DNA from: Escherichia coli | GTDB taxonomy: Bacteria > Pseudomonadota > Gammaproteobacteria > Enterobacterales > Enterobacteriaceae | Length of the DNA: 64,000 nucleotides | Reading direction: 5' to 3' (one strand) | Assembly: GCF_044324875.1 (NCBI RefSeq) | Contig: NZ_CP172185.1 | Shown: piece after piece, positions 1 through 64,000 of the stretch | Position numbering within the stretch: position 1 is the first letter of the stretch | Layout: the number at the start of each line of letters is the position of its first letter | The notes under the pieces: model-generated | Told to the model about the DNA's origin: nothing | What the model saw: the letters and a program-made list of their open reading frames with translations, nothing else | The model's database searches: none | Translations under genes and position numbers: made by a program

Positions 1-807
1 GAAGGTGATGGCCATTATGATGGCGTAGACAAGGTAGTTTTGACCACCACTGAACTGGCTTTCAACGAACTCACGACCAGCACTGATCGCCATGATCAGA
101 TAAATCACCATCATCGTAAGAGAAATAGAGATGGAACTGTCGCGCAGGAAGCTCAGATTTTTGGGCAAATTCATCTCTTCGGTGGAGCGGGAACCTTTAC
201 CGCACACGCTGCCAATCCAGCCAGAAAGTACATATCCCAGAGTGCCAAAGTGACCAAAAGCAATGTCATCATTCCCCGTAATACGCTTCATATAGCGTTG
301 TGCTAATGCCGGGAAAAATGCCATCACAAGTCCCAGAATAAGAGAACCGGTAAAGACCAGTGATATACCTTCAAAACCAGCCACTGTCAGAATCACACCA
401 ATCATGCAGGCCATGTAAAATGTGTGGTGTCCGGTCAGGAAGATATATTTAAGGCGGGTAAAGCGGGCAACAATAATATTCGCCACCATACCAAATGCCA
501 TAATAAGGGCCGTCGATGCGCCATATTTTTCCAGCGCAATAGAAACAATAGCCTCATTATTCGGAATGATGCCCTGAATATTAAAGGCATGTTCAAACAT
601 ACTCCCAAGAGGATTTAACGAACCAACCAAAACAGTGGCACCACCGCCCAGTACAATAAAGCCGAGAATAGTTTTAATTGTACCTTTAACAACATCTGAA
701 AAAGATTTTTTCTGGGCAACCAGACCAATTAAGGCAATCAAGCCGACCAGTATCGCGGGCACTTTAAGTATATCAACAACAAAATTCAGCGTTTCAAGGA
801 TAAACAT
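1..807 (-). CDS. PTS ascorbate-family EIIC permease (UlaA/SgaT-like), 5' part only; gene continues past window start
   Basis: Manual reverse-strand translation from ATG at 807-805 gives MFILETLNFVVDILKVPAILVGLIALIGLV..., membrane protein resembling UlaA N-terminus; GAGGTGG SD upstream; gene lacks a Met-started complete ORF in the window. Confidence 0.7.
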   Translation of the reverse strand, partial: MFILETLNFVVDILKVPAILVGLIALIGLVAQKKSFSDVVKGTIKTILGFIVLGGGATVLVGSLNPLGSMFEHAFNIQGIIPNNEAIVSIALEKYGASTALIMAFGMVANIIVARFTRLKYIFLTGHHTFYMACMIGVILTVAGFEGISLVFTGSLILGLVMAFFPALAQRYMKRITGNDDIAFGHFGTLGYVLSGWIGSVCGKGSRSTEEMNLPKNLSFLRDSSISISLTMMVIYLIMAISAGREFVESQFSGGQNYLVYAIIMAITF

Positions 808-829
808 ATCCACCTCGCTTCAATTAAGG

Positions 830-1102
830 TTATTGTTTTGCTAACCAGTTACGCAGTTGCGTTTCGAGTTCATTAATATCAATGATGTTGTTGATAACCA
901 CCAACTGACTTTCCGGTACGCTGGCACTGGCAGCAATATCTTTGGCCATCACAAATAAATCGGCAGCCCCTGGCGTTGCTGATGAGAGATCGGAATGTTC
1001 CACTTCCGCCTCTATATCCATTTTTTTCAGAACTTTTTTAATATTCATTTCGACCATAAAACTACTACCAAGCCCTGAGCCACAAATAGCCATAATTTTC
1101 AT
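830..1102 (-). CDS. PTS EIIB component (UlaB/SgaB-like)
   Basis: ORF 830..1150; MKIMAICGSGLGSS matches the EIIB phospho-cysteine loop; start trimmed to the MKIMA codon. Confidence 0.7.
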   Translation of the reverse strand: MKIMAICGSGLGSSFMVEMNIKKVLKKMDIEAEVEHSDLSSATPGAADLFVMAKDIAASASVPESQLVVINNIIDINELETQLRNWLAKQ

Positions 1103-1180
1103 TATATTCACCATTTTAAGTTGAAGAAGTCCCATCACGCAACGGCGCAATGTTGTGAAAAGACTGAATTTATAATGTAA

Positions 1181-1630
1181 TCAGAACCGTGAAATTATCT
1201 TTTTTATTTCCTCCACATTGCGAGCCTGATGCAATTCATGTAAATCTTTTTCGCTGGAGAATAACTCAGCCAGTGCAGATATCATTTCGATATGACTGTG
1301 TTTGTCTGGTGCGGCAAGTAAAATGATAACATCTACAGGATCAAATTCCTCTGTATGAAAACTGACACCTTCTTCAAGTTTTAATAATGATAAACCTAAT
1401 CCTTTTGCCCCTTCTTCTGGTCGGGCATGCGGCATGGCCAGCCCGGGTGCCAGGACATAATAAGGCCCCAGTTTTTCATGTTGTGTCTTTATCGCACTGA
1501 GATAATCCGTCGTAATTATCTCTGCATCCAGTAACGGTCTGGCACAGATATCTAATGCCTGCTGCCAGGTTGCGGCATTCTTTCGTAATGCGATTGTTGA
1601 ATCAGAAAGCCAGATATTAAGCACTCCCAC
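1181..1630 (-). CDS. PTS EIIA component (UlaC/SgaA-like)
   Basis: ORF track 149 aa with GPYYVLAPGLAMPHARPEEG motif typical of ascorbate-type EIIA; apparent GTG start. Confidence 0.7.
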   Translation of the reverse strand: MGVLNIWLSDSTIALRKNAATWQQALDICARPLLDAEIITTDYLSAIKTQHEKLGPYYVLAPGLAMPHARPEEGAKGLGLSLLKLEEGVSFHTEEFDPVDVIILLAAPDKHSHIEMISALAELFSSEKDLHELHQARNVEEIKKIISRF

Positions 1631-1881
1631 CCCCTAATTTCTTATTTATATGACCAGAATGTATTCAAGTAACGACGGTATATCTGCGATCAATATCACA
1701 AAGATAGCGCTATCAGGAGGTATTGTTCGAATTTGTGATAGCGCTATCAAAATAGATTTCACTGATTAAATCCAGACTTATGGCAGATATTAAGAGGTAT
1801 ACTCTGCTACTGGCAGTGCAGGAAGCCGTTGATGATAAGTAATAAAAGATCTCCATATGTAGTCGCTGAGCAGGATTTTGT

Positions 1882-2901
1882 ATGGCAATAACCCGAAAAC
1901 GTCGTAGTACAGGTAAAGTCACTATTGCTGATGTCGCGCAACTCGCGGGAGTTGGCACAATGACTGTATCCAGAGCGTTACGCACTCCCGAACAAGTTTC
2001 AGATAAATTGAGGGAGAAGATTGAAGCCGCAGTTAATGAATTAGGGTATATGCCCAACCTCACTGCAAGCGCACTGGCATCGGCATCTTCACACACGATC
2101 GCAATGGTCGTGCCAAACCTGGCTGAAGCGGGATGCACGGAAATGTTTGCCGGGCTGCAACATGTGCTACAACCAGCGGGGTATCAAATAATCCTGGCTG
2201 AGTCACGCCATCGTCTGGAACAAGAAGAAAAACTGCTGGAAACCCTGCTGGCTTCTAATATCGCTGCAGCAATTTTGCTTAGTGTTGAGCATAATAGTAC
2301 CGTGCGTCACTTGCTCAAAAATGCCTCGATTCCTGTTATAGAAATCGGTGCCATTCGTACTGATCCGATAGATATCAACATTGGTATTGATAATGTTGCA
2401 GCAATGTTCGAGCTGACGGATATGCTGGTACAACGTGGTTATCAGAATATCGGTTTGCTATGCGCTAACCAGGAACAGTGGATCTTTCAGCAGCATTTAC
2501 AGGGATGGTATAAAGCTATGTTACGCCATCATATGTCTCCCAACCGTGTTATTAACGCTGCTCTGCCACCTGTTTTTTCCACCGGAGCATCACAACTACC
2601 GGAATTTTTGCTCGCATGGCCGGAACTGGATGCCCTGGTATGTGTGTCAGATGAGTTAGCCTGCGGTGTTCTCTATGAATGTCAACGAAGACGGATCAAA
2701 GTTCCAGACGAGCTCGCCGTAGTAGGATTTGGTGACAGTGACGTCAGCAAAGTTTGCCAACCATCATTAACAACAATGGCCGTTCCTCACAGGAAAATTG
2801 GTCTGGAAGCAGGAAATGTTTTGCTGGAACGAATTAAAGAAGGTAACTGGAGCAATCAGATATTCATTGAGCCCTGTTTATGTTTACGTGAAAGCTGCTG
2901 A
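1882..2901 (+). CDS. LacI/GalR-family transcriptional regulator
   Basis: 339 aa; N-terminal HTH VTIADVAQLAGVGTMTVSRAL, periplasmic-binding-like C-terminal domain; divergent from the PTS genes. Confidence 0.85.
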   Translation: MAITRKRRSTGKVTIADVAQLAGVGTMTVSRALRTPEQVSDKLREKIEAAVNELGYMPNLTASALASASSHTIAMVVPNLAEAGCTEMFAGLQHVLQPAGYQIILAESRHRLEQEEKLLETLLASNIAAAILLSVEHNSTVRHLLKNASIPVIEIGAIRTDPIDINIGIDNVAAMFELTDMLVQRGYQNIGLLCANQEQWIFQQHLQGWYKAMLRHHMSPNRVINAALPPVFSTGASQLPEFLLAWPELDALVCVSDELACGVLYECQRRRIKVPDELAVVGFGDSDVSKVCQPSLTTMAVPHRKIGLEAGNVLLERIKEGNWSNQIFIEPCLCLRESC

Positions 2902-3702
2902 AGCTGGGGGACTGGTATCTTTCAGCTCACTGATTTTGTTGCTGAACCTGATATATCCTTCGGTTTTCCACAACCAGGGGAAGGGTGTCATCATAAGGCG
3001 TGATGACACCCTGAATTCCCATCCTGTATCTGCAGAAAATTTTTCGTAAATAAATTAATTTAATAACTAAAAAGAAAATACAATAAGCAAAATATCAATT
3101 ACAGCATGTTCGTTTGTTTAAAGAACCTGCTGGTCCTGCCATTAATATTACCTGCTGATTGCTTCACATCCGGATTCCTCGCACTGCGCGCGGGTTATTG
3201 TTTCGTTTTCGGCCACGGGGTCGCCAGGGCTCTGTTTGCAGGCCATGATGGCCTGACCTGTACTGTTTCTCAGGCACTGAGATGTCCGTTTACGCCATTT
3301 GTTCCCGGATATCCTTAACCTCTGACGTTTGTTCCCTGCCCCTCTGTCTGATAACGAATACGCTCACAACGCACAGTACTGAACAATACCGACAACAACA
3401 TGTCTTACATGAAATTCGCTGTAACATCCACCGGAAAACATTTTCAGATATCGGATGAGGTACTACTTCCATTGACAGCGCGAGGTAACAAAATTGATGG
3501 TAACTCTGACCATTAACCGTAAACCGCAGGGTATTTTCAGTAAATCACCGGCAACGCCGCTGCAGGATAAAACGGACACAGCATACAAAATGAAGGCCGG
3601 TGACCAGATACCACAGTTGAACGATAAACAGAAACCTGCTGATAAAACACCGTGGCGACATGACAAAACGCCAGAGCAAAAACCGTAAGCGCATTATTCG
3701 TC

Positions 3703-4005
3703 TTGTGGAACTCTGGCCTGAGTCATTCAACCGGGAAAAAAACAAAACCACTTAAAGTGGGGATACCTGACGACCTGATACAGGATATCGCCATCCGAGA
3801 ACTGGCGTTTGGCGCTGGTACATTACATGCAGCAGTGGCGTCTTATGTGCAGTCTCCGTGCTATTACCGTGCGTTAATAGCAGGTGGCGCCCGTTACAAC
3901 CTGAACGGTCAGCCGTGCGGGGAAGTGACACCACAGGAACAGAAAGAGGCAGAGACCCGTTTAATGATGCTGAATGACCGACGAAAAGACAGAAAACCTC
4001 GTTGA
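3703..4005 (+). CDS. FinO/ProQ-like RNA-binding domain protein (possibly frameshifted with upstream ORF 3494..3688)
   Basis: KPLKVGIPDDLIQDIA...YNLNGQPCGEVTPQEQKEAETRL resembles the ProQ N-terminal FinO domain (RPLKIGIFQDL...DLDGNPCGELDEQ); track start is TTG. Confidence 0.4.
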   Translation: MWNSGLSHSTGKKTKPLKVGIPDDLIQDIAIRELAFGAGTLHAAVASYVQSPCYYRALIAGGARYNLNGQPCGEVTPQEQKEAETRLMMLNDRRKDRKPR

Positions 4006-4022
4006 CTGCACAACAGCGCTGT

Positions 4023-4619
4023 TCACTGAGCTGTAATCAATGTACAGCGCTGTACCGGGCGATGGGTAATACCGGTCACAACCGGTAACCCCAGAGACAA
4101 TGCAACTGTTTTTAACGCAATATACTGGCCGGATGTATCACCCCGGGCAGCCTGAAAACACCTTTCCACCCGGCATTGTCCGTCAGCACTTATCACCCGC
4201 CATGTCTGTTGCAATAAATCCACCCGTTGCGAACATTCTTCATCAACCGTGGCACTGACCCGTGGATGGCAAATGCTCGTCTGGCTGAGCAGCAACAGGC
4301 ATCGCATTGTTGCTCCTCCATGTTGTTCCCGCAACCAGCGTAATACCACCGGTGGTGCTGGACTGGCCGTGTGATTACGTTCAGTAATACGCTCGTGCAC
4401 CTGTCGGTAAAAGGAAGTACAGAATGCATGAATCTGTTGTCCGTTGATGTTTCCTTCTGCCGAATGGAGCGTGAAGTGAAATGCCAACAGATTTGGCCAG
4501 TGGTCCACCGCCTGCTGAACAAAACGCCGGATTTCCCCCGGCGCTGAAAGTAAGGCTTCGGTTATTTGCACTATTTTATCCCCGTTGAATTTTGTTAAGC
4601 CGGTGCAGACCAGACACAC
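4023..4619 (-). CDS. Inovirus Gp2-family (YagK/YfjJ-like) protein, paralog 1
   Basis: 198 aa; same overall architecture as the two downstream paralogs (LAFHFTLH ... MRCLLLLSQT). Confidence 0.45.
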   Translation of the reverse strand: MCLVCTGLTKFNGDKIVQITEALLSAPGEIRRFVQQAVDHWPNLLAFHFTLHSAEGNINGQQIHAFCTSFYRQVHERITERNHTASPAPPVVLRWLREQHGGATMRCLLLLSQTSICHPRVSATVDEECSQRVDLLQQTWRVISADGQCRVERCFQAARGDTSGQYIALKTVALSLGLPVVTGITHRPVQRCTLITAQ

Positions 4620-4848
4620 GGAAAGCGCACATCGACACCGGCACGGTACGATACAAACACCAGTGACTGGCGGGACGAAGGGAATGACGAATCAGTCAGG
4701 AAATGATGACAAACAGTTGGCTGGCCAGAGGGTGCCAGCAGAAAGATGAGCGGGAGTTGTCAGCGCCAGCACCAGGGACAGGGCTGATTTCCACAATACC
4801 AGCGCCGGCATTTCGCACATTGCCAGCGTACTGGCATTACAACACGTT

Positions 4849-5085
4849 TCATGCTGCTGCTCCTCGTGATTCCTCAATTCGCTGCTGCATCCACTGCTCC
4901 ACTTCACTTTTGTACCAGCGGCTGCTGCGCCCCAGTTTGATGGGTTTAGGGAAATGGCCTTCACTGATCAGCTTGTAAAACCATTTGTCGGTCATACCAG
5001 TGAAGCTGGTGATGTAGTTCATGTCGATCAGGGGATCGTCGGCACGCAGCAATACGCTGTCGTGACCTGTCATTGAGGTCAACAT
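4849..5085 (-). CDS. alpA: AlpA-family phage/island transcriptional regulator
   Basis: 78 aa; MNYITSFTGMTDKWFYKLISEGHFPKPIKLGRSSRWYKSEVEQWM is the AlpA HTH signature. Confidence 0.8.
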   Translation of the reverse strand: MLTSMTGHDSVLLRADDPLIDMNYITSFTGMTDKWFYKLISEGHFPKPIKLGRSSRWYKSEVEQWMQQRIEESRGAAA

Positions 5086-5153
5086 GGTCAGAATGTCCTC
5101 TGTGAGATTTATGAATGTTGGGCAAATGCGGGTGAATCTGCTGAGCTGAGCTT

Positions 5154-5756
5154 TCAGAGCTGGCCTGCTACGGGATACCAGGGATTACCGGCGAGGTAAC
5201 GGGCTTCCGGATCGCGCACACCACGACGATCGCGGGCGAAATCACTGAACGCCCATATCAGCTCTTTGAGTCTCTCTTCGCAGTCCGGTGAACAACTGTC
5301 CAGCACCACATCCCGGGTTATCTGTTTCTGGTACGGTGCTGCTTCACCCGGTGACGCGAAGCCCAGTACGTTGCTCCAGGCATCCAGAATCAACCGGTCC
5401 AGCTCAGGGCCGTCGAAATATTCCTGTCTGACGCACAGCACCACGTGGTATTCCGGTTTTTCAGGATGACGGGTCAGGAGCCAGCAGAGGTCGCGTCCGG
5501 GGGTTGCATTCATCAGCGCACTGACGGTTTCGATAAAGGCCATACCGAACCAGGTTTTTCTGTCGCTGAAGATGTTGCCATGTTCCCCCGGCAGACGAAG
5601 CAGGATCCGCCGTATCCTGGAGCCGGACTGCTCGCGCAACACACGGTTGAGAACGCCGATGATTTTGTTCTGATAAGATGGCCAGAAGGGCGCCATGCTA
5701 TAGTCGAAATAAGGGATAGCATTCATAAGATATGTTCCGTTATACGCAGCCCACAA
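5154..5756 (-). CDS. Inovirus Gp2-family (YfjI/YagK-like) protein, paralog 2
   Basis: 200 aa; island backbone position immediately after alpA. Confidence 0.55.
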   Translation of the reverse strand: MWAAYNGTYLMNAIPYFDYSMAPFWPSYQNKIIGVLNRVLREQSGSRIRRILLRLPGEHGNIFSDRKTWFGMAFIETVSALMNATPGRDLCWLLTRHPEKPEYHVVLCVRQEYFDGPELDRLILDAWSNVLGFASPGEAAPYQKQITRDVVLDSCSPDCEERLKELIWAFSDFARDRRGVRDPEARYLAGNPWYPVAGQL

Positions 5757-6082
5757 CGCGTCCTGCCCGTGGATGCGCTGACGTGTTATGGCTTGCGTAT
5801 GGGGTTGATGGAATAAGTGAAAAACCGCGGCAGAACGGGAAGATCAGGTAACCGACAAGGGACAGAACACCGGATGCAGGTTCAGAATGAATGATCTCCG
5901 TTGACTTCGGTTCACATCATTAAGCAGGACAGTAAGGTTTTACCGACGGAGTGTTTCCAGGAGCGAAAGCAGAGAAAAATACCGTTGCATGACTTCAGGA
6001 CGACTTTTTCAGAAAACGAGCTAAGGGCGTCAGCCAACGTCCTGTAGCATAAGCTCAGGCACCGGATGTCGTTTTACAGGGC

Positions 6083-6814
6083 TCACCTGCCATCCAGCAG
6101 ACGCCCCGGCCCACGACTGCAACCATAATTACGTTGCCCGGAACCGTCATGCTGCTTCGTCTCATATTTCACGAGATAACTGGCTCTGTTCCGGGCTTTC
6201 TGCAGCGCTTCCACATCACCACGCTTGATCCAGAGAACAGCGGCTTCACCCGGCTTTTTTTCTGAAGCCTTCCTGGTATCAGAACATCCACCCGACAAAG
6301 GCGTGTCATCGGAAGAAGGGCGAGCATCAGACGATGCTGGTTTACGGGAAGGCGTCCACCTGGAAAAATGGACCAGGCCATCGCCTTGCCAGGCCTCAAG
6401 ATGCAGGGCGCTGCACCATGCCTCCAGGATCATCGTCGCCAGCGAAGATGGTTCGCTGAAATCCCCTGGCGAGCACCAGGTATCTTTGTTGAGCAGCAAT
6501 ATCACGTGATAATGTTTCCTGCCTTTTTCCTTGCCAAACTCCCGACACCAGAAATAACGCAGAGTGGTTGCACGCACACGCTTGTTGGCACGTCGTTTTT
6601 TCCGCTGGTAAGCCTGGATTTTGGCTTTCAGGGATTCGAAAAAACGAGAAATCACCGCTGAATCCGGATCGGGATCCATGATGGTGACAGGCATATACTC
6701 AGGGAAACGTAAATCCACCCGGATTAACGAGACGGCACGGTGCTGCGACAGGGCACTGTCGAGAAGGCTGTCAAAACGGGATAACCAGTAAGCATTGTGT
6801 ATTGGTTGATTCAT
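6083..6814 (-). CDS. Inovirus Gp2-family (YfjJ/YagK-like) protein, paralog 3
   Basis: 243 aa; LIRVDLRFPEY ... HYHVILLLNKD pattern. Confidence 0.6.
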   Translation of the reverse strand: MNQPIHNAYWLSRFDSLLDSALSQHRAVSLIRVDLRFPEYMPVTIMDPDPDSAVISRFFESLKAKIQAYQRKKRRANKRVRATTLRYFWCREFGKEKGRKHYHVILLLNKDTWCSPGDFSEPSSLATMILEAWCSALHLEAWQGDGLVHFSRWTPSRKPASSDARPSSDDTPLSGGCSDTRKASEKKPGEAAVLWIKRGDVEALQKARNRASYLVKYETKQHDGSGQRNYGCSRGPGRLLDGR

Positions 6815-6849
6815 GATGAGAGATCTCCGTTGATTTGGATTGACTTCAC

Positions 6850-8390
6850 ATCATTAATCACCGCGGTAAAACTTTACGGCATCATGTCATTAAGCAATGC
6901 TACAACTCTCTGATTAAGAGTGATTGAAACGGAACAAACCATCCCGGAACGAAAAGATAATCCTGCACACAGCAGCAAAACACGCAACAACAGCATGAAT
7001 GGATTTAAAAACGACATGGACGACGAGAAAAGCCTGAAGGGAAAAGGATCCACAGAACATTCGAACAAAACACCAGAAACGCAACCAGAACGCTTCCTGG
7101 CAATGCAAATCAACAACAACGCCAAAACCTACAGCTTAATCACACAACTCAATCACGAATGCGAATGACACGTTTAAAACCTGTTTACAGATAACGCCGT
7201 AACACGATCATCCCCATCACCATCAGAATCGATTTTCTCATCCCGAAAATGTTACGTTTCACTACGCACCATAAAAACGATTAACCATCGATAACGTAAA
7301 TCTCATCTGAATCAAAAAACCAAAACCAATCATCACACTTTCGCAATGCAAGAAGAAAAACCACATCATGACGAAAACAATGACCTTACATGAAAAAGCA
7401 AAACGTCAGGAATCGTTAATGCCTCAATCTGATTGTTATCAAAACATCCAGAAAGTCGTTTAACAGAATCGTCGTAAGCACATCGAAAAGAACGTCAGAT
7501 CACCTCAGGAAAGTTCGGGTTGATTTAGCGTAAAGATACTTTTCTCAGCTTAACGTCGAAACACAAACCAAAAACCACAAACAACCAAAGCTCAGGAAAG
7601 GTTAAACGTCACATCAGTAAAATCGAATAGCAGATTGATTGCTTAAACAGGAAAGATTGTTTTACAGCAGCATTAAACTGATTTAGTTAACGTAAAATCA
7701 GAACTGACAGGTTTACTAACTTGGATGTGTATCAGTTCAAAAATGTGTACAGCAATGCGTAATGAAACACATTTAAAGGAGATTAATGGGAAAAGTGTGT
7801 AAATGCGTAAACATGCACTAATGAATCACTGAAGGAATACATACAAAACGACTTAATGAAAACATAAAAGGACCTAATGGAAAAGGTGTATATAATACCA
7901 TATCCGACATTCTCAACATCTTAAGACATCCATGCAGACTGAATGTTGGTTTCAGTTTTTCACGGTAAGCATGAATCTTTTCTGTTCAAAAGCAGAGCAG
8001 ATTTACTCTGGAATTATTTTTCTTACTCCGTATTCTGTACAGCAAAAACTTGTGCTAACTTTACAGCAAACCATCATAATCAGCGTCTGTAGTCCCATCG
8101 CTTTACCCCATGAAAGTGAATCCATATGATGTGAGAGAGATAAGTCATCGTATCCGGTAAACACTGCTTACTATAACATAAGATCATTCAGTCAGTTTTA
8201 TCTCTGAACTGACGATTATGGCATGCTCATTTATATGGCTCACAGAGGAGTGTTATTATCCGTAAGCTTTAATCATCAAATCACATGACCATACCAAACT
8301 GGCGCTATATCAGCTCATTTGACGCTCATTCCCTTTAGATTTCTTTATGTGTTTTTTGTCGATAATTAAAATGTAATATAAATTTAATAT
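6850..8390. other. About 1.5 kb ORF-poor, strand-skewed (A+C-rich top strand) intergenic region with recurrent short motifs
   Basis: No ORF of 60 aa or more on either strand between about 7170 and 7930; recurring AACGT(C/A)A..ATC, TCAGGAAAG and TAATGRA motifs. Confidence 0.6.
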
Positions 8391-8397
8391 TTTCACA

Positions 8398-9621
8398 TCA
8401 TAAACACCATTTAAAACCATCATCCTGAACATCATACAACAATATATTTTTACTAAAGCATGAATTGTATATTTCTATTAATTCAGGAAAATTATCAGGA
8501 TTCACCTTTAAATTCAACTGAATGTTACACTTAATTTCACTCAGCAGTTCTTCATGCGTGGATTTTATTATCCCTTTATCATAATCTATAAATACACACA
8601 TGTTTTTCATGAATTCAAACCCTTTTCCTGTATACAGTTTGATGAATGCCACAAGAGCAAACATTTCAAGATGCAGCCATAATGCCACGTGAGTTTTTCG
8701 CAAAGTATAAAAAATTGAATTCGCCACTTTTTTACTTATTGCTCTTTTGTACTGTGAGTGCGCCAGATTCAGTAGTGGCAATTCTCTCTCGATAAATGAA
8801 AGTGAAAAAGGCGGGTAAATTGATGTCGGAAATATTTCAGGTCTTATGATATTTTCGATTTCCACCATAAATCTATCCATAGAACGAAAATCATTTTCTT
8901 TTTTTATTCTGGTATAGAGACCGCCTTTATTCCTTACTGCGACTTTTTTTCGTGCTATCCCCCCCAACATTTCCTCTAATTGTTTATTTATCTTCGTATC
9001 ATTAAATACAACCATTCTTCTTATCATCCTGGGAAGGATGATAATATCAGAGCTTGAATCACTTGAACGGCAATTATTATTGATCCATGCAACTTCAAGT
9101 TGAAGTATCGGAACATTAAATTCTCTGGGGTTAATAACTCTCTGATATTGTTTTTTGTATGCGTTTTCATTAAGATATTCTCTGCTGTAGAGAAACTTAT
9201 AGCAATATAATCTGACAATATCCTTTATGTAAGATTTAAATGAGTCACCTGTAACAGATATATTTTTTCTTCTCAGTAACTCCTGTGTATTGAGCCATTC
9301 CCGTGACCGGAGTACTCCATTATGAAGACTTTTTCTTACTTGCTTTGAATTGCGCAATTGATGTAATATTTTTGCGTCCTCAACAATTCTCTTTCCCGTT
9401 TGATTTCTTGCAGCATCTATTACTCTGTCAAATATCTCCCGGTCCAGACTTTTGTCATATTTACTGATTATACGACAAATATTCCTGACCCGACGGTTCT
9501 CTTTATTTCGTTTCCATAACTGATAATGATCATCACATAACCTCAGGGCATTTGCCTCATCAAATTCTGAAACAGGATTGCTGCATTTTTTATTCCGACA
9601 GATACCTTTGTTTTTAGCCAT
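8398..9621 (-). CDS. Hypothetical protein, 407 aa, low-GC orphan
   Basis: Long ATG-initiated ORF with purine-rich SD; Lys/Arg/Asn-rich; N-terminal Cys-x4-Cys ... Cys-x2-His; no family recognised. Confidence 0.6.
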   Translation of the reverse strand: MAKNKGICRNKKCSNPVSEFDEANALRLCDDHYQLWKRNKENRRVRNICRIISKYDKSLDREIFDRVIDAARNQTGKRIVEDAKILHQLRNSKQVRKSLHNGVLRSREWLNTQELLRRKNISVTGDSFKSYIKDIVRLYCYKFLYSREYLNENAYKKQYQRVINPREFNVPILQLEVAWINNNCRSSDSSSDIIILPRMIRRMVVFNDTKINKQLEEMLGGIARKKVAVRNKGGLYTRIKKENDFRSMDRFMVEIENIIRPEIFPTSIYPPFSLSFIERELPLLNLAHSQYKRAISKKVANSIFYTLRKTHVALWLHLEMFALVAFIKLYTGKGFEFMKNMCVFIDYDKGIIKSTHEELLSEIKCNIQLNLKVNPDNFPELIEIYNSCFSKNILLYDVQDDGFKWCL

Positions 9622-9721
9622 ACTCTTCTTCCCGTCAATGGAAAAATTTTCACGTCCATATTACCTGACTGAGAGGCCGGATTAATGTGATCCGGTTCAG
9701 TGAAATCAACAGGATAACGGT

Positions 9722-10606
9722 ATGTCATTCAGCCATTCTTCCCTCTCCGCACACGTAAAGTCACATCTGACCTTTCTTCCTGAAGAAATTCGCCAGAAAA
9801 TCCTTGAACATCTTCGCAGCGTCATTCAGTACGAACCCGTTATTGGCATTATGGGTAAATCCGGTGCCGGAAAAAGCAGCCTGTGCAATGCCATTTTTCA
9901 GTCCCGTGTCTGCGCCACGCATCCGCTGAACGGCTGCACCCGTCAGGCTCATCGTCTTACCTTTCAGCCCGGTGAACGAAGAATGACGCTGGTCGATCTG
10001 CCCGGCACTGGCGAAACACCACAGCATGATCAGGAATACCGGGCACTTTACAGTCAGTTACTGCCCGAACTGGATCTGATTATCTGGATCCTGCGGGCTG
10101 ATGAACGTGCGTATGCTGCCGACATCGCCATGCATCAGTTTTTACTGAATGAAGGTGCCGATCCCTCGCGTTTTCTGTTTGTTCTCAGCCATGCCGATCG
10201 CATCCACCCGGCTGAAGAATGGAACAACCAGAGCAGCACGCCATCCCGTCAGCAGGAACTCTCACTGGCGACGGTGACAGCCCGGGTGGCAACCCTGTTC
10301 CCTTCATCATTTCCGGTACTCCCCATAGCCGCTCCTGCCGGCTGGAATCTTCCGGCATTTGTGTCTCTGATGATCCACGCCCTGCCACCACAGGCAACCA
10401 GCGCGGTTTATTCGCATATCCGGAATGAAAAGCGCACTGCGCAGGATCAGCAACACGCACAGCAGGCTTTTGGTGACGCCATCGGCCAGAGTTTTGACGC
10501 TGCCATTGCCCGGTTCAGCTTTCCGGCCTGGATGCTGCAGCTTCTGCGCAAAGCCCGTGATCGCATTATCCGCCTGCTGATCACACTGTGGGATCGCCTG
10601 TTCTGA
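9722..10606 (+). CDS. YeeP/YfjP-family GTPase (50S ribosome-binding GTPase-like)
   Basis: 294 aa; P-loop GIMGKSGAGKSS and DLPGTGE switch motif. Confidence 0.85.
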   Translation: MSFSHSSLSAHVKSHLTFLPEEIRQKILEHLRSVIQYEPVIGIMGKSGAGKSSLCNAIFQSRVCATHPLNGCTRQAHRLTFQPGERRMTLVDLPGTGETPQHDQEYRALYSQLLPELDLIIWILRADERAYAADIAMHQFLLNEGADPSRFLFVLSHADRIHPAEEWNNQSSTPSRQQELSLATVTARVATLFPSSFPVLPIAAPAGWNLPAFVSLMIHALPPQATSAVYSHIRNEKRTAQDQQHAQQAFGDAIGQSFDAAIARFSFPAWMLQLLRKARDRIIRLLITLWDRLF

Positions 10607-10791
10607 ATGTCCCCGCTTTTTGACCGGCCCCGGCGATAACCAGGAAACGCATTTCCGGTTGCGTCACCACAATGCTGAAGGGCTTCGGTAAACCCTCATT
10701 CATTTCATCCATCAGGCCGCGTCTTCTCCGTGAGACGCGGCTTTTTCATTGATTACGTCATTCAGTCTTAACCACTGATAAGGAGCAAAGT

Positions 10792-11610
10792 ATGCGATTA
10801 GCCAGTCGTTTTGGTTATGCGAACCAGATACGCCGTGACCGTCCGCTGACCCGTGAAGAGCTGATGCACCATGTGCCCGGGATTTTCGGGGAAGATAAAC
10901 ACACCTCCCGGAGCCGGAACTATACATACATCCCCACCATCACCGTGCTGGAAAGCCTGCAGCGGGAAGGCTTTCAGCCATTCTTCGCCTGCCAGACCCG
11001 CGTACGTGACCCGGGTCGCCGGGGGTATACCAAACACATGCTGCGTCTGCGCCGTGACGGGGAGATAAACGGACAACATGTCCCTGAAATTATTCTGCTC
11101 AACTCTCATGACGGTACCTCCAGCTACCAGATGCTGCCGGGTTACTTCAGGTTCGTCTGCCAGAACGGATGCGTCTGCGGTCAGTCTCGGGGGGAAGTGC
11201 GTGTTCCGCACCGGGGAAATGTGGTGGACAGAGTCATTGAAGGGGCTTACGAGGTGGTGGGCGTGTTTGACCGGATAGAGGAGAAGCGTGATGCCATGCA
11301 GTCGCTGGTCCTGCCGCCACCGGCACGCCAGGCGCTGGCACAGGCGGCACTGACTTACCGTTATGGTGACGAACATCAGCCCGTCACCACCGCCGACATT
11401 CTGACACCACGACGCCGGGAGGATTACGGTAAGGACCTGTGGAGTGCTTATCAGACCATCCAGGAGAATATGCTGAAAGGCGGGATTTCCGGTCGCAGTG
11501 CAAAAGGAAAACGTATCCATACCCGGGCCATTCACAGCATTGATACCGATATAAAACTCAACCGCGCATTGTGGGTGATGGCAGAAACGCTGCTGGAGAG
11601 CATGCGCTGA
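10792..11610 (+). CDS. DUF932-family protein (YfjQ/YafZ-like)
   Basis: 272 aa; position after the GTPase gene as in CP4-type islands. Confidence 0.7.
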   Translation: MRLASRFGYANQIRRDRPLTREELMHHVPGIFGEDKHTSRSRNYTYIPTITVLESLQREGFQPFFACQTRVRDPGRRGYTKHMLRLRRDGEINGQHVPEIILLNSHDGTSSYQMLPGYFRFVCQNGCVCGQSRGEVRVPHRGNVVDRVIEGAYEVVGVFDRIEEKRDAMQSLVLPPPARQALAQAALTYRYGDEHQPVTTADILTPRRREDYGKDLWSAYQTIQENMLKGGISGRSAKGKRIHTRAIHSIDTDIKLNRALWVMAETLLESMR

Positions 11611-11691
11611 TGCCGTTTCCCTGAGTGAGGGAATCATTCAGCTTTCGTTCCTGAAAAACACACATTTATTTGTTATTTAAGGCGTTATCTC

Positions 11692-12171
11692 ATGAAAACC
11701 GTTTCTCAGAATACCCCCACAATTTATTCAGCTACAACACCAGAGAATAATCCGCCTCAGTTGGTTGCCAGCCTCGTCCCTGATGAACAGCGCATCAGCT
11801 TCTGGCCGCAGCATTTTGGCCTCATTCCACAGTGGGTGACCCTGGAGCCCCGTGTCTTCGGCTGGATGGACCGTCTGTGCGAAGACTACTGCGGTGGTAT
11901 CTGGAATCTGTACACCCTGAACAACGGCGGGGCATTTATGGCCCCCGAACCGGATGATGATGATGACGAAACATGGGTACTGTTCAATGCCATGAACGGT
12001 AACCGCGCTGAAATGAGCCCGGAAGCCGCCGGCATTGCCGCCTGTCTGATGACGTACAGTCATCACGCCTGCCGTACGGAGTGTTATGCCATGACGGTTC
12101 ATTATTACCGTCTGCGGGATTACGCCCTGCAGCATCCGGAATGCAGCGCCATTATGCGCATCATTGACTGA
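11692..12171 (+). CDS. Antirestriction protein, KlcA/ArdB family (YfjX/YafX-like)
   Basis: 159 aa; acidic DDDDDE stretch, conserved island order. Confidence 0.75.
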   Translation: MKTVSQNTPTIYSATTPENNPPQLVASLVPDEQRISFWPQHFGLIPQWVTLEPRVFGWMDRLCEDYCGGIWNLYTLNNGGAFMAPEPDDDDDETWVLFNAMNGNRAEMSPEAAGIAACLMTYSHHACRTECYAMTVHYYRLRDYALQHPECSAIMRIID

Positions 12172-12186
12172 AAGGGGGCCGGAACA

Positions 12187-12663
12187 ATGCAACAGATTTC
12201 CTTTCTGCCCGGAGAAATGACAACCAGAGAGCGCAGCCTCATTCAGCGGGCCCTGAAAGCCCTGGACCGCCATCTTCATGAACCCGGCGTGGCCTTCACC
12301 TCCACGCATGCGGCACGGGAATGGCTGATTCTGAACATGGCGGGACTGGAGCGTGAAGAATTCCGGGTGCTGTATCTGAATAACCAGAATCAGCTGATTG
12401 CCGGTGAAACCCTCTTCACCGGCACCATCAACCGCACGGAAGTCCATCCCCGGGAAGTGATTAAACGCGCCCTGTACCACAATGCCGCTGCCGTGGTGCT
12501 GGCGCACAATCACCCGTCCGGTGAAGTCACACCCAGCAAGGCAGACCGCCTTATCACGGAACGTCTGGTACAGGCGCTGGCCCTGGTGGATATCCGGGTG
12601 CCGGACCATCTGATAGTCGGTGGCAGCCAGGTTTTCTCCTTTGCCGAACATGGTCTGCTTTAA
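12187..12663 (+). CDS. RadC-like JAB-domain protein (YeeS/YfjY-like)
   Basis: 158 aa; JAMM-like HNHPSGEVTPSKAD motif. Confidence 0.85.
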   Translation: MQQISFLPGEMTTRERSLIQRALKALDRHLHEPGVAFTSTHAAREWLILNMAGLEREEFRVLYLNNQNQLIAGETLFTGTINRTEVHPREVIKRALYHNAAAVVLAHNHPSGEVTPSKADRLITERLVQALALVDIRVPDHLIVGGSQVFSFAEHGLL

Positions 12664-12725
12664 CCCGTCACAACCACATCACACCTGTTTTCACTTTTAT
12701 CTTCTGTCTTCAGAGGTATCCCATT

Positions 12726-12947
12726 ATGAAAATCATCACCCGTGGTGAAGCCATGCGTATTCACCAACAGCATCCTGCATCCCGTCTTTTTCCGTTCTGT
12801 ACCGGCAAATACCGCTGGCACGGCAGCACTGAAACGTATACCGGTCGTGAAGTGCAGGATATTCCCGGTGTGCTGGCTGTGTTTGCAGAACGTCGTAAGG
12901 ACAGTTTTGGCCCGTATGTCCGGCTGATGAGCGTCACCCTGAACTGA
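12726..12947 (+). CDS. YeeT-family (DUF987) small protein
   Basis: 73 aa, MKIITRGEAMRIHQQHP...; position before the antitoxin gene. Confidence 0.75.
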   Translation: MKIITRGEAMRIHQQHPASRLFPFCTGKYRWHGSTETYTGREVQDIPGVLAVFAERRKDSFGPYVRLMSVTLN

Positions 12948-12961
12948 GTCAGGGCATTCTG

Positions 12962-13594
12962 ATGAGCAGAATTATCACCATCACAGTGTATACGCTGGAT
13001 GAACTTTCCTGCCCGGCACGGGAAAAAGCCCGCGACGGGTACCGTCAGCATCATGCTGACAGCAACTGGTATGAAAACGTGTATGAGGACGTCAGGGAGG
13101 TCTGTGGCATTTTCGGAATTGACCTCTGCCAGCGTGTTATCCGTCTCAGCAACGGCAGGTTTATGGAAGAGCCGTGCATCTGGTTCAGCGGATTCTGCAG
13201 CCAGGGACGGAGCCTGTTTTGAAGGACGCTGGCACTGGCAGTCAGCAACAACCAGGAGAGTCCGGGAGTATGCCCCGCAGAACCGTGAGCTTCATCGTAT
13301 CGCGGATGCCCTGCAGGCGGTGCAGAAACGTAACTTCTGGCAACTGCAGGCTGAAATCCACCACCGGGGACGTTACTGCCATCCGTTATCACTGTTACCC
13401 GGAACAGTCCGACTGGTCAGGCTATGACAGCCGATGCGGAAGCCGCTGTCAGCGAAGCCCTGCGCGACCTGGCCTTCTGGCTGTACCGTCAACTGGAAAA
13501 CGAGTACGACCAGATGACCTCAGACGCCGCTGTGGATGAGGCCATTCTCATCAATGCATACATCTTCACCGAAACCGGTCAGCGCACCGGCTGA
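12962..13594 (+). pseudogene. Apparently disrupted gene: protein-like segments in three reading-frame pieces (12962-13222, about 13200-13427, 13424-13594)
   Basis: All three segments translate to plausible protein sequence but are separated by frame changes; the last piece (57 aa) is below the ORF-track threshold. Confidence 0.35.
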
Positions 13595-13643
13595 CCTGTC
13601 ATCGTTAAACCATTCTTAACCACTTTTCAGAGAGGATTTTATC

Positions 13644-14012
13644 GTGTCAGACACACTCTCCGGGATAACTCATCCCGACGACAATCACGACCGCCCCTGG
13701 TGGGGGCTTCCCTGCACAGTGAGGCCCTGTTTTGGCGCCCGTCTGGTGCAGGAGGGTAACCGCCTGCATTACCTTGCCGACCGCGCCGGCATCAGAGGCC
13801 GGTTCAGCGATGCGGATGCATACCATCTGGACCAGGCCTTTCCGCTGCTGATGAAACAACTGGAACTCATGCTCACCAGCGGTGAACTGAATCCCCGCCA
13901 TCAGCATACCGTGACACTGTATGCGAAGGGGCTGACCTGCGAAGCCGACACCCTCGGCAGTTGTGGTTACGTTTATCTGGCTGTTTATCCGACGCCCGAA
14001 ACGAAAAAGTAA
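13644..14012 (+). CDS. Type IV antitoxin, CbeA/YeeU/YfjZ family
   Basis: 122 aa, near-identical to recalled YeeU (MSDTL.G.T.PDDNHDRPWWGLPCTV...TPETKK). Confidence 0.9.
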   Translation: MSDTLSGITHPDDNHDRPWWGLPCTVRPCFGARLVQEGNRLHYLADRAGIRGRFSDADAYHLDQAFPLLMKQLELMLTSGELNPRHQHTVTLYAKGLTCEADTLGSCGYVYLAVYPTPETKK

Positions 14013-14102
14013 ACCACCGGAATAACCTTCTGCTCCGGCCAGGTGTTTTCACCACGCCACTCTCCCCATAATTTAATCTCTCATATCAGGAAAATCTTCA
14101 GT

Positions 14103-14513
14103 ATGAAATTATTACCCGACACACATGTACGGGAGGCATCGTGCTGCCCGTCTCCCGTCACCATCTGGCAGACACTGCTCATCCGTCTGCTGGACCAGCA
14201 CTATGGCCTCACACTGAATGACACACCGTTCGCTGATGAACGTGTGATTGAGCAGCATATTGAGGCCGGCATTTCACTGTGCGATGCGGTGAACTTTCTC
14301 GTTGAAAAATACGCACTGGTACGTACCGACCAGCCGGGATTCAGCGCAGGAGCCCCGTCGCAGTTAATCAACAGCATCGATATTCTCCGGGCCCGCCGGG
14401 CAACAGGCCTGATGACACGTAATAACTACAGAATGGTAAATAACATTACCCTGGGTAGCATCCGGGGGCGAAACGATGAAACTTTCCCTGACGCTGGAAG
14501 CCGACAGCATTAA
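14103..14513 (+). CDS. Type IV toxin, CbtA/YeeV/YpjF family
   Basis: Start trimmed to MKLLPDT; [67 protein letters not shown] matches YeeV. Confidence 0.85.
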
Positions 14514-14898
14514 CGTGCAGGCACTGAACATGGGGCGCATTGTCGTTGACATTGATGGTGTAAATCTCGCTGAACTGATTAACAAGGTCGCTGAATACGG
14601 TTATTCACTCCGCGTGGTGGATGAACGTGACGCTACCGAAACACCGGCGACTTCTGCCAGCTCTCATCAGTTGCCGGAAGACAATACAGTGATACAGAGC
14701 GTGATGCCATTAACCACTGAAACAGCGCTGGATATCCTCATTGCGTGGCTGCAGGACAATATCGACTGCGGGTCCGGAATTATTTTCGACAACGATGAGG
14801 ATAAAACGGATTCGGCAGCACTGCTGCCCTGTATTGAACAGGCCAGGGAGGATATCCGTACCCTGCACCAACTGCAACTTCTGCACCAGAACCGGTGA
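14476..14898 (+). CDS. YeeW-like protein
   Basis: 140 aa; overlaps the 3' end of the toxin gene, as yeeW follows yeeV in CP4-44. Confidence 0.55.
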
Positions 14899-14982
14899 AT
14901 CTCACTCACCAGACTTCATTCTCCTGACGCCAGCCTGAACAGAGCTGGCGTTTTCGTTTATAAACAGAAAGGAAACCCCATA

Positions 14983-15768
14983 ATGTCATATATCACAATC
15001 CCCCACCCGAACGCGGTCAACGGACATACAGCCGTTATCTGTTCCACAAGTATCAGACACATCCTGGCTGTACGAAAGAGTACACTGCTGCAAATCGACA
15101 CGCTTATCCGGCAACTGACAGAAATCTCAGCACTGACGGAAAGTATTGGCGGTAAAGCCGCCCCGGACTGGGCCATGAAACAGGATTTTCGCTGTGGCTG
15201 CTGGCTGAAGGAGAAACAGGAAACCGCAATGAAAGCCATTACCCGGAATCTTGACCGCGAAATCTGGCGTAACCTGATGCAGCGTTCCGGGATGCTTTCC
15301 TTAATGGATGCACAGGCACGTGATACATGGTACAGGTCACTGGAATATGATAATTTTCCGGAAATCAGTGAAGCGAACATTCTGAGCACATTTGAACAAC
15401 TGCACCAGAATAAGGATGAAGTGTTTGAGCGGGGGGTGATCAACCTCTTCAAAGGGCTGAGCTGGGATTACAAAACCAACTCACCCTGTAAATTTGGCAG
15501 TAAAATTATCGTCAACAATCTGGTGAGGTGGGACCAGTGGGGATTTCATCTTATCAGTGGAATGCAGGCAGATCGCCTGGCTGACCTGGAAAGAATGTTG
15601 CATCTGCTCAGCGGTAAACCGATCCCCGACAACCGGGGAATATCACCATTAATCTGGATGACCACATACAGTCCGTTCAGGGTAAAGGACGCTATGAAGA
15701 TGAGATGTTCATCATTAAATACTTTAAGAAGGGAGCTGCACACATCACTTTCAAAAGGCTGGAGCTGA
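14983..15768 (+). CDS. Hypothetical protein, last gene of the island (possibly DUF4942-like)
   Basis: 261 aa ATG-initiated ORF; family assignment from memory is tentative. Confidence 0.5.
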   Translation: MSYITIPHPNAVNGHTAVICSTSIRHILAVRKSTLLQIDTLIRQLTEISALTESIGGKAAPDWAMKQDFRCGCWLKEKQETAMKAITRNLDREIWRNLMQRSGMLSLMDAQARDTWYRSLEYDNFPEISEANILSTFEQLHQNKDEVFERGVINLFKGLSWDYKTNSPCKFGSKIIVNNLVRWDQWGFHLISGMQADRLADLERMLHLLSGKPIPDNRGISPLIWMTTYSPFRVKDAMKMRCSSLNTLRRELHTSLSKGWS

Positions 15769-15935
15769 TTGACAGAATTAACGATATAATAGCCAGGCAC
15801 TTTCCTTCTGTGCTCTCAGCCTGACCCCGAGTTTGATTCCCTTTCGATATCAAAAGGGACTGCGGGTACAAAAGAGGGTACATCTTTCACCAAACCAAAC
15901 AAAATAAACCAATATCAACACGATAGAAGCATTCT

Positions 15936-15957
15936 TCGATTCCGAGTCCGGCACCAA
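15936..15957 (+). repeat. 3' fragment of tRNA-Phe (pheU attachment-site remnant)
   Basis: TTCGATTCCGAGTCCGGCACCA matches the pheU 3' end (one G fewer); upstream sequence does not match the rest of the tRNA. Confidence 0.7.
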
Positions 15958-15967
15958 ATTCATATAA

Positions 15968-15993
15968 ACGGACCTCCACGGAGGTCCGTTTTT
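15968..15993 (+). terminator. Rho-independent terminator (native pheU terminator)
   Basis: CGGACCTCC-AC-GGAGGTCCG stem followed by TTTTT. Confidence 0.6.
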
Positions 15994-16572
15994 CGTTTCA
16001 GGACGCCACAATTTAAGCGTTCTGCCTAAAAATCATTTCTACCGAACTCAACCAGATTCTCCCCACATCACCAGCAATTTGCGGGCATATCCCAATTCGG
16101 GGAAATGTGTTCCTGAGCTATAGCACTGACTGACGTGAAATGTCGTGCGGCCCCGTGATGCTGTTGAACGTCAAATGACGTCATCAGGAGCGTAACGCAT
16201 CCATAAAGCACAACATCGGGCAGAACGCCGACTGATGAGATTTTCTGAATGAGAACAAAGAGAAATGTATCAGTCCGCTTGCTCATGCAAAGACTAACAA
16301 TCCATAAAAATAGTAAGCGCTCCGGGCAATTTTCCATGGATTATTTTCTGAACATTTTTCTTTGGCAAAGATGATGAATTTTGATGGTAAGGAATATTAC
16401 TTCTGGTTCTCAGTAAAATCCTTTCGTAATACTATGTGATCAAGAAGTTTATGGCTGGTAAAAATAACGTCTTGCATTCACCAATAATATGTAAATAAAC
16501 CCATCTATAGATGGTAAAAATAGGTTGTGGCAATTATCATTGCATCATTCCCTTTTCGAATGAGTTTCTATT

Positions 16573-18111
16573 ATGCAACAACCTGTAGTTCGCGTTGGCG
16601 AATGGCTTGTTACTCCGTCCATAAACCAAATTAGCCGCAATGGGCGTCAACTTACCCTTGAGCCGAGATTAATCGATCTTCTGGTTTTCTTTGCTCAACA
16701 CAGTGGCGAAGTACTTAGCAGGGATGAACTTATCGATAATGTCTGGAAGAGAAGTATTGTCACCAATCACGTTGTGACGCAGAGTATCTCAGAACTACGT
16801 AAGTCATTAAAAGATAATGATGAAGATAGTCCTGTCTATATCGCTACTGTACCAAAGCGCGGCTATAAATTAATGGTGCCGGTTATCTGGTACAGCGAAG
16901 AAGAGGGAGAGGAAATAATGCTATCTTCGCCTCCCCCTATACCAGAGGCGGTTCCTGACACAGATTCTCCCTCCCACAGTCTTAACATTCAAAACACCGC
17001 AACACCACCTGAACAATCCCCTGTTAAAAGCAAACGATTCACTACCTTTTGGGTATGGTTTTTTTTCCTGTTGTCGTTAGGTATCTGTGTAGCACTGGTA
17101 GCGTTTTCAAGTCTTGATACACGTCTTCCGATGAGCAAATCGCGTATTTTGCTCAATCCACGCGATATTGACATTAATATGGTAAATAAAAGTTGTAACA
17201 GCTGGAGTTCCCCGTATCAGCTCTCTTACGCGATAGGCGTGGGTGATTTGGTGGCGACATCACTTAACACCTTCTCCACCTTTATGGTGCATGACAAAAT
17301 CAACTACAACATTGATGAACCGAGCAGTTCCGGTAAAACATTATCTATTGCGTTTGTTAATCAGCGCCAATACCGTGCTCAACAATGCTTTATGTCGGTA
17401 AAATTGGTAGACAATGCAGATGGTTCAACCATGCTGGATAAACGTTATGTCATCACTAACGGTAATCAGCTGGCGATTCAAAATGATTTACTCCAGAGTT
17501 TATCAAAAGCGTTAAACCAACCGTGGCCACAACGAATGCAGGAGATGCTCCAGCAAATTTTGCCTCATCGTGGTGCGTTATTAACTAATTTTTATCAGGC
17601 TCATGATTATTTACTGCATGGCGATGATAAATCATTGAACCGTGCCAGTGAATTACTAGGTGAGATTGTTCAATCATCCCCCGAATTTACCTACGCGAGA
17701 GCAGAAAAAGCATTAGTTGATATCGTGCGCCATTCTCAACATCCTTTGGATGAAAAACAATTAGCAGCACTGAACACAGAAATAAATAACATTGTTACAC
17801 TACCGGAATTGAATAACCTGTCCATTATATATCAAATAAAAGCGGTCAGTGCTCTGGTAAAAGGTAAAACAGATGAGTCTTACCAGGCGATAAATACTGG
17901 CATTGATCTTGAAATGTCCTGGCTAAATTATGTGTTGCTTGGCAAGGTTTATGAAATGAAGGGGATGAACCGGGAAGCAGCTGATGCATATCTCACCGCC
18001 TTTAATTTACGCCCAGGGGCAAACACCCTTTACTGGATTGAAAATGGTATATTCCAGACTTCTGTTCCTTATGTTGTACCTTATCTCGACAAATTTCTCG
18101 CTTCAGAATAA
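16573..18111 (+). CDS. cadC: CadC, membrane-bound ToxR-like activator of cadBA
   Basis: 512 aa, matches E. coli CadC. Confidence 0.95.
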   Translation: MQQPVVRVGEWLVTPSINQISRNGRQLTLEPRLIDLLVFFAQHSGEVLSRDELIDNVWKRSIVTNHVVTQSISELRKSLKDNDEDSPVYIATVPKRGYKLMVPVIWYSEEEGEEIMLSSPPPIPEAVPDTDSPSHSLNIQNTATPPEQSPVKSKRFTTFWVWFFFLLSLGICVALVAFSSLDTRLPMSKSRILLNPRDIDINMVNKSCNSWSSPYQLSYAIGVGDLVATSLNTFSTFMVHDKINYNIDEPSSSGKTLSIAFVNQRQYRAQQCFMSVKLVDNADGSTMLDKRYVITNGNQLAIQNDLLQSLSKALNQPWPQRMQEMLQQILPHRGALLTNFYQAHDYLLHGDDKSLNRASELLGEIVQSSPEFTYARAEKALVDIVRHSQHPLDEKQLAALNTEINNIVTLPELNNLSIIYQIKAVSALVKGKTDESYQAINTGIDLEMSWLNYVLLGKVYEMKGMNREAADAYLTAFNLRPGANTLYWIENGIFQTSVPYVVPYLDKFLASE

Positions 18112-18476
18112 GTAACTCCCGGGTTGATTTATGCTCGGGAATATTTGTTGTTGAGTTTTTGTATGTTCCTGTTGGTATAATATGTTGCGGCAATTTATTT
18201 GCCGCATAATTTTTATCACATAAATTTAACCAGGAAATATCCCGCAATCCATTGTAAACATTGAATGTTTATCTTTTCATGATATCAACTTGCGATCCTG
18301 ATGTGTTAATAAAAAACCTCAAGTTCTCACTTACAGAAACTTTTGTGTTATTTCACCTAATCTTTAGGATTAATCCTTTTTTCGTGAGTATTCTTAGCGC
18401 CAGTTTGGTCTGGTCAGGAAATAGTTATACATCATGACCCGGACTCCAAATTCAAAAATGAAATTAGGAGAAGAGC
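18112..18476 (+). promoter_or_regulatory. cadBA promoter region (Pcad, CadC-binding region)
   Basis: Intergenic cadC-cadB; assigned from known locus organisation, individual sites not resolved. Confidence 0.45.
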
Positions 18477-19811
18477 ATGAGTTCTGCCAAGAAGATCGGG
18501 CTATTTGCCTGTACCGGTGTTGTTGCCGGTAATATGATGGGGAGCGGTATTGCATTATTACCTGCGAACCTAGCAAGTATCGGTGGTATTGCTATCTGGG
18601 GTTGGATTATCTCTATTATTGGTGCAATGTCGCTGGCGTATGTATATGCCCGACTGGCAACAAAAAACCCGCAACAAGGTGGCCCAATTGCTTATGCCGG
18701 AGAAATTTCCCCTGCATTTGGTTTTCAGACAGGTGTTCTTTATTACCATGCTAACTGGATTGGTAACCTGGCGATTGGTATTACCGCTGTATCTTATCTT
18801 TCCACCTTCTTCCCAGTATTAAATGATCCTGTTCCGGCGGGTATCGCCTGTATTGCTATCGTCTGGGTATTTACCTTTGTAAATATGCTCGGCGGTACCT
18901 GGGTAAGCCGTTTAACCACTATTGGTCTGGTGCTGGTTCTTATTCCTGTGGTAATGACTGCTATTGTTGGCTGGCATTGGTTTGATGCTGCGACTTATGC
19001 TGCTAACTGGAATACTGCGGATACCACCGATGGTCATGCGATCATTAAAAGTATTCTGCTCTGCCTGTGGGCCTTCGTGGGTGTTGAATCCGCAGCTGTA
19101 AGTACTGGTATGGTTAAAAACCCGAAACGTACCGTTCCGCTGGCAACCATGCTGGGTACTGGTTTAGCAGGTATTGTTTATATCGCTGCGACTCAGGTGC
19201 TTTCCGGTATGTATCCGTCTTCTGTAATGGCAGCTTCCGGTGCTCCGTTTGCAATCAGTGCTTCAACTATCCTCGGTAATTGGGCTGCGCCGCTGGTTTC
19301 TGCATTCACCGCCTTTGCGTGCCTGACCTCTCTGGGCTCCTGGATGATGTTGGTAGGCCAGGCAGGTGTACGTGCCGCTAACGACGGTAACTTCCCGAAA
19401 GTTTATGGTGAAGTCGACAGCAACGGTATTCCGAAAAAAGGTCTGCTGCTGGCTGCAGTGAAAATGACTGCCCTGATGATCCTCATCACTCTGATGAACT
19501 CTGCCGGTGGTAAAGCATCTGACCTGTTCGGTGAACTGACCGGTATCGCAGTACTGCTGACTATGCTGCCGTACTTCTACTCTTGCGTTGACCTGATTCG
19601 TTTTGAAGGCGTTAACATCCGCAACTTTGTCAGCCTGATCTGCTCTGTACTGGGTTGCGTGTTCTGCTTCATCGCGCTGATGGGCGCAAGCTCCTTCGAG
19701 CTGGCAGGTACCTTCATCGTCAGCCTGATTATCCTGATGTTCTACGCTCGCAAAATGCACGAGCGCCAGAGCCACTCAATGGATAACCACACAGCGTCTA
19801 ACGCACATTAA
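18477..19811 (+). CDS. cadB: Lysine:cadaverine antiporter
   Basis: 444 aa APC-family transporter matching CadB. Confidence 0.95.
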   Translation: MSSAKKIGLFACTGVVAGNMMGSGIALLPANLASIGGIAIWGWIISIIGAMSLAYVYARLATKNPQQGGPIAYAGEISPAFGFQTGVLYYHANWIGNLAIGITAVSYLSTFFPVLNDPVPAGIACIAIVWVFTFVNMLGGTWVSRLTTIGLVLVLIPVVMTAIVGWHWFDAATYAANWNTADTTDGHAIIKSILLCLWAFVGVESAAVSTGMVKNPKRTVPLATMLGTGLAGIVYIAATQVLSGMYPSSVMAASGAPFAISASTILGNWAAPLVSAFTAFACLTSLGSWMMLVGQAGVRAANDGNFPKVYGEVDSNGIPKKGLLLAAVKMTALMILITLMNSAGGKASDLFGELTGIAVLLTMLPYFYSCVDLIRFEGVNIRNFVSLICSVLGCVFCFIALMGASSFELAGTFIVSLIILMFYARKMHERQSHSMDNHTASNAH

Positions 19812-19890
19812 TTAAAAGTATTTTCCGAGGCTCCTCCTTTCATTTTGTCCCATGTGTTGGGAGGGGCCTTTTTTACCTGGAGATATGACT

Positions 19891-22038
19891 ATGAACGTTA
19901 TTGCAATATTGAATCACATGGGGGTTTATTTTAAAGAAGAACCCATCCGTGAACTTCATCGCGCGCTTGAACGTCTGAACTTCCAGATTGTTTACCCGAA
20001 CGACCGTGACGACTTATTAAAACTGATCGAAAACAATGCGCGTCTGTGCGGCGTTATTTTTGACTGGGATAAATATAATCTCGAGCTGTGCGAAGAAATT
20101 AGCAAAATGAACGAGAACCTGCCGTTGTACGCGTTCGCTAATACGTATTCCACTCTCGATGTAAGCCTGAATGACCTGCGTTTACAGATTAGCTTCTTTG
20201 AGTATGCGCTGGGTGCTGCTGAAGATATTGCTAATAAGATCAAGCAGACCACTGACGAATATATCAACACTATTCTGCCTCCGCTGACTAAAGCACTGTT
20301 TAAATATGTTCGTGAAGGTAAATATACTTTCTGTACTCCTGGTCACATGGGCGGTACTGCATTCCAGAAAAGCCCGGTAGGTAGCCTGTTCTATGATTTC
20401 TTTGGTCCGAACACCATGAAATCTGATATTTCCATTTCAGTATCTGAACTGGGTTCTCTGCTGGATCACAGTGGTCCACACAAAGAAGCAGAACAGTATA
20501 TCGCTCGCGTCTTTAACGCAGACCGCAGCTACATGGTGACCAACGGTACTTCCACTGCGAACAAAATTGTTGGTATGTACTCTGCTCCGGCAGGCAGCAC
20601 CATTCTGATTGACCGTAACTGCCACAAATCGCTGACCCACCTGATGATGATGAGCGATGTTACGCCAATCTATTTCCGCCCGACCCGTAACGCTTACGGT
20701 ATTCTTGGTGGTATCCCACAGAGTGAATTCCAGCACGCTACCATTGCTAAGCGTGTGAAAGAAACACCAAACGCAACCTGGCCGGTACATGCCGTAATTA
20801 CTAACTCTACCTATGATGGTCTGCTGTACAACACCGACTTCATCAAGAAAACACTGGATGTGAAATCCATCCACTTTGACTCCGCGTGGGTGCCTTACAC
20901 CAACTTCTCACCGATTTACGAAGGTAAATGCGGTATGAGCGGTGGCCGTGTAGAAGGGAAAGTGATTTACGAAACCCAGTCCACTCACAAACTGCTGGCG
21001 GCGTTCTCTCAGGCTTCCATGATCCACGTTAAAGGTGACGTAAACGAAGAAACCTTTAACGAAGCCTACATGATGCACACCACCACTTCTCCGCACTACG
21101 GTATCGTGGCGTCCACTGAAACCGCTGCGGCGATGATGAAAGGTAATGCTGGTAAGCGTCTGATCAACGGTTCCATTGAACGTGCGATCAAATTCCGTAA
21201 AGAGATCAAACGCCTGAGAACGGAATCTGATGGCTGGTTCTTTGATGTATGGCAGCCGGATCATATCGATACGACTGAATGCTGGCCGCTGCGTTCTGAC
21301 AGCACCTGGCACGGCTTCAAAAACATCGATAACGAGCACATGTATCTTGACCCGATCAAAGTCACCCTGCTGACTCCGGGGATGGAAAAAGACGGCACCA
21401 TGAGCGACTTTGGTATTCCGGCCAGCATCGTGGCGAAATACCTCGACGAACATGGCATCGTTGTTGAGAAAACCGGTCCGTATAACCTGCTGTTCCTGTT
21501 CAGCATCGGTATCGATAAGACCAAAGCACTGAGCCTGCTGCGTGCTCTGACAGACTTCAAACGTGCGTTCGATCTGAACCTGCGTGTGAAAAACATGCTG
21601 CCGTCTCTGTATCGTGAAGATCCTGAATTCTATGAAAACATGCGTATTCAGGAACTGGCTCAGAATATCCACAAACTGATTGTTCACCACAATCTGCCGG
21701 ATCTGATGTATCGCGCATTTGAAGTTCTGCCGACCATGGTAATGACTCCGTATGCTGCGTTCCAGAAAGAGCTGCACGGTATGACCGAAGAAGTTTACCT
21801 CGACGAAATGGTAGGTCGTATTAACGCCAATATGATCCTTCCGTATCCGCCGGGAGTTCCTCTGGTAATGCCGGGTGAAATGATCACCGAAGAAAGCCGT
21901 CCGGTTCTGGAGTTCCTGCAGATGCTGTGTGAAATCGGCGCTCACTATCCGGGCTTTGAAACCGATATTCACGGTGCATACCGTCAGGCTGATGGCCGCT
22001 ATACCGTTAAGGTATTGAAAGAAGAAAGCAAAAAATAA
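19891..22038 (+). CDS. cadA: Inducible lysine decarboxylase
   Basis: Start trimmed to MNVIAILNHMGVYF; 715 aa. Confidence 0.95.
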   Translation: MNVIAILNHMGVYFKEEPIRELHRALERLNFQIVYPNDRDDLLKLIENNARLCGVIFDWDKYNLELCEEISKMNENLPLYAFANTYSTLDVSLNDLRLQISFFEYALGAAEDIANKIKQTTDEYINTILPPLTKALFKYVREGKYTFCTPGHMGGTAFQKSPVGSLFYDFFGPNTMKSDISISVSELGSLLDHSGPHKEAEQYIARVFNADRSYMVTNGTSTANKIVGMYSAPAGSTILIDRNCHKSLTHLMMMSDVTPIYFRPTRNAYGILGGIPQSEFQHATIAKRVKETPNATWPVHAVITNSTYDGLLYNTDFIKKTLDVKSIHFDSAWVPYTNFSPIYEGKCGMSGGRVEGKVIYETQSTHKLLAAFSQASMIHVKGDVNEETFNEAYMMHTTTSPHYGIVASTETAAAMMKGNAGKRLINGSIERAIKFRKEIKRLRTESDGWFFDVWQPDHIDTTECWPLRSDSTWHGFKNIDNEHMYLDPIKVTLLTPGMEKDGTMSDFGIPASIVAKYLDEHGIVVEKTGPYNLLFLFSIGIDKTKALSLLRALTDFKRAFDLNLRVKNMLPSLYREDPEFYENMRIQELAQNIHKLIVHHNLPDLMYRAFEVLPTMVMTPYAAFQKELHGMTEEVYLDEMVGRINANMILPYPPGVPLVMPGEMITEESRPVLEFLQMLCEIGAHYPGFETDIHGAYRQADGRYTVKVLKEESKK

Positions 22039-22051
22039 TTAGCTCGTACAA

Positions 22052-22079
22052 GGGAAGTGGCTTGCCACTTCCCTTTTTT
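22052..22079 (+). terminator. Rho-independent terminator after cadA
   Basis: GGGAAGTGGC..GCCACTTCCC stem followed by TTTTTT. Confidence 0.6.
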
Positions 22080-22096
22080 GCTCATAAGGAGAACAC

Positions 22097-23554
22097 ATGA
22101 AAACACCCTCACAGCCGCGCGCGATATACTATATCGTGGCGATCCAAATCTGGGAGTACTTCAGTTTTTACGGCATGCGTGCCTTACTCATTCTCTATCT
22201 CACCCATCAGCTTGGTTTTGATGATAACCATGCCATCAGCCTGTTCAGCGCATATGCATCTCTGGTTTACGTTACCCCTATTCTCGGCGGCTGGCTTGCC
22301 GACCGCCTGCTCGGCAACCGCACTGCAGTGATTGCCGGCGCGCTGTTAATGACCCTTGGCCATGTGGTGCTGGGCATTGATACAAATTCAACTTTTAGCC
22401 TGTATCTGGCGCTGGCAATCATTATTTGTGGCTACGGTTTATTCAAATCAAACATCAGCTGTTTGCTTGGCGAGCTCTACGACGAGAACGATCATCGACG
22501 TGATGGCGGTTTTTCGCTGCTGTATGCTGCGGGCAATATCGGTTCTATCGCAGCCCCAATCGCCTGCGGCCTGGCTGCTCAGTGGTATGGATGGCATGTT
22601 GGCTTTGCCCTTGCGGGTGGCGGCATGTTTATCGGTTTGTTGATTTTCTTAAGCGGTCATCGTCATTTCCAGTCCACGCGTAGTATGGATAAAAAAGCTC
22701 TAACAAGCGTTAAATTTGCCTTACCAGTATGGAGCTGGTTAGTGGTGATGCTCTGTTTAGCCCCTGTATTTTTTACCCTGCTGCTGGAGAACGACTGGTC
22801 AGGATATTTGCTGGCGATCGTTTGCCTCATTGCCGCACAAATCATTGCCCGCATGATGATCAAATTCCCCGAACACCGCCGTGCTCTTTGGCAAATTGTA
22901 TTGTTGATGTTTGTCGGGACATTGTTCTGGGTACTGGCACAACAGGGCGGCAGTACCATCAGCCTGTTTATCGATCGATTTGTGAATCGTCAGGCATTCA
23001 ATATTGAAGTACCTACTGCACTATTCCAGTCGGTGAACGCAATTGCGGTGATGCTCGCTGGGGTTGTACTTGCCTGGCTGGCATCGCCAGAAAGCCACGG
23101 TAACTCAACATTGCGCGTCTGGCTGAAGTTTGCCTTTGGTTTACTGCTGATGGCTTGTGGCTTTATGTTGCTGGCATTTGATGCCCGACATGCAGCGGCT
23201 GACGGTCAAGCGTCAATGGGCGTGATGATATCCGGGCTGGCGCTAATGGGCTTTGCCGAACTCTTTATTGACCCGGTGGCGATTGCGCAAATCACGCGTC
23301 TGAAAATGTCTGGCGTATTAACCGGTATTTATATGCTGGCAACAGGCGCGGTCGCCAACTGGCTGGCAGGCGTCGTGGCACAGCAGACGACAGAGTCGCA
23401 AATTAGCGGTATGGCAATTGCCGCTTACCAGCGATTCTTTTCTCAAATGGGAGAGTGGACGTTGGCTTGTGTCGCGATCATCGTGGTATTGGCCTTTGCT
23501 GCCCGTTTTCTGTTTAGCACGCCGACAAATATGATACAGGAGAGCAACGATTAA
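22097..23554 (+). CDS. dtpC: Dipeptide/tripeptide:H+ symporter DtpC (YjdL)
   Basis: 485 aa POT-family transporter. Confidence 0.9.
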
Positions 23555-23790
23555 CTGTCGTAAAAACAATTGGTTATGAATAAATTAACTTTCAGTTTAT
23601 CACACTAGCAAATCGAGATTAATAAGTCATTTAAACCATTTTTATGGTTATTTATTAGTGATATCAACTTGAGGTAAGCGTTAGTTTCGATAAGATAAAC
23701 TGAGTTATTAATAGTCGAGGCAGATAATACAGTGTACCGATCTGTCTCTTTATCTACGCTAAATTGAAAGCTGGATTTAGAGGAACCAAA

Positions 23791-25308
23791 ATGTCTGAAC
23801 GAGAAACACGGGGAGCCAATGAGGCTATTGATTTTAACGATGAACTGAGAAATCGCCGCGAAAAACTGGCGGCACTACGTCAGCAAGGTGTGGCGTTTCC
23901 CAATGATTTTCGCCGCGACCATACCTCTGACAAGTTGCACGAAGAGTTTGATGCGAAGGATAACCAGGAACTGGAATCCTTAAACATTGAAGTCTCGGTT
24001 GCTGGCCGAATGATGACCCGTCGTATCATGGGGAAAGCCTCCTTTGTAACGTTGCAGGATGTCGGTGGCCGTATTCAACTGTACGTTGCAAGAGATAGCC
24101 TGCCAGAAGGTGTTTATAACGATCAGTTTAAAAAATGGGATCTGGGTGACATTATCGGTGCCCGCGGTACGCTGTTTAAGACGCAAACCGGTGAGCTTTC
24201 CATTCACTGTACTGAGCTGCGCCTGCTGACTAAAGCACTACGTCCTTTACCAGATAAATTCCATGGTCTGCAGGATCAGGAAGTCCGTTATCGTCAACGT
24301 TATCTGGACCTCATCGCTAACGATAAATCCCGTCAAACGTTTGTTGTCCGTTCAAAAATTCTGGCCGCTATCCGTCAGTTCATGGTCGCGCGCGGCTTTA
24401 TGGAAGTAGAAACCCCGATGATGCAGGTAATTCCAGGTGGGGCATCTGCTCGCCCGTTTATTACCCATCATAACGCTCTGGATTTAGATATGTACCTGCG
24501 TATCGCGCCGGAGCTGTATCTGAAACGTCTGGTTGTAGGCGGTTTTGAACGGGTATTCGAAATCAACCGTAACTTCCGTAATGAAGGTATTTCTGTTCGC
24601 CATAATCCTGAGTTCACAATGATGGAACTCTACATGGCGTATGCGGATTACCACGATTTGATTGAACTGACGGAGTCCCTGTTCCGCACCCTGGCACAAG
24701 AGGTTCTTGGTACCACTAAAGTCACTTATGGCGAGCATGTGTTTGATTTCGGCAAACCGTTTGAAAAACTCACCATGCGCGAAGCAATCAAAAAATATCG
24801 TCCAGAAACCGATATGGCCGACCTGGATAATTTTGATGCTGCTAAAGCATTAGCTGAATCTATCGGAATTACGGTAGAGAAAAGCTGGGGTCTGGGACGT
24901 ATTGTTACGGAGATCTTTGATGAAGTGGCAGAAGCACATCTGATTCAGCCAACCTTTATTACGGAATATCCGGCAGAAGTGTCCCCGCTGGCGCGCCGTA
25001 ATGATGTTAACCCGGAAATCACCGACCGTTTTGAATTCTTCATCGGTGGTCGTGAAATCGGTAATGGTTTTAGCGAATTAAACGACGCAGAAGATCAGGC
25101 TGAACGTTTCCAGGAACAGGTTAACGCTAAAGCTGCAGGTGACGACGAAGCCATGTTCTATGACGAAGATTACGTGACTGCGCTGGAATATGGTCTGCCG
25201 CCAACCGCTGGTCTGGGTATTGGTATCGACCGAATGATTATGCTGTTTACAAACAGTCATACTATTCGCGACGTTATTCTCTTCCCGGCGATGCGCCCAC
25301 AGAAATAA
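23791..25308 (+). CDS. lysU: Lysyl-tRNA synthetase, inducible (LysU)
   Basis: Start trimmed from TTG to [11 protein letters not shown]; 505 aa class II aaRS; lysU rather than lysS by locus context. Confidence 0.9.
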
Positions 25309-25426
25309 ATTTCACTTAAATGAACGAAGCAGTCAGGCGACTGCTTCGTTCGTCGTTCCGCAAATCCAGTTATGAGGAGAGACGCTTCGTTTCAAGATAA
25401 CCAGCGGGTCCACTCAACTACAGCTC

Positions 25427-25600
25427 CTAAAAGAGAGAAAAAAGTAATGCCACAGGCAGACTCATTGGCCAGGTTATTCCGACCAGGAATGCACTAAGTA
25501 AACGAATATGTGTTTTCTCATGTGAGATAAACCAGATAATGACAAAGGATATGTTCACACCAATCACATAAAAAATTAATATTTTAGAGAATAGTGCCAT
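25427..25600 (-). CDS. ghoT: GhoT membrane-lytic toxin (57 aa); not in ORF track
   Basis: Manual translation MALFSKILIFYVIGVNISFVIIWFISHEKTHIRLLSAFLVGITWPMSLPVALLFSLF; downstream of ghoS. Confidence 0.8.
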   Translation of the reverse strand: MALFSKILIFYVIGVNISFVIIWFISHEKTHIRLLSAFLVGITWPMSLPVALLFSLF

Positions 25601-25627
25601 TTTTTATGTTCTTCTTATCCTTCCTGG

Positions 25628-25924
25628 CTACTTGTAAAACTGACGGAAATAGTCATCAACGGTCATAATGTTGAGGTCAAAATCAATATCCGGTAAGTCT
25701 AAGCATTTGAGCCTGATTAAATCTTCGATTTCACTTGCGGCTAATGATGTCGTTATTGCGAAGGAATTTTCATTCAATTGTCGTGGTATCCCATATTCAT
25801 CAGCCACGATAGAGGAGAAATTCATATCATACATCAATGATCTTAACCTTAAGAACACTGAGGAATAAGATGATGGATAATCAAAAGAAACAACATAAGT
25901 ATTGAACTTGTTTTTACCTTCCAT
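25628..25924 (-). CDS. ghoS: GhoS antitoxin (YjdK)
   Basis: 98 aa MEGKNKFNTYVVSFDYPSSY... Confidence 0.85.
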   Translation of the reverse strand: MEGKNKFNTYVVSFDYPSSYSSVFLRLRSLMYDMNFSSIVADEYGIPRQLNENSFAITTSLAASEIEDLIRLKCLDLPDIDFDLNIMTVDDYFRQFYK

Positions 25925-26151
25925 AATATGACTCCTATCAATTTTAAACGCTCTGGGGACGCAAAACTTATTAACCCCAATCGATGATTCTCATATAGGA
26001 GATATTCTTTTTTTTTGCTCAGTAAAGGGGATGACTTGGGACAAAAAAACGCTCTCTCTGCCCATTCTTTGTGCATCCCCCTACCCTTCAGATGCTCTCC
26101 TGCATCACACCGCGGAGAGCATGAAAAATATCGTGACTCTGTACTCTCCCA

Positions 26152-26424
26152 TCAACTGCGAATATCATCATACTCCCGCGTTTTATCAAATTCGTGTTTC
26201 GCAAATGGGCATAGTGGGATAATTTTTCGTTTTTCCCGACGCATTTTTTCCACGACTTTCGCAACCAGCTGTTTACCAATCCCCTGCCCTTTCAGGCTTT
26301 CATCGACATCGGTATGTTCGATAATCGCTAAATTCTCTCCGGTCGGCACAAAGACAATTTCAGCGATTTGCTTGCCTTGTTCGTCATTAATGTAAAATTT
26401 ATTGTGGCCTTCGCGTATTTCCAT
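26152..26424 (-). CDS. yjdJ: YjdJ, small GNAT-like protein
   Basis: 90 aa. Confidence 0.8.
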
Positions 26425-26435
26425 TTTACCCTCGC

Positions 26436-26666
26436 TTATTTATGACGGTATTTCAGCGCGCCGCTCGGGCACGTATCAATCACTTTAACCACAGTGGTGA
26501 CGTCAACTTCATCCGGCATGATCCACGGCTTTCGTTTGAGATTAAATAACTTGCCGTTGCCACGTACGCAATTGCCAGAATGCTGACATATCGCAGTGTT
26601 GAACCAGACATCGATCTTTTCGCCGGTATAGCAGCGATAACCACCGTCCAGTAGATCCTGATCCAT
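26436..26666 (-). CDS. yjdI: YjdI, small Cys-rich protein
   Basis: ORF 26436..26723; start trimmed to internal Met ([16 protein letters not shown]); the longer start is possible. Confidence 0.7.
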
Positions 26667-26845
26667 GACCTTCCCCCTCTCATCAGTATGGTTTTCGCAA
26701 TAAGCATAGCCCGGAATCTTCATACCGCACCGGCAGTTTCAGTTTCCTGAGCCTCTTCCCCTATATAGCCAATCATTCTTACTCCCTTTGAATTACCCGC
26801 CTCATCAGAGATAATGCTTAAGAAATTTGTCACACAAGGAAGCTG

Positions 26846-28477
26846 ATGAGACATTCATTGCCCTACCGCATGTTACGCAAACGTCCGATGAAATTGAGTA
26901 CCACAGTGATCTTAATGGTCAGCGCGGTACTGTTCTCGGTGCTATTGGTGGTGCATCTGATTTACTTCTCGCAAATCAGTGATATGACGCGAGACGGGCT
27001 AGCCAACAAGGCACTGGCGGTGGCGCGTACCCTCGCCGACTCGCCGGAAATCCGTCAGGGCTTGCAGAAAAAACCGCAGGAGAGCGGCATCCAGGCCATC
27101 GCGGAAGCCGTGCGCAAACGCAACGATCTGCTGTTTATTGTCGTTACCGATATGCAAAGTCTTCGCTACTCGCATCCTGAAGCCCAGCGTATTGGTCAGC
27201 CATTTAAAGGTGATGACATCCTTAAAGCGCTGAATGGCGAAGAAAATGTCGCTATCAATCGCGGTTTTCTGGCGCAGGCTTTACGCGTATTTACCCCCAT
27301 CTACGATGAAAATCATAAACAAATTGGCGTGGTGGCGATCGGCCTTGAGTTAAGTCGCGTGACCCAACAGATCAATGACAGTCGCTGGAGCATTATCTGG
27401 TCGGTATTATTTGGCATGCTGGTCGGACTGATCGGCACCTGCATTCTGGTTAAAGTACTGAAAAAAATTCTTTTTGGCCTGGAACCCTACGAAATCTCCA
27501 CGCTGTTTGAGCAACGCCAGGCCATGTTGCAGTCTATCAAAGAAGGCGTCGTTGCCGTGGACGATCGCGGCGAAGTCACGCTGATCAACGATGCCGCACA
27601 AGAATTGCTGAATTACCGTAAGTCGCAGGACGATGAGAAACTGTCGACGCTAAGCCACTCGTGGTCACAGGTAGTAGATGTCTCGGAAGTGTTACGCGAC
27701 GGTACCCCGCGCCGCGACGAAGAGATTACGATTAAAGACCGGCTATTACTGATCAACACCGTTCCGGTGCGCAGTAATGGCGTTATCATCGGTGCCATTT
27801 CAACCTTCAGAGACAAAACTGAAGTACGTAAACTGATGCAGCGACTCGACGGTCTGGTCAACTATGCTGACGCACTTCGTGAACGATCCCACGAATTTAT
27901 GAATAAATTGCACGTGATTCTCGGATTATTGCATCTGAAGAGTTATAAGCAGTTGGAAGATTACATTCTCAAAACAGCCAATAACTATCAGGAAGAGATT
28001 GGCTCTCTGCTGGGTAAGATCAAATCTCCGGTTATAGCTGGTTTTTTAATCAGCAAGATTAACCGCGCGACCGATTTAGGCCATACGCTGATTTTAAACA
28101 GTGAAAGCCAGCTGCCAGACAGCGGCAGTGAAGACCAGGTCGCGACGCTGATTACCACGTTGGGAAATCTGATAGAAAACGCGCTGGAAGCATTAGGGCC
28201 GGAACCCGGAGGCGAAATTAGCGTAACATTGCACTACCGTCACGGCTGGCTGCACTGTGAAGTTAATGATGATGGACCGGGGATCGCACCCGATAAAATC
28301 GATCACATTTTTGACAAAGGTGTCTCGACAAAAGGAAGCGAGCGAGGCGTCGGTTTAGCACTTGTCAAACAACAGGTAGAAAATCTCGGCGGCAGCATCG
28401 CCGTGGAATCGGAACCCGGGATTTTCACACAATTTTTTGTCCAGATACCCTGGGACGGGGAGAGGTCGAACAGATGA
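26846..28477 (+). CDS. dcuS: C4-dicarboxylate sensor histidine kinase
   Basis: 543 aa. Confidence 0.95.
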   Translation: MRHSLPYRMLRKRPMKLSTTVILMVSAVLFSVLLVVHLIYFSQISDMTRDGLANKALAVARTLADSPEIRQGLQKKPQESGIQAIAEAVRKRNDLLFIVVTDMQSLRYSHPEAQRIGQPFKGDDILKALNGEENVAINRGFLAQALRVFTPIYDENHKQIGVVAIGLELSRVTQQINDSRWSIIWSVLFGMLVGLIGTCILVKVLKKILFGLEPYEISTLFEQRQAMLQSIKEGVVAVDDRGEVTLINDAAQELLNYRKSQDDEKLSTLSHSWSQVVDVSEVLRDGTPRRDEEITIKDRLLLINTVPVRSNGVIIGAISTFRDKTEVRKLMQRLDGLVNYADALRERSHEFMNKLHVILGLLHLKSYKQLEDYILKTANNYQEEIGSLLGKIKSPVIAGFLISKINRATDLGHTLILNSESQLPDSGSEDQVATLITTLGNLIENALEALGPEPGGEISVTLHYRHGWLHCEVNDDGPGIAPDKIDHIFDKGVSTKGSERGVGLALVKQQVENLGGSIAVESEPGIFTQFFVQIPWDGERSNR

Positions 28478-29193
28478 TCAATGTATTAATTATCGATGAC
28501 GACGCAATGGTCGCGGAGCTGAATCGCCGATACGTAGCACAAATCCCAGGCTTTCAATGCTGTGGAACAGCCTCGACGCTGGAGAAAGCCAAAGAGATTA
28601 TCTTCAATAGCGATACGCCTATCGACCTGATATTGCTCGATATCTATATGCAAAAAGAGAACGGGCTCGATTTACTGCCTGTCCTGCATAACGCGCGTTG
28701 CAAAAGTGATGTGATTGTCATCTCCTCCGCAGCCGATGCGGCAACCATTAAAGATTCGCTGCATTACGGTGTCGTGGATTACCTGATCAAACCCTTCCAG
28801 GCTTCCCGCTTTGAAGAGGCGCTCACCGGCTGGCGGCAAAAGAAAATGGCGCTGGAAAAACATCAGTATTATGACCAGGCCGAGCTTGATCAGCTAATCC
28901 ACGGCAGCAGCTCCAACGAGCAGGATCCTCGTCGCTTGCCAAAAGGCTTAACGCCGCAGACGTTACGCACGCTGTGCCAGTGGATTGACGCGCATCAGGA
29001 CTATGAGTTTTCAACCGACGAGCTGGCTAACGAGGTTAACATTTCGCGTGTTTCCTGCCGTAAATACCTCATCTGGCTGGTCAACTGCCACATCTTGTTC
29101 ACCAGTATCCATTATGGCGTCACGGGGCGTCCGGTTTACCGTTACCGTATTCAGGCAGAACACTACTCACTGCTGAAACAATATTGCCAATAA
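28474..29193 (+). CDS. dcuR: C4-dicarboxylate response regulator
   Basis: 239 aa; 4-bp overlap with dcuS. Confidence 0.95.
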   Translation: MINVLIIDDDAMVAELNRRYVAQIPGFQCCGTASTLEKAKEIIFNSDTPIDLILLDIYMQKENGLDLLPVLHNARCKSDVIVISSAADAATIKDSLHYGVVDYLIKPFQASRFEEALTGWRQKKMALEKHQYYDQAELDQLIHGSSSNEQDPRRLPKGLTPQTLRTLCQWIDAHQDYEFSTDELANEVNISRVSCRKYLIWLVNCHILFTSIHYGVTGRPVYRYRIQAEHYSLLKQYCQ

Positions 29194-29763
29194 CGGATCG
29201 CTGGTTATCTGTAAGTAATAATTATTACTGTAATGCAAAATATTCCTGGCACAAGTTACATTCTTCATCAGTAAAACTTGTGCCAGATCAAATATAATTA
29301 TCCCTCCATCATCGTTAAAAATTAATATCTCTTCAGATGAACGGTGTTTTTAATTTCAAAACGCTAACAAAAGTTAATTAACTATTATGTCACCCGCATT
29401 ATGTGTATTTTTACCCACAAATGGGTAGATCAGATTAATCTATAAACCTAATGATATCTGCCCTGAGAACAAAAAATAGACCGATAAATATCAATAAGAT
29501 AACAGCAAACAAAACATTAACATCTGCGCAGTACAAACTATAAACCCATCGCCAGAGAGTTTTTCTCTCTGAAAAAGCCGCTTATCACAGTGCATAAATT
29601 TGCCGCTGCTTTAATCAGCCAATATTCACTGTGAGGTATTTGCTAAAGCCGGTAACGACCAAACGGATATTTAGTCAGGCTCTGAAAACAGTTCATACAA
29701 AACAGAACGTGACTGTGATCTATTCAGCAAAAATTTAAATAGGATTATCGCGAGGGTTCACAC

Positions 29764-31104
29764 ATGTTATTTACTATCCAACTTATCATAATACTGATAT
29801 GTCTGTTTTATGGTGCCAGAAAGGGTGGTATCGCGCTGGGTTTATTAGGCGGTATCGGTCTGGTCATTCTGGTCTTCGTCTTCCACCTTCAGCCAGGTAA
29901 ACCACCGGTTGATGTCATGCTGGTTATCATTGCGGTGGTGGCGGCATCGGCGACCTTGCAAGCTTCGGGCGGTCTTGATGTCATGCTGCAAATTGCCGAG
30001 AAGCTGCTGCGCCGCAACCCGAAATATGTCTCAATTGTCGCGCCGTTTGTGACCTGTACGCTGACCATTCTTTGCGGTACGGGTCATGTGGTTTACACCA
30101 TTCTGCCGATCATCTACGACGTCGCCATTAAGAACAACATCCGTCCGGAACGCCCGATGGCGGCAAGTTCTATCGGTGCACAGATGGGGATTATCGCCAG
30201 TCCGGTGTCGGTTGCAGTCGTGTCTCTGGTTGCGATGCTGGGTAATGTCACCTTTGATGGTCGCCATCTTGAGTTCCTCGACCTGCTGGCAATCACCATT
30301 CCATCGACGTTAATCGGTATCCTGGCGATCGGTATCTTCAGCTGGTTCCGCGGTAAAGATCTGGATAAAGACGAAGAGTTCCAGAAATTCATCTCCGTAC
30401 CGGAAAACCGTGAGTATGTTTACGGTGATACCGCGACGTTGCTGGATAAAAAACTGCCGAAAAGCAACTGGCTGGCAATGTGGATCTTCCTCGGGGCAAT
30501 CGCTGTAGTCGCACTTCTTGGTGCTGATTCGGACCTGCGTCCATCCTTCGGTGGCAAACCGCTGTCGATGGTACTGGTTATTCAGATGTTTATGCTGCTT
30601 ACCGGGGCGCTGATTATTATCCTGACCAAAACCAATCCCGCGTCTATCTCAAAAAACGAAGTCTTCCGTTCCGGTATGATCGCCATCGTGGCGGTGTACG
30701 GTATCGCATGGATGGCTGAAACCATGTTCGGTGCGCATATGTCTGAAATTCAGGGCGTACTGGGTGAAATGGTGAAAGAGTATCCGTGGGCCTATGCCAT
30801 TGTTCTGCTGCTGGTTTCCAAGTTTGTAAACTCTCAGGCTGCGGCGCTGGCGGCGATTGTTCCGGTCGCGCTGGCGATCGGCGTTGATCCGGCATACATC
30901 GTGGCTTCAGCACCGGCTTGCTACGGTTATTACATCCTGCCGACTTATCCGAGCGATCTGGCAGCGATTCAGTTTGACCGTTCCGGCACCACCCACATCG
31001 GTCGCTTCGTCATCAACCACAGCTTTATTCTGCCGGGGTTGATTGGTGTGAGCGTATCGTGCGTCTTCGGCTGGATCTTCGCCGCGATGTACGGGTTCTT
31101 ATAA
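29764..31104 (+). CDS. dcuB: Anaerobic C4-dicarboxylate antiporter
   Basis: 446 aa. Confidence 0.95.
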
Positions 31105-31181
31105 ATGCACTTTGCGTGCCGCCCGTGACTACGCGGCACGCCATTTTCGAATAACAAATACAGAGTTACAGGCTGGAAGCT

Positions 31182-32828
31182 ATGTCAAACAAACCCTTTA
31201 TCTACCAGGCACCTTTCCCGATGGGGAAAGACAATACCGAATACTATCTACTCACTTCCGATTACGTTAGCGTTGCCGACTTCGACGGCGAAACCATCCT
31301 GAAAGTGGAACCAGAAGCCCTGACTCTGCTGGCGCAGCAAGCCTTTCACGACGCTTCTTTCATGCTCCGTCCGGCACACCAAAAACAGGTCGCGGCTATT
31401 CTTCACGATCCAGAAGCCAGCGAAAACGACAAGTACGTGGCGCTGCAATTCTTAAGAAACTCCGAAATCGCCGCCAAAGGCGTGCTGCCGACCTGCCAGG
31501 ATACCGGCACCGCGATCATCGTCGGTAAAAAAGGTCAGCGCGTGTGGACCGGTGGCGGTGATGAAGAAGCACTGTCGAAAGGCGTCTATAACACCTATAT
31601 CGAAGATAACCTGCGCTATTCACAGAACGCGCCGCTGGACATGTATAAAGAGGTCAACACCGGCACGAACCTGCCTGCGCAAATCGACCTGTACGCGGTA
31701 GATGGCGATGAGTACAAATTCCTTTGCGTTGCGAAAGGCGGCGGCTCTGCCAACAAAACCTATCTCTACCAGGAAACCAAAGCCCTGCTGACTCCCGGCA
31801 AACTGAAAAACTTCCTCGTTGAGAAAATGCGTACCCTCGGTACTGCAGCCTGCCCGCCGTACCATATCGCGTTTGTGATTGGCGGTACGTCTGCGGAAAC
31901 CAACCTGAAAACCGTCAAGTTAGCAAGCGCTCACTATTACGATGAACTGCCGACGGAAGGGAACGAACATGGTCAGGCGTTCCGCGATGTCCAGCTGGAA
32001 CAGGAACTGCTGGAAGAGGCCCAGAAACTCGGTCTTGGCGCGCAGTTTGGCGGTAAATACTTCGCGCACGACATTCGCGTTATCCGTCTGCCACGTCACG
32101 GCGCATCCTGCCCGGTAGGCATGGGCGTCTCCTGCTCCGCTGACCGCAACATTAAAGCGAAAATCAACCGCGAAGGTATCTGGATCGAAAAACTGGAACA
32201 CAATCCAGGCCAGTACATTCCACAAGAACTGCGTCAGGCCGGTGAAGGCGAAGCGGTGAAAGTCGACCTTAACCGCCCGATGAAAGAGATCCTCGCCCAG
32301 CTTTCGCAATACCCGGTATCCACCCGCTTGTCGCTCACCGGCACCATTATCGTGGGTCGAGATATTGCACACGCCAAGCTGAAAGAGCTGATTGACGCCG
32401 GTAAAGAACTTCCGCAGTACATCAAAGATCACCCGATCTACTACGCGGGTCCGGCGAAAACCCCTGCCGGTTATCCATCAGGTTCACTTGGCCCAACCAC
32501 CGCAGGTCGTATGGACTCCTACGTGGATCTGCTGCAATCCCACGGCGGCAGCATGATCATGCTGGCGAAAGGCAACCGCAGCCAGCAGGTTACCGACGCG
32601 TGCCATAAACACGGCGGCTTTTACCTCGGTAGCATCGGCGGTCCAGCGGCGGTACTGGCGCAGCAGAGCATCAAGCATCTGGAATGCGTCGCTTATCCGG
32701 AGCTGGGTATGGAAGCTATCTGGAAAATCGAAGTAGAAGATTTCCCGGCGTTTATCCTGGTCGATGACAAAGGCAACGACTTCTTCCAGCAAATCGTCAA
32801 CAAACAGTGCGCGAACTGCACTAAGTAA
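31182..32828 (+). CDS. fumB: Class I fumarate hydratase (anaerobic)
   Basis: 548 aa; fumB by locus context. Confidence 0.95.
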
Positions 32829-32950
32829 CCTCTTCGGCCCAGCGCCTGGCAGCATGCTGCCAGGTGATCCCCCTGGGCCACCTCTTTTGCGATTGTAATT
32901 TCACGCTTGCTGGTGAATAGTCAGTATTTTCCCTGACTTGCGAACTCACC

Positions 32951-33580
32951 ATGACCCGCACACTCAAGCCGTTAATTCTTAACACCGGCGCACTGGCGCT
33001 AACGTTAATCCTGATTTATACCGGCATTTCGGCCCATGACAAACTCACCTGGCTGATGGAAGTGACACCGGTGATTATTGTCGTGCCGCTACTGCTTGCC
33101 ACCGCCAGACGTTATCCGTTAACGCCGCTGCTCTATACGCTCATCTTCTTTCACGCCATCATCCTGATGGTCGGCGGGCAGTATACCTACGCGAAAGTGC
33201 CCATCGGTTTTGAGGTGCAAGAATGGCTGGGATTGAGCCGTAATCCGTATGACAAGCTGGGGCATTTTTTCCAGGGGCTGGTGCCTGCACTGGTGGCACG
33301 AGAAATTCTCGTTCGCGGGATGTACGTGCGCGGACGTAAAATGGTGGCGTTCCTGGTCTGCTGCGTGGCGCTGGCGATAAGCGCGATGTATGAGTTAATC
33401 GAGTGGTGGGCAGCGCTGGCAATGGGTCAGGGAGCGGATGATTTTCTCGGCACCCAGGGCGACCAGTGGGACACGCAATCCGATATGTTCTGCGCGCTGC
33501 TTGGCGCATTAACGACGGTGATATTTCTCGCTCGCTTTCATTGCCGCCAGCTACGGCGCTTTGGCTTGATAACCGGATAA
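32951..33580 (+). CDS. yjdF: YjdF inner-membrane protein
   Basis: 209 aa hydrophobic. Confidence 0.85.
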   Translation: MTRTLKPLILNTGALALTLILIYTGISAHDKLTWLMEVTPVIIVVPLLLATARRYPLTPLLYTLIFFHAIILMVGGQYTYAKVPIGFEVQEWLGLSRNPYDKLGHFFQGLVPALVAREILVRGMYVRGRKMVAFLVCCVALAISAMYELIEWWAALAMGQGADDFLGTQGDQWDTQSDMFCALLGALTTVIFLARFHCRQLRRFGLITG

Positions 33581-33718
33581 CAACGTGCGCTTTGTTGACG
33601 CCGGATGCGGCGTGAATTCCTTATCCGGTCTACAAAATTTGCAAATCCAAAGCATTACATTAAGACATGGCCTGATAAACATATCGCATCAGGCCATTTT
33701 CGTTAGCTATTGTCCACG

Positions 33719-35140
33719 TCAGGCTTTCACATCACTCACTGCACCGACCGGAATATCAGCATGAACAGGCTCGGGCGGTACTTTGCGATATTTATCCAGC
33801 AGATGGATCTGGATCCTGCGCAGCGTGTCACCATTGAGGCGATAGAAACGGAAGTAGAGAATCAGCGTTACCATGAAAAACAGAGTCGGTAGAGCAATCA
33901 TAATAAACTGCATACCTAATAGGGCTTGCGTAGACTGTTCAACATTCGGTACATAGCCAATCATCCCTAACACAACCGCAATGAAAAAAGCCGCAAAGGC
34001 TGAACCGCCCTTCACCACCATAGTCTGCACGGAGTAAGCGATGCTTTCACAGCGTACGTGCAGTTTATATTCACCGTAATCAACGGTATCTGCCACCATG
34101 ATGACCTGTAATACCCAGAAAAGCGCCGTTCCCACATTCAGCAAGATACCCGCAATCACAATGAGGACGACGTTGTGATAGCTCATTAATGCCATTAACA
34201 GGAGAACACCACAGCTTAACACCGGAAGAATAGATGCTCCGGCCCATAAAATGCGTCGGGATAATGATTTAACTAAGCGTGGGAAGAATACTAACGTCAC
34301 CAGGTTAGCAGCTCCCGCATACGACAGATAATAGGGGAACAAATCCGCATCACCGATAACATATGAGAAATAATAGATAGCAAAGCCGGTAATAATATTG
34401 CTGGCTACATTATAAGCAAGAGCCATACCCAAGAGGCATGAAAGCTGATCGTTTTTATAAATAAGCGCAACGATGGCTTTAAGTGTCAGATGGCTTCCTT
34501 CAGCAGACGGTTGATTGTCTGACGAAAAGACTTCATGCACATTGCGCAGAGTGATGATGGTTGAAACAATAAAAAAGGCGATCAGTACCAGAGTGAACAT
34601 CTGAAAGCCAAATCCCCGATCGCCACCGCCGACATAATTAACAAATGGTAGCGTCACACCTGCCGTAACAAAGCCCGCCAGACTGGCAAAAAAACGCGGA
34701 TAAGGAACCAGTTGTTCGCGCTCACGTTTATCGAGCGTTATGGTTGGAACCAGCGACCAGAAGGGAATATCCATAATGGTGTAAGTCATGCCCCAGAGGA
34801 TGTAGGTCACGCAAACAAAGACAATCTGAGTAGTACCTTCAAACAGATGCGCACTAAAGAGGAGAAATAAGATTACAGAGTTTGCCAACGTACCGATCAG
34901 GATCCAGGGTTTGAACTGACCCCATCGCGATCGCGTAGCATTTACAATCCATCCCATAATCGGATCGTTAATAGCATCCCAGATCCTCGCCACCAGAAAC
35001 AAAGTACCGACCAAACCCACAGACAGCCCGACGACATCGGTGTAGTAATACATGAGGTACATATACACAATGCCGATCGCAAAATCCTTCCCGAACGCTC
35101 CAAATCCATAACTGAGTTTTGTAGTCATTGAAATGCTCAT
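33719..35140 (-). CDS. melB: Melibiose:cation symporter
   Basis: Start trimmed to [14 protein letters not shown]; 473 aa. Confidence 0.95.
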
Positions 35141-35242
35141 AGGGTATCGGGTCGCTGTTACCAACGCCCGCCTTCTGTTATTGGTATCGTCAGAGGTGTG
35201 CGCCGGAATAAATCCCCCGGCGCAGTAGCGTTTAGTCGCATT

Positions 35243-36598
35243 TTAACGGTGCAACCAGCCAGGCAGCCAGTCGCCGTGGGCAGCAATCAAGTCGTCAACA
35301 AGAGCATATATTTCGTCAATGCCCAGCACGGCGGCAGTATGCGGGTCCATCATCGCGGCGTGGTAAACACGGTCGCGATTTTCCGTAAGAATGGCTTCGG
35401 TCAGCAGCGTCTGTACGTTGATGTTGGTTTGCATCAGGGCGGCCAGATGCGAAGGTAGCGTACCGACTTTGGTCGGCTGAATGCCATTAGCATCAACCAG
35501 ACAGGCCACTTCCACACAACATCCTTGTGGCAGGTTATCAATCAATCCATCGTTACGGACGTTGCCGTAAATCACACTCGGCTCGCCAGTCCAGATAGCG
35601 TTCATGATTGTGCTGGCATATTCCCGTGACGGTTTAATATCAATCCAGGAGGCGTTTTTATACTCCTCCAGCTCTTTATGCCAGTTCGCCAGCTGCTCGA
35701 CGCAGCGTTTCGGGTACTCATCCAGCGGTACTTTATAACGCTCAATCAAATCCTCACGACCTGGCTTAATGAACCACGGTGTGTACTCAGCAAAATGTTC
35801 TGACGATTCCGTGACGAAGTAGCCCAGCTTTTTGAACATTTCATAGCGCACAATATTCTGGCAGCGAGTATTGCCATGAATATTCGGCTTCGGTGCCTGC
35901 CCTGCTTCATAAGCCGCCAGCAGTTCCGGGTAGAGATTCACGTAACTGCCGTCGGCGGTTTTGCGCTCCAGTTCCAGGTAAAACGCCATATGGTTGATAC
36001 CTGCGCAACGGTAACGCAGCGTAGCCGGGTCGATATTGAGGTCACGCGCCAGTTCTTCCGCCGTTCCCTGCACCGAATGGCACAGCCCTACCTGTTTGAT
36101 ATGCGGATAGCGGGCATACATCGCCCAGGTATTCATCGCCATTGGGTTAACGTAGTTGAGCATGGTGGCATCGGGGCAGACTTCCGTCATGTCCTCGCAA
36201 ATTTGCCACAGGTGCGGAATGGTACGTAGCGCGCGCATAATACCGCCCGGCCCCAACGTATCGGCAATGGTTTGTTCCAGACCATGCCGCTTACAGACCT
36301 CGAAATCAGTCACCGTGCAAGGTTCATAACCGCCAATCTGAAATGCCACCACCACAAAATCGGCATCCTGTAAGGCTTCTTTCTGTTGGGTGTGGCAGGT
36401 GATTTTGCCGCTGGCCCCTGCTGAATCCATCAGCTTACGCACCACAATGTGCGACTCTTCCAGGCGGGTGGGATCAATGTCCATCAGGGCAATATGCGCC
36501 GTTTTCAGCGCCTCGCGATGGAACACATCACCAAGAATATTTTTAACGAAAATCGTCGAACCAGCGCCGATAAATGTAATTTTGGGTGCAGACATCAT
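35243..36598 (-). CDS. melA: Alpha-galactosidase
   Basis: 451 aa, MMSAPKITFIGAGS. Confidence 0.95.
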   Translation of the reverse strand: MMSAPKITFIGAGSTIFVKNILGDVFHREALKTAHIALMDIDPTRLEESHIVVRKLMDSAGASGKITCHTQQKEALQDADFVVVAFQIGGYEPCTVTDFEVCKRHGLEQTIADTLGPGGIMRALRTIPHLWQICEDMTEVCPDATMLNYVNPMAMNTWAMYARYPHIKQVGLCHSVQGTAEELARDLNIDPATLRYRCAGINHMAFYLELERKTADGSYVNLYPELLAAYEAGQAPKPNIHGNTRCQNIVRYEMFKKLGYFVTESSEHFAEYTPWFIKPGREDLIERYKVPLDEYPKRCVEQLANWHKELEEYKNASWIDIKPSREYASTIMNAIWTGEPSVIYGNVRNDGLIDNLPQGCCVEVACLVDANGIQPTKVGTLPSHLAALMQTNINVQTLLTEAILTENRDRVYHAAMMDPHTAAVLGIDEIYALVDDLIAAHGDWLPGWLHR

Positions 36599-36880
36599 GC
36601 AGATCTCCTGGCTTGCTTGAATAACTTCATCATGGCAGGCGAATCTGCAGAAAACCTCCGGCTTCCAGGTTGAGCATTCCCATAAACTCAGATCCTACGT
36701 GAAGCATCAATAAATCTGAGTTTATGGGAATAAATTACCTGAAAAGCAGAGTTTTCGGCCTCATGATGCTCGGACGCTCCCCTCGCCGCTGTGGGAAGAG
36801 GGTGAAAACCGTGCTCCCACTCGCAGTCATCCTCCCTCACTCCTGCCATAATTCTGATATTCCAGGAAAGAGAGCCATCC
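36599..36880. promoter_or_regulatory. Divergent melR / melAB promoter region
   Basis: Intergenic between divergent melA and melR; assigned from known locus organisation. Confidence 0.4.
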
Positions 36881-37789
36881 ATGAATACAGATACGTTTAT
36901 GTGCAGCAGCGACGAAAAACAGACCCGCAGCCCGCTGTCGCTGTATTCGGAATACCAGCGGATGGAGATTGAGTTTCGCGCACCGCATATCATGCCCACC
37001 AGCCACTGGCATGGCCAGGTCGAAGTGAATGTGCCTTTCGATGGCGATGTGGAATACCTGATCAACAATGGAAAAGTGAATATCAATCAGGGTCATATCA
37101 CGCTGTTCTGGGCCTGTACACCGCACCAACTAACAGATACAGGAACCTGTCAGAGCATGGCGATTTTTAATCTGCCGATGCATCTGTTTCTCTCCTGGCC
37201 GCTGGATAAAGACCTGATTAACCACGTCACTCACGGCATGGTGATCAAATCACTGGCCACACAGCAACTTAGCCCGTTTGAAGTGCGCCGCTGGCAGCAG
37301 GAATTGAACAGTCCGAACGAGCAAATTCGCCAGCTCGCCATTGATGAAATTGGCCTGATGCTCAAGCGATTTAGCCTCTCTGGCTGGGAACCGATTCTGG
37401 TCAATAAAACCTCGCGCACACACAAAAACAGCGTCTCGCGCCATGCGCAATTTTATGTTAGCCAGATGCTGGGCTTTATTGCCGAAAACTATGATCAGGC
37501 GCTGACCATCAACGATGTGGCTGAGCACGTCAAACTTAACGCCAACTATGCAATGGGGATATTCCAGCGGGTCATGCAATTGACGATGAAACAGTACATA
37601 ACCGCGATGCGCATCAACCACGTTCGCGCGTTACTGAGCGATACCGATAAAAGTATTCTCGATATTGCCCTGACGGCAGGCTTTCGTTCAAGTAGTCGTT
37701 TTTACAGCACGTTCGGCAAATATGTCGGCATGTCGCCGCAACAATACCGCAAACTTAGCCAACAGCGCCGCCAGACGTTTCCCGGCTAA
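36881..37789 (+). CDS. melR: AraC-family melibiose operon activator
   Basis: 302 aa. Confidence 0.95.
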   Translation: MNTDTFMCSSDEKQTRSPLSLYSEYQRMEIEFRAPHIMPTSHWHGQVEVNVPFDGDVEYLINNGKVNINQGHITLFWACTPHQLTDTGTCQSMAIFNLPMHLFLSWPLDKDLINHVTHGMVIKSLATQQLSPFEVRRWQQELNSPNEQIRQLAIDEIGLMLKRFSLSGWEPILVNKTSRTHKNSVSRHAQFYVSQMLGFIAENYDQALTINDVAEHVKLNANYAMGIFQRVMQLTMKQYITAMRINHVRALLSDTDKSILDIALTAGFRSSSRFYSTFGKYVGMSPQQYRKLSQQRRQTFPG

Positions 37790-37987
37790 AGACGATATCA
37801 GTATCAGCCAAAAAAATAGTTTAGCCGTCGATAATAAGCAGTGAAAATAATTTAAAATAATCACATAACATATTGTTTATAAAAACAAATATTTCAAAAA
37901 TGTTTGTTTTTCACGCGCTTTACAGCCCGAAAAGGCCGGAAGATACTTGCCCGCAACGAAGATTCCTTCATAACCGGGTAAGCAATG

Positions 37988-40255
37988 ATGAAAGTATTAA
38001 TTGTTGAAAGCGAGTTTCTCCATCAAGACACCTGGGTCGGTAACGCCGTTGAGCGTCTGGCAGATGCTTTAAGCCAGCAAAATGTTACCGTGATTAAATC
38101 CACCTCCTTTGATGATGGTTTTGCCATTCTCTCTTCAAACGAAGCCATTGACTGCCTGATGTTCAGCTATCAAATGGAACATCCGGACGAACATCAAAAC
38201 GTCAGACAATTGATCGGTAAGCTTCATGAGCGCCAACAAAACGTGCCGGTCTTCCTGTTGGGCGATCGGGAAAAAGCCCTCGCCGCAATGGACCGGGATC
38301 TGCTGGAGCTTGTCGATGAATTCGCCTGGATTCTGGAAGATACCGCCGACTTTATCGCCGGACGCGCCGTTGCCGCGATGACCCGCTACCGCCAGCAACT
38401 GTTGCCGCCACTGTTCAGCGCGCTGATGAAATATAGCGACATCCATGAATATTCCTGGGCAGCGCCAGGCCACCAGGGCGGCGTTGGTTTTACCAAAACA
38501 CCCGCCGGACGTTTCTACCATGACTACTATGGTGAAAATCTGTTCCGCACCGACATGGGCATCGAACGAACTTCCCTCGGTTCTTTGCTTGACCATACTG
38601 GCGCATTTGGCGAAAGCGAAAAATATGCTGCACGCGTATTTGGTGCCGATCGCTCCTGGTCGGTAGTCGTCGGTACTTCCGGCTCTAACCGCACCATCAT
38701 GCAGGCTTGCATGACCGATAACGATATCGTGGTCGTTGACCGTAACTGCCATAAATCCATCGAACAAGGCTTGATGCTGACAGGCGCGAAACCGGTCTAC
38801 ATGGTGCCAAGCCGCAACCGCTATGGCATTATCGGGCCAATCTATCCGCAGGAAATGCAACCTGAAACCTTGCAGAAGAAAATCAGTGAAAGCCCGCTGA
38901 CTAAAGACAAAGCCGGGCAAAAACCGTCTTACTGCGTAGTGACCAACTGTACCTATGACGGCGTGTGTTATAACGCTAAAGAAGCGCAGGATCTGCTGGA
39001 AAAAACCTCCGATCGTCTGCACTTTGACGAAGCCTGGTACGGCTATGCACGTTTCAACCCGATCTATGCCGATCACTATGCCATGCGCGGCGAACCTGGC
39101 GATCACAACGGTCCTACCGTTTTCGCCACCCACTCCACCCACAAACTGCTGAATGCGCTGTCACAGGCCTCTTATATTCATGTACGTGAAGGTCGTGGGG
39201 CGATTAACTTCTCCCGCTTCAACCAGGCCTACATGATGCATGCCACCACCTCCCCGCTGTATGCCATCTGCGCATCCAACGACGTGGCGGTGTCGATGAT
39301 GGACGGCAACAGCGGCCTGTCACTGACGCAGGAAGTGATCGACGAAGCGGTTGATTTCCGTCAGGCGATGGCGCGACTGTATAAAGAGTTCACCGCTGAC
39401 GGTAGCTGGTTCTTCAAACCGTGGAACAAAGAAGTCGTCACCGACCCACAAACCGGCAAAACCTATGACTTTGCTGACGCACCAACCAAACTGCTGACCA
39501 CCGTTCAGGACTGCTGGGTCATGCATCCGGGCGAAAGCTGGCACGGCTTCAAAGATATTCCGGATAACTGGAGTATGCTCGACCCGATTAAAGTCAGCAT
39601 CCTTGCTCCGGGAATGGGTGAAGATGGTGAACTGGAAGAAACCGGCGTTCCAGCGGCGCTGGTCACTGCCTGGCTTGGTCGCCACGGCATTGTGCCTACC
39701 CGCACCACTGACTTCCAAATTATGTTCCTGTTCTCTATGGGCGTAACCCGTGGGAAATGGGGGACTCTGGTTAACACCCTTTGCTCCTTCAAACGCCACT
39801 ATGACGCCAACACACCGCTGGCGCAGGTGATGCCGGAACTTGTTGAACAATATCCTGACACTTACGCGAACATGGGGATTCACGATCTGGGTGACACCAT
39901 GTTTGCCTGGCTGAAAGAAAACAACCCTGGCGCACGGTTGAACGAAGCCTATTCCGGCCTACCGGTGGCGGAAATCACCCCGCGAGAAGCGTACAACGCG
40001 ATTGTCGACAACAATGTCGAACTGGTATCCATTGAAAACCTACCAGGACGCATCGCGGCAAACTCAGTTATCCCGTATCCGCCAGGAATCCCGATGCTGC
40101 TGTCTGGTGAAAACTTCGGCGATAAAAACAGTCCGCAAGTAAGTTATTTACGCTCGCTGCAATCCTGGGACCATCATTTCCCTGGATTTGAACACGAAAC
40201 TGAAGGGACTGAAATTATTGACGGTATTTACCACGTTATGTGTGTGAAAGCGTAA
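37988..40255 (+). CDS. adiA: Biodegradative arginine decarboxylase
   Basis: Start at second Met (MKVLIVESEF); 755 aa. Confidence 0.95.
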   Translation: MKVLIVESEFLHQDTWVGNAVERLADALSQQNVTVIKSTSFDDGFAILSSNEAIDCLMFSYQMEHPDEHQNVRQLIGKLHERQQNVPVFLLGDREKALAAMDRDLLELVDEFAWILEDTADFIAGRAVAAMTRYRQQLLPPLFSALMKYSDIHEYSWAAPGHQGGVGFTKTPAGRFYHDYYGENLFRTDMGIERTSLGSLLDHTGAFGESEKYAARVFGADRSWSVVVGTSGSNRTIMQACMTDNDIVVVDRNCHKSIEQGLMLTGAKPVYMVPSRNRYGIIGPIYPQEMQPETLQKKISESPLTKDKAGQKPSYCVVTNCTYDGVCYNAKEAQDLLEKTSDRLHFDEAWYGYARFNPIYADHYAMRGEPGDHNGPTVFATHSTHKLLNALSQASYIHVREGRGAINFSRFNQAYMMHATTSPLYAICASNDVAVSMMDGNSGLSLTQEVIDEAVDFRQAMARLYKEFTADGSWFFKPWNKEVVTDPQTGKTYDFADAPTKLLTTVQDCWVMHPGESWHGFKDIPDNWSMLDPIKVSILAPGMGEDGELEETGVPAALVTAWLGRHGIVPTRTTDFQIMFLFSMGVTRGKWGTLVNTLCSFKRHYDANTPLAQVMPELVEQYPDTYANMGIHDLGDTMFAWLKENNPGARLNEAYSGLPVAEITPREAYNAIVDNNVELVSIENLPGRIAANSVIPYPPGIPMLLSGENFGDKNSPQVSYLRSLQSWDHHFPGFEHETEGTEIIDGIYHVMCVKA

Positions 40256-40371
40256 CCACTATTCCGCTGAAGGCGTAATTGTTTAAATAACATTACGCCG
40301 CCTGGCCTTAGGCCTTTTGAGTATGGCAACGTTTTCATAAAAATTGCTGCAAACAAAAATGTCATACTTTT

Positions 40372-40400
40372 TGCGCGGCCCCATCCCGCGCTTTTTTTTG
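40372..40400 (+). terminator. Rho-independent terminator after adiA
   Basis: GCGCGG..CCGCGC hairpin followed by a T run. Confidence 0.5.
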
Positions 40401-40579
40401 CCTGTTATTTACCCTGTAAAAAAATATGTACATGAGAAATTACTATAAAAATTTGTAATATTAGTAAAACTCGTTATTTTTATGCATGTTTATATTCATC
40501 ATACAATTATATAACCATTTCCCGGTATCGCTTTGCTTTAGCGAGAACTGGTCTTTTATTCGCACTCAGGAGTACATGT

Positions 40580-41341
40580 ATGAGGATTTGCAGCGACCAA
40601 CCTTGTATTGTTTTATTGACTGAAAAAGATGTCTGGATAAGGGTGAATGGGAAAGAACCTATTAGCCTTAAAGCTAACCATATGGCGTTATTAAATTGTG
40701 AAAATAATATTATCGACGTCTCCTCTCTTAATAACACTTTGGTTGCTCATATTAGTCACGACATCATCAAAGATTACCTCCGGTTTCTGAATAAAGATCT
40801 CTCGCAAATACCAGTATGGCAACGTAGCGCTACGCCCATCCTCACCCTGCCATGCCTGACGCCAGACGTCTTTCGCGTTGCCGCGCAACATAGCATGATG
40901 CCCGCTGAAACTGAGTCAGAAAAGGAACGAACACGTGCATTATTATTCACTGTGCTATCCCGTTTTCTCGACAGTAAAAAATTCCTTTCATTAATGATGT
41001 ATATGTTACGTAATTGTGTAAGTGACAGCGTTTATCAAATTATTGAAAGCGATATCCACAAAGACTGGAATCTTAGTATGGTAGCCAGTTGTTTATGTCT
41101 TAGCCCAAGTCTGTTAAAGAAAAAGCTGAAAAGCGAAAACACCAGTTATAGCCAAATAATCACCACCTGCCGCATGCGTTATGCCGTCAATGAATTAATG
41201 ATGGACGGTAAAAATATCTCTCAGGTATCACAATCCTGCGGCTACAACAGTACGTCGTACTTTATTTCTGTCTTTAAAGACTTCTACGGTATGACGCCTC
41301 TGCATTATGTTAGTCAGCACAGAGAACGCACTGTCGCCTGA
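40580..41341 (+). CDS. adiY: AraC-family regulator AdiY
   Basis: 253 aa. Confidence 0.9.
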   Translation: MRICSDQPCIVLLTEKDVWIRVNGKEPISLKANHMALLNCENNIIDVSSLNNTLVAHISHDIIKDYLRFLNKDLSQIPVWQRSATPILTLPCLTPDVFRVAAQHSMMPAETESEKERTRALLFTVLSRFLDSKKFLSLMMYMLRNCVSDSVYQIIESDIHKDWNLSMVASCLCLSPSLLKKKLKSENTSYSQIITTCRMRYAVNELMMDGKNISQVSQSCGYNSTSYFISVFKDFYGMTPLHYVSQHRERTVA

Positions 41342-41477
41342 TTTTTAACCTTAACGAAGAGCTATATTAATAACGGCATCAGCGATAACCCGGTCGATAA
41401 TAATTCAACTATCGAATGCAGGCGTATGATATGACGTAATTTATTGTCACGAAGCTCGCCTTCGCGGGAGTTTAATT

Positions 41478-42815
41478 ATGTCTTCGGATGCTGATGCTCA
41501 CAAAGTGGGCTTAATCCCCGTCACCCTGATGGTGTCGGGGAATATTATGGGGTCAGGTGTTTTTCTGTTACCTGCAAACCTGGCCTCTACTGGCGGGATT
41601 GCCATTTATGGATGGTTGGTGACGATTATCGGTGCGCTGGGGCTCTCGATGGTATACGCCAAAATGTCGTTCCTCGACCCAAGTCCTGGTGGTTCTTACG
41701 CTTACGCCCGCCGCTGCTTTGGGCCGTTTCTCGGTTATCAAACCAACGTCCTCTACTGGCTGGCCTGCTGGATCGGCAATATCGCCATGGTGGTCATTGG
41801 CGTAGGATATTTAAGTTACTTCTTCCCGATTCTGAAAGATCCACTGGTATTAACCATCACCTGCGTCGTGGTGCTGTGGATCTTCGTCCTGCTGAACATT
41901 GTCGGTCCGAAAATGATCACCCGTGTGCAGGCCGTTGCCACCGTGCTGGCGCTGATCCCCATCGTCGGGATTGCCGTATTTGGCTGGTTCTGGTTCCGTG
42001 GTGAAACCTATATGGCGGCATGGAACGTCAGCGGCCTGGGCACCTTCGGCGCGATTCAAAGTACCCTTAACGTTACGCTGTGGTCGTTCATCGGTGTGGA
42101 AAGTGCCTCCGTTGCCGCAGGTGTGGTGAAAAACCCGAAACGCAACGTCCCTATCGCCACCATTGGTGGGGTATTGATTGCCGCCGTTTGCTATGTGCTC
42201 TCCACCACCGCGATTATGGGGATGATCCCTAATGCCGCACTGCGCGTTTCTGCCTCGCCATTCGGTGATGCCGCACGGATGGCGTTGGGTGACACCGCCG
42301 GGGCCATTGTTTCCTTCTGCGCAGCTGCGGGTTGCTTAGGTTCACTGGGCGGCTGGACGTTGCTGGCGGGTCAAACGGCGAAAGCCGCTGCCGATGACGG
42401 ACTGTTCCCACCGATTTTTGCCCGTGTAAATAAAGCGGGTACGCCAGTGGCAGGGCTGATTATCGTCGGTATTTTGATGACCATCTTCCAGCTCAGTAGC
42501 ATTTCGCCAAACGCGACCAAAGAATTCGGTCTGGTGTCTTCCGTGTCGGTCATCTTTACACTGGTGCCATATCTTTACACCTGTGCGGCATTACTGCTGC
42601 TCGGCCACGGTCACTTTGGTAAAGCACGCCCGGCATACCTGGCAGTTACTACCATTGCCTTCCTCTACTGCATCTGGGCCGTAGTAGGGTCCGGCGCAAA
42701 AGAGGTTATGTGGTCATTTGTCACTCTGATGGTAATCACCGCCATGTATGCGCTGAATTACAACCGGCTGCATAAAAACCCGTATCCCTTAGATGCACCA
42801 ATAAGCAAAGATTAA
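41478..42815 (+). CDS. adiC: Arginine:agmatine antiporter
   Basis: 445 aa. Confidence 0.95.
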
Positions 42816-42840
42816 TTCCCCTTAATCAAGCAAACATAAA

Positions 42841-42877
42841 AGCCAACCTTAAGAACTTAAGGTTGGCTTAATTTTGC
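42841..42877 (+). terminator. Rho-independent terminator after adiC
   Basis: AGCCAACCTTAAG-AAC-TTAAGGTTGGCT stem followed by a T-rich tract; supports eptA start at 42919 rather than the upstream TTG. Confidence 0.55.
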
Positions 42878-42918
42878 TTTGCGAGCATATGCGCACTTTG
42901 TTCGATGGAAACACCGTG

Positions 42919-44562
42919 ATGTTGAAGCGCCTACTAAAAAGACCCTCTTTGAATTTACTCGCCTGGCTATTGTTGGCCGCTTTTTATATCTCTATCTGCC
43001 TGAATATTGCCTTTTTTAAACAGGTGTTGCAGGCGCTGCCGCTGGACTCGCTGCATAACGTACTGGTTTTCTTGTCGATGCCGGTCGTCGCCTTCAGCGT
43101 GATTAATATTGTCCTGACACTAAGCTCTTTCTTATGGCTTAATCGACCGCTGGCCTGCCTGTTTATTCTGGTCGGCGCGGCTGCACAATATTTCATAATG
43201 ACTTACGGCATCGTCATCGACCGCTCGATGATTGCCAATATTATTGATACCACTCCGGCAGAAAGTTATGCGTTGATGACGCCGCAAATGTTATTAACGC
43301 TGGGATTCAGCGGCGTGCTTGCTGCGCTGATTGCCTGCTGGATTAAAATCAAACCTGCCACCTCGCACCTGCGCAGTGTTCTTTTCCGTGGAGCCAATAT
43401 TCTGGTGTCTGTACTGCTGATTTTGCTGGTCGCCGCACTGTTTTATAAAGACTACGCCTCATTGTTCCGCAACAACAAAGAGCTGGTGAAGTCCTTAAGC
43501 CCCTCTAACAGCATTGTTGCCAGCTGGTCATGGTACTCCCATCAGCGACTGGCAAATCTGCCGCTGGTGCGAATTGGTGAAGATGCGCACCGCAACCCAT
43601 TAATGCAGAACGAGACACGTAAAAATTTGACCATCCTGATTGTCGGCGAAACCTCGCGGGCGGAGAACTTCTCCCTCAATGGCTATCCGCGTGAAACTAA
43701 CCCGCGGCTGGCAAAAGATAACGTGGTCTATTTCCCTAATACCGCATCTTGCGGCACGGCAACGGCAGTTTCAGTACCGTGCATGTTCTCGGATATGCCG
43801 CGTGAGCACTACAAAGAAGAGCTGGCACAGCACCAGGAAGGCGTGCTGGATATCATTCAGCGAGCGGGCATCAACGTGCTGTGGAATGACAACGATGGCG
43901 GCTGTAAAGGTGCCTGCGACCGCGTGCCTCACCAGAACGTCACCGCGCTGAATCTGCCTGGTCAGTGCATCAACGGCGAATGCTATGACGAAGTGCTGTT
44001 CCACGGGCTGGAAGAGTACATCAATAACCTGCAGGGTGATGGCGTGATTGTCTTACACACCATCGGCAGCCACGGTCCGACCTATTACAACCGCTATCCG
44101 CCGCAGTTCAGGAAATTTACCCCAACCTGCGACACTAACGAGATCCAGACCTGTACCAAAGAGCAACTGGTGAACACTTACGACAACACGCTGGTTTACG
44201 TCGACTATATTGTTGATAAAGCGATTAATCTGCTGAAAGAACATCAGGATAAATTTACCACCAGCCTGGTTTATCTTTCTGACCACGGTGAGTCGTTAGG
44301 TGAAAATGGCATCTATCTGCACGGTCTGCCTTATGCCATCGCCCCGGATAGCCAAAAACAGGTGCCAATGCTGCTGTGGCTGTCGGAGGATTATCAAAAA
44401 CGGTATCAGGTTGACCAGAACTGCCTGCAAAAACAGGCGCAAACGCAACACTATTCACAAGATAATTTATTCTCCACGCTATTGGGATTAACTGGCGTTG
44501 AGACGAAGTATTACCAGGCTGCGGATGATATTCTGCAAACTTGCAGGAGAGTGAGTGAATGA
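42919..44562 (+). CDS. eptA: Lipid A phosphoethanolamine transferase (EptA/PmrC)
   Basis: Start trimmed to [12 protein letters not shown]; 547 aa. Confidence 0.9.
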
Positions 44563-45227
44563 AAATTCTGATTGTTGAAGACGATACGCTGTTATTGCAG
44601 GGATTGATTCTAGCGGCACAAACCGAAGGCTACGCGTGCGATGGCGTGACAACCGCGCGGATGGCGGAACAAAGCCTTGAGGCCGGTCATTACAGCCTGG
44701 TGGTACTGGATTTAGGGTTACCCGACGAAGATGGACTGCATTTTCTCGCCCGTATCCGGCAGAAAAAATACACCCTGCCGGTACTGATCCTCACCGCTCG
44801 CGATACGCTGACCGACAAAATCGCCGGGCTGGATGTCGGTGCCGATGACTATCTGGTGAAGCCTTTTGCGCTGGAAGAGTTACACGCCCGTATCCGCGCC
44901 CTGCTACGACGCCATAATAATCAGGGCGAAAGTGAGCTGATTGTTGGCAATCTGACGCTGAATATGGGTCGCCGTCAGGTATGGATGGGCGGTGAAGAGT
45001 TGATTCTGACGCCCAAAGAATATGCTCTGCTGTCACGGTTAATGCTCAAAGCAGGCAGTCCGGTGCATCGGGAAATTCTCTACAACGACATCTATAACTG
45101 GGACAATGAACCCTCGACCAACACCCTGGAAGTGCATATCCACAATCTGCGCGACAAAGTGGGCAAAGCCCGTATCCGCACCGTGCGCGGCTTTGGCTAT
45201 ATGCTGGTCGCGAATGAGGAAAACTAA
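44559..45227 (+). CDS. basR: Response regulator BasR (PmrA)
   Basis: 222 aa. Confidence 0.95.
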
Positions 45228-45236
45228 TTGAATCTG

Positions 45237-46328
45237 ATGCGTTTTCTGCGCCGACCAATATCGCTGCGCCAACGGCTGATATTGACCATTGGGGCCATTT
45301 TGTTGGTGTTTGAGCTGATCAGCGTCTTCTGGCTATGGCATGAAAGTACCGAGCAGATTCAGCTGTTTGAGCAGGCGCTACGCGACAATCGCAACAACGA
45401 TCGCCACATCATGCGTGAGATCCGCGAGGCGGTCGCCAGCCTGATCGTCCCCGGCGTCTTTATGGTCAGCCTGACGCTATTTATCTGCTATCAGGCGGTA
45501 CGCCGCATCACCCGGCCGCTGGCGGAGCTGCAAAAAGAGCTGGAAGCGCGCACCGCCGACAACTTAACGCCTATTGCCATTCACAGCGCCACCCTCGAAA
45601 TCGAAGCGGTGGTTTCGGCGTTGAACGATCTGGTCAGTCGCCTGACCAGCACGCTGGATAACGAAAGGTTGTTTACCGCTGACGTCGCGCACGAACTGCG
45701 AACGCCACTGGCGGGGGTGCGTTTGCATCTGGAACTGCTGGCGAAAACGCATCACATTGATGTAGCACCGTTAGTGGCTCGACTTGATCAGATGATGGAG
45801 AGTGTCTCCCAGCTGCTGCAACTGGCGCGTGCCGGACAGTCATTTTCTTCCGGGAATTATCAACATGTAAAACTGCTGGAAGATGTCATTCTCCCCTCGT
45901 ATGACGAACTCAGTACCATGCTCGACCAGCGACAGCAAACCCTGCTATTGCCAGAGAGCGCCGCCGACATCACCGTTCAGGGTGATGCAACCCTGCTGCG
46001 GATGTTATTGCGAAACCTGGTAGAAAACGCCCATCGTTACAGCCCGCAAGGCAGCAACATTATGATTAAGCTGCAAGAAGATGGCGGAGCGGTCATGGCC
46101 GTTGAAGATGAAGGACCGGGTATTGATGAGAGTAAATGCGGGGAGTTGAGTAAAGCGTTTGTACGTATGGACAGCCGTTATGGCGGGATTGGTCTGGGGT
46201 TAAGTATTGTCAGCCGCATTACACAGTTGCATCACGGGCAGTTTTTCCTGCAAAACCGGCAAGAGACTTCCGGCACGCGGGCCTGGGTACGGCTGAAGAA
46301 AGATCAGTACGTGGCAAACCAGATATAA
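45237..46328 (+). CDS. basS: Sensor kinase BasS (PmrB)
   Basis: Track start is TTG at 45228; first ATG at 45237 gives 363 aa. Confidence 0.9.
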   Translation: MRFLRRPISLRQRLILTIGAILLVFELISVFWLWHESTEQIQLFEQALRDNRNNDRHIMREIREAVASLIVPGVFMVSLTLFICYQAVRRITRPLAELQKELEARTADNLTPIAIHSATLEIEAVVSALNDLVSRLTSTLDNERLFTADVAHELRTPLAGVRLHLELLAKTHHIDVAPLVARLDQMMESVSQLLQLARAGQSFSSGNYQHVKLLEDVILPSYDELSTMLDQRQQTLLLPESAADITVQGDATLLRMLLRNLVENAHRYSPQGSNIMIKLQEDGGAVMAVEDEGPGIDESKCGELSKAFVRMDSRYGGIGLGLSIVSRITQLHHGQFFLQNRQETSGTRAWVRLKKDQYVANQI

Positions 46329-46393
46329 AGAAAGCTGCTGACCACCAGCACGCTGAACACGGTAGTTAAACTTTCATAAACACGGTTTTTCAT
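46304..46393 (-). CDS. pmrR: PmrR, 29-aa membrane peptide; not in ORF track
   Basis: Manual translation MKNRVYESLTTVFSVLVVSSFLYIWFATY; 3' end overlaps the basS 3' end convergently. Confidence 0.8.
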   Translation of the reverse strand: MKNRVYESLTTVFSVLVVSSFLYIWFATY

Positions 46394-46504
46394 TGCACTC
46401 TCCTCCGTTAACCTGGAGGAGAGTATGCGCGTCAGAGATTAAGTGAACCTTAAGACTTCAATTGGCCTGATAAGACAGCGTCACATCAGGCCATCCGTTT
46501 CAGC

Positions 46505-48007
46505 TTATTCATCAATTCGCGGATGTTGCTGCACCAGGCGAGTACGTTTCGCCTGCAAATCGGCAATCTCGTGGTCAATATCATCGATTTTCTGCTCGAT
46601 ATTATCGTAATGCTCGACGAGAATTTCCTTCGCTTCCTGTATATCTGACGCCGCCGGTGTCGCACCTTTCAACGGACGATTCGCCGTCTCTTTCATGGTT
46701 ACGCCGGTGATTAAACCAACCACCGCCACTACCATCAGGTAATAGGCAGGCATCATCAAATTCTGCGAGCTTTCGACCAGCCAGGCCGCCAGCGTTGGCG
46801 TCAGACCGGCAACCAGCACCGAAATATTAAATGCCGCCGCCAGCGCGCTGTAACGGATATGCGTCGGGAACATCGCTGGCAAGGTAGAGGCCATAACGCC
46901 CGTAAAGCAGTTAAGGATCACCGCCAGCATCAGTAACCCGGCAAAAATCAGGCCGATGACGTTACTGTTAATCAGAATAAACGCCGGGATCGCCAACACA
47001 AACAGTGCAACACTACCAAGTAGCACAAACGGACGACGGCCAAAACGGTCACTCAGCAAGCCCATCACCGGCTGGACAAACAGCATACCGATCATAATGG
47101 CGATAATAATCAGCACCCCGTGGTCTTCGGAGTAATGCAGGTTATGCGACAAATAACTCGGCATATAGGTCAGCAACATGTAGTAAGTCACGTTGGTGGC
47201 AATTACCAGACCAATACATGTCAACAGGCTGCGCCAGTATTTAGTGGCAATCTCTTTAAACGAGACTTTCGGGCCATCCTGCAAACCTTCGCGGTCGCCC
47301 TGCTCCAGTTTATCAACATGCTGCTGGAACGCCGGAGTCTCTTCCAGCGCATGGCGCAGGTAAAGCCCGATAATCCCTAACGGCAGAGCAATAAAGAACG
47401 GAATACGCCAGCCCCAGTCGAGGAAGTTCGCTTCGCCGACAATGGTCGAAATTAACACCACCACGCCCGCACCCAGCACAAACCCGGCAATAGAACCGAA
47501 GTCCAGCCAGCTGCCCATAAATCCACGTTTACGGTCAGGGGAGTATTCCGCAACAAATATCGACGCCCCGGTATATTCACCGCCGACCGAGAAACCTTGT
47601 GCCATCTTACAGATCAACAGCAGAATCGGTGCCCAAATACCAATCGTGTCGTAGGACGGTATTAAGCCAATACAGAAGGTACTGATCGACATAATCACAA
47701 TAGTGATAGCGAGGATCTTCTGGCGACCATATTTATCGCCCAACATACCAAAGAAGAGTCCACCAAGCGGTCGAATCAGAAAGGGAACGGAGAAAGTGGC
47801 AAGTGCAGCAACCATCTGCACGCTGGGGTCAGCCCCCGGGAAAAAAACTTTACCTAATGCGTAAGCAACAAAACCATAAACACCAAAATCGAACCATTCC
47901 ATTGCATTACCCAGTGATGCTGCGGTAATGGCTTTACGCAATTTACCGTCATCAATAATGGTGACATCACGAAGGGTAATCGGTTTTACTTTTTTCCTTT
48001 TCAGCAT
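46505..48007 (-). CDS. proP: Proline/glycine-betaine:H+ symporter
   Basis: Start trimmed to MLKRKKVKPITL; 500 aa. Confidence 0.95.
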   Translation of the reverse strand: MLKRKKVKPITLRDVTIIDDGKLRKAITAASLGNAMEWFDFGVYGFVAYALGKVFFPGADPSVQMVAALATFSVPFLIRPLGGLFFGMLGDKYGRQKILAITIVIMSISTFCIGLIPSYDTIGIWAPILLLICKMAQGFSVGGEYTGASIFVAEYSPDRKRGFMGSWLDFGSIAGFVLGAGVVVLISTIVGEANFLDWGWRIPFFIALPLGIIGLYLRHALEETPAFQQHVDKLEQGDREGLQDGPKVSFKEIATKYWRSLLTCIGLVIATNVTYYMLLTYMPSYLSHNLHYSEDHGVLIIIAIMIGMLFVQPVMGLLSDRFGRRPFVLLGSVALFVLAIPAFILINSNVIGLIFAGLLMLAVILNCFTGVMASTLPAMFPTHIRYSALAAAFNISVLVAGLTPTLAAWLVESSQNLMMPAYYLMVVAVVGLITGVTMKETANRPLKGATPAASDIQEAKEILVEHYDNIEQKIDDIDHEIADLQAKRTRLVQQHPRIDE

Positions 48008-48270
48008 AGCTTTCCTCGCAGAGTTGGCCCATTTCCGCAAACGCCAGAAAAATCAGCGCGACGGCCGCAAAAGGGGAGCGGGAATTGCAGGATGCAATCT
48101 CTGTAACAAGCGTAGCGGGTTTGCTTACACCCTCCGGTTAAGGAATGTACAATCAAACCAGTTGACGCCTGAATTGGGCAGTTAATGACCTTTTTACCCT
48201 ACCAGTGTTTAAATTTGTGATCAACTTCACATATGGATTTCGTTTAGGACTCATTGATGTAACTGATTAT

Positions 48271-49149
48271 TTACACCAAATTTACAGAGAAGATTTCCTC
48301 GACCATTGCCCCCGCCAGACGCTGCGCTGAACAGAGTCGTGGCATCCCCAGCGCGACAGTTTGCCAGCGTTGGGTCACTGACCAGCAAACGGGTTGTTTA
48401 TCTACCGTGGTCCACTTTCCCAGCCAACTTAAAAAATCAGCATGATCCCCGCCCGTCGGAACGGTCGAAGAGGCAAACCACTGATGGTAATAGTGACGCG
48501 TGGTCGGGGCCGCATTGATACTCTCTGCCAGATGTTGTGTCGCTTTCACGCGCAAATCACCCAGCAACAACGCCACCGCTTGCGGGCTTCCCAGACGGCA
48601 GGCATCGCCAAATGCCCCCCAGCGCAACTCCTCCAGAACGATAAAACAGCGCCCAGGCAACGACCAGGCGTTATACGCCCCAGCACGCCAGCGGGTAAAA
48701 ATTTGCTCGCTCTGTTCACCCGCCTGCACCAGTAGGCCTCGTTGCGTTAACGCCTTTTCCTTCCAGCGACAACGGGCTGAAAACCACTCATACAAGGCGG
48801 CAATTTGCTGGGGGAGCTCCGGGAAAGCAGAGTGCTGGCGGTGATCCATTTTTTGCAGCAGCGCCAGATGCTGCGCGATCTGCGTCAGTGCCAGATGACC
48901 GGGATCCAGCATCGACGCCAGTTTTTCAACCAATGTCAGACGCAGGCTAAGCGGCGCATTTAACATCCCGCCGTTCGTCCATGCCTGAAGCTGCACACGC
49001 GCAAGAAGTTCCTGCATCAGTCGTTCACGAAACTGCTGCTGATGGGCTTGTGGATGGCGGGCATCATCGCCCTGCGCCAGATCCACTAAAAAGCGCGGAT
49101 GAACCGACTCCAGCACGCGACCGGGGCCGTCAAGTAACGTCTTGGTCAA
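48271..49149 (-). CDS. yjcZ: YjcZ
   Basis: 292 aa. Confidence 0.8.
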   Translation of the reverse strand: MTKTLLDGPGRVLESVHPRFLVDLAQGDDARHPQAHQQQFRERLMQELLARVQLQAWTNGGMLNAPLSLRLTLVEKLASMLDPGHLALTQIAQHLALLQKMDHRQHSAFPELPQQIAALYEWFSARCRWKEKALTQRGLLVQAGEQSEQIFTRWRAGAYNAWSLPGRCFIVLEELRWGAFGDACRLGSPQAVALLLGDLRVKATQHLAESINAAPTTRHYYHQWFASSTVPTGGDHADFLSWLGKWTTVDKQPVCWSVTQRWQTVALGMPRLCSAQRLAGAMVEEIFSVNLV

Positions 49150-51374
49150 TATCGTTCTGCCGTGAAAAGTGTTTGAATATCATCGCGTAACAGCTGAGCG
49201 TCGGTATAAATCCAGCTGTGAGTCATCACAGTCTGCTGCAATTGCTGCTGCATCAGCCTGACCACCGATTCATTTTGTTGACGCAGAGCCAGGCTTTCGC
49301 GTAAACGCGTCTGTAATTCCGTCAAACATGAAGCGAACTCAGCGAAAAAAGTATTCATGCCTGCCGTAACAGATTCATCGACCTGCTCTGCCAGAACTTT
49401 AGCCATTTGTTGGCAATAAAGATCGACTTCTGCGCTTAATGCTCGTTGCAACACACTGTAATCAACCGTCTCTGTCGGGGATTTCTCATTTCCCCGTCCC
49501 CAGTCGGGCTGATTCAACCAGCGCGAAAAAGTCTCACGCACAACGCCTAAACGCGTGCTCTGCTCGTCCGTTGCTTCCTGGCGCGAAATGACTTCACTGA
49601 ACAGCTGGCGAGTGTTGAAGTGGGGAACTGCGCCGTGAAAAACAGGAAAATGAAACCCAGGACGAAACCCTGACTCGCTCAATTCCATTTTGATTTGTTG
49701 CTCAATGGGGCGAATAACATCGGTTAACACCCGGCAAAGGGTGGATTCCAGCTCGGCAAAACGCAGCGTAAAGTCGCGACTAATGGTGTTCTGCGCCGTC
49801 TGTAACAGTGTCTCACAGCGGGTACGAATCTCGCTTAACGGCTCCGAATCATCCTGAAACAAGGCGGCTAACTGCGCATTCAGCGCATCTTGCTGTTGAC
49901 GCAGAAAGTGGTTGGCGGAGGTCAGGGCCAGCTCGATTTCATGTTTAATCTCGCCGCTCACCTGCGCCTGATTGAGTTGCAATAGCTGCAAACTTTCTTC
50001 GATCTGATGGATATTTTGCCGCAATTGTTCACAAGCGACGTTTAACCCGTGCGCACGAAAATCCAGGTATTCCCGCGCCTGCTGCGCGTAATTCAACAGT
50101 TTATGCGCGGCAGATCGCAGAGCATACAACGAGGCGTTAGCGTAAGCGGCATGAAGCAACGCCTGAATTGGCTGGGCGAACAGCGAATCTTCCCACAACT
50201 GATCGGCAGCATGACGAATATGTTCGAGGTCAGCCAGATCGGCATGACGCCAGCGCCTGCCGAGCGCGGCATGGGCAAAATCTTCCACCCAGCGTTGTTG
50301 CTCTGGCGGTGGTAACTTACCGTTGTTGGCTAACTCATGGCGCGCCCGATTCGCCAGGTAGCCCCACATCGACGACACCGGAAATATCTGCTGTGGCGTA
50401 ATACAGCCTTTCATCAGCGTCCCGGAAATCAGTGCCCGCACCTGGTCGGCGTCGTCACTGTTACGATCCTGTTGATCGAACTTATTGACCAGCACATACA
50501 GCGGCACCGATTGCCCCACCGCCAAAATCGCCTCACGGACCTCTTCATCGGAGATCGATTTCAGTTGCGTATAATCCAGCACTGCCAGTACCGCCGAGGC
50601 GCGTGCCAGCTGCTGGTTAAGCATTTTTTGCAGATGCGGTTGCCCGGCTTCATTTGGCCCGGGGGTATCCAGTAACGTCAACTGACCGGGATAACTCTCC
50701 AGCCCCGCCAGATGGACAAACTCCACTTCAATCACGGGAATATGCTCAATGGCGGCGTAAGCAGAAAAAGGAAAATCGACGTCCAGCGCCTTCGCCAGTC
50801 GCACCAAATCATTCAAACTTTTCAGACAATGAAAAATAGGCTGGGCACCCAGATAATATTTTTCGAAAGCGACGCCATTTTCGATCCGCTGCATAAGCGC
50901 ACGCATATCTTTATCTATTTCCAGCACATCGGTCAGATGCTTAATATCGCAATCACGCAGGCGCTGTTGTAATTTTTGAATTAAACAATCGATTGGCGCG
51001 ACATGTGAAAAATGCAGTACCGGTTCCTTTTGCCCGGGCGTATGGCGAATAAGCGTCGGCAGCGCAGTCATTGGGCGATTACGATTAGGCAAAACCTCCG
51101 TACCAACAATGGCATTAATGGTGGTTGATTTCCCTGCTTTCATGGTACCGACAATCGCCAGCACCATTTCCAGTCGGGAAATTTTACGCAACTCATTATT
51201 CAGCATCGCGTGACGTTCGGCGATATTAGGCTGACTCCAGGGTAAAGCCAGTTGTGGCGCATCGTCTCCGGGGACAGAGAGAGGCATTTTTTCCAGTAAC
51301 TGCAACTGTTGGCGAGAAAGCTGTAACAGGCGTTCAGCCTCCTGACTTAACTCATACAGGGTCTGTGTGTACAT
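49146..51374 (-). CDS. crfC: Dynamin-like GTPase CrfC (YjdA)
   Basis: 742 aa with G-domain motifs. Confidence 0.85.
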   Translation of the reverse strand: MYTQTLYELSQEAERLLQLSRQQLQLLEKMPLSVPGDDAPQLALPWSQPNIAERHAMLNNELRKISRLEMVLAIVGTMKAGKSTTINAIVGTEVLPNRNRPMTALPTLIRHTPGQKEPVLHFSHVAPIDCLIQKLQQRLRDCDIKHLTDVLEIDKDMRALMQRIENGVAFEKYYLGAQPIFHCLKSLNDLVRLAKALDVDFPFSAYAAIEHIPVIEVEFVHLAGLESYPGQLTLLDTPGPNEAGQPHLQKMLNQQLARASAVLAVLDYTQLKSISDEEVREAILAVGQSVPLYVLVNKFDQQDRNSDDADQVRALISGTLMKGCITPQQIFPVSSMWGYLANRARHELANNGKLPPPEQQRWVEDFAHAALGRRWRHADLADLEHIRHAADQLWEDSLFAQPIQALLHAAYANASLYALRSAAHKLLNYAQQAREYLDFRAHGLNVACEQLRQNIHQIEESLQLLQLNQAQVSGEIKHEIELALTSANHFLRQQQDALNAQLAALFQDDSEPLSEIRTRCETLLQTAQNTISRDFTLRFAELESTLCRVLTDVIRPIEQQIKMELSESGFRPGFHFPVFHGAVPHFNTRQLFSEVISRQEATDEQSTRLGVVRETFSRWLNQPDWGRGNEKSPTETVDYSVLQRALSAEVDLYCQQMAKVLAEQVDESVTAGMNTFFAEFASCLTELQTRLRESLALRQQNESVVRLMQQQLQQTVMTHSWIYTDAQLLRDDIQTLFTAERY

Positions 51375-51775
51375 AGAAAATTCTTCCTTAAAGCAAATTT
51401 TGTTACTTTTATTTAGCCAGATTGTTTTTGAGTTCTGTTTTCGGCTTTTATAATTACTGCAAGAAATAATTTTATATTTAGCGTGTTGTTTTTTATTAGA
51501 ATAAATAACGTCTTCCGATACGTTTAAAACGTCAGAAAGATAAAAATATCATTTGAATTAAAAAAAGAACAAGTAGAGCATTAACCTTATCTTAAATAAT
51601 AAATGGAGGCAAAAAGATTATTTTCTTTTTGCGTTTCCTTTCAAATGAAAACGATCGTCGTCTAAAATCAGCAGTACCCCCGACAAACTCAGGGATTTTG
51701 TGTATAATTGCGGCCTTTTTCGGCAATCTGCCGTTTTTTGGCGCTTTTGCCCTGCTGACTTTTGAGGAAATCCAC

Positions 51776-52111
51776 ATGTCATTACCACACTGCCCAAAAT
51801 GCAACTCCGAATACACCTACGAAGATAACGGCATGTACATCTGCCCGGAATGTGCCTACGAATGGAACGACGCAGAACCTGCACAGGAAAGCGACGAGCT
51901 GATCGTTAAAGATGCTAACGGCAATCTGCTGGCTGACGGCGACAGCGTTACCATCATTAAAGATCTGAAGGTGAAAGGTAGCTCTTCGATGCTGAAAATT
52001 GGCACCAAAGTGAAAAACATCCGCCTGGTTGAAGGCGACCATAACATCGATTGCAAAATCGACGGTTTTGGTCCGATGAAACTGAAATCTGAGTTTGTGA
52101 AAAAGAACTGA
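51776..52111 (+). CDS. phnA: PhnA zinc-ribbon protein
   Basis: Start trimmed to [17 protein letters not shown]; 111 aa; TATAAT-like -10 upstream. Confidence 0.9.
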
Positions 52112-52114
52112 TTG

Positions 52115-52210
52115 TATTGTGATCGGTAAGCCGGATAAGGCGCTCGCGCCGCATCCGGCAACGATGCCGACAGCCTGATGCGACGCTGACCGCGTCTTAT
52201 CAGGCTTCCC
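52115..52210. repeat. REP/BIME-type extragenic palindromic element
   Basis: GCCGGATAAGGCGC...GCATCCGGCA and GCCTGATGCGACGCTG...CTTATCAGGC motifs. Confidence 0.6.
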
Positions 52211-52270
52211 TCTCATCTGTATAAATTTCGAACTACACTTAACTGGCTTCTCTTAACTGAGGTCACCATC

Positions 52271-52714
52271 ATGCCGTTAAGTCCCTACCTCTCTTTTGCC
52301 GGTAACTGTGCCGACGCAATTGCTTATTATCAACGTACGTTGGGCGCTGAACTGCTCTATAAAATCAGCTTCGGCGAAATGCCAAAATCAGCGCAGGACA
52401 GCGCCGAGAACTGCCCTTCCGGAATGCAATTTCCCGATACCGCCATCGCCCACGCCAATGTGCGCATTGCCGGAAGCGATATCATGATGAGCGATGCTAT
52501 ACCGTCAGGAAAAGCCAGCTACTCCGGCTTTACGCTGGTGCTCGATTCGCAACAGGTCGAAGAAGGAAAACGCTGGTTTGACAACCTTGCCGCTAACGGA
52601 AAAATCGAAATGGCCTGGCAGGAAACTTTCTGGGCGCATGGCTTCGGCAAAGTCACCGATAAATTTGGCGTACCGTGGATGATTAATGTCGTCAAACAAC
52701 AACCAACGCAATAA
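52271..52714 (+). CDS. phnB: PhnB
   Basis: 147 aa. Confidence 0.9.
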   Translation: MPLSPYLSFAGNCADAIAYYQRTLGAELLYKISFGEMPKSAQDSAENCPSGMQFPDTAIAHANVRIAGSDIMMSDAIPSGKASYSGFTLVLDSQQVEEGKRWFDNLAANGKIEMAWQETFWAHGFGKVTDKFGVPWMINVVKQQPTQ

Positions 52715-52769
52715 TCCGCCGGGAGGCCCGCCCTCCCGCACTGTCATCGAATTCCCGTTAACTCTTCAT

Positions 52770-52815
52770 CTGTTAGTCACTTTTAATTAACCAAATCGTC
52801 ACAATAATCCGCCAC
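52770..52815 (+). promoter_or_regulatory. Candidate Pho box upstream of phnC
   Basis: CTGTTAGTCACTTTTAATTAACCAAATCGTCACAATAATC shows 7+4 nt periodicity typical of PhoB sites. Confidence 0.45.
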
Positions 52816-52846
52816 GATGGAGCCACTTTTTTAGGGAGGCTGCATC

Positions 52847-53635
52847 ATGCAAACGATTATCCGTGTCGAGAAGCTCGCCAAAACCTTCAATCAGCATCAG
52901 GCGCTGCACGCGGTTGATCTGAACATTCATCACGGTGAAATGGTGGCTCTGCTTGGGCCGTCGGGTTCCGGCAAATCCACCCTTTTACGTCACTTAAGCG
53001 GTTTGATTACCGGCGATAAATCTGCCGGTAGCCATATTGAGCTGCTGGGCCGCACAGTCCAGCGCGAAGGCCGCCTGGCCCGCGATATCCGCAAAAGCCG
53101 CGCCAACACCGGCTACATCTTCCAACAATTCAACCTGGTGAATCGCCTGAGCGTACTGGAGAACGTGCTGATTGGCGCGCTCGGCAGCACGCCATTCTGG
53201 CGCACCTGTTTTAGCTACTTCACTCGCGAGCAGAAACAGCGCGCGTTACAGGCGCTGACCCGCGTTGGCATGGTGCACTTTGCCCATCAGCGCGTTTCCA
53301 CCCTCTCCGGCGGACAGCAGCAGCGTGTGGCGATTGCCCGTGCGCTGATGCAGCAGGCGAAGGTGATTCTGGCCGATGAACCCATCGCCTCGCTGGACCC
53401 GGAATCGGCGCGCATCGTGATGGACACCCTGCGCGACATTAACCAGAACGACGGCATTACCGTGGTCGTCACGCTGCATCAGGTGGATTACGCCCTGCGC
53501 TACTGCGAACGCATCGTCGCCCTGCGCCAGGGGCACGTCTTCTACGACGGCAGCAGCCAACAGTTTGATAACGAACGTTTTGACCATCTCTACCGCAGCA
53601 TCAACCGCGTCGAAGAAAACGCGAAAGCTGCCTGA
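52847..53635 (+). CDS. phnC: Phosphonate ABC transporter ATPase
   Basis: 262 aa, Walker [10 protein letters not shown]. Confidence 0.95.
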
Positions 53636-53659
53636 CATCCCCATCATTGAGGAAAACGA

Positions 53660-54676
53660 ATGAACGCTAAGATAATTGCCTCGCTGGCCTTCACCAGCAT
53701 GTTCAGCCTCAGCACCCTGTTAAGCCCGGCGCACGCCGAAGAGCAGGAAAAGGCGCTGAATTTCGGCATTATTTCAACGGAATCACAGCAAAACCTGAAA
53801 CCGCAATGGACGCCGTTCTTACAGGATATGGAGAAGAAGCTGGGCGTAAAGGTCAACGCCTTCTTTGCCCCGGACTACGCGGGCATTATCCAGGGGATGC
53901 GCTTCAATAAAGTGGATATCGCCTGGTACGGCAATCTGTCGGCGATGGAAGCGGTGGATCGCGCCAACGGTCAGGTCTTCGCCCAGACGGTCGCGGCGGA
54001 TGGATCGCCGGGTTACTGGAGCGTGTTGATCGTCAACAAAGACAGTCCGATCAACAACCTGAACGATCTGCTGGCGAAGCGTAAAGATCTCACCTTCGGC
54101 AATGGCGATCCTAACTCCACCTCTGGCTTCCTCGTCCCCGACTACTACGTCTTCGCCAAAAACAATATCTCCGCCAGCGACTTCAAGCGCACCGTCAACG
54201 CCGGGCATGAAACCAACGCGCTGGCCGTCGCCAACAAGCAGGTGGATGTGGCGACCAACAACACCGAAAACCTCGACAAGCTGAAAACCTCCGCACCGGA
54301 GAAGCTCAAAGAACTGAAGGTGATCTGGAAATCGCCGCTGATCCCAGGCGATCCGATCGTCTGGCGCAAAAATCTGTCCGAAACCACCAAAGACAAGATC
54401 TACGACTTCTTTATGAACTACGGCAAGACGCCGGAAGAGAAAGCGGTGCTGGAGCGCCTGGGATGGGCCCCGTTCCGCGCCTCCAGCGACCTGCAACTGG
54501 TGCCGATTCGCCAACTCGCACTGTTTAAAGAGATGCAGGGCGTAAAAGGTAATAAAGGGCTGAATGAGCAGGACAAGCTGGCAAAAACCAGCGCCATTCA
54601 GGCGCAACTGGATGACCTGGACCGCCTGAACAACGCGTTAAGCGCGATGAGTTCGGTGAGTAAAGCGGTGCAGTAA
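53660..54676 (+). CDS. phnD: Phosphonate periplasmic binding protein
   Basis: 338 aa with signal peptide. Confidence 0.95.
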   Translation: MNAKIIASLAFTSMFSLSTLLSPAHAEEQEKALNFGIISTESQQNLKPQWTPFLQDMEKKLGVKVNAFFAPDYAGIIQGMRFNKVDIAWYGNLSAMEAVDRANGQVFAQTVAADGSPGYWSVLIVNKDSPINNLNDLLAKRKDLTFGNGDPNSTSGFLVPDYYVFAKNNISASDFKRTVNAGHETNALAVANKQVDVATNNTENLDKLKTSAPEKLKELKVIWKSPLIPGDPIVWRKNLSETTKDKIYDFFMNYGKTPEEKAVLERLGWAPFRASSDLQLVPIRQLALFKEMQGVKGNKGLNEQDKLAKTSAIQAQLDDLDRLNNALSAMSSVSKAVQ

Positions 54677-54679
54677 ATC

Positions 54680-54780
54680 GTAAGTCGGATAAGACGCCAC
54701 GGCGTCGCATCCGACAATGTGCAGACGTTGATGCCGGATGCGGTGCAAGCACCTTATCCGGCCTACAGACCGGAGCCAAA
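54680..54780. repeat. REP element between phnD and phnE
   Basis: GTCGGATAAGACGCC...GCGTCGCATCCGACA and GCCGGATGCGGTGCAAGCACCTTATCCGGCCTAC. Confidence 0.6.
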
Positions 54781-54781
54781 C

Positions 54782-55561
54782 ATGCAAACCATCACCATCG
54801 CCCCACCCAAGCGCAGCTGGTTCTCGCTTCTGAGCTGGGCCGTTGTTCTCGCCGTGCTGGTCGTCTCGTGGCAGGGCGCGGAAATGGCCCCGCTCACGCT
54901 GATTAAAGACGGCGGCAACATGGCAACCTTCGCCGCCGACTTCTTCCCGCCCGATTTCAGCCAGTGGCAGGATTACCTCACCGAAATGGCCGTCACGCTG
55001 CAAATCGCCGTCTGGGGCACCGCGCTGGCGGTGGTTCTCTCCATCCCCTTTGGCCTGATGAGCGCCGAAAACCTGGTGCCGTGGTGGGTTTACCAGCCCG
55101 TTCGCCGCCTGATGGACGCCTGCCGCGCCATTAACGAGATGGTCTTCGCCATGCTGTTCGTGGTCGCCGTCGGTCTCGGTCCGTTCGCTGGCGTACTGGC
55201 GCTGTTTATCCACACCACCGGCGTACTCTCCAAACTGCTTTCCGAAGCGGTAGAAGCAATTGAACCCGGCCCGGTGGAAGGTATTCGCGCCACCGGTGCC
55301 AACAAGCTCGAAGAGATCCTCTACGGCGTGCTGCCGCAGGTGATGCCGCTGCTGATCTCCTACTCCCTCTATCGCTTCGAATCCAACGTCCGTTCGGCCA
55401 CCGTTGTTGGCATGGTCGGCGCGGGCGGGATCGGCGTCACCCTGTGGGAAGCGATTCGCGGTTTCCAGTTCCAGCAAACCTGCGCCCTGATGGTGCTGAT
55501 TATCGTCACGGTCAGCCTGCTGGATTTCCTCTCTCAACGGTTGCGTAAGCACTTTATCTGA
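54782..55561 (+). CDS. phnE: Phosphonate ABC transporter permease, intact
   Basis: Start trimmed to [11 protein letters not shown]; uninterrupted 259 aa. Confidence 0.9.
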
Positions 55562-55581
55562 TAAGCGAGGCATTGATATCT

Positions 55582-56307
55582 ATGCACTTGTCTACACATC
55601 CGACCAGCTACCCAACACGCTATCAGGAGATAGCCGCAAAACTTGAGCAGGAGCTTCGTCAACACTACCGCTGCGGCGACTATCTTCCCGCCGAGCAGCA
55701 ACTGGCGGCGCGCTTTGAGGTGAACCGCCACACCCTGCGCCGCGCCATCGACCAACTGGTGGAAAAAGGCTGGGTACAGCGCCGTCAGGGCGTCGGCGTG
55801 CTGGTACTGATGCGCCCGTTCGATTACCCGCTCAACGCCCAGGCGCGTTTTAGCCAGAACCTGCTGGATCAGGGCAGCCATCCCACCAGCGAAAAACTGC
55901 TGTCGGTGCTGCGCCCGGCCTCCGGTCACGTCGCTGACGCGCTGGGGATAACCGAGGGCGAGAACGTTATCCACCTGCGCACCCTGCGTCGGGTCAACGG
56001 CGTCGCGCTCTGTTTAATCGACCACTACTTTGCGGATCTCACCCTCTGGCCGACGCTGCAACGCTTCGACAGCGGCTCGCTGCACGATTTTCTGCGCGAG
56101 CAAACGGGGATTGCGCTGCGCCGCAGCCAGACGCGGATCAGCGCCCGCCGCGCCCAGGCCAAAGAGTGCCAGCGTCTTGAAATCCCGAATATGTCGCCGC
56201 TGCTGTGCGTGCGCACCCTTAACCACCGTGACGGTGAAAGCAGCCCGGCGGAGTACTCCGTCAGCCTGACGCGCGCCGACATGATTGAATTCACTATGGA
56301 GCACTGA
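55582..56307 (+). CDS. phnF: GntR-family regulator PhnF
   Basis: Start trimmed from TTG to MHLSTHPTSYP; 241 aa. Confidence 0.9.
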   Translation: MHLSTHPTSYPTRYQEIAAKLEQELRQHYRCGDYLPAEQQLAARFEVNRHTLRRAIDQLVEKGWVQRRQGVGVLVLMRPFDYPLNAQARFSQNLLDQGSHPTSEKLLSVLRPASGHVADALGITEGENVIHLRTLRRVNGVALCLIDHYFADLTLWPTLQRFDSGSLHDFLREQTGIALRRSQTRISARRAQAKECQRLEIPNMSPLLCVRTLNHRDGESSPAEYSVSLTRADMIEFTMEH

Positions 56308-56760
56308 ATGCACGCAGATACCGCGACCCGCCAGCACTGGATGTCCATACTGGCACACAGCCAACCGGCTGAACTGGCAGCCCGCCTGAAGGCGCTGAAC
56401 ATCACTGCCGACTATGAAGTAATCCGCGCCGCTGAAACCGGCCTGGTGCAGATTCAGGCGCGGATGGGTGGCACCGGCGAACGCTTTTTTGCTGGCGACG
56501 CCACGCTCACCCGCGCCACCGTACGCCTGACTGACGGCACGCTCGGCTACAGCTGGGTGCTGGGGCGCGACAAACAGCACGCCGAACGCTGCGCGCTGAT
56601 TGACGCGCTGATGCAGCAAACCCGCCATTTTCAAAACTTATCAGAAACCCTTATTGCCCCGCTGGACGCTGACCGTATGGCACGCATTGCCGCACGCCAG
56701 GCCGAAGTGAACGCCAGCCGGGTCGACTTCTTTACGATGGTTCGCGGAGATAACGCATGA
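56308..56760 (+). CDS. phnG: C-P lyase subunit PhnG
   Basis: 150 aa. Confidence 0.95.
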
Positions 56761-57341
56761 CCCTGGAAACCGCTTTTATGCTTCCTGTGCAGGATGCCCA
56801 GCACAGTTTTCGTCGCCTGTTAAAGGCCATGAGCGAGCCGGGCGTGATTGTCGCCCTGCATCAGCTCAAACGCGGCTGGCAGCCGCTGAATATCGCCACC
56901 ACCAGCGTGCTGCTGACGCTGGCCGATAACGACACGCCGGTGTGGCTTTCTGCGCCATTAAGTAACGATATCGTCAGCCAGAGCCTGCGTTTTCATACCA
57001 ACGCGCCGCTGGTCAATCAGCCGGAACTGGCGACCTTCGCGGTAACGGATGAGGCGATTTCCAGCGAACAGCTTAACGCCCTTTCCAGCGGCACCGCTGT
57101 TGCGCCAGAAGCGGGCGCGACGCTGATTTTACAGGTCGTCAGCCTGAGCGGCGGGCGCATGCTGCGCCTTACTGGCGCGGGTATTGCCGAAGAACGAATG
57201 ATCGCCCCGCAGCTGCCGGAGTGCATTCTGCACGAACTTACCGAGCGCCCGCACCCGTTCCCGCTCGGCATCGACCTGATCCTGACCTGCGGCGAGCGGC
57301 TGCTGGCTATCCCGCGAACCACTCATGTGGAGGTGTGCTGA
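56757..57341 (+). CDS. phnH: C-P lyase subunit PhnH
   Basis: 194 aa. Confidence 0.95.
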
Positions 57342-58405
57342 TGTACGTTGCCGTGAAAGGGGGCGAGAAGGCGATCGACGCCGCCCACGCCCTGCAAGAG
57401 AGCCGACGCCGGGGCAATACCGATTTGCCTGAACTGAGCGTCGCCCAGATTGAACAGCAGCTTAACCTCGCGGTAGATCGCGTGATGACCGAAGGCGGCA
57501 TTGCCGACCGCGAACTGGCGGCGCTGGCGCTGAAACAGGCCAGCGGCGATAACGTCGAAGCAATTTTCCTGCTGCGCGCCTACCGTACCACGCTGGCGAA
57601 GCTGGCGGTAAGCGAGCCGCTCGACACCACGGAGATGCGTCTCGAACGGCGTATTTCAGCGGTGTATAAAGATATTCCCGGCGGCCAGCTGCTTGGCCCA
57701 ACCTACGACTACACCCACCGCCTGCTCGATTTCACCCTGCTGGCAAACGGCGAAGCGCCGACGCTGACCACAGCCGACAGCGAACAACAGCCGTCGCCGC
57801 ACGTTTTCAGCCTGCTGGCGCGTCAGGGGCTGGCGAAGTTTGAAGAGGATAGCGGCGCACAGCCGGATGACATCACCCGCACGCCGCCGGTTTACCCCTG
57901 CTCACGCTCCTCCCGCCTGCAACAATTAATGCGCGGGGACGAAGGCTATTTGCTGGCGCTGGCCTACTCCACCCAGCGTGGTTACGGGCGCAATCACCCG
58001 TTCGCAGGCGAAATCCGCAGCGGCTATATCGACGTGTCGATTGTGCCGGAAGAGCTGGGATTTGCGGTGAACGTCGGCGAACTGCTGATGACCGAATGTG
58101 AAATGGTCAACGGTTTTATCGACCCGCCGGATGAGCCGCCGCACTTCACGCGCGGCTACGGGCTGGTGTTCGGCATGAGCGAGCGCAAAGCGATGGCGAT
58201 GGCGCTGGTTGACCGTGCGTTGCAGGCTCCGGAGTACGGCGAGCACGCGACAGGCCCGGCGCAGGATGAAGAGTTCGTGCTGGCGCATGCCGACAACGTC
58301 GAAGCCGCAGGCTTTGTCTCGCACCTCAAACTCCCCCACTACGTCGATTTCCAGGCCGAACTGGAGCTACTCAAACGTCTGCAACAGGAGCAGAACCATG
58401 GCTAA
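57341..58405 (+). CDS. phnI: C-P lyase subunit PhnI
   Basis: Start trimmed to [13 protein letters not shown]; 354 aa; 1-nt overlap with phnH stop. Confidence 0.9.
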   Translation: MYVAVKGGEKAIDAAHALQESRRRGNTDLPELSVAQIEQQLNLAVDRVMTEGGIADRELAALALKQASGDNVEAIFLLRAYRTTLAKLAVSEPLDTTEMRLERRISAVYKDIPGGQLLGPTYDYTHRLLDFTLLANGEAPTLTTADSEQQPSPHVFSLLARQGLAKFEEDSGAQPDDITRTPPVYPCSRSSRLQQLMRGDEGYLLALAYSTQRGYGRNHPFAGEIRSGYIDVSIVPEELGFAVNVGELLMTECEMVNGFIDPPDEPPHFTRGYGLVFGMSERKAMAMALVDRALQAPEYGEHATGPAQDEEFVLAHADNVEAAGFVSHLKLPHYVDFQAELELLKRLQQEQNHG

Positions 58406-59243
58406 TCTGAGCGGCTACAACTTTGCTTACCTCGACGAGCAGACCAAACGCATGATCCGCCGCGCCATCTTAAAAGCGGTGGCGATCCCCGGTTATCAGG
58501 TGCCGTTTGGCGGGCGCGAGATGCCGATGCCGTACGGCTGGGGAACCGGCGGCATACAGCTTACCGCCAGCGTGATTGGCGAAAGCGATGTGCTGAAGGT
58601 GATTGACCAGGGCGCGGATGACACCACCAACGCCGTGTCGATTCGCAACTTCTTTAAGCGCGTGACCGGGGTAAACACCACTGAACGTACGGACGATGCG
58701 ACGCTTATCCAGACGCGCCACCGCATCCCCGAAACGCCGCTGACCGAAGATCAGATCATTATTTTCCAGGTGCCGATCCCGGAACCGCTGCGCTTTATCG
58801 AGCCGCGCGAAACGGAGACCCGCACTATGCACGCGCTGGAGGAGTACGGCGTGATGCAGGTGAAACTGTATGAAGATATCGCCCGCTTCGGTCATATCGC
58901 CACCACCTATGCCTATCCGGTGAAGGTGAACGGGCGCTACGTGATGGACCCGTCGCCGATCCCGAAATTCGATAACCCAAAAATGGACATGATGCCCGCC
59001 CTGCAGCTGTTCGGCGCAGGACGCGAGAAGCGCATCTATGCGGTGCCGCCGTTTACCCGCGTGGAAAGCCTCGATTTCGACGATCACCCGTTCACCGTTC
59101 AACAGTGGGATGAGCCGTGCGCCATCTGCGGATCGACCCACAGCTATCTCGACGAAGTGGTACTGGATGACGCCGGAAACCGCATGTTTGTCTGCTCCGA
59201 TACCGATTATTGCCGCCAACAGAGCGAGGCGAAAAGCCAATGA
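58398..59243 (+). CDS. phnJ: C-P lyase PhnJ
   Basis: Start trimmed to MANLSGYNFAYLDEQ; 281 aa; C-terminal Cys cluster. Confidence 0.9.
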   Translation: MANLSGYNFAYLDEQTKRMIRRAILKAVAIPGYQVPFGGREMPMPYGWGTGGIQLTASVIGESDVLKVIDQGADDTTNAVSIRNFFKRVTGVNTTERTDDATLIQTRHRIPETPLTEDQIIIFQVPIPEPLRFIEPRETETRTMHALEEYGVMQVKLYEDIARFGHIATTYAYPVKVNGRYVMDPSPIPKFDNPKMDMMPALQLFGAGREKRIYAVPPFTRVESLDFDDHPFTVQQWDEPCAICGSTHSYLDEVVLDDAGNRMFVCSDTDYCRQQSEAKSQ

Positions 59244-59998
59244 ATCAACCGTTACTTTCGGTCAATAACCTGACCCACCTTTACGCGCCGGGCAAAGGCT
59301 TTAGCGATGTTTCTTTTGATTTATGGCCGGGGGAAGTGCTGGGCATCGTCGGGGAATCCGGCTCCGGGAAGACCACGCTGCTGAAATCAATCTCCGCGCG
59401 CCTGACGCCGCAGCAGGGGGAGATTCGCTATGAAAACCGCTCCCTCTATGGCATGAGCGAAGCCGACCGCCGCCGTTTACTGCGCACCGAATGGGGCGTG
59501 GTACATCAGCATCCGCTCGACGGCCTGCGCCGCCAGGTGTCGGCAGGCGGCAATATCGGCGAGCGGCTGATGGCGACCGGGGCGCGTCATTACGGCGACA
59601 TCCGCGCCACCGCGCAGAAGTGGCTGGAAGAGGTGGAGATTCCCGCCAACCGGATCGACGACCTGCCGACCACCTTTTCCGGCGGCATGCAGCAACGTTT
59701 GCAGATTGCCCGCAACCTGGTGACGCATCCGAAGCTGGTGTTTATGGACGAACCAACCGGCGGGCTGGATGTGTCGGTGCAGGCGCGCCTGCTCGACCTG
59801 CTGCGCGGCCTGGTGGTGGAGCTGAACCTGGCGGTGGTGATTGTCACCCACGATTTAGGCGTCGCCCGCCTGCTGGCGGACCGTTTGCTGGTGATGAAGC
59901 AGGGGCAAGTAGTGGAGAGTGGGTTAACCGACCGCGTGCTCGACGACCCTCACCATCCATATACCCAGCTGCTGGTGTCATCGGTTTTGCAGAATTGA
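59240..59998 (+). CDS. phnK: ABC-ATPase-like PhnK
   Basis: Start trimmed to [11 protein letters not shown]; 252 aa. Confidence 0.9.
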
Positions 59999-59999
59999 G

Positions 60000-60100
60000 C
60001 CAGTGCCGGATACGGCGTAAACGCCTTATCCGGCCGACAAATGCGCTCCCCGTAGGTCGGATAAGACGCGTCAGCGTCGCATCCGACACCCGAACCACGA
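60000..60100. repeat. REP element between phnK and phnL
   Basis: GCCGGATACGGCGTAAACGCCTTATCCGGCC and GTCGGATAAGACGCGTCAGCGTCGCATCCGACA. Confidence 0.6.
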
Positions 60101-60108
60101 GGCGAAAA

Positions 60109-60789
60109 ATGATTAACGTACAAAACGTCAGTAAAACCTTCATCCTGCACCAGCAAAACGGCGTGCGCCTGCCCGTCTTACAACGTGCCTCGCTCACCGT
60201 CAACGCAGGCGAATGCGTGGTGCTTCACGGCCACTCCGGCAGCGGAAAATCAACCCTGCTGCGCTCGCTGTACGCCAACTATCTGCCCGATGAAGGTCAA
60301 ATCCAGATCAAACACGGTGATGAGTGGGTAGACCTGATCACCGCGCCAGCCCGCAAAGTGGTGGAGATCCGCAAAACCACCATCGGCTGGGTGAGCCAGT
60401 TTCTGCGCGTCATCCCGCGTATTTCGGCACTGGAAGTGGTGATGCAGCCTCTGCTCGATACCGGCGTACCGCGTGAAGCCTGCGCCGCTAAAGCCGCCCG
60501 ATTACTGACGCGCCTGAACGTGCCTGAACGCCTGTGGCACCTGGCACCATCGACCTTCTCCGGCGGCGAACAGCAGCGCGTCAACATCGCCCGTGGCTTT
60601 ATCGTCGACTATCCGATTCTGCTGCTGGATGAACCCACCGCCTCGCTGGACGCTAAAAACAGCGCCGCGGTGGTGGAACTCATTCGCGAAGCCAAAGCCC
60701 GTGGCGCGGCCATCGTCGGTATCTTCCATGACGAAGCCGTACGCAATGACGTCGCCGACCGCCTGCACCCGATGGGAGCCTCTTCATGA
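60109..60789 (+). CDS. phnL: ABC-ATPase-like PhnL
   Basis: Real start [11 protein letters not shown] inside the longer 59491..60789 ORF; 226 aa. Confidence 0.9.
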
Positions 60790-61922
60790 TTATCAATAAC
60801 GTCAAACTGGTGCTGGAAAACGAAGTGGTGCACGGTTCACTGGAGGTGCAGGATGGCGAAATCCGCGCCTTTGCCGAAAGCCAGAGCCGCCAGCCGGAAG
60901 CGATGGACGGCGAAGGTGGCTGGCTACTGCCCGGACTGATTGAGCTGCATACCGACAACCTCGATAAATTCTTCACCCCGCGCCCGAAAGTTGACTGGCC
61001 TGCCCACTCGGCGATGAGCAGCCACGACGCGCTGATGGTGGCAAGCGGCATCACCACCGTACTGGACGCGGTGGCGATTGGCGACGTGCGCGACGGCGGC
61101 GATCGGCTGGAGAATCTGGAGAAGATGATCAACGCCATCGAAGAGACGCAGAAACGCGGCGTCAACCGCGCCGAGCACCGCCTGCACCTGCGCTGCGAAC
61201 TGCCGCACCACACCACGTTGCCGCTGTTTGAAAAACTGGTGCAGCGCGAACCTGTGACGCTGGTATCGCTGATGGACCACTCGCCAGGCCAGCGCCAGTT
61301 CGCCAATCGCGAGAAGTATCGCGAATATTATCAGGGCAAATATTCCCTCACCGATGCGCAGATGCAGCAGTACGAAGAAGAGCAATTGGCGCTCGCCGCA
61401 CGCTGGTCGCAGCCAAATCGCGAAACCATCGCCGCAATGTGCCGCGCGCGATACATTGCGCTCGCCAGCCACGATGACGCCACGCACGCCCACGTTGCCG
61501 AATCCCACCAGCTTGGCAGCGTGATTGCCGAATTTCCCACCACGTTCGAAGCGGCAGAAGCCTCGCGCAAGCATGGCATGAACGTGCTGATGGGCGCGCC
61601 GAATATCGTGCGCGGCGGTTCGCACTCCGGCAACGTGGCGGCCAGTGAACTGGCGCAGCTTGGCCTGCTGGATATCCTCTCTTCCGACTACTACCCCGCC
61701 AGCCTGCTCGATGCGGCATTTCGCGTCGCCGATGACGAGAGCAACCGCTTTACGCTGCCGCAGGCGGTGAAGCTGGTGACTAAAAATCCGGCGCAGGCGC
61801 TTAATCTTCAGGATCGCGGAGTGATTGGCGAGGGCAAACGCGCCGACCTGGTGCTGGCGCATCGCAAGGGCAACCACATTCATATCGACCACGTCTGGCG
61901 TCAGGGTAAAAGGGTGTTCTGA
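60786..61922 (+). CDS. phnM: PhnM amidohydrolase-family C-P lyase component
   Basis: 378 aa. Confidence 0.95.
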
Positions 61923-62479
61923 TGACGGGAAAACTGATTTGGTTAATGGGGGCCTCTGGCTCCGGAAAAGACAGTCTGTTGACGGAACTTCGCCAGCGGG
62001 AACAAACTCAGCTACTGGTAGCGCATCGCTACATCACGCGCGCCGCCAGCGCCGGAAGTGAAAACCATATCGCCCTGAGCGAGCAGGAGTTTTTTACCCG
62101 CGCGGGGCAGAACCTTCTGGCCTTAAGCTGGCACGCTAACGGTCTGTATTATGGCGTCGGCGTCGAGATTGACCTCTGGCTGCACGCCGGATTCGACGTG
62201 CTGGTCAACGGCTCACGCGCGCATTTGCCGCAGGCACGGGCGCGCTATCAATCGGCGCTGTTGCCCGTTTGTTTACAGGTTTCGCCGGAGATCCTGCGCC
62301 AGCGCCTGGAAAACCGTGGTCGTGAAAATGCCAGTGAAATTAACGCCCGACTGGCACGCGCTGCCCGCTATACTCCTCAGGATTGTCTTACGCTCAATAA
62401 TGACGGCAGCCTGCGCCAGTCGGTCGACAAGCTGCTGACGCTGATTCATCAGAAGGAGAAACACCATGCCTGCTTGTGA
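61922..62479 (+). CDS. phnN: Ribose 1,5-bisphosphate phosphokinase PhnN
   Basis: 185 aa, P-loop GASGSGKDS. Confidence 0.95.
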
Positions 62480-62900
62480 GCTTCGCCCGGCTACGCAGTA
62501 CGACACCGACGCAGTTTACGCGCTGATTTGTGAGCTAAAACAGGCGGAGTTTGACCACCACGCGTTTCGCGTGGGCTTTAACGCCAACCTGCGCGACCCA
62601 AACATGCGCTACCATCTGGCGCTACTGGATGGCGAAGTTGTCGGCATGATCGGCCTGCATTTGCAGTTTCATCTGCATCATGTCAACTGGATCGGCGAAA
62701 TTCAGGAACTGGTGGTGATGCCGCAGGCGCGCGGTCTGAACATCGGCAGTAAATTACTGGCATGGGCAGAAGAAGAAGCCCGCCAGGCCGGGGCCGAAAT
62801 GACCGAGCTTTCGACCAACGTGAAGCGCCACGACGCGCACCGTTTCTATCTGCGCGAAGGCTACGAGCAGAGCCATTTCCGCTTCACCAAGGCGCTGTAA
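62466..62900 (+). CDS. phnO: Aminoalkylphosphonate N-acetyltransferase PhnO
   Basis: 144 aa GNAT. Confidence 0.95.
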
Positions 62901-62901
62901 C

Positions 62902-63660
62902 ATGAGCCTGACCCTCACACTTACTGGCACTGGCGGCGCACAGGGCGTTCCCGCATGGGGCTGTGAGTGCGCGGCCTGCGCCAGAGCGCGGCGCTCACCG
63001 CAGTATCGCCGCCAGCCATGCAGCGGCGTCGTGAAGTTTAACGACGCGATCACCCTGATCGACGCCGGGCTGCACGATCTCGCCGATCGCTGGTCGCCCG
63101 GATCGTTCCAGCAGTTTTTGCTGACGCACTACCATATGGATCACGTGCAGGGGCTGTTTCCGCTGCGCTGGGGCGTGGGCGATTCGATCCCGGTCTACGG
63201 CCCGCCGGATGAACAGGGCTGCGACGATCTGTTTAAACATCCGGGCCTGCTTGATTTCAGCCACACGGTGGAACCGTTTGTAGTGTTTGATTTGCAGGGA
63301 TTACAGGTCACGCCGCTGCCGCTCAATCATTCGAAACTCACTTTCGGCTATTTACTGGAAACGGCACATAGCCGGGTGGCGTGGCTGTCTGACACCGCAG
63401 GCCTGCCGGAAAAAACGCTGAAATTTTTACGCAATAATCAGCCACAGGTAATGGTGATTGATTGCAGCCACCCACCGCGCGAGGATGCACCGCGTAATCA
63501 CTGTGATTTAAATACCGTGCTTGCGCTGAATCAGGTTATCCGCTCGCCACGGGTGATTCTGACCCATATCAGCCACCAGTTTGATGCGTGGCTGATGGAA
63601 AACGCACTGCCGTCGGGGTTTGAGGCGGGGTTTGATGGGATGGAGATTGGGGTGGCGTGA
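62902..63660 (+). CDS. phnP: Metallo-beta-lactamase-fold phosphodiesterase PhnP
   Basis: 252 aa with HxHxDH motif ([10 protein letters not shown]). Confidence 0.95.
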
Positions 63661-63682
63661 TGGGAGGGAATGTGCGCGCTGG

Positions 63683-63795
63683 CCCCCTCACCCTAACCCT
63701 CTCCCCAGAGGGGCGAGGGGACCGATTGTGCTCGATATTGAATATTGCGCTGGTTTTCTCCCTCGCCCCATTGGGGAGAGGGCCGGGGTGAGAGG
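63683..63795. repeat. Long imperfect palindrome (intergenic repeat element) downstream of phnP
   Basis: CCCTCTCCCCAGAGGGGCGAGGGGA ... TCCCTCGCCCCATTGGGGAGAGGG, flanked by CCCCTCACCC / GGGGTGAGAGG. Confidence 0.6.
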
Positions 63796-63818
63796 CGATG
63801 CCTGCTCCATACCCAACA

Positions 63819-64000
63819 TCAACGCCCATACTCATCTTCCATTCTCCGCTCTTCATCTTCTAGCTGCCGACGCTCCTGATCCAGCTGGCGCTGGCGATCG
63901 TCCAGCTGCCTGCGGCGATCTTCAAACTGGCGGCGGCGATCGTCATATTGTCTGCGCCGATCGTCGTTCACTTCACGCTGCCAGCCGTCGTCGCGCGAAT
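63819..64000 (-). CDS. yjdP: YjdP, 3' part only; repeat-rich R/Q/D/E protein
   Basis: Manual reverse-strand translation ...DDRRRQYDDRRRQFEDRRRQLDDRQRQLDQERRQLEDEERRMEDEYGR*. Confidence 0.75.
   Translation of the reverse strand, partial: SRDDGWQREVNDDRRRQYDDRRRQFEDRRRQLDDRQRQLDQERRQLEDEERRMEDEYGR

Follow-up and report, generated by a model that had tools for sequence, protein, structure and literature searches.

A six-gene phosphotransferase-transketolase sugar operon carried on a pheU island of Escherichia coli and its Salmonella orthologue

Introduction

What is the sugar-uptake module at the left edge of a 64-kb stretch of E. coli chromosome (hereafter the window), native ulaABC locus or island cargo, and what could it do for its host? 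A preliminary description, made from the sequence alone, had proposed a horizontally acquired ascorbate-type phosphotransferase system (PTS), a paralogue of the ula system with its own divergent LacI-family regulator, cut by the window edge, with catabolic genes, if any, beyond it. We found that positions 1-2901 hold those two thirds of a horizontally carried six-gene sugar operon that lie nearest its regulator. The module is cargo of a pheU island and the orthologue of a Salmonella locus, and in our judgement it is very probable that the whole works as a repressor-controlled PTS-transketolase operon. RefSeq already annotates it in over a hundred complete genomes, and the paper on PAI I5155, the IMT5155 island, makes mention of it (PMC4232414). 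The operon is genuine and intact, though of an ordinary kind.

Results

Gene content of the module

All four genes were found where the preliminary description had placed them (Table 1), and all reading frames were intact. The first 3300 positions of the window had 100% identity to many complete E. coli chromosomes, which carry the same four genes in their RefSeq annotation. Domain matches agreed with the proposed ascorbate-type PTS, with EIIC, EIIB and EIIA encoded by separate genes. The EIIC gene, whose translation begins MFILETLNF, does run off the left edge, so that codons 1-269 of 462 lie inside the window. The full-length copy, in a locus identical to window 1-3300 (L001:19419-20807), matched PF03611 (EIIC-GAT) over profile positions 1-394 of 394 (E=4e-153), and EIIC matched the solved UlaA structure 4RP8 across residues 13-398 (E=4e-51). 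The active-site, phospho-accepting Cys7 of EIIB was aligned to Cys9 of UlaB (CGSGLGSS against CGNGQGSS), and His66 of EIIA, within the motif LAMPHARPEEG, was aligned to His68 of UlaC.

The proposed divergent LacI-family regulator was also present, with two palindromic candidate operators in the shared intergenic region. A profile search assigned its PF00356 HTH domain to residues 14-59, together with PF13377 and PF00532. The protein is GntR/IdnR-like, and its closest solved structure was 3H5O, a GntR-named LacI-family regulator. In the comparison with named families, gluconate and idonate regulators were nearest, with every score under the cut-off.

Table 1. Positions of the module features and of the right island boundary in the window
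Feature	Position	Strand	Basis
EIIC gene, SgaT/UlaA (L-Asc) family, 5' part	1..807	-	PF03611, start ATG 807-805
EIIB gene, 90 aa	830..1102	-	PF02302 E=9e-17, RefSeq annotation
EIIA gene, 147 aa, GTG start	1181..1624	-	PF00359 (PTS_EIIA_2) E=3e-34, RefSeq annotation
-10-like hexamer TACATT of proposed CRP-dependent promoter (inferred)	1658..1663	-	
CRP-like site TGTGATATTGATCGCA	1685..1700	-	one mismatch to TGTGA-N6-TCACA
Candidate operator O2, TGATAGCGCTATCT, LacI-type palindrome, central CG, 13/14 positions symmetric	1702..1715		
Candidate operator O1, TGATAGCGCTATCA, perfect 14-bp palindrome	1736..1749		sequence symmetry, conservation
LacI/GalR-family regulator, 339 aa, divergent	1882..2901	+	PF00356 and Peripla_BP domains
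Terminator-like hairpin directly after regulator stop codon	2902..2927	+	consensus match only
pheU 3'-end repeat TTCGATTCCGAGTCCGGCACCA, one G missing, right island boundary	15935..15956	+	BLAST against K-12

Split transketolase beyond the left edge

In identical copies in other genomes, the operon extends left into a split transketolase of N and C subunits, followed by an IS/transposase remnant. These two subunits, and nothing else, are the catabolic genes that had been suspected beyond the window start. They carry PF00456, PF02779 and PF02780 (N, pyrimidine-binding and C-terminal domains), and the closest structure was 6YAJ, the split transketolase of Carboxydothermus (E=1e-70). By alignment, the equivalents of TktA H26, H66, H100, D155, E160, N185, H261, E411 and H473 are kept, and in the N subunit the thiamine-diphosphate, Mg and catalytic His residues are conserved. 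The canonical substrate-contact motif THxG...GEDGxSHQ, with TktA His461 and Asp469, was absent, and ASDAGVAACHNGGTHM was found instead (His to Asp, Asp to Asn). This C-subunit variant, SDAGVxAxHNGGTHM as against canonical THAG...GEDGxSHQ, was also found in Salmonella, Serratia, Rahnella and Niallia, and is the mark of a large split-transketolase subfamily in diverse sugar-catabolic clusters. With two substrate-contact positions non-canonical, it is uncertain whether the enzyme simply serves the pentose phosphate pathway. When the C subunit was aligned with TktA by MAFFT, the result was unreliable near Arg358 and Ser385, and both are excluded from the residue claims.

Comparison with the native ula locus

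Identity of the module proteins to UlaA, UlaB and UlaC was 29, 27 and 40%, respectively, which is below the orthologue level. Neither ulaG, ulaDEF nor UlaR was found at the module, whose neighbours are the split transketolase, IS remnants and island backbone genes, and no native ulaABC locus was seen upstream in the extended copies. Low identity, different neighbours and a different position thus rule out the native locus, and the identity values together with the differing neighbours and regulator uphold the view of the module as a distant ula paralogue. Like the module, E. coli ulaABC (sgaTBA) encodes a three-protein EIIC/EIIB/EIIA system of the same transporter family, with the conserved EIIA His and EIIB Cys. 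However, the gene order is A-B-C in the module and C-B-A in ulaABC, the regulator is LacI-type instead of the DeoR-type UlaR, and the linked enzyme is a transketolase, whereas ula is linked to a lactonase, a decarboxylase and epimerases. The module is accessory, while the K-12 ula genes occupy a separate chromosomal locus between yjfP and yjfY. Moreover, the module EIIC belongs to a different NCBIfam equivalog from UlaA: against NF009549 (cut-off 890) it scored 990 bits and genuine UlaA scored 176 bits, which indicates that the name 'ascorbate' is an annotation transfer.

Candidate operators and promoter in the shared intergenic region

O2 is the O1 palindrome with one mismatch, and the two candidate operators lie 34 bp apart, centre to centre. 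They are the only matches to the palindrome in the 64 kb, against a chance expectation of 0.26. Both were unchanged across E. coli, Salmonella, Serratia and Rahnella, in intergenic regions that average 53% column identity. The CRP-like site was by itself not above chance in the 64 kb; its position is conserved in the four genera, and its centre would fall at -41.5 from the predicted start of transcription, near position 1651. A TAnAnT hexamer follows it after 21 nt in E. coli, Salmonella and Serratia, and after 22 nt in Rahnella, which is class-II spacing. The palindromes, the adjacent CRP-like site and the -10-like hexamer suggest a repressor-controlled, catabolite-sensitive promoter. Just as possible is a different sigma-70 match, whose -35 lies within O1 and whose -10 falls between O1 and O2.

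Island location and distribution in E. coli

Homology to K-12 (yjdQ, cadC and onwards) begins exactly at the pheU repeat, and K-12 itself has pheU-yjdQ-cadC without the island. Measured from this right-end repeat, the module lies about 13 kb inside the pheU-associated island. Owing to its 1-nt deletion, the repeat gave no match in a search that allowed mismatches only. Among the island backbone genes, AlpA, YagK/YfjJ, CbeA/CbtA and DUF4942 are in the window, and the integrase and intact pheU are outside it. No tRNA gene was found in the 64-kb window, and its first 17 kb matched no Rfam family. The pheU 3'-end repeat, the missing K-12 counterpart and the mobile-element backbone genes confirmed that the module is island cargo, as had been proposed.

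The whole module was present in 132 of 5426 complete E. coli genomes. Any trace of it was detected in 366 genomes, and 234 of these keep only a 179-bp transketolase-gene remnant, which shows that the module is dispensable. In strain Ch1, IS1 stands in place of the module, and another strain has an ISVsa5 element within it. No plasmid carriage was found in E. coli, and Salmonella matches to a '500-kb plasmid' look like chromosomal pieces. In E. coli the module is accessory cargo of a pheU island that occurs chiefly in extraintestinal strains from birds and humans.

Related loci in Salmonella and other bacteria

Salmonella, Serratia and Rahnella carry this six-gene set in their core chromosomes beside pta-ackA, with gene order and orientation unchanged. 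The module is the orthologue of a Salmonella locus that, judged by gene order, is STM2340-STM2345 (STM2340/41 being TktC and STM2345 PagR). Amino-acid identity to Salmonella was 88% for the regulator (UniRef Q8ZND1_SALTY in the compared locus), 72% for EIIA, 94% for EIIB, 92% for EIIC, and 89 and 86% for the N and C subunits of the transketolase. O1 is identical in the two species, and the positions of O2, the CRP-like site and the -10 are conserved. The E. coli copy sits on the pheU island, whereas in Salmonella the genes lie in the core chromosome, next to pta-ackA and between yfcC and yfcD; in E. coli K-12 the yfcC-yfcD gap is 32 bp and this site is empty. The GC content of the E. coli module was low, at 45.8%. 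Since DNA identity between the two modules was only 68-83%, and GC3 was much lower in E. coli (0.36-0.46) than in Salmonella (0.54-0.66), Salmonella was not the direct donor.

STM2345 has been identified as PagR, a LacI-family regulator (PMC12413039, PMC7808427). In Salmonella, PagR is reported to activate SPI-2 genes. Salmonella TktC, to go by the title of Shaw 2018 (cited in PMC12651746), is a third, functional transketolase serving the ordinary pentose phosphate pathway.

In Gram-positive bacteria, the ula2 operon of S. pneumoniae (ulaR2-ulaB2-ulaA2-tktN-tktC) likewise joins L-Asc-family EIIB and EIIC genes to those for the transketolase N and C subunits and, like the module, holds no other catabolic enzyme (PMC4324149). 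The same EIIB-EIIC-TK-N-TK-C core and layout, again with no other enzyme, was found in Niallia. The Gram-positive version uses a PRD/EIIA-containing activator, with EIIA fused to the regulator, whereas the module has a LacI-type regulator and a free-standing EIIA. Of these operons, the pneumococcal one alone has been shown to respond to ascorbate, with an induction of only 2-3-fold (PMC4324149). On Pantoea megaplasmids, a related PTS with a GntR-type regulator occurs without transketolase.

Two other accessory sugar-metabolism loci of pathogenic E. coli were compared and set aside. The tkt1 island of APEC O1, 16 kb long and flanked by metE and ysgA, is a different locus; it also encodes a transketolase-like protein, here a single chain (PMC3349570). 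The c3405-c3410 genes (PAI-metV) of extraintestinal E. coli encode a maltose/glucose-type PTS at a different locus (PMC2831201). A set of RpiR, MalX-like PTS and NanE genes, similar to c3405-c3410, was observed in IMT5155, some 8 kb farther to the left, and is a separate unit. A literature search for the 'aec-35/37' sugar genes of PAI I APEC-O1 gave nothing usable.

Discussion

Proposed working of the operon

We propose that the LacI-family protein most likely represses the operon by binding at O1 and O2 (TGATAGCGCTATCA), just upstream of, and abutting, the putative CRP site of what would be a class-II-type promoter. A sugar or sugar-acid derivative may release the repressor. The derepressed operon would then supply EIIA, EIIB and EIIC of an L-ascorbate-family PTS, in which EI and HPr would relay phosphate from PEP to His66 of EIIA, from where it would pass to Cys7 of EIIB and finally to the substrate during import by EIIC. 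The two-subunit transketolase, encoded just past the window edge, would connect the import of carbon with the non-oxidative pentose phosphate pathway. Since PagR is reported as a SPI-2 activator in Salmonella, the regulator may do more than repress its own operon.

What this operon would import, and how the transketolase would use it, could be read in other ways. One is that the operon is a second L-ascorbate uptake system, whose ascorbate-6-P would be converted to D-xylulose-5-P by native UlaG/UlaDEF, the transketolase only adding pentose-phosphate capacity. The transporter family shared with UlaA, the RefSeq name of EIIC ('PTS ascorbate transporter subunit IIC') and the ascorbate-induced pneumococcal operon of EIIB-EIIC-TK-N-TK-C content (PMC4324149) speak for it. 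We nevertheless think it unlikely, given the low EIIC identity to UlaA, the separation of the two by NF009549, a LacI/GntR-like regulator in place of UlaR, the absence of linked ulaG/ulaDEF homologues in every genus examined, and the weak pneumococcal induction. Somewhat better placed, though still doubtful, is a self-contained two-step route, in which the PTS product would be the direct donor for a specialised transketolase with an altered substrate pocket that turns a ketose or related sugar into central metabolites. The PTS and split transketolase are kept as a unit from Firmicutes to Enterobacterales, under different regulators and with no other enzyme, and this points to such a route, as do the replaced equivalents of TktA His461 and Asp469 in a C-subunit motif typical of a large subfamily in diverse sugar-catabolic clusters. 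Against it are the ordinary pentose-phosphate role announced for TktC in the Shaw 2018 title and the Pantoea plasmids that hold a related PTS without any transketolase. A literature search on apulose-phosphate transketolase found nothing.

A different reading would make the module decaying, functionless cargo, and the many genomes reduced to the 179-bp remnant, the insertion elements in or in place of the module in two strains, and the IS remnants on its flanks would fit. It is highly improbable all the same, as every reading frame is intact, the sequence is fully identical across many unrelated complete genomes, the phospho-site residues and the N-subunit cofactor, Mg and catalytic His residues are conserved, and the operators match those of the core-genome orthologues.

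Implications

There has been some work on the Salmonella orthologues, on TktC as a transketolase and on PagR as a regulator. Should the two-step route prove true, these members of the family would carry a mistaken 'ascorbate' annotation. In extraintestinal E. coli from birds and humans, an orthologue of PagR, which is reported to control Salmonella virulence genes, travels on an island and could affect regulation or fitness.

Gene content of the module

The preliminary description had proposed an EIIC/EIIB/EIIA phosphotransferase system (PTS) with a divergent LacI-family regulator, and both content and coordinates proved right, far beyond chance, by ORF listing and Pfam searches. EIIB matched PTS_IIB (PF02302, E=9e-17), EIIA matched PTS_EIIA_2 (PF00359, E=3e-34), and the regulator carried the LacI HTH (PF00356) and periplasmic-binding-like domains. 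EIIC matched EIIC-GAT (PF03611, E=4e-153) when the complete protein of an identical genome copy was searched. GC content of the module was 45.8%. Positions 1-3300 recurred with 100% identity in numerous complete E. coli chromosomes, for which RefSeq gives the same four genes, and every base matched the copy in APEC IMT5155.

Catabolic genes, if any, had been expected beyond the window start. They are present in IMT5155 as a split transketolase and nothing else: EIIC is followed, with overlapping stop and start codons, by the N-terminal subunit (276 aa) and the C-terminal subunit (317 aa), and then by a transposase remnant. IMT5155 has another accessory sugar unit, distinct from the module and ~8 kb to its left (L001 9333-12568), which is similar to the c3405-3410 genes of PAI-metV. 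It encodes an RpiR regulator, a PTS IIC of the maltose/glucose type and a ManNAc-6-P epimerase, and is separated from the module by a gene for a YadA-like adhesin and by several IS remnants.

Features of the module and of its island (window positions)
Feature	Position	Strand	Remark
EIIC gene	from ATG at 807 past left window edge	minus	269 of 462 codons inside; ORF listing and translation
EIIB gene	1102-830	minus	90 aa; ORF listing and translation
EIIA gene	1624-1181	minus	147 aa, GTG start; ORF listing and translation
TAnAnT hexamer	1658-1663		21 nt after CRP-like site (22 in Rahnella); in all four genera
CRP-like site TGTGATATTGATCGCA	1685-1700		directly downstream of O2; one mismatch to CRP consensus
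O2	1702-1715		predicted operator; one mismatch; 34 bp from O1 centre-to-centre
O1 TGATAGCGCTATCA	1736-1749		predicted operator; perfect palindrome
Regulator gene	1882-2901	plus	339 aa; ORF listing and translation
Terminator-like hairpin	2902-2927		directly 3' of regulator gene
ProQ/FinO	3703-4005		island backbone
AlpA	4849-5085	minus	island backbone
YagK/YfjJ	6083-6814	minus	island backbone
GTPase	9722-10606		island backbone
CbeA/CbtA type IV toxin-antitoxin pair	13644-14012, 14043-14513		island backbone
DUF4942	14983-15768		island backbone
pheU 3'-end copy TTCGATTCCGAGTCCGGCACCA	15935-15956		22 nt, one G missing (1-nt deletion); right end of island

A pheU-associated island

According to BLAST against K-12, homology to that genome begins at 15935, inside the pheU 3'-end copy, after which the order is that of K-12, with the remnant of the yjdQ integrase and then cadC (~16.0-16.5 kb). 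From ~16 kb on the window is core E. coli chromosome (cadCBA, dtpC, lysU, dcuSR, fumB, melAB, adi, eptA, proP, phn); this part also holds Rfam matches to the sRNA STnc630 and two naRNA4 elements, with coordinates listed as 46297-46462, 52129-52206 and 54683-54763, and a perfect CRP consensus, TGTGATCAACTTCACA, at 48216-48231. ARAGORN found no tRNA gene in the 64-kb window, which places intact pheU and the integrase beyond the left edge. The stretch of 3.1-15.9 kb is a typical CP4-57-like island backbone, in which the ORFs at 4023-4619, 5154-5756 and 8398-9621 had no match in the Pfam search. An AT-rich stretch (7000-8400, ~35.5% GC) separates the YagK/YfjJ gene from that of a 407-aa protein without domain match; it has no ORF of at least 90 aa and no Rfam family match. 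The pheU repeat and the backbone genes together bore out the earlier reading of the module as island cargo, placing it in a pheU-associated island ~13 kb from its right end.

Of 5426 complete E. coli genomes, 132 carried the full module with at least 99% identity, in every case on the chromosome; many of the listed carriers were chicken or poultry isolates, and others came from humans. A deletion form was commoner than the intact module, with 234 further genomes of that set holding no more of it than a 179-bp remnant of its transketolase C gene. In strain Ch1 (L002 8059-8986) this remnant lies directly against an IS1, and both PTS and regulator have been lost. Two described loci are different from the module: the tkt1 island, with a single-chain transketolase at metE-ysgA (PMC3349570), and c3405-3410 of PAI-metV, with a maltose/glucose-type PTS (PMC2831201).

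Orthologues in other genera

Protein search placed relatives of the EIIC, with 83-93% identity, in Salmonella, Leclercia, Serratia, Rahnella, Gibbsiella, Pantoea and other genera, and cluster members were also present in Citrobacter, Kosakonia, Yokenella, Klebsiella and Enterobacter. Salmonella, Serratia and Rahnella have the identical six-gene set in the same order and orientation, at a conserved core-chromosomal site between yfcD/GST genes and (yfcC) pta-ackA. In E. coli K-12 the yfcC-yfcD gap is 32 bp, and this is the empty ancestral site. The Salmonella locus is, from its gene order, presumably STM2340-STM2345. Protein identity between E. coli and Salmonella was 88% for the regulator (compared with UniRef Q8ZND1_SALTY), 72% for EIIA, 94% for EIIB, 92% for EIIC, and 89 and 86% for the transketolase subunits. 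DNA identity was only 68-83% and GC3 much lower in the E. coli genes, indicating a different donor lineage, of lower GC. According to Shaw et al. 2018 as cited in PMC12651746, STM2340/41 encodes TktC, a third transketolase. The product of STM2345, PagR, is a regulator of the LacI family; low Mg2+ and low phosphate induce it, and it is reported as an activator of SPI-2 genes (PMC12413039, PMC7808427, PMC12351708). Megaplasmids of Pantoea, such as pVag1 of Pantoea vagans (L011 6886-10236), have a related EIIA-EIIB-EIIC set (~70% DNA identity for EIIC/EIIB); unlike the module, it has a divergent GntR-family regulator and no transketolase.

Regulatory region

Within the divergent intergenic region of 257 bp a LacI-type palindrome with CG at its centre occurs twice, as O1 and O2, which were its sole matches in the 64-kb window (0.26 expected by chance). 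When the intergenic regions of E. coli, Salmonella, Serratia and Rahnella were aligned, O1 and O2 formed an almost invariant block in sequences that are hard to align elsewhere (mean column identity 53%). The CRP-like match, by itself not significant in the window, was kept in all four genera. Centring at -41.5 is the class-II geometry of CRP promoters, and the spacing from the CRP-like site to the hexamer would centre CRP at that position. This conserved spacing suggests a catabolite-sensitive promoter, at which repressor on O2 would occlude the activator site, with O1 as a putative auxiliary operator. A sigma-70 match whose -35 element lies inside O1 is an equally possible alternative promoter.

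Transketolase variant and possible functions

The transketolase keeps cofactor, metal and catalytic His positions, and its C subunit (L001 17646-18599) has ASDAGVAACHNGGTHM (SDAGVxAxHNGGTHM) in place of the canonical THAG...GEDGxSHQ of the solved split transketolase 6YAJ and of human and E. coli transketolases, which puts Asp in place of His461 and Asn in place of Asp469 (TktA numbering). The enzymes of Salmonella, Serratia, Rahnella and Niallia share the variant, which also marks a large split-transketolase subfamily in diverse sugar clusters. In clusters L015 and L016, for instance, variant-motif enzymes are accompanied by DeoC-type aldolases, dehydrogenases and ABC transporters.

The native ulaABC locus was ruled out: identity to K-12 UlaA/UlaB/UlaC was 29/27/40%, the module lacks the UlaR (DeoR type), ulaG, ulaDEF and yjfP-yjfY position of the K-12 locus, and the sequence left of the window edge in IMT5155, where native ulaABC might have been revealed, holds the split transketolase. 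Phospho-relay residues of UlaB/UlaC are kept (EIIB Cys in CGSGLGSS, EIIA His in LAMPHARPEEG), and homology of EIIC to UlaA of known structure extends across ~390 residues; from these conserved domains and residues, the PTS proteins would work by the standard phospho-relay.

Most probably, the module is a PTS under repressor control that supplies the pentose phosphate pathway via its own transketolase. The same EIIB-EIIC-transketolase N and C core, with no other enzyme, is found in the Firmicute Niallia, there controlled by a PRD/EIIA activator, and in the S. pneumoniae ula2 operon (PMC4324149). Induction of ula2 by ascorbate, 2-3-fold (PMC4324149), would fit a second ascorbate system, which we consider unlikely here; family model NF009549 (cut-off 890) is the source of the name 'PTS ascorbate transporter subunit IIC', and since the module EIIC scored 990 bits on it and genuine UlaA 176 bits, the ascorbate label is a transferred annotation. 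The nearest named families of the regulator were gluconate and idonate repressors, all scores being below cut-offs, and this kinship is a weak hint at an effector resembling a sugar acid. A dedicated route in which PTS and transketolase together serve some ketose is less likely than not, but somewhat likelier than the ascorbate reading, and a generic pentose-phosphate booster is a further possibility.

The finding is real, and its first interpretation as an island-borne PTS with a LacI-family regulator is supported. The operon, annotated and noted before and with partly characterised orthologues, is ordinary island cargo. To this the present analysis adds the identity of the missing genes, the orthology to Salmonella TktC/PagR with the empty ancestral site in K-12, the predicted conserved operator/CRP architecture and the non-canonical transketolase motif.

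Follow-up and report, generated by a model that had tools for sequence, protein, structure and literature searches.

The closest described relatives of the gene reported here are FinO of the F-like plasmids (structure 1dvo), ProQ of Escherichia coli and Salmonella (5nb9), RocC of Legionella, and the minimal FinO-only proteins NMB1681 and Lpp1663. In ProQ, the substitution R58A abolishes RNA binding; residues R58, Y70, and R80 are needed for the binding of all seven RNAs tested, and together they contact the base of the terminator hairpin and the 3' U tail (PMC10168233). No characterized member of the FinO-domain subfamily carried by chromosomal islands was found in the 2023 review of the family (PMC9977716).

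Here, we describe a member of this island subfamily in a 64,000-nucleotide stretch of E. coli DNA (i.e., the window; RefSeq assembly GCF_044324875.1, contig NZ_CP172185.1). Positions 3497 to 4005 of the window very probably represent a recently inactivated pseudogene of a chromosomal-island FinO/ProQ gene, which was hit twice in succession and is unlikely to yield a functional FinO-domain protein. Like FinO, the island protein has a single FinO domain following a disordered basic N-terminal extension, and it is borne by a mobile element; the two proteins are also of similar size (186 aa for FinO and 168 aa for the island protein). However, their sequence identity (~35%) is confined to the FinO domain. 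FinO is plasmid-borne, whereas the island gene lies on chromosomal islands (0 of 1467 matching places are on plasmids), and FinO has FinP/traJ, while no FinP/traJ-like partner was identified for the island gene. Most intact island members have equivalents of ProQ R58, R69, Y70, and R80, but they are without its linker and C-terminal Tudor-like domain and carry the N-terminal extension instead. RocC is the closest in fold to the modeled FinO domain, but it has a long C-terminal tail and belongs to another host and genomic context. The 114-aa island alleles described below resemble NMB1681 and Lpp1663.

Three reading frames and two lesions

The initial annotation of this locus had noted a Lys-rich open reading frame (ORF) followed, in another frame, by a TTG-initiated ORF with a ProQ-like FinO domain. 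Both ORFs proved to be as described. The upstream ORF (3494 to 3688, plus strand) starts at a TTG with an ATG right after it at 3497, and it encodes 64 aa, including 10 Lys. The downstream ORF (3703 to 4005, plus strand) starts at a TTG after a gap of 14 nt, encodes 100 aa, and matches the Pfam family PF04352 (ProQ) with an E value of 6.4e-16 and 58.7 bits (gathering cut-off, 27). The match spans positions 23 to 107 of the 109 profile positions, the first ~22 being absent from the ORF. The upstream ORF has no Pfam match. Three-frame translation revealed an additional ORF in the third frame, which runs from an ATG at 3660 to a stop codon at 3753 to 3755 and reads MTKRQSKNRKRIIRLVELWPESFNREKNKTT. 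Since the missing beginning of the FinO domain is encoded in this third frame, the gene contains two frameshift lesions rather than one.

The whole pseudogene (3497 to 4005, plus strand) is the remnant of a ProQ/FinO-family gene of ~168 to 169 aa, in which a disordered basic N-terminal extension preceded the FinO domain. A Shine-Dalgarno-like GAGGT, read from the sequence, lies at 3482 to 3486 (plus strand), 10 nt ahead of the ATG at 3497 and 7 nt ahead of the TTG at 3494, and is also kept in an intact allele (L004). The first fragment (3497 to 3688, plus strand) comprises the N-terminal extension (MVTLTINRKPQGIF...KTPWRH) and closes with DKTPEQKP, eight codons read out of frame before a stop; over the first ~55 aa of the intact homologs, the fragment can be aligned position by position. 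The frame is lost at the first lesion (3659 to 3662, plus strand), a 2-bp deletion that turned the ancestral CATATG (His-Met) into CATG just before a conserved internal Met. This lesion was placed by DNA alignment with two intact loci (L004 and L005) and by a regex comparison of the loci; CATATG is also retained in locus L010.

The second fragment (3660 to 3755, plus strand) lies in the third frame. Its 31 codons encode MTKRQSKNRKRIIRLVELWPESFNREK, then NKTT and a stop, i.e., helix 1 of the FinO domain and the LWPxxF motif, and it matches both the N terminus of a 114-aa allele (P0019) and the family-invariant residues W74, P75, and F78. It is ended by the second lesion (3736 to 3742, plus strand), one extra A that extended a run of six to seven (A6 to A7) and shifted the frame within the FinO domain. 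The run is A7 in the window, whereas the closest relatives (L007, L008, and L009) have A6 and the intact alleles that are more distant have A5CC. The third fragment (3703 to 4005, plus strand) is the FinO domain minus helix 1. Its homology extends from the A run at 3736 to the native stop, and its first ~11 codons (MWNSGLSHSTG) are the second fragment read out of frame. The FinO domain of the window copy cannot be translated in one frame, as helix 1 and LWPxxF are split off at the A7 run. Undoing both lesions (i.e., taking one A out and putting AT back in) gives an uninterrupted 169-aa ORF.

Homologs and the order of the lesions

We searched a large protein collection with the fused three-piece reconstruction and obtained 259 matches, all of which carry PF04352. 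Full-length homologs of 164 to 180 aa cover 97 to 100% of the reconstruction (E values down to 1e-101), and the best of them are 90 to 96% identical to it; P0002, P0005, and P0007 are examples at 87 to 90% identity, with E values down to 1e-93. Proteins of 114 aa form another set, which reproduces the C-terminal two-thirds of the reconstruction exactly or nearly so, with P0019 at 100% identity. In the alignment with the reconstruction, the intact proteins read ...KQKPADKTPWRH-MTKRQRKNRKRINRLVELWPELFNREKPKPLKVGIPDD..., and this alignment makes the Lys-rich ORF, the third-frame ORF, and the ORF at 3703 to 4005 consecutive parts of one gene. The orthologs have a single ORF rather than an independent FinO-domain ORF with an unrelated neighbor upstream.

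The references for the DNA alignment were an intact 168-aa allele (L004 and L005) and the 114-aa allele (L007 and L008). The 114-aa allele, which encodes P0019, already has the first lesion while its A run is A6; in the simplest history, the 2-bp deletion came before the extra A. In another lineage (P0056; L010:2831-3004), the N-terminal extension was broken separately by a 5-bp insertion, and the TGA of the upstream ORF overlaps the ATG of a 114-aa FinO-only ORF (ATGA), an arrangement that is compatible with translational coupling. The 114-aa P0056 protein is abundant (485 indexed blocks in the contig collection). The N-terminal tail has thus been uncoupled from the FinO domain independently at least twice, in the lineage of the window and in the P0056 lineage.

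Two further relatives were observed in these searches. One Logan contig (ERR10499703_2632; L015:393-899) has the 2-bp deletion, the A6 run, and, 20 nt past the first deletion, a second one of 1 bp (GCAAAAACC to GCAAAACC) that compensates for it and re-fuses the 168-aa ORF with six residues altered; as seen in this one short-read contig, the allele is either genuine or an artifact of assembly. Among the intact relatives, P0112 (165 aa, 53% identity, 4005 collection blocks) is the most common and lies directly downstream of a single-stranded DNA-binding protein (SSB) gene and of DUF927 and DUF4222 genes (L011-L014:2539-3498), i.e., in a different element. This context suggests a link to the replication or transfer-leading functions of that element.

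Family, predicted fold, and RNA-binding residues

Over residues ~57 to 160, the intact homolog P0005 matches the solved structures of FinO (1dvo; E value, 5.5e-11) and the ProQ N-terminal domain (5nb9; 1.4e-10), as well as those of NMB1681 (3mw6) and RocC (7rgs, 7rgt, and 7rgu), with all structure matches at E values of 5e-11 to 4e-7. Against the NCBIfam models, P0005 scored 62.1 bits for FinO (NF010317; cut-off, 136) and 50.6 bits for ProQ (NF003434; cut-off, 127; positions 4 to 114 of 205 only). These scores, well under both cut-offs, indicate a separate subfamily.

An AlphaFold model was built, on 31 family sequences, for the repaired 169-aa window protein rather than for the broken gene. 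Residues 1 to 51, with pLDDT values below 50, are interpreted as a disordered tail, while residues 61 to 160 have values of 82 to 92. The modeled elements are helices at 58 to 73, 90 to 101, 107 to 118, and 121 to 129, a beta-hairpin at 132 to 143, and a helix at 146 to 166. In a Foldseek comparison, the best structural match of the model was RocC (7rgt and 7rgu; target-normalized TM-score, 0.81 to 0.85; 26 to 28% identity), with further matches to FinO (1dvo; 102 aligned columns, root mean square deviation of 2.0 Å) and NMB1681. The repaired protein is, accordingly to the model, confidently predicted to adopt the FinO fold.

The equivalents of ProQ R58, R69, Y70, and R80 are present in most family members, according to the alignment. 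The window allele retains the Tyr70 and R80 equivalents and departs at the other two positions. A CAT (His) codon at 3826 to 3828 (plus strand) aligns with ProQ Arg58, where most family members have Arg, and a TGC (Cys) codon at 3859 to 3861 (plus strand) aligns with ProQ Arg69, beside the invariant Tyr70 equivalent, where most relatives also have Arg. Because His also occupies the R58 position in one intact allele (P0012), the two substitutions are only a weak sign of decay. A 114-aa allele that is 99% identical (P0023) keeps Arg at the R69 position, and the change to Cys is therefore recent.

By homology, the ancestral protein would bind terminator-type hairpins and the 3' tails of RNAs. The initial annotation had proposed an RNA chaperone that may regulate transcripts of an island or plasmid. 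Judged from the sequence, a chaperone regulating island transcripts is a reasonable reading of the intact ancestral protein; it most likely does not apply to the broken copy in the window.

Prevalence of the broken allele

Of 5426 complete E. coli genomes, 1165 contain matches to the 801 nt around the gene, at up to five places per genome; all 1467 matching places are chromosomal. The 67-mer context of the window allele with the A7 run occurs exactly in 348 of the 5426 genomes, its A6 version in two, and its A8 version in one. The 68-mer with CATG, at full coverage, occurs exactly in ~360 complete genomes.

Both lesions are carried by strains D10, SMS-3-5, and CH4793. In all three, the public annotation pipeline (PGAP) labels the gene "ProQ/FINO family protein, frameshifted" (RG43_RS30120, ECSMS35_RS30170, and ACUZ7Z_RS21100, respectively) over a span that corresponds to 3497 to 4005 of the window. 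The DNA of these pseudogenes is identical or 99.9% identical to that of the window, with the same span and the same two lesions. The feature is thus already known as a frameshifted pseudogene in public RefSeq annotation, although PGAP says only "frameshifted", without detailing the pair of lesions or the three frames. The allele with both lesions is real, inherited, and stable.

Probable recent inactivation and alternative readings

The ancestor encoded a protein of ~168 aa, with a disordered basic N-terminal extension of ~55 residues and a single FinO domain. In a first step, the 2-bp deletion (3659 to 3662) would have separated the extension from the domain, leaving a 114-aa FinO-only ORF that starts at the internal ATG (3660). 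In a second step, the change from A6 to A7 (3736 to 3742) would have cut this ORF after 31 codons. The possible products are now a tail peptide of 63 or 64 aa from the native start, which ends at 3688, and a 31-aa peptide from the ATG at 3660. A product from the TTG at 3703 would be without the helix at 58 to 73 and the invariant residues W74, P75, and F78, and no Shine-Dalgarno motif was found ahead of either the TTG at 3703 or the ATG at 3660. The window copy most likely yields no functional FinO-domain protein.

The inactivation appears to be young. Compared with the intact gene of locus L004, the repaired window gene has a dN/dS ratio of 0.26 (dS, 0.155), which equals the value between two intact members; most of the divergence thus arose under purifying selection, and the inactivation is recent. 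Two edits suffice to restore the 169-aa ORF. Past the A7 run, no further stop or indel interrupts the frame; this would fit a low level of frame restoration, and the young age of the pseudogene accounts for it equally well.

Frame restoration would take the form of slippage at the A7 run, by transcription with one A fewer, by +1 ribosomal frameshifting, or by A6/A7 phase variation, so that a 114-aa FinO-only protein is still produced from the ATG at 3660 and the tract acts as an expression switch. Homopolymeric A runs are known slippage sites. The downstream frame is intact in ~350 genomes, 114-aa FinO-only forms are annotated as normal proteins for both the A6 allele and the P0056 lineage, and the latter, which is abundant, has the ATGA overlap between the upstream stop and the FinO-domain ATG. 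However, seven A residues are short for efficient transcriptional slippage. At the ribosome, the in-frame A-AAA-AAC is a -1 motif, and the -1 frame stops at 3767 to 3769, eight codons on, while a +1 shift is needed; a stable structure after the run is also absent (fold of 3715 to 3775; z = 0.21). Programmed -1 frameshifting at A-AAA-AAC was rejected on these two grounds, as it enters the wrong frame and has no downstream structure. Phase variation was rejected on the tract lengths, which are nearly fixed (A7, 348; A6, 2; A8, 1). Furthermore, the frameshift is not conserved, since orthologs with A6 or A5CC have an uninterrupted ORF, the ATG at 3660 lacks a Shine-Dalgarno motif, and the allele is substituted at the equivalents of ProQ R58 and R69. 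On balance, we regard slippage of any of these kinds as quite unlikely. A broader proposal, in which the island subfamily would be an element-specific RNA chaperone with a dispensable or separable tail and the window copy would still give some FinO-only protein through rare A7-to-A6 slippage, is a distinctly improbable one.

The initial annotation had explained the two ORFs by one frameshift, which would fall in the gap between them (around 3688 to 3703). That the two ORFs derive from a single ancestral gene is confirmed by the full-length homologs covering both pieces, and that part of the proposal stands. The single lesion does not: joining the ORFs at the gap would drop ~25 conserved codons (KRQSKNRKRIIRLVELWPESFNREK) that are encoded in the third frame, and the DNA alignment with intact alleles puts the indels at 3659 to 3662 and 3736 to 3742, with none in the gap. 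A single frameshift is therefore highly implausible. The span from 3660 to 3700, which had been marked for resequencing, takes in the first lesion; because the same allele is present in ~350 independently sequenced complete genomes, resequencing is unnecessary. That the frameshifts are sequencing or assembly errors in a gene that is really intact is next to impossible. The second lesion does fall within a homopolymer, where such errors are classic, but the first lies outside any homopolymer, and identical lesions occur in hundreds of independent complete genomes (348 with A7 and ~360 with the CATG context) and in the early reference genome of SMS-3-5 (NC_010498).

Island context

The pseudogene is the first gene of a conserved four-gene module (~3107 to 5965) that is 87 to 89% identical to its counterparts at the intact-allele and P0056-lineage loci. 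It is followed by a convergent UCP030791-family gene (4023 to 4619, minus strand), whose family was taken from precomputed matches on homologs, hmmscan giving no Pfam match. The other two module genes are an AlpA-family regulator (4849 to 5085, minus strand) and an ORF of 200 aa that matches YagK/YfjJ only faintly (5154 to 5756, minus strand). After the module comes a gene with a clear match to the YagK/YfjJ or inovirus Gp2 family (REP_ORF2-G2P; 6083 to 6814, minus strand). In strain D10, the UCP030791 homolog is itself frameshifted.

Members of the island FinO subfamily were found only on chromosomal islands of E. coli and enterobacteria, where they lie either convergent to the UCP030791-AlpA-YagK/YfjJ module or just after an SSB gene. 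The earlier assignment of the gene to the FinO/ProQ family and to a mobile island is supported. Other origins were considered and rejected. With regard to plasmids, the nearest sequence on true plasmids is FinO, whose ~35% identity is restricted to the domain, and the lone near-identical "plasmid" match is a 4.8-Mb record that is presumably a chromosome. With regard to phages, these gave weak partial matches only.

We observed a 17-nt inverted repeat (ACAGCGCTGTTCACTGA / TCAATGTACAGCGCTGT; 7-nt loop; 4013 to 4053) in the interval that separates the stop codon of the FinO-like gene from the 3' end of the convergent ORF of the UCP030791 family. The palindrome ACAGCGCTGT occurs twice within the repeat. 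Both strands of the repeat form a stable fold (z = -2.9 and -2.5); it is without a U tail, and its left arm is within a 19-nt segment missing from the intact allele L004. A permissive Rfam scan of 2800 to 7500 gave no family and no recognizable FinP-like or other small RNA. Over 2850 to 4700, a promoter scan gave one promoter-like site, fewer than in shuffled sequences, and a terminator scan gave nothing convincing after the FinO-like gene.

No tRNA was detected in a scan of the whole 64-kb window, and the attachment site of the island is thus not in view. Genes of the core genome follow the island over 16573 to 44562, including those for a CadC-like regulator (16573 to 18111), a cadA-like lysine/ornithine/arginine decarboxylase (19852 to 22038), a DcuS-like sensor kinase (26846 to 28477), a second, adiA-like decarboxylase (37985 to 40255), and an EptA-type phosphoethanolamine transferase (42874 to 44562). 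The island thus abuts the cadCBA region. Elsewhere in the window, a 407-aa ORF without a Pfam match lies in AT-rich DNA (8398 to 9621, minus strand) adjoining a YeeP/YkfA-like GTPase gene (9722 to 10606), and a 742-aa dynamin-family GTPase is encoded at 49146 to 51374 (minus strand). In CH4793 (L003; NZ_CM166350.1, 4296477 to 4316000), the pseudogene lies beside a plasmid-derived mosaic (IncQ-type repC, trbJKL, an ars operon, ISCR2, and sul2), while in D10 its downstream side is pgtABC. These differing flanks indicate that the island region is heavily rearranged between strains.

Conclusions

The copy in the window carries little weight by itself, being an ordinary decaying gene that public annotation has already flagged. 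For annotation, it teaches that a "split" gene may hold more than one lesion and that the first helix of a domain can hide in a short third-frame ORF. The sole mildly interesting aspect is the island-borne FinO-domain subfamily from which the pseudogene stems: E. coli islands carry FinO-domain proteins of their own, with up to five matching places per genome, and it is the intact relatives (i.e., the 165-aa P0112 type next to SSB and the 168-aa P0005 type), rather than the pseudogene, that are worthy of study.

Follow-up and report, generated by a model that had tools for sequence, protein, structure and literature searches.

Few accessory elements of E. coli are as common as the CP4-type islands, whose cargo includes virulence, metabolic and defence genes. 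In K-12, CP4-57 and CP4-6 each carry a single gene of the YagK/YfjJ superfamily (yfjJ and yagK, respectively), for which RefSeq uses the label 'inovirus Gp2 family'. AlpA acts in CP4-57 and in PICI elements by activating excision or an operon. Among the HUH endonucleases (parvovirus/AAV Rep, SIRV1 ORF119, pMV158 RepB, inovirus gpII, Helitron and the IS200/IS605 transposases), dimeric enzymes with active sites built in trans are known. Inactive forms of the Rep fold are known as well, as the SV40 large T antigen OBD and the papillomavirus E1 DBD are origin-binding domains in which both the His pair and the Tyr have disappeared and which serve as DNA-binding modules. The literature on YagK/YfjJ, inovirus Gp2, PF11726, UCP030791 and PF27752 yielded annotation-level mentions and no functional study. 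The tmRNA-integrated islands of Pseudomonas contain intY, RadC, YqaJ, an inovirus Gp2-like gene and alpA; the latter two lie at the end opposite the integrase and belong to the core of these mobile islands, which have no transfer machinery of their own and are moved by jumbo-phage transduction (10.1101/2024.08.29.610337).

In the window, the 64-kb stretch of E. coli DNA analysed here, three ORFs of 198, 200 and 243 aa (genes A, B and C) share one orientation, with alpA between the first two (Table 1), exactly as the original prediction had placed them. K-12 CP4-57 and CP4-6 have one such gene each; it had given one or two as usual for K-12 CP4 backbones. On the other hand, all four genes are on the minus strand and are transcribed in the order C, B, alpA, A, so gene A, which had been described as upstream of alpA, is downstream of it. 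An integrase, said to be normally expected at the position of A, is not to be looked for there either: the alpA arm is divergent from the GTPase-to-CbtA arm in this island type, and in Pseudomonas the Gp2-like gene and alpA are found opposite the integrase (10.1101/2024.08.29.610337). All four genes are coding and under purifying selection, with pairwise dN/dS below 0.5 throughout (A, 0.31-0.47; alpA, 0.07-0.14; B, 0.03-0.27; C, 0.27-0.31). The shorter starts of A and B in Table 1 are those used by RefSeq for near-identical E. coli loci. The alpA product matches Pfam Phage_AlpA (PF05930) with 40.8 bits (E 2e-10), above the gathering threshold of 21 bits, and also matches Pfam HTH_17 and, weakly, the TIGR01764 excisionase domain.

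Table 1. Features of the alpA arm and its surroundings, with positions in the window.
Feature	Position	Strand	Description
ProQ/FinO-domain gene	3494-4005	+	Convergent with A; split in two frames, 3494-3688 and 3703-4005
Gene A	4023-4619	-	ORF, 198 aa, GTG start; 182 aa from GTG at 4571
alpA-to-A spacer	4620-4848	-	Aligned and folded as a consensus from six loci
alpA	4849-5085	-	ORF, 78 aa; AlpA-family helix-turn-helix regulator or excisionase-like
Gene B	5154-5756	-	ORF, 200 aa, TTG start; 190 aa from ATG at 5726
Second leader copy	5881-5943	-	About 160-190 nt upstream of B start; box and GGAG retained, CTG for ATG
Gene C	6083-6814	-	ORF, 243 aa, ATG start
Gene C leader	6810-6877	-	TTAATGATGTGA box, Shine-Dalgarno GGAG, ATG; one of two direct-repeat copies, each about 65 nt
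Divergent CP4-type arm	9722-15768	+	YeeP-like GTPase, DUF932, antirestriction, RadC-like JAB, DUF987, CbeA/CbtA, DUF4942 (Pfam)

The surroundings are those of a CP4-type backbone, in which an arm of GTPase, DUF932, antirestriction, RadC, DUF987 and CbeA/CbtA genes, annotated also from a locus of strain B771 that is 99% identical, lies beside the alpA module; cadC comes next, at 16573. The K-12 CP4 islands are of the same type (alpA, GTPase, DUF932, antirestriction, RadC, CbtA/CbeA). However, alpA of CP4-57 precedes yfjI and yfjJ in the direction of the GTPase arm, whereas C, B, alpA and A are here divergent from that arm. In addition, the single superfamily member of each K-12 island is replaced by a trio, in which B and A score below the Pfam cut-off and are without the catalytic residues. 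The Pseudomonas islands resemble the present locus in having the Gp2-like gene directly beside alpA and RadC in the core, but they belong to a different genus, use a different integration site and are reported to carry one Gp2-like gene. Antirestriction, RadC and DUF932 genes are typical of transferred DNA.

The 64-kb window contains no tRNA gene, and its first 16.5 kb contain no integrase ORF; in a 99%-identical relative, the annotation shows only an integrase fragment of 160 nt ahead of cadC. The integrase end, if existing, lies outside the window and, as the island has no intact integrase nearby, the copy studied here may be immobile. Phage structural genes are absent among the neighbours (alpA, ProQ/FinO, GTPase, DUF932, antirestriction, RadC, CbtA/CbeA). 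Unlike inovirus gpII, which is encoded in filamentous-phage genomes together with genes for ssDNA binding, coat and assembly, the trio is part of an island lacking such genes; the RefSeq name 'inovirus Gp2' denotes domain similarity only, with no filamentous-phage genome around it.

Gene C is the sole member of the trio with a Pfam match, scoring 128.3 bits (E 3.6e-37) against YagK_YfjJ_C (PF11726), for which the gathering threshold is 25.8 bits. Its motifs are intact (RVDLR, H101-Y-H103, and Y213 within RASYLVK); across the family alignment each of the two His residues reaches 90% conservation or more, and every full-length member has the Tyr. The predicted model shows a Rep-type alpha/beta fold resembling HUH nuclease domains, apart from a low-complexity insert of about 45 aa (approximately residues 151-192) that is modelled with low confidence. 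C is accordingly classified as a canonical YagK/YfjJ protein with a predicted HUH-nuclease-like fold and intact putative metal-binding (H-Y-H) and nucleophile (Tyr213) motifs. In comparison with the HUH endonucleases named above, it carries no helicase or other domain.

Gene B, a 'hypothetical protein' in RefSeq, reaches 11.5 bits against PF11726 (E 0.3), below the gathering threshold. A full HMMER scan of 1.84e9 representatives with B recovered two distant full-length relatives only; one of these two, P0192, matches PF11726 at 1.4e-10. Comparison of the B family with the canonical family by hhalign gave probabilities of 97.6-97.8% (E 3e-12 to 8.5e-13), with 165 columns aligned at 97.8% and E 8.5e-13, and the B profile matches K-12 YfjJ at 5.7e-11. 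At the motif columns the HUH triad reads E-Y-H (E/C/F-Y-H in the family) and a Ser occupies the column of the catalytic Tyr. B is accordingly classified as a divergent, catalytically degenerate YagK/YfjJ-superfamily protein, outside the Pfam family proper.

Gene A is the most distant of the three, with zero matches to PF11726 at E values up to 10. A precomputed match to UCP030791 (PF27752) is present in 120 of the 120 listed homologues of A (71-100% identity) and in the syntenic Citrobacter and Pseudocitrobacter proteins, and RefSeq names some members of the A family 'inovirus Gp2 family'. Relatedness of A to the other two products, on which the original prediction hinged, emerged from profile comparison: after addition of two distant syntenic homologues (from Citrobacter and Pseudocitrobacter), hhalign aligned the A family with the canonical family at 96.3% probability (E 1.6e-9) over 145 collinear columns. 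A shallow alignment restricted to E. coli sequences gave a probability of 15-19% and retrieved nothing against B; its score was reached by 0 of 200 column shuffles. The A and canonical families have in common a block 'LRYxW ... hLLLN', which is more canonical in the Citrobacter member. At the site of the His pair the A family reads T-M-R (the Citrobacter member has one His), and the column aligned with the Tyr holds no conserved Tyr. The predicted model of A has a moderate pLDDT of 67.5 and is matched by palm and GGDEF folds as well as by HUH Reps; a BFVD search with it gave weak matches only (E > 0.005). When species-representative genomes were scanned with A-family peptide patterns, two near-identical loci and no others were found. 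An assignment of A as a YfjH-like protein, YfjH being the alpA neighbour in CP4-57, was rejected, as the A profile matches no CP4-57 ORF. As judged from its profile, A is a very distant member of the YagK/YfjJ superfamily, outside the PF11726 family proper. UCP030791 (PF27752) is curated apart from PF11726, and the two families are linked here by profile-profile comparison only.

Pairwise BLASTP among A, B and C was not significant (E 0.21, 0.023 and 0.003), and Pfam, NCBIfam, PHROGs and PADLOC scans returned nothing for A or B. The claim that the three genes share one architecture therefore holds at the level of remote, profile-profile homology, but not at that of BLASTP or of PF11726, which C alone passes; nor are the genes equivalent, with HUH and Tyr catalytic motifs intact in C alone. 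Relative to YagK and YfjJ of CP4-6 and CP4-57, C is a clear member, whereas B and A are remote homologues at the profile level. Similarity of the three families to any solved structure is undetectable by sequence, a PDB sequence search with all three family profiles giving zero matches. Taken together, these comparisons indicate that B and A are homologous to C and have lost the catalytic residues, and identities of under ~20% among the three place their divergence far in the past.

The set itself is widespread. Genes C, B and A occur in this order with an adjacent alpA in Escherichia, Citrobacter and Pseudocitrobacter, at protein identities of 25-36%. Among 5,426 complete E. coli genomes, 3,007 match some part of the block, approximately 1,400 contain A-alpA-B and 480 carry at least 80% of the block; CP4-57 and CP4-6 of K-12 contain zero A-type or B-type genes. 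The trio and alpA thus form an old unit, a backbone that is both common and conserved among the genomic islands of E. coli. The triplication had been called unusual, a view that does not fit genes under ~20% identical that are conserved with alpA in two further genera and widespread in E. coli.

The best explanation, to which we assign a probability of roughly one half as a whole, is that a CP4-type integrative island sits at the cadC/pheU locus and that its conserved left arm makes up the region, combining alpA with three ancient, highly diverged YagK/YfjJ HUH-nuclease-like paralogues, of which C would be the nicking enzyme and B and A its presumed partners. By analogy with CP4-57 and PICI elements, AlpA would turn the island on through excision or activation of the operon. 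C might nick a specific site on the excised island and thereby initiate either rolling-circle replication or the transfer of a single strand. B and A could act as non-catalytic DNA-binding or regulatory partners, with SV40 T antigen, papillomavirus E1 and HUH active sites built in trans as precedents; the two viral examples are domains of eukaryotic viral helicases, however, whereas B and A are stand-alone bacterial proteins whose DNA binding is putative. Points that weigh against the explanation are a literature on the family confined to annotation-level mentions, the palm and GGDEF matches of the A model, the missing integrase and the frameshifted ProQ/FinO neighbour. A more specific form, which we regard as speculative and rather unlikely, is that one catalytic and two pseudo-enzyme HUH paralogues assemble into a dedicated hetero-oligomeric machine for nicking and origin recognition, switched on by AlpA, by which CP4-type islands are replicated or transferred as single strands. 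If true, it would explain how very common E. coli islands move without a recognisable relaxase.

Several other explanations were weighed. The trio might instead serve interference or defence, with targets such as plasmids and ssDNA phages (filamentous ones included); its Rep-like proteins would then be decoys, or would compete for a foreign Rep or its origin. The family does resemble inovirus gpII and other phage replication initiators, inactive paralogues could serve as dominant-negative decoys, and defence cargo is common in such islands (10.1101/2024.08.29.610337). Yet PADLOC has no model matching A, B or C, the trio sits in the conserved backbone beside alpA and outside the variable cargo, and C retains the full catalytic set, which leaves this explanation doubtful. 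We consider it improbable that B and A are decaying, functionless remnants of duplicated Rep genes, with only C and alpA mattering today. Loss of the catalytic residues from both, an internal stop in A of one relative, the 'hypothetical' status of B and the just moderately low dN/dS of A would suit such decay; it is opposed by dN/dS values below 0.5 (down to 0.03 for B), by the persistence of intact B and A in sequence clusters with hundreds to thousands of members, by invariant motifs of their own that both families retain at 25-36% identity, and by their continued adjacency in Citrobacter and Pseudocitrobacter.

It is less probable still that A, as a putative UCP030791 protein, is not homologous to YagK/YfjJ and owes its resemblance to a generic RRM/palm-like fold and chance sequence matches. 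The collinear hhalign alignment obtained with the syntenic homologues, the failure of column shuffles to reach even the shallow-alignment score, the common block and its more canonical form in Citrobacter, the conserved position beside B-type and C-type genes and the 'inovirus Gp2 family' name of some A members all argue for homology. That a Gp2-family gene was recently triplicated in tandem in this strain alone, as the common orientation, the close spacing and the leader of about 65 nt repeated upstream of both C and B might suggest, is refuted by pairwise identities at noise level and by the finding that other genera, as well as hundreds to thousands of E. coli genomes, contain the same set; moreover, the B profile is nearer to K-12 YfjJ than to the adjacent C.

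Our preferred reading, a CP4-type left arm with ancient paralogues, improves the annotation of a gene present in thousands of genomes and reveals no new kind of system. The new leads are that a RefSeq 'hypothetical' protein (B) and a putative UCP030791 protein (A) appear to be catalytically dead kin of the adjacent Rep-like gene, that the trio is conserved with alpA across genera, and the hypothesis of one nickase with two non-catalytic partners.

Some features of the flanking and intergenic sequences complete the description. The ProQ/FinO gene, whose ORF at 3703-4005 matches Pfam ProQ at 6.4e-16, is annotated as 'frameshifted' in close relatives and is intact, with 158 aa, in strain PapRG-04-4. 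An Rfam search of positions 1-17000, including the alpA-to-A spacer, gave zero matches, and promoter and terminator pattern scans gave no signal beyond background. In the six aligned loci the spacer starts, directly past the alpA stop, with approximately 85 nt that hardly vary and can form hairpins; farther along, some relatives have and others lack a segment of about 65-80 nt.

The two leader copies constitute the repeat families D1 and D2, with 76-77% identity. The copy upstream of B may be either a shared regulatory element or a relic of a duplicated gene start; its interpretation as the deletion scar of a lost Cvar or YfjI segment was rejected because homology with Cvar-carrying islands continues through it, to approximately 5962. 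In the relatives examined, C-type genes are preceded by the conserved box, and the box upstream of B is conserved in the relative loci L001-L004, L006, L007 and L011. The 12-mer of the box is over-represented, with 4 matches against 0.36 expected, every one of them on the minus strand.

The original prediction described three paralogs around alpA, here called A, B and C, of which C is the canonical member of the YagK/YfjJ ('inovirus Gp2') family. The coordinates proposed for all three match the ORF list exactly, and RefSeq starts in near-identical E. coli loci lie at 4571 for A (182 aa) and at 5726 for B (190 aa). Because alpA and the trio share one strand, the transcription order is C, B, alpA, A, placing A downstream of alpA and not, as had been thought, upstream. 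Nor is an integrase expected at that position. Pseudomonas islands of similar gene content keep a Gp2-like gene and alpA together at one end and the integrase at the other (10.1101/2024.08.29.610337).

Features of the alpA arm and its surroundings
Feature	Coordinates	Strand	Remark
ProQ/FinO-domain gene	3494-4005	+	convergent with A; two frames in the window
Inverted repeat	4013-4053		17 nt, 88% complementary, 7-nt loop
A	4023-4619	-	198-aa ORF
alpA-downstream spacer	4620-4848		
alpA	4849-5085	-	78-aa ORF, Pfam Phage_AlpA 2e-10
B	5154-5756	-	200-aa ORF
Leader copy of B	5881-5943	-	
C	6083-6814	-	243-aa ORF
Leader copy of C	6810-6877	-	
AT-rich region	7000-9500		33-40% GC
Further leader 12-mer	7609-7620	-	
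Further leader 12-mer	8393-8404	-	
407-aa ORF	8398-9621	-	
CP4-type right arm		+	GTPase, DUF932, antirestriction, RadC-like JAB, DUF987, CbeA/CbtA, DUF4942

Only C has a Pfam match among the three (YagK_YfjJ_C, 3.6e-37; REP_ORF2-G2P, 1.9e-10); B remained below threshold (E 0.3) and A was without a match. Pairwise BLASTP (E 0.21, 0.023 and 0.003) says little, the weak A-C and B-C matches landing on one segment of C, HYHVILLLNKD. The single architecture claimed for the trio is borne out only as remote homology, by profile-profile comparison, which links all three, and not by these direct alignments. When 1.84 billion representatives were scanned exhaustively with HMMER, just two full-length B relatives emerged outside E. 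coli copies and fragments (36% and 32% identity), originating in Pseudocitrobacter and Citrobacter, one of which matches PF11726 at 1.4e-10. The B-family profile matches K-12 YfjJ at 5.7e-11 and C at 4e-7, and hhalign relates B to the canonical family at 97.6-97.8%. B, still a 'hypothetical protein' in RefSeq, is a divergent YagK/YfjJ relative.

For A, a false homology had to be considered. An E. coli-only A alignment reaches just 15-19% hhalign probability against the canonical family (E 0.0012). Pfam PF27752 (UCP030791 family) is present in the homologues of A, which RefSeq names inconsistently (hypothetical, UCP030791, YagK/YfjJ domain-containing, inovirus Gp2 family). None of 200 column-shuffled controls attained the score of the E. 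coli-only alignment (28.3 vs. a mean of 13.7, sd 2.4). In the contigs of the distant B relatives, a UCP030791 gene directly follows the B-type gene, its products showing 25-29% identity to A (blastp 3e-11, 1e-10). With these two distant syntenic homologues included, the A family aligns with the canonical family at 96.3% (E 1.6e-9, 145 collinear columns), so that A is not unrelated to B and C; with them added, comparing A to B yields 65% (E 6e-5). Helices and strands come in the same order in the predicted model of A (pLDDT 67.5) as in that of C (pLDDT 75.5), in agreement with relatedness of the genes. That A is a false homologue is very improbable.

The canonical family conserves an RVDLR block, an H-Y-H motif and a Tyr within 'RAxYLAKxxTK'. 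C keeps all of these (H101, H103, Y213) and is plausibly able to nick DNA. The B family has E/C/F-Y-H at the His motif and Ser at the Tyr column, inside its own conserved 'SD[FM][AV]RDR' block, while in the A family the His pair is missing (E. coli members read T-M-R, the Citrobacter member has a single His), as is a conserved Tyr in the matching column. From these residues, B and A are predicted to be incapable of nicking by the HUH mechanism, which might suggest functionless relics. B and A are still maintained despite catalytic loss, at dN/dS of 0.03-0.27 (B) and 0.31-0.47 (A), next to 0.27-0.31 (C) and 0.07-0.14 (alpA), and their being relics is improbable. Where the sheet leads to the Tyr helix, E. 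coli C-type proteins also carry a Ser-, Pro- and Asp-rich insert of ~45 aa (~residues 151-192 of C; pLDDT below 50), which is absent from K-12 YfjJ and from the Brenneria and Providencia homologues.

The statement that K-12 islands carry one or two such genes is factually right, CP4-57 and CP4-6 having a single member each; K-12 is, however, not representative, and the trio, supposedly an unusual triplication, proved common in E. coli. Part of 4000-6850 is matched in 3,007 of 5,426 complete E. coli genomes, at a median of two and up to twelve places per genome; at least 80% of the whole block is present in 480, and an evenly spaced ranking implies A-alpA-B in ~1,400. The slot upstream of B is variable, and in some islands holds another YagK/YfjJ-type gene of 188 aa (Cvar); some read C, cargo, YfjI, Cvar, B, alpA, A plus an intact ProQ/FinO gene, and as many as four family members occur in one metagenome-assembled genome. 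Citrobacter and Pseudocitrobacter show the order alpA, canonical gene, B-type, A-type, the GTPase gene pointing the other way. As the C-B-A order is kept there, the trio is an old conserved unit, differing in E. coli only by alpA lying between B and A. We put the probability of these identity and evolutionary statements at about 0.9. The gene families and island type are known and largely annotated; new are the placement of B and, more firmly, A within the YagK/YfjJ superfamily, the catalytic degeneracy of both, and the conservation of the trio with alpA across genera.

In CP4-57 and PICI-type elements, proteins of the AlpA family activate either excision or the expression of an operon. Such activation is also cited elsewhere (10.1101/2024.08.29.610337). 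If encoded alone on an island that can excise, an HUH nuclease would most plausibly nick a specific site, leading to rolling-circle replication of the circle or to a single strand handed to a helper's transfer machinery. By analogy with Rep-fold origin-binding domains that have become inactive, and with HUH dimers whose active sites form in trans, B and A might be non-catalytic partners that bind DNA or regulate. The right arm holds genes typical of DNA entering a new cell (antirestriction, RadC), and related E. coli islands (TAI) have been proposed to ride on conjugative helpers through oriT (10.64898/2026.01.13.699239). This scheme for AlpA, C, B and A is tentative; an interference or defence role is unlikely.

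The CP4-type right arm is followed by cadC, then cadB and cadA; the 64-kb window is without a tRNA gene, and its part from 1 to 16.5 kb without an integrase ORF. This makes the region the alpA arm of a mosaic island located at cadC (pheU). Cargo genes for sugar-PTS, transketolase and a LacI regulator occupy the left side, and a 99%-identical relative has just a 160-nt integrase fragment before cadC. In 99%-identical E. coli B771 (NZ_CP120557.1, 3243465-3298104), the island opens with tRNA-Sec (selC) and an integrase and closes at cadC on the pheU side, implying a recombination or inversion event between islands from two tRNA loci. The C-B-alpA-A module is itself a recombinant mosaic. A matches its counterpart in strain FDAARGOS_1287 at 100% identity, and C is essentially the same as in ApSLC23, an isolate with a 3% difference in A. 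The 407-aa ORF of the AT-rich region separating both island arms, without a match in Pfam, NCBIfam or PADLOC and a pseudogene in some relatives, is probably cargo.

The ProQ/FinO gene is 'frameshifted' per RefSeq in every close relative examined and intact (158 aa) in strain PapRG-04-4; the split gene could be a conserved pseudogene or reflect a recurrent or programmed frameshift. The inverted repeat at its convergent junction with A, overlapping the A 3' end, may be a bidirectional terminator.

Two copies of a ~65-nt leader (TTAATGATGTGA box, GGAG, start codon) lie upstream, one of C and one of B. In that of B, CTG replaces ATG; this codon is in the B frame, with a stop after it. Four instances of the 12-mer are present in the window vs. 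0.36 expected, always on the minus strand and within 2.5 kb. Among relatives it is kept upstream of B and C-type genes and not conserved upstream of Cvar, yfjJ or yagK. The alpA-downstream spacer has no Rfam match, and a ~65-80-nt segment further on in it is present or absent among relatives. Its first ~85 nt past the alpA stop hardly vary, even among loci with 3-12% difference in the flanking genes; they can form two hairpins and could be a regulatory RNA or DNA site.

Follow-up and report, generated by a model that had tools for sequence, protein, structure and literature searches.

A repeated upstream block in a YagK/YfjJ-alpA island module of Escherichia coli: a candidate duplicated 5' control region with a leader predicted to hide a start codon

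Genes for YagK/YfjJ ('inovirus Gp2 family') proteins and alpA-like genes belong to the conserved core of many genomic islands, including pathogenicity islands of E. coli, CP4-type islands and tmRNA-inserted Pseudomonas islands. A full-text literature search with gene, family and Pfam names returned no work on the function or regulation of YagK/YfjJ proteins. In one such module, located in a stretch of 64,000 nucleotides of E. coli DNA (contig NZ_CP172185.1, assembly GCF_044324875.1; hereafter the window), a similar block of sequence was noticed in the 5' flanks of two genes, and an earlier note proposed that it is a common promoter, operator or leader, or part of a duplicated module that includes its regulatory region. 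Which of these is it, and why does it occur twice? We hold with moderate confidence that the block is the duplicated 5' control region of a YagK/YfjJ cassette, consisting of a putative -10 hexamer and a 5' UTR, and that the leader helix of one copy hides a start codon.

All features described here lie on the minus strand. Gene 2 (6083-6814) encodes a YagK/YfjJ protein of 243 amino acids, which matches Pfam PF11726 at 3.1e-36 and PF23343 (REP_ORF2-G2P) at 4.9e-9. Its HUH motif (H101, H103) and its YxxK motif (Y213-x-x-K216) are invariant in the homologue alignment. A sequence search of solved structures revealed no relative of gene 2, and the best PDB matches of its structural model are HUH nucleases, e.g. 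AAV Rep and parvovirus NS1, although these matches are weak (E about 0.02). Gene 1 (5154-5726) encodes a protein of 190 amino acids and was found only in E. coli. Its 5' end had been set at 5756, but the PGAP annotation and the homologues, all of which open with MNAIPYFDYS, place the true ATG at 5726. The description of the two genes as Gp2-family paralogues is correct for gene 2 and overstated for gene 1, which matches PF11726 with an E value of only 0.46 and lacks both the first histidine of the HUH motif and the tyrosine of YxxK. Profile-profile comparison (hhalign) nevertheless aligns gene 1 with YagK/YfjJ over 113 columns (79% probability, E 1.6e-5). Gene 1 is thus probably a distant YagK/YfjJ relative rather than a certified member of the family, and its product probably lacks the catalytic residues. 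On the 3' side of gene 1, a gene with the same direction (4849-5085) encodes an AlpA-like excisionase or helix-turn-helix protein of 78 amino acids, and a third, weakly YagK/YfjJ-like open reading frame occupies 4023-4571.

Both strings quoted in the earlier note are exact matches in the window; the second lies at 6822-6863, as given, while the first lies at 5893-5928 and not at about 5876-5918. Ungapped extension widens the similarity to 5881-5943 (copy 1) and 6810-6877 (copy 2), with one 5-nt indel between the two. The block is the top local alignment between the two units of gene plus upstream sequence, and its score of 41 compares with 22.1 +/- 2.2 and a maximum of 33 in 500 shuffles, so that the shared element in the 5' flanks is real. 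A 12-mer, GATCTCCGTTGA, and a 13-mer, TTCACATCATTAA, have exact matches in the 64 kb at the two block sites only; with up to one mismatch, shuffles predict 0.32 and 0.07 matches, respectively. Outside the block, local alignment detected no further significant DNA similarity between the two units, and the encoded proteins share about 20% identity, as against about 80% for the block. The proposals of a duplicated module and of a leader hold: of the DNA likeness between the two tandem units, the block is all that remains.

Copy 2 spans everything between a -10-like hexamer and the gene 2 ATG (6814), which it abuts, and includes the Shine-Dalgarno sequence GGAG (6825-6828). This GGAG is overlapped by a GATC site. 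Copy 1, in comparison, precedes the ATG of gene 1 by 166 nt, since the real start of this gene is at 5726, and is thus not directly in front of it.

Several further resemblances were considered and set aside. A third copy of the block in front of the third paralogue (start at 4571) was rejected, as the common sequence comprises only CAACGGGGAT (4578-4587) and is not significant. An additional 12-mer, TTAATGACATGA, lies at 6882-6893, upstream of and 36 nt from the 12-mer in copy 2, and is not kept in other strains. Six 12-mers resembling TTAATGAYRTGA cluster on one strand between 5912 and 9005, but this is unlikely to be a genuine array, because the three extra sites have dissimilar flanks in AT-rich DNA and are probably chance matches. 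A full-text literature search for the motif strings returned nothing relevant.

Judged by sequence comparison, the E. coli block is the local version of a wider signature upstream of YagK/YfjJ genes, TT(T/A)AC-N15-T(A/G)TGAA, with its end 24-30 nt ahead of the ATG. Among 80 YagK/YfjJ loci picked by protein similarity, 20 carry TTTAC-N15-TRTGAA with at most one mismatch and with a start 40-75 nt before the gene, compared with 0.1 expected from background frequency. These loci belong to Escherichia, Entomohabitans, Hafnia, Tenebrionibacter, Siccibacter, Superficieibacter, Rosenbergiella, Proteus and Providencia, and their proteins are 33-43% identical to gene 2; Morganella has the signature with two mismatches. 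The search upstream of YagK/YfjJ homologues that the earlier note had suggested thus recovers a degenerate form of the motif in several other genera, but not in the upstream regions of yfjJ and yagK of K-12. In the window, box 1 is TTTAC in copy 2 (6866-6870) and CTTAC in copy 1 (5932-5936), and box 2 is TGTGAA in both (6845-6850 and 5911-5916). The bipartite motif has no further occurrence in the 64 kb, e.g. none near an integrase gene. In Providencia and Hafnia, an AlpA-like gene likewise follows the Gp2 gene on its 3' side, which suggests that motif, Gp2 and alpA constitute the ancestral unit.

Across all lineages the interval between the boxes is 15 nt without exception. Such strictness looks less like a constraint on RNA than like the demand of a protein that recognises double-stranded DNA, and in this respect it speaks against an RNA model. 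In gene direction, the proposed control region would consist of a TAnnnT -10-like hexamer, box 1 with the core T(T/A)AC, the 15-nt interval, box 2 with T(A/G)TGAA, a CAAC-GGAG ribosome-binding region and the ATG.

In the mRNA, copy 2 has a predicted fold that would probably hide the start codon of gene 2. The 5' arm GGUGAUUAAUGAUG (6849-6862) is complementary to the 3' arm CAUCAUGAAUCA (6807-6818), which contains the start codon (6812-6814) and codons 2-3: GGUGAUU-A-AUGAUG in the leader faces CAUCAU-G-AAUCA. In the minimum-free-energy fold, the GGA of the Shine-Dalgarno sequence also pairs with the UCC of AAUCCAAAU. The fold has a free energy of -16.5 kcal/mol (z = -2.55), with a z of only -1.81 for a longer, 102-nt construct, and the duplex between leader and start region amounts to -13.2 kcal/mol, a value reached by 0.7% of shuffles.

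Copy 2 sequences hardly vary within E. coli. As in copy 2, the start codon and codons 2-4 have a predicted pairing partner in the UTR of the Proteus, Providencia and Morganella homologues; the leaders from these three genera have z values of -2.2 to -5.2, and their duplexes reach -11 to -16.5 kcal/mol, compared with about -4 in shuffles. RNAalifold, unprompted, predicts the same helix over the AUG together with an ACC:GGU pairing over the Shine-Dalgarno sequence. In the helix alignment, 87% of cells are paired, compared with 27-44% when the partner is slid. The 5' arm follows codons 2-3 lineage by lineage, as in UGAUU/AAUCA, UCUAGA/UCUAGA, UAGG/CCUA and GUAAUU/AAUUAC. Two pairs of the 10-bp RNAalifold core are changed on both sides, from AU to GC opposite coding position +4 and from AU to UA opposite position -2. 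The full 12-pair helix has four such pairs, a count that was reached by 31 of 500 shuffles and reflects few independent events. The G of the AUG takes part in one U.G pair that never varies and can form only in sense-strand RNA. A different solution is seen in the L004-L010 group, where a local hairpin overlaps the Shine-Dalgarno sequence instead (z about -2).

As the leader is predicted to pair with both start codon and Shine-Dalgarno sequence, the translation-initiation region would be buried in a hairpin. If this helix forms in vivo and represses translation, as we propose, synthesis of the Rep-like protein would remain low as long as nothing opens or bypasses the helix. The conserved signature and the start-hiding leader together suggest a tight post-transcriptional limit on the production of this protein, and the 60-nt region offers a concrete target for point mutations.

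Hairpins in the 5' UTR that bury the start region are known from the 'fold-back inhibition' of IS10 and IS50 and from the leaders of plasmid rep mRNAs. Copy 2 is similar in that the start codon and its neighbours find their complement in a segment 35-50 nt upstream, which would sequester the ribosome-binding region, and in that the controlled gene encodes a mobile-element protein of the replication or transposition type, which is to be made sparingly. It differs from these systems in that an antisense RNA, a leader peptide or an external promoter were not identified here, and in its two-box signature of fixed spacing, which is conserved beyond the needs of pairing. In IS10, the 5' arm of the hairpin is present only in read-through transcripts. 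The translational operator of the Ff gene II mRNA is likewise a cis element in a leader, here of the mRNA for inovirus-type gene II (Gp2), and restricts initiator translation. The Ff operator is, however, an unstructured site repressed by the single-strand-binding gene V protein, whereas intramolecular pairing is proposed for the present block, and YagK/YfjJ proteins are only distant relatives of gpII (5e-9 to REP_ORF2-G2P for gene 2). In being short, structured and conserved in front of the genes of a single protein family, the leader also resembles the cis-regulatory families of Rfam, but none of the Rfam 15 models matches the region 3000-10000 of the window at E values up to 1. The block would be a tidy and fairly ordinary regulatory element, a useful detail of annotation rather than a new principle.

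Unlike copy 2, copy 1 lacks a start-region helix (z +0.4 to +1.4), and shuffled sequences give duplexes as good as its own. The position homologous to the gene 2 ATG is CTG (5883-5885), or TTA in some strains, and the vestigial Shine-Dalgarno GGAG (5896-5899) is not followed by a start codon. With the start codon missing and gene 1 166 nt away, copy 1 does not qualify as a working ribosome-binding region. We propose that the YagK/YfjJ cassette was duplicated in tandem within the Gp2-alpA island module, the control region being copied along, and that copy 1 is the paralogous copy, which lost its start codon and its 3' arm. The E. coli module would thus have grown by tandem duplication of control region and gene, followed by decay of the second copy. 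Copy 1 would now form the 5' end of an approximately 200-nt leader of gene 1, which extends from box 1 to the ATG (5727-5931) and has predicted hairpins at 5806-5919, with the block as 5' strand, at 5745-5797 and at 5724-5744, the last over the Shine-Dalgarno sequence and AUG of gene 1. Copy 1 may therefore act as the 5' strand of a long leader hairpin, and it might still hold promoter function.

Despite these losses, copy 1 is near-invariant across 17 strains. In 13 strains, 34 of 35 columns of the block are invariant compared with 100 of 145 columns in the remaining leader (p = 2e-4). The block is also kept where the downstream leader is swapped for unrelated sequence (L088, L089) and where the upstream gene belongs to another subfamily (L085-L087). 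Pairing between copy 1 and the rest of the leader is striking by eye and also present in the unrelated L088-type leader, yet it is equalled by 4-25% of shuffles, and its covariation is uninformative. Because copy 1 has no start-region helix and its pairing within the leader is marginal, the RNA model alone fails to explain its strong conservation.

Other explanations of the copy 1 region were also rejected. A small open reading frame after copy 1 has no conserved start codon (CTG, CTG or TTA), and its frame continues into gene 1 without a stop only where a strain carries a 12-nt deletion. The 166-nt leader does not appear to be a decayed coding sequence or a duplicated 5' gene end, since beyond the block it has no DNA or protein similarity to genes 1 and 2. 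The two hypervariable patches of copy 1 do not form a conserved RNA helix: one is present in L084 and L087 but broken in the window, in L085 and in L089.

Whether the block also serves as a promoter depends on the hexamer next to box 1. In copy 2, TAAAGT (6871-6876) lies directly 5' of box 1, and a possible -35 element, TTGCTT (6892-6897), precedes it with a 15-nt spacer; by their sequence, the two form a putative promoter of gene 2. A -10-like hexamer, TATTTT, TACTTT, TAAAGT or TAAGTT, adjoins box 1 to within about 2 nt in every lineage, and this TAnnnT hexamer is the sole promoter-like element kept across lineages. Transcription would accordingly be expected to begin just downstream of it. 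A consensus scan for sigma-70 promoters listed nothing in copy 1 or copy 2, and in a position-weight scan the best candidate on the sense strand of copy 2 was TTGCTT-15-TAAAGT, with 6.6 bits, a weak -10 and a poor -35. The corresponding hexamer of copy 1, TAAAAC, is poor. On the antisense strand, the same type of scan gave TTCACA-16-TAAnnT with about 8.5 bits in E. coli only, but an antisense promoter was rejected, as it is present in both E. coli copies and missing at the same place in other genera. A reading of the two boxes as sigma-70 -35 and -10 elements fails because the 14-nt spacer is too short for the usual 16-18 nt. On neither strand do the lineages share a good sigma-70 promoter, and the common promoter suggested in the earlier note remains putative. 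Sites for CRP, IHF, LexA or regulators of the Ogr/Delta type, compared only by eye with consensus sequences, did not suit both copies.

The conservation of copy 1 and the fixed interval could be accounted for by a DNA operator, a less probable but not negligible possibility. The two boxes, whose centres are 20 bp apart, would then be read as TTYAYA-N14-TRTRAA, an inverted repeat of imperfect symmetry, and form the putative site of an island-encoded AlpA-like or Gp2-like regulator that controls transcription of Gp2-alpA, copy 1 having the same role for gene 1-alpA. The interval indeed stays constant in all lineages despite differing RNA folds, box 2 is retained in Hafnia-type lineages although it has no significant pairing to the start region there, and copy 1 is near-invariant without any role in translation initiation. 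Moreover, related 12-mers flank the -10-like hexamer of copy 2 on both sides, 5 or 6 of about 10 Providencia/Proteus loci have, just upstream, an inverted repeat that is perfect or nearly so, (A)TTCATCAT-N9-10-(A)TGATGAA(T), and an alpA-like gene is always present in the same module. A precedent comes from the prophage Pf4, whose AlpA-like excisionase XisF4 binds to the promoter of PA0727, the gene for the replication initiator, and activates it (PMC7379572). Pf4 resembles the present module by combining an AlpA/excisionase-type protein and a Gp2-type initiator gene in one mobile element; in Pf4 the small protein acts upstream of the initiator gene (PMC7379572), and the present module differs in that alpA follows the Gp2 genes on their 3' side and points the same way. 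The operator is weakened by half-sites of poor symmetry (4/6 positions in E. coli), by the restriction of the bipartite motif to the two copies in the 64-kb window and by the variation of the extra upstream 12-mer between strains. In addition, the arms that pair with the start region co-change with codons 2-4, which is unexpected for a DNA site and speaks for the duplicated control region with an RNA leader.

More speculatively, and with a rather low probability, a trans-acting factor from the island or a helper phage may recognise the two-box signature and open or lock the start-region hairpin or nick the DNA there; candidates are the AlpA-like protein and Gp2-like proteins, including the catalytically dead paralogues. 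If this were true, the block would be a switch that couples island induction to the production of the Rep-like protein, and it would provide a first handle on the role of the widespread Gp2-alpA core module in genomic islands.

It is unlikely that the similarity is only a relic of the tandem duplication, with a functionless copy 1 that was kept through recent island divergence and recombination. The loss of the start codon and 3' arm from copy 1, its poor TAAAAC hexamer and the patchy, mosaic variation of E. coli copy 1 leaders that are 93% identical overall would agree with such a view. On the other hand, the block has retained its identity of about 80% while the proteins diverged to about 20%, it is better conserved than the rest of its own leader, and it survives both replacement of the downstream leader and a swap of the upstream gene.

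Less likely than an operator, and indeed quite improbable, is a Rep nick site, i.e. a single-stranded or hairpin DNA site that is cleaved by the adjacent HUH-type Gp2/Rep-like protein and serves as rolling-circle or transfer origin of the island. For many HUH Rep proteins, the origin hairpin lies just upstream of the rep gene. Gene 2 has intact HUH and YxxK motifs, matches REP_ORF2-G2P and finds its best structural matches, weak as they are, among HUH nucleases, and in several lineages the conserved box is enclosed by hairpins with differing stems. In every case, however, these hairpins include the Shine-Dalgarno sequence or the AUG and change along with the coding sequence, as suits translation control, and the invariant U.G pair favours RNA. 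Furthermore, the paralogue behind copy 1 is devoid of the catalytic residues, and apart from a short TTAAT the block bears no likeness to known nick sites.

Finally, it is highly improbable that box 2 (TATGAA or TGTGAA) is a -10-like pause site for sigma-70 RNA polymerase at which AlpA loads in a Q-like manner and then lets the polymerase read through the hairpin after gene 2, as AlpA of P. aeruginosa works by means of a binding element, GGGACG, plus a -10-like pause sequence at -1 to +5 (PMC9371919): although the module has an alpA-like gene and a hairpin 3' of gene 2, and box 2 matches TATAAT at 4/6 positions in many lineages, GGGACG occurs in neither copy, the E. coli box 2 reads TGTGAA, without the A and the T that are critical, its position would be about +17 to +22, the hairpin is unconvincing as a terminator, and the AlpA-like protein of 78 amino acids is essentially a helix-turn-helix alone and hence cannot hold the N-terminal ring plus C-terminal helix-turn-helix (residues 128-142) of P. 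aeruginosa AlpA. The hairpin in question (6010-6043) follows the gene 2 stop codon and is succeeded by a short T-run. It shows a weak resemblance to a terminator, was not called by a terminator scan, and its 10-bp core occurs in opposite orientation among strains.

Both strings quoted in the earlier note occur letter for letter in the window, at 5893-5928 and 6822-6863, and the similarity around them reaches 5881-5943 (copy 1) and 6810-6877 (copy 2) on the minus strand, with one 5-nt indel. Apart from this block (score 41 versus 22 +/- 2.2 for shuffles), the two gene units share no significant DNA similarity, and the two exact cores of the block have no further occurrence in the 64 kb, where shuffles predict 0.3 and 0.07 matches. 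Copy 2 contains the GGAG of gene 2 and continues directly into the gene 2 ATG. Copy 1 lies 166 nt 5' of the gene 1 ATG, and the position of the copy 2 ATG is occupied by CTG, or by TTA in some strains. Homologues of gene 1 came exclusively from E. coli (61/61), and every extended form inspected starts with MNAIPYFDYS, so gene 1 has no N-terminal extension into the block. A GATC (Dam) site overlaps the GGAG (GGAGATC) in both copies, at 5893-5896 and 6822-6825; it does not vary among the E. coli copies examined, and AGATCT is additionally formed in copy 2.

Gene 2 (6814 to 6083, minus strand, 243 aa) encodes a clear YagK/YfjJ protein (PF11726, 3e-36; REP_ORF2-G2P, 5e-9) with an invariant HUH motif and a YxxK motif, and the best PDB matches of its AlphaFold model (pLDDT 77) are HUH nucleases, albeit weak ones. 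Gene 1 (5726 to 5154, minus strand, 190 aa) did not pass against Pfam (E 0.46) and aligned with the family profile at 79% probability (E 1.6e-5). It carries EYH where HYH is expected, and the tyrosine is absent. The term paralogs, used when the block was first described, therefore holds only if taken to mean an old duplicate, which judging by these residues is probably non-catalytic.

The window represents a CP4-type or pathogenicity-island-type genomic island of E. coli, and strain B771 is 99.5% identical to it across 2.2 kb. In transcription order, gene 2 and gene 1 are followed on the minus strand by a helix-turn-helix gene of the AlpA-like type (5085 to 4849) and a third Gp2-like ORF, a weak one (4571 to 4023). 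Beyond these lies a ProQ/FinO gene with a frameshift. The other flank of the module carries the customary set of genes, encoding a GTPase, DUF932, an antirestriction protein, RadC and the CbtA toxin-antitoxin pair. Copy 2 precedes 'inovirus Gp2 family' genes in 1894 of the 5426 complete E. coli genomes, and copy 1 with its leader is present in 1877 E. coli genomes; the block is absent at K-12 yfjJ and yagK.

The earlier note had also suggested a search for the motif upstream of homologues, and this revealed a family-wide signature. Across 80 fetched loci encoding YagK/YfjJ relatives, taken from a collection with one genome per species, exact 9-mers were limited to E. coli-like sequences. The nearer subfamilies, with proteins 33-43% identical to gene 2, have in common the two-box signature TT(T/A)AC-N15-T(A/G)TGAA, which ends 24-30 nt 5' of the ATG. 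With at most one mismatch, it begins 40-75 nt 5' of the gene in 20 of the 80 loci, where the background frequency predicts 0.1. Its only matches in the window are the two copies, TTTAC...TGTGAA at 6845-6870 and CTTAC...TGTGAA at 5911-5936. In Providencia and Hafnia, an AlpA-like excisionase gene lies 3' of the Gp2 gene; thus, the ancestral unit is motif, Gp2, alpA, relative to which E. coli has an additional motif-plus-gene unit between Gp2 and alpA. At the gene 2 position, many E. coli islands instead have a member of a second Gp2 subfamily (MPKSY..., 188 aa) with the motif ATTAC-N15-TATGAG; since nothing has changed in copy 1, gene 1 or alpA, the cassette has been exchanged. In the loci L085, L086 and L087 (about 1780-2486), this gene (MPKSYTPNWFF...) has a leader with a strong 8-bp hairpin, TGAGCGAA/TTCGCTCA (z = -3.8 for the whole leader).

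Folding predictions suggest that the leader conceals the start of the gene. Copy 2 is predicted to fold at -16.5 kcal/mol (z = -2.55), pairing UGAUU with AAUCA in codons 2-3, AUGAUG with CAUCAU covering the A and U of the AUG, and UCC with the GGA of the Shine-Dalgarno sequence; its leader-to-start duplex (-13.2 kcal/mol) is matched by 0.7% of shuffles. (AU)UCUAGAUAUGA pairs with UCAUGUCUAGA(A) in Proteus and Providencia, and UUAGGUAUGU with ACAUGCCUA in Morganella, the leaders of these genera having z values between -2.2 and -5.2 and duplexes at -11 to -16.5 kcal/mol versus about -4 for shuffles. RNAalifold recovered the helix over the AUG, together with ACC:GGU over the Shine-Dalgarno sequence, from 11 such leaders, and 87% of the cells in the helix alignment are paired versus 27-44% with partners slid. 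Changes on both sides occur opposite coding position +4 (AU to GC) and opposite position -2 (AU to UA), but covariation is thin, the observed count being reached by 31 of 500 shuffles. In Hafnia, Rosenbergiella and Entomohabitans, a local hairpin ending in the Shine-Dalgarno sequence is predicted instead (z about -2), with the arms CCGGU and ACCGG-AG or CUUCAGUAAUU and AAUUACUGGAG. The ribosome-binding region is thus predicted to be sequestered in every lineage by arms that differ in sequence. Such a mechanism would be of a familiar kind, in which a replication gene of a mobile element has its start codon hidden by a leader hairpin.

For copy 1, folding and duplex tests gave no helix over any start region. 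Its sequence, TTAATGATGTGAAC[CT]GAAGTCAACGGAGATCATTC, is invariant across 17 strains save the single C/T position, and it is retained where the downstream leader is unrelated sequence (loci L088 and L089) and where the upstream gene is swapped. In a comparison of 13 strains, 34 of 35 block columns are invariant versus 100 of 145 in the rest of the leader (p = 2e-4). Copy 1 is therefore under constraint, which may act at the level of the RNA, of a promoter or operator, or of both. In the predicted fold of the whole gene 1 leader, the block forms the 5' strand of a long hairpin, pairing GAACYGAAG with CUUCRGUUC, AACGG with CCGUU and AGAUCA with UGAUCU, and a separate small hairpin lies at the gene 1 start region. 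The C/T position forms a C-G, U.G or U-A pair in 12 of 13 strains, and complementarity to the block is likewise present in the L088-type leader (UGAUGUGA with UCACAUCA, GGAGAUCA with UGGUCUCC). The pairing is statistically weak, being equalled by 4-25% of shuffled leaders, and covariation is uninformative. A 12-nt indel within the gene 1 leader (GTCGGTTACCTG; 5835-5846, columns 76-87 of alignment A6) divides the strains into two groups. In those without the segment, the frame from the copy 1 CTG is open throughout into gene 1, probably a coincidence because there is no start codon.

Regarding transcription, the two boxes were rejected as a sigma-70 promoter, whose spacer would be 14 nt, and no promoter is conserved at one shared place on either strand across lineages. 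Directly 5' of box 1 lies a conserved TAnnnT hexamer. Copy 2 has TAAAGT there, copy 1 a poor TAAAAC and the MPKSY type TAAGTT; the hexamer is TATTTT in Proteus, Providencia, Morganella and some of the Enterobacteriaceae, and TACTTT in others. In Hafnia, about 100 nt separate the Gp2 start codon from the end of the nearest upstream ORF, which has the opposite orientation, and the promoter must therefore be located approximately there. From this layout and the hexamer we infer that transcription would start directly 3' of box 1, the remaining block being 5' UTR. In several Providencia and Proteus loci (L021, L030, L023, L026, L015), an inverted repeat that is perfect over 9 bp or near-perfect over 7-8 bp, (A)TTCATCAT-N9-10-(A)TGATGAA(T), lies about 25-50 nt 5' of box 1 and just 5' of the -10-like hexamer; its half-site is similar to E. 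coli AATGATGTGAA. Morganella and P. alcalifaciens have other palindromes there (GATAGGTG/CACCTATC and ACAGGTG/CACCTGT). These elements may be operators or weak terminators.

The main rival to a leader hairpin is a DNA operator. In its favour are the rigid spacing between the boxes, the conservation of box 2 even where it is unpaired with the start region, the conservation of copy 1, and a precedent in Pf4, whose replication-initiator promoter is bound by an AlpA-like excisionase (PMC7379572). A nick site for the Rep protein is possible but disfavoured: the hairpins follow the coding sequence and contain an invariant U.G pair, which uses the G of AUG and exists solely in sense-strand RNA. The family signature is unlikely to be a pure relic, a reading that holds in part for the start region lost from copy 1. 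An AlpA/Q-type antiterminator site was rejected, as the defining features (PMC9371919) are lacking: GGGACG is absent, box 2 is wrongly positioned and the AlpA-like protein has only 78 aa. Rfam gave no match, and full-text literature searches turned up nothing about these motifs or about how YagK/YfjJ genes are regulated; in the literature, Gp2-like and AlpA genes are counted, without known function, among the core genes of a class of Pseudomonas islands.

Several observations concern the surroundings. In several strains, the frameshifted ProQ/FinO-family gene (7775-8283 in locus L001, just below 4023 in the window) adjoins the module and has the opposite orientation; a ProQ-like RNA chaperone next to structured leaders could be of relevance. 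The ORF 3' of alpA (4023-4619) is annotated as 'YagK/YfjJ domain-containing' in one genome (WP_001167473.1) and as 'hypothetical' in others, and BLASTP against gene 2 gave only E 0.02; the module may contain three Gp2-like genes. The approximately 1 kb 5' of gene 2 (6878-7900) has few ORFs, PGAP calling only a 57-aa hypothetical one, and is strongly A-rich on the plus strand (T-/G-rich on the coding strand); an extended regulatory region or an extended leader may lie here. Directly 3' of the gene 2 stop, a hairpin (6024-6043; about 2470-2500 in locus L084) has a 10-bp core that is inverted between strains, reading GTTGGCTGAC on the coding strand of the window and GTCAGCCAAC in L084 and L088; as the flanking stem is kept, this suggests loop inversion through the stem.

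What the first reader, a model, noticed from the sequence alone, without database searches (positions are those of the whole stretch)
6815..9721. Cargo sits in the slot that holds defence genes in K-12 CP4-57
The backbone order alpA, Gp2-like, Gp2-like, [cargo], YeeP-like GTPase, DUF932, KlcA, RadC-like, YeeT-like, antitoxin, toxin parallels K-12 CP4-57, where the equivalent slot between yfjJ and yfjP carries yfjK, yfjL and rnlAB. Here that slot holds the orphan ORF and a long non-coding stretch, so it is the place in the window most likely to hold an uncharacterised accessory or defence module.
Basis: inference. Interest (0 to 1): 0.7.

Follow-up and report, generated by a model that had tools for sequence, protein, structure and literature searches.

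The report
Polymorphic core gene, not island cargo
The interval is not a cargo bay: it is a fixed part of a genomic island found in about a third of E. coli genomes, made of a long non-coding spacer plus an uncharacterised zinc-ribbon protein that looks like a disabled HNH nuclease and occurs in three swappable, very divergent versions.

Summary
Window 6815-9721 contains a 407-aa orphan ORF (8398-9621, minus strand) and about 1.58 kb without a gene, between a Gp2/YfjJ-family gene and a YfjP-like GTPase gene.

The "cargo/defence slot" reading does not hold. Of 5426 complete E. coli genomes, 1875 carry this GTPase allele group, 1877 carry the non-coding stretch and 1871 carry the divergent intergenic region. 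Every copy examined has a member of one protein family next to the GTPase.

That gene sits in a sharply bounded 1.6-kb cassette (8021-9646). The cassette has three deeply divergent allele classes: 407 aa, 376 aa, and about 316-320 aa with or without a small RHH ORF.

The family is tiny and enterobacterial, with no Pfam, NCBIfam or PADLOC match and no similar known fold. It has an N-terminal CCCH zinc ribbon. Distant members keep an HNH signature that is lost here (W179, R201). The gene is under purifying selection (dN/dS 0.27) and lies within two genes of alpA in every context examined.

The spacer is length-conserved, evolves fast, and shows no coding or structured-RNA signal.

Most likely this is a non-catalytic DNA-binding specificity factor of the island's own control circuit. 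That function is inferred, not shown. Variable cargo lies on the other side of the Gp2 gene.

The parts
6083..6814 (-). Gp2/YfjJ-family (HUH Rep-like) gene; left flank of the interval and conserved backbone
   Evidence: It is 31% identical to K-12 YfjJ and 36% to a Klebsiella REP_ORF2-G2P protein. PGAP names it 'inovirus Gp2 family protein'. Mean pairwise nucleotide identity is 93% among 8 islands. dN/dS is 0.25-0.46.
6807..6860 (.). 15-nt inverted repeat (6807-6821 / 6846-6860) bracketing the Gp2 start codon and RBS, inside a nearly invariant block (6810-6877)
   Evidence: The arms are 87% complementary. Runs of invariant columns cover 6810-6823, 6825-6838, 6840-6855 and 6863-6877 in 8 islands. 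The only fold z-score in the interval that stands out is here, at -2.8 on the + strand for 6700-6899. A role as operator or translational hairpin is inferred.
6815..8020 (.). Conserved non-coding spacer upstream of the Gp2 gene; AT-rich, with the + strand rich in A and C
   Evidence: It matches in 1877 of 5426 genomes. Identity is 68-84%, against 93% for the adjacent CDS. Total spacer length stays at 1463-1750 nt and the base skews are preserved. Indels are not multiples of 3. There is no Rfam match at E<=1, no stable fold and no tandem repeats. The PGAP small ORF at 6995-7168 is broken in 5 of 8 homologues.
7506..7655 (+). Three direct copies of CAGGAAAG (7506, 7593, 7648); a possible protein-binding repeat
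   Evidence: Three of the 6 occurrences in the 64-kb window fall within these 150 nt, where 1.7 are expected for the whole window. The motif was chosen post hoc. Only the third copy is invariant in the 4-way alignment.
8021..9646 (.). Replaceable low-GC cassette: the family gene plus its own 3' non-coding tail and 25 nt of leader
   Evidence: blastn breakpoints fall at the same two positions in 6 islands that carry other alleles. The junctions are sharp...GAATTATTTT | and | TTTTCACG....
8021..8397 (.). Cassette-specific non-coding tail downstream of the ORF
   Evidence: It is alignable only among 407-type islands and unrelated in 376- and 316-type islands.
8398..9621 (-). 407-aa protein of an orphan family: CCCH zinc ribbon (C8, C13, C29, H32), central beta-beta-alpha core (175-218) with HNH residues lost (W179, R201), and a C-terminal helical domain with a YNSxFS motif (385-390)
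   Evidence: The ORF is listed. The AF2 model has pLDDT 83 and pTM 0.71. dN/dS is 0.26-0.29. It is intact in 967 genomes.
9622..9721 (.). Divergent control region shared with the GTPase gene. 9647-9721 is conserved across all allele classes and contains the palindrome CCGGAT-N7-ATCCGG (9677-9695)
   Evidence: The sequence is shown. The last 75 nt match at 89-93% in genomes that lack the 407-aa allele. Promoter or operator function is inferred.
9722..10606 (+). YfjP/YeeP-like MMR_HSR1 GTPase; right flank and conserved neighbour
   Evidence: NCBIfam gives Era/Der/YsxC-like P-loop hits. There is a weak PADLOC LeoBC hit at 3.8e-07. It is 68% identical to the Citrobacter neighbour, 53% to the Klebsiella neighbour and 35% to K-12 YfjP. 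dN/dS is 0.21-0.23.

Best explanation
The interval is a backbone segment of a widespread E. coli integrative island, not a cargo bay. It has three parts.

1. A 1.2-kb non-coding, AT-rich spacer lies upstream of the Gp2-family gene. Its length is conserved but its sequence evolves fast.
2. A sharply bounded 1.6-kb low-GC cassette carries one gene of an orphan enterobacterial family. The protein has an N-terminal CCCH zinc ribbon, a central beta-beta-alpha core that descends from an HNH nuclease but has lost the catalytic His and Asn residues in all E. coli alleles, and a C-terminal helical domain.
3. A conserved 75-100-bp divergent control region with a palindrome is shared with the YfjP-like GTPase gene.

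The cassette exists in at least three allele classes, with as little as 23% amino-acid identity between those compared (407- vs 376-aa). They have been shuffled by recombination among otherwise about 88-99% identical backbones.

Inferred mechanism: the protein is a non-catalytic nucleic-acid-binding factor of the island's own AlpA/Gp2 (excision and replication control) circuit. It would be expressed from the shared control region. The allele classes would be specificity ("immunity-like") types that keep the several related islands in one genome from cross-talking.

Shown: the anatomy, the distribution, the mosaic structure, purifying selection and the loss of the HNH residues. Inferred: DNA binding, the link to AlpA/Gp2 control and the meaning of the alleles.

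My confidence by step is about 0.85 for "backbone, polymorphic core gene", about 0.65 for "inactivated HNH derivative" and about 0.3 for the functional role.
For: Fixed and widespread:
- 1875, 1877 and 1871 of 5426 genomes carry the GTPase allele group, the spacer and the intergenic region respectively.
- The allele census gives 967 genomes for the 407-aa class, 459-463 for the 376-aa class and 741 for the ~320-aa class. By subtraction of place counts, the three classes about account for all ~2500 places.
- All alleles hit the family profile: the 376-aa allele at E 4.7e-95 and the 320-aa allele at E 7.7e-20.

Mosaic structure:
- The breakpoints are identical and sharp at 8020/8021 and 9646/9647.
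- GTPase alleles do not cluster by cassette type. The AB_24 (407-type) and eco-241 (316-type) GTPases are 98.0% identical.

Real gene: dN/dS is 0.27, against 0.22 for the GTPase and 0.25-0.46 for Gp2.

HNH ancestry:
- The distant clade has invariant H157, P160, G165, N167, N171, P176 and N180.
- These align in register with colicin E9 'ELHHDKPISQGG' and with SpCas9 H840/N854/N863.
- There are weak hits to the Cas9d and IscB HNH regions.
- AFDB names some members 'HNH endonuclease'.
- The model has strand-strand-helix at 175-218.
- The window protein has W179 and R201 at the His and Asn positions.

Island-core context: the gene is within two genes of alpA in every context examined (window, L002, L003, L006, L015, L016, L017/18, L023/24). 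The order family gene, spacer, Gp2, AlpA, orf198 recurs in L023 and L024.
Against: - No experiment or database annotation gives a function.
- DNA binding is inferred only from the zinc ribbon and the dead nuclease core.
- The HNH link rests on motif-level matches with weak statistics: hhalign E 0.08-0.23, NCBIfam E 0.003-0.06, Pfam HNH_4 0.013 in one of 32 members.
- Deeply divergent alleles in a conserved backbone, low GC, and a neighbouring NTPase and antirestriction genes are equally typical of conflict (defence or anti-defence) genes.
- Several copies of the same allele class can occur in one genome, up to 6 places. This weakens the "avoid cross-talk" idea.
- No binding sites have been identified.
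Confidence: 0.5

Rival explanations
1. The family gene and the adjacent YfjP-like GTPase form a two-gene conflict module, either anti-phage defence or anti-defence. The hypervariable zinc-ribbon/HNH-derived protein would be the specificity or sensor part and the conserved GTPase the switch or effector.
For: - The gene is adjacent to the GTPase in E. coli (all alleles), Citrobacter, Klebsiella and L006.
- Alleles diverge to as little as 23% identity (407- vs 376-aa) in an ~88-99% identical backbone.
- GC content is low, 33-35% for the 407- and 376-aa alleles (about 43-44% for the ~316-320-aa class).
- The family has nuclease ancestry.
- The GTPase has a weak LeoBC (Eleos) match at 3.8e-07.
- Neighbouring genes are antirestriction, RadC and TA genes.
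Against: - No allele matches any PADLOC model.
- The HNH catalytic residues are lost in every E. coli allele.
- The gene is present in every copy of the island lineage rather than sporadically.
- HNH-intact relatives in L015, L016 and L017 have no GTPase neighbour, and L023/L024 have none within 8 kb.
- GTPase alleles do not co-vary with cassette type.
Confidence: 0.2
2. One reading: the interval is a variable integration hot spot, and the ORF plus spacer are strain-specific accessory cargo analogous to abpAB/rnlAB in K-12 CP4-57.
For: - In K-12 the yfjJ-yfjP interval does hold defence genes.
- More distant GTPase-paralog islands have unrelated genes upstream of the GTPase.
- Part of the interval is swapped between islands.
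- An optional 176-aa ORF replaces 7002-7301 in some strains.
Against: - The content is the same family plus the same spacer in about 35% of genomes.
- The same position is occupied in other genera at 31-37% identity.
- CP4-57 belongs to a distant lineage, with 35% GTPase identity and no family member.
- Variable genes in sister islands lie to the left of the Gp2 gene.
Confidence: 0.05
3. The long non-coding stretch is the cis-acting origin or nick region (ori or oriT) for the Gp2-family HUH protein, analogous to the intergenic region upstream of gene II in Ff phages. The family protein would be an accessory factor there.
For: - The stretch lies directly upstream of the Gp2-family gene.
- Its length is kept at 1.46-1.75 kb despite 60-85% identity.
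- Gp2-like genes in other genera also follow long gene-free gaps: about 830 nt in L023, and 354 and 373 nt in Citrobacter and Klebsiella.
- The Ff analogy comes from established knowledge, not from a test here.
Against: - Only 5 weak local inverted repeats were found, and no iterons or tandem repeats.
- Fold z-scores lie within about +/-1.6 on both strands apart from single outliers (-2.8 at 6700-6899 on +, +2.2 at 7300-7499 on -).
- The region evolves faster than the flanking CDS, and only 10-15-nt blocks are invariant.
- It is almost absent from plasmids, with 4 records.
Confidence: 0.15
4. The ORF is a functionless, decaying remnant, and the spacer is junk DNA kept only by hitch-hiking.
For: - There is no annotation or domain hit.
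- The catalytic motif is lost.
- Neighbouring genes are often pseudogenes (ProQ/FinO, CbtA, IS elements) in E41.
Against: - dN/dS is 0.27, like its neighbours.
- The full-length ORF is kept in 967 genomes, and the other alleles in more than 1100 further genomes.
- Seventy-seven columns are invariant across 32-37%-identical homologues from other genera.
- The AF2 model is confident.
Confidence: 0.05

Closest known systems
HNH (beta-beta-alpha-Me) endonuclease superfamily, e.g. colicin E9 DNase and the Cas9/IscB HNH domain
   Same: Distant family members keep the H...N...N signature in register with colicin E9 and with SpCas9 H840/N854/N863. They also give weak hits to the Cas9d and IscB HNH regions. 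The window protein models as strand-strand-helix at the same place.
K-12 CP4-57 interval yfjJ - abpB/abpA/yfjM - rnlAB - yfjP
   Same: Both intervals lie between a YfjJ/Gp2-family gene and a YfjP-type GTPase, followed by DUF932, antirestriction, RadC-like and TA genes.
   Different: K-12 carries defence cargo there and no family member. The GTPases are only 35% identical. The alpA/YfjJ arm has the opposite orientation. Here the content is lineage-fixed.
Integrase-AlpA-Gp2-RadC genomic islands, such as the tmRNA islands of Pseudomonas (PMC12595487)
   Same: They share a core gene set (integrase, AlpA, an inovirus Gp2-like protein, RadC) with many unannotated core ORFs and separate cargo regions.
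   Different: That paper does not mention a GTPase or DUF932. Whether those islands carry this zinc-ribbon family was not checked. It covers a different genus and integration site.
Septu-type NTPase + HNH defence pairs (PtuA/PtuB)
   Same: Both pair an NTPase gene with an HNH-derived gene. This resemblance is recalled from knowledge of Septu and was not tested beyond PADLOC.
   Different: The NTPase here is an Era-like GTPase, not an AAA15/21 ATPase. The HNH is inactivated, there are no PADLOC Septu hits, and the genes are divergent rather than in an operon.
Mosaic immunity regions of temperate phages (allelic repressor/operator cassettes)
   Same: Deeply divergent homologous alleles, each with its own adjacent non-coding DNA, are exchanged at sharp boundaries within a conserved backbone.
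   Different: There is no HTH repressor and no demonstrated operators. Regulatory function is not shown.

Membership tests
HNH endonuclease (beta-beta-alpha-Me) | Two beta-strands followed by an alpha-helix forming the metal finger | tested here: met
   The AF2 model (pLDDT 83) has strands at 175-179 and 193-197 and a helix at 198-218. This is a prediction, not a solved structure.
HNH endonuclease (beta-beta-alpha-Me) | Catalytic His at the end of strand 1 | tested here: not met
   The window protein has W179 where the HNH-motif clade has an invariant His (LE.CH). The 376-aa allele has Glu and the 320-aa allele has Gln.
HNH endonuclease (beta-beta-alpha-Me) | Asn/His metal ligand on the helix, plus the loop Asn | tested here: not met
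   R201 replaces the invariant Asn of INR. The PNS.GG.N loop is replaced by NNNCRSSDSSSD.
HNH endonuclease (beta-beta-alpha-Me) | Significant match to an HNH profile | tested here: not met
   The window protein has no Pfam or NCBIfam hit. Among 32 family members the best HNH_4 hit is E 0.013 in one. Distant members hit the Cas9d/IscB HNH regions at E 0.003-0.06.
Known anti-phage defence system (PADLOC-DB 2.0) | Protein matches a defence-system HMM | tested here: not met
   The 407-aa protein and 8 proteins from the other slot variants (allele genes and their companion ORFs) match no family. Only the GTPase gives a weak LeoBC hit.
Known anti-phage defence system (PADLOC-DB 2.0) | Confers phage resistance | not testable with these tools
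   This needs plaque assays.
Variable cargo slot / integration hot spot | Unrelated gene content at the same position in closely related islands | tested here: not met
   The position always holds the same family plus the same spacer. Only allele swapping and an optional 176-aa or RHH ORF vary.
Structured non-coding RNA (Rfam) | Match to a covariance model, or a fold more stable than shuffles | tested here: not met
   There is no Rfam match at E<=1 in 5500-11000. z-scores lie within about +/-1.6 across 6900-8400 (one window, 7300-7499 on the - strand, at +2.18, i.e. less stable than shuffles).
Protein-coding gene in 6815-8397 | Conserved ORF, with indels in multiples of three | tested here: not met
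   Indels of 1, 4, 5, 8, 10, 19 and 25 nt occur. The PGAP ORF is disrupted in 5 of 8 homologues. tblastn finds no remnants of island proteins.
Rolling-circle origin upstream of a Gp2/gpII-type gene | Conserved hairpins or iterons and a nick site | tested here: inconclusive
   No strong hairpins, iterons or tandem repeats were found. A short nick site could not be recognised without a known consensus.

The most novel reading that the evidence does not exclude
The swappable zinc-ribbon/dead-HNH cassette, together with the conserved GTPase and their shared palindromic control region, is a previously unrecognised polymorphic conflict or island-immunity system. It would be carried by a third of E. 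coli genomes. The allele classes would be maintained by balancing or diversifying selection, for example by recognising different invading DNAs, or by excluding related islands.
Probability: 0.15. Interest if true: 0.65.

Novelty: new variant of a known kind. Interest (0 to 1): 0.33.

Why it matters
As a lead for defence-system discovery, this interval should be downgraded. It is island backbone, and the variable cargo in this lineage lies on the other side of the Gp2 gene.

What remains of interest is modest but real. A protein family with no domain annotation sits in about 35% of complete E. coli genomes. It appears to be an HNH nuclease turned into a non-catalytic protein. It comes in three cassette alleles, with as little as 23% identity between those compared (407- vs 376-aa), exchanged at identical breakpoints. 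It is accompanied by a 1.5-kb non-coding spacer, which is unusually long for a length-conserved bacterial intergenic region.

Working out its role could show how these very common CP4-57-like islands, whose core genes are almost all of unknown function, control their own excision, replication or coexistence.

Tried and rejected
- **Domain and family searches on the 407-aa protein.** Pfam, NCBIfam, PADLOC and PHROGs gave nothing usable.
- **PDB sequence profiles.** Searches with A1 and A4 gave nothing.
- **Non-coding stretch.** Rfam found nothing on 5500-11000. I also tried a promoter/terminator scan (fewer promoter-like sites than in shuffles), repeats, tandem repeats, sliding-window RNA fold z-scores on both strands, and tblastn for decayed alpA, Gp2, yfjI, yfjM or RHH genes. 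None gave a positive signal.
- **Small ORFs.** The PGAP small ORF at 6995-7168, and the 35-aa hydrophobic ORF at 7262-7369 on the minus strand, were considered and rejected because they are not conserved.
- **Plasmid collection.** The spacer occurs in only 4 records and the protein in none.
- **The search for related loci.** Alignment A1 returned only 2 loci.
- **Literature searches.** Searches on yfjP/yeeP, the DUF932/RadC/CbtA island module, YagK/YfjJ/Gp2/AlpA and CP4-57 hot spots found no description of this gene or spacer.
- **Co-variation of GTPase alleles with cassette type.** I looked for it and found none.
Full report
**1. The observation**

The interval 6815-9721 is a low-GC patch (30-39% GC) between flanks of 52-57% GC. 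It contains one long ORF, 8398-9621 on the minus strand (407 aa). The stretch 6815-8397 (1583 nt) has no ORF longer than 83 aa.

- The left arm is an AlpA-like gene (4849-5085, -) and two YagK/YfjJ/Gp2-like genes (5154-5756 and 6083-6814, both -).
- To the right is an Era-like MMR_HSR1 GTPase (9722-10606, +).
- DUF932, antirestriction, RadC, DUF987, CbeA and CbtA follow, as annotated in the 99.9%-identical strain E41.

K-12 CP4-57 does carry abpB(yfjK), abpA(yfjL), yfjM and rnlAB between yfjJ and yfjP. Two qualifications apply. The alpA/Gp2 arm is inverted relative to K-12. The window GTPase is only 35% identical to YfjP, so the two islands are distant cousins.

**2. Is the slot variable?**

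In this island lineage it is not. Among 5426 complete E. coli genomes:
- the GTPase allele group is present at >=80% coverage in 1875 genomes;
- the non-coding stretch matches in 1877, in 2573 places;
- the 8398-9721 query matches in 1871, in 2501 places.

In 967 genomes the 407-aa gene is present at about 91% identity. In the rest, only the last 75 nt match, which is the part of the divergent intergenic region next to the GTPase.

I examined twelve sister islands in annotated form. Each shows the same layout: Gp2 gene, 1.46-1.75 kb without a conserved gene, one gene on the minus strand, then the GTPase.

**3. A swappable cassette inside a fixed frame**

Pairwise blastn of window 6000-10700 against nine islands shows conserved backbone at 6000-8020 and 9647-10606. 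The segment 8021-9646 aligns only in islands with the 407-aa allele. The junctions are sharp and identical in all alleles...TTTACTCTGGAATTATTTT | and | TTTTCACG(T/C)CCATATTACC....

Other islands carry different genes in this segment.
- Some have a 376-aa gene, found in 459-463 genomes.
- Others have a 310-320-aa gene, found in 741 genomes and several subtypes. It often has a convergent 262-284-aa ORF whose C-terminus weakly resembles CopB/RepA2-type RHH regulators.

The 376-aa and 320-aa proteins are members of the same family as the 407-aa protein. They score E 4.7e-95 and 7.7e-20 against the family profile, although the 407- and 376-aa proteins share only 23% identity. The place counts, 516 and 818 plus roughly 1170 by subtraction, account for the ~2500 places.

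GTPase alleles do not cluster by cassette type. A 407-type island and a 316-type island have GTPases that are 98.0% identical. The cassettes have therefore been shuffled by recombination in the flanks.

The gene is polymorphic but never absent, and it is always the same family. In sister islands the strain-specific genes lie to the left of the Gp2 gene: a TIR-domain protein, a restriction endonuclease, ireA and yfjI.

**4. The protein**

It has no Pfam, NCBIfam or PADLOC match and only a chance-level PHROG hit. The family is very small.
- 16 clusters were found among 5.8 billion proteins.
- 43 representatives at E<=0.001 were found among 1.84 billion.
- Only 2 loci were found among the GTDB representative genomes.
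- All named members are Enterobacterales, apart from one record (L024) labelled Chryseobacterium that looks mislabelled or contaminated.

Members from Citrobacter, Klebsiella and Salmonella are 30-37% identical. Nine homologues share 77 invariant columns, including C8, C13, C29 and H32 (a CCCH zinc ribbon), SREW.NTQEL, SREYL, LEV, IRRMV, LPL and YNS.FS.

The gene is under purifying selection. dN/dS is 0.26-0.29, compared with 0.21-0.23 for the GTPase and 0.25-0.46 for Gp2.

A distant clade of the family keeps an HNH signature, LE.CH.YPNS.GG.N...N.IIAP..INR. It comprises 14 representatives, including P0028, P0033 and P0039, at 14-21% identity to the window protein. H157, P160, G165, N167, N171, P176 and N180 are invariant.

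hhalign places this segment in register with colicin E9 'YELHHDKPISQGG', and with SpCas9 so that H157, N171 and N180 fall on H840, N854 and N863. The E-values are weak (0.23 and 0.083).

Three members give weak hits to the Cas9d HNH region and one to the IscB HNH region (E 0.003-0.06). UniProt names some members 'HNH endonuclease'.

In the window protein these positions are W179, a Ser/Asp-rich loop, and R201. The 376-aa and 320-aa alleles have Glu or Gln and Arg at the same positions. I read the family as HNH-derived and the E. coli alleles as catalytically dead. This is an inference from motifs and a predicted fold, with confidence of about 0.65.

**5. Genomic context outside E. coli**

- In Citrobacter (L002) and Klebsiella (L003, L004) the homologue is the divergent neighbour of the GTPase, which is 68% and 53% identical to the window's. 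It is followed by alpA and a Gp2-like gene.
- In L023 and L024 the order is family gene, a gene-free gap of about 830 nt, Gp2-like, AlpA, orf198-like. This is the window's order, but with no GTPase within 8 kb.
- HNH-intact members sit directly after int-(x)-alpA. They are followed by a GTPase (L006), DUF932 (L015), a ParM-like gene (L016) or small ORFs (L017, L018).

The association that holds in every context examined is with alpA, within two genes. The association with the GTPase holds in the window's clade and in one distant member. In the few contexts seen, HNH-intact members lacked a nearby Gp2-like gene and HNH-dead ones had one. The sample is too small to build on.

**6. The non-coding stretch**

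It is non-coding by several tests.
- Indels of 1, 4, 5, 8, 10, 19 and 25 nt separate homologues.
- tblastn with island proteins finds no remnants.
- The small ORF that PGAP annotates (6995-7168) is broken in 5 of 8 homologues.

It evolves faster than the neighbouring CDS. Mean pairwise identity is 68-84% by segment, against 93% for Gp2, and it falls toward the cassette. Its length (1463-1750 nt) and its strand composition are nevertheless kept in all islands. The + strand of 6900-7700 is 41% A and 24% C.

The only long invariant blocks are the 65 nt upstream of the Gp2 start. These include a 15-nt inverted repeat that brackets the start codon.

No signal for an RNA or a repeat-based element was found.
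- There is no Rfam match at E<=1.
- No fold is more stable than shuffles on either strand in 6900-8400.
- There are no tandem repeats and no strong hairpins.

Three CAGGAAAG copies cluster at 7506-7655, but the motif was picked post hoc. In HD12480 and 55989, window 7002-7301 is replaced by about 1.15 kb carrying a 176-aa ORF of unknown function.

I regard the stretch as a long regulatory leader or spacer for the Gp2 gene, possibly silenced or carrying a cis site. Its function is not established.

**7. Mechanism and rivals**

My preferred reading is that the protein is a non-catalytic nucleic-acid-binding factor belonging to the island's own AlpA/Gp2 control circuit. It would be expressed from a control region shared with the GTPase, conserved at 9647-9721 with the palindrome CCGGAT-N7-ATCCGG at 9677-9695. 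The allele classes would act as specificity types.

For this reading: the gene is a core gene, it is linked to alpA everywhere examined, each allele travels with its own non-coding tail, and the promoter side is conserved while the gene is swapped.

Against it: nothing shows DNA binding, and several copies of one allele class can coexist in a genome.

The main rival is a conflict module (defence or anti-defence) formed with the GTPase. It would explain the extreme allele divergence, the low GC content and the neighbourhood of antirestriction genes. It is weakened by the dead nuclease motif, the lack of PADLOC hits, the universal presence of the gene in the lineage, the absence of GTPase co-variation, and relatives without a GTPase neighbour.

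An origin or oriT role for the spacer, and a 'junk' reading, are less likely. The reasons are given under the rival explanations.

**8. Comparison with what is known**

The island class is known: integrase, AlpA, a Gp2-like protein, RadC, antirestriction genes and a TA system. Its core genes are mostly of unknown function (PMC12595487).

The protein works, at most, like a degenerate HNH domain used for binding. It fails the HNH membership test on the catalytic residues and on profile matches. It should not be filed as an HNH endonuclease, even though some database entries for relatives use that name.

The K-12 analogy is positional only.

**9. Verdict**

The finding is ordinary as a cargo or defence lead. 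It is mildly interesting as an unannotated, very common, polymorphic HNH-derived core gene with an unusually long conserved spacer. I score interest at 0.33.

Noticed in passing
window 3494-4082 (+): A ProQ/FinO-family gene is split into two frames (ORFs 3494-3688 and 3703-4005). PGAP marks the same gene as frameshifted in E41, DG342-2 and E24377A. Either the pseudogene is old and widely inherited, or the frameshift is programmed or tolerated.
   Followed up: no
window 6995-7168 (+): PGAP annotates a 57-aa hypothetical protein here in E41 and E24377A (WP_157806645 and WP_012139175). Eco-241 has an 82-aa version. The frame is broken by stops or frameshifts in 5 of 8 homologous islands, so the annotation is probably spurious.
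   Followed up: yes
window 7506-7655 (+): Three exact copies of CAGGAAAG fall within 150 nt. That is half of all occurrences in the 64-kb window, where 1.7 are expected for the whole window. They may be binding sites. Only the third copy is invariant among four islands.
   Followed up: partly
left of the Gp2 gene (window <6083); L021 1641-2345, L022 1563-2441, L019 1-1986, L020 1-1584: In sister islands the genes just beyond the Gp2 gene differ from strain to strain: a TIR-domain protein, a restriction endonuclease, the IreA siderophore receptor and YfjI. That side, not the Gp2-GTPase interval, behaves as the variable cargo and defence position.
   Followed up: partly
L013 3178-4331 and L014 3178-4331 (replacing window 7002-7301): Some islands (HD12480, 55989) carry a ~1.15-kb insert inside the spacer with a 176-aa ORF (WP_001413264 and WP_000778605). 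It has no NCBIfam or PADLOC match.
   Followed up: partly
L014 5820-6674, L019 5192-5980, L020 5251-6060 (+): The ~316-320-aa allele class is accompanied by a convergent 262-284-aa ORF. Its C-terminus weakly matches CopB/RepA2-type replication regulators (E 7e-05 to 0.03), hinting at an RHH DNA-binding partner in that cassette type.
   Followed up: partly
window 9722-10606 (+): The window's GTPase allele is an outlier. It is 87-88% identical to every other sampled island GTPase, which are 93-99.7% identical to each other. At >=99% identity it is found in only 35 records.
   Followed up: partly
L024 (CACSKA010000007.1): A record titled 'Chryseobacterium sp. 18061' carries an enterobacterial-type island segment (family gene, Gp2-like, AlpA at 68% identity to the window's). 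It is nearly the same as the segment in Enterobacteriaceae bacterium RIT691. This suggests a mislabelled or contaminated assembly, or a striking transfer.
   Followed up: no
L001 (strain E41) 18463-20139: In the near-identical E41 island, the antitoxin-like gene, the CbtA toxin, and the DUF5983 and DUF4942 genes are annotated as frameshifted or truncated. The TA end of this island copy seems to be decaying. I did not check this in the window itself.
   Followed up: no
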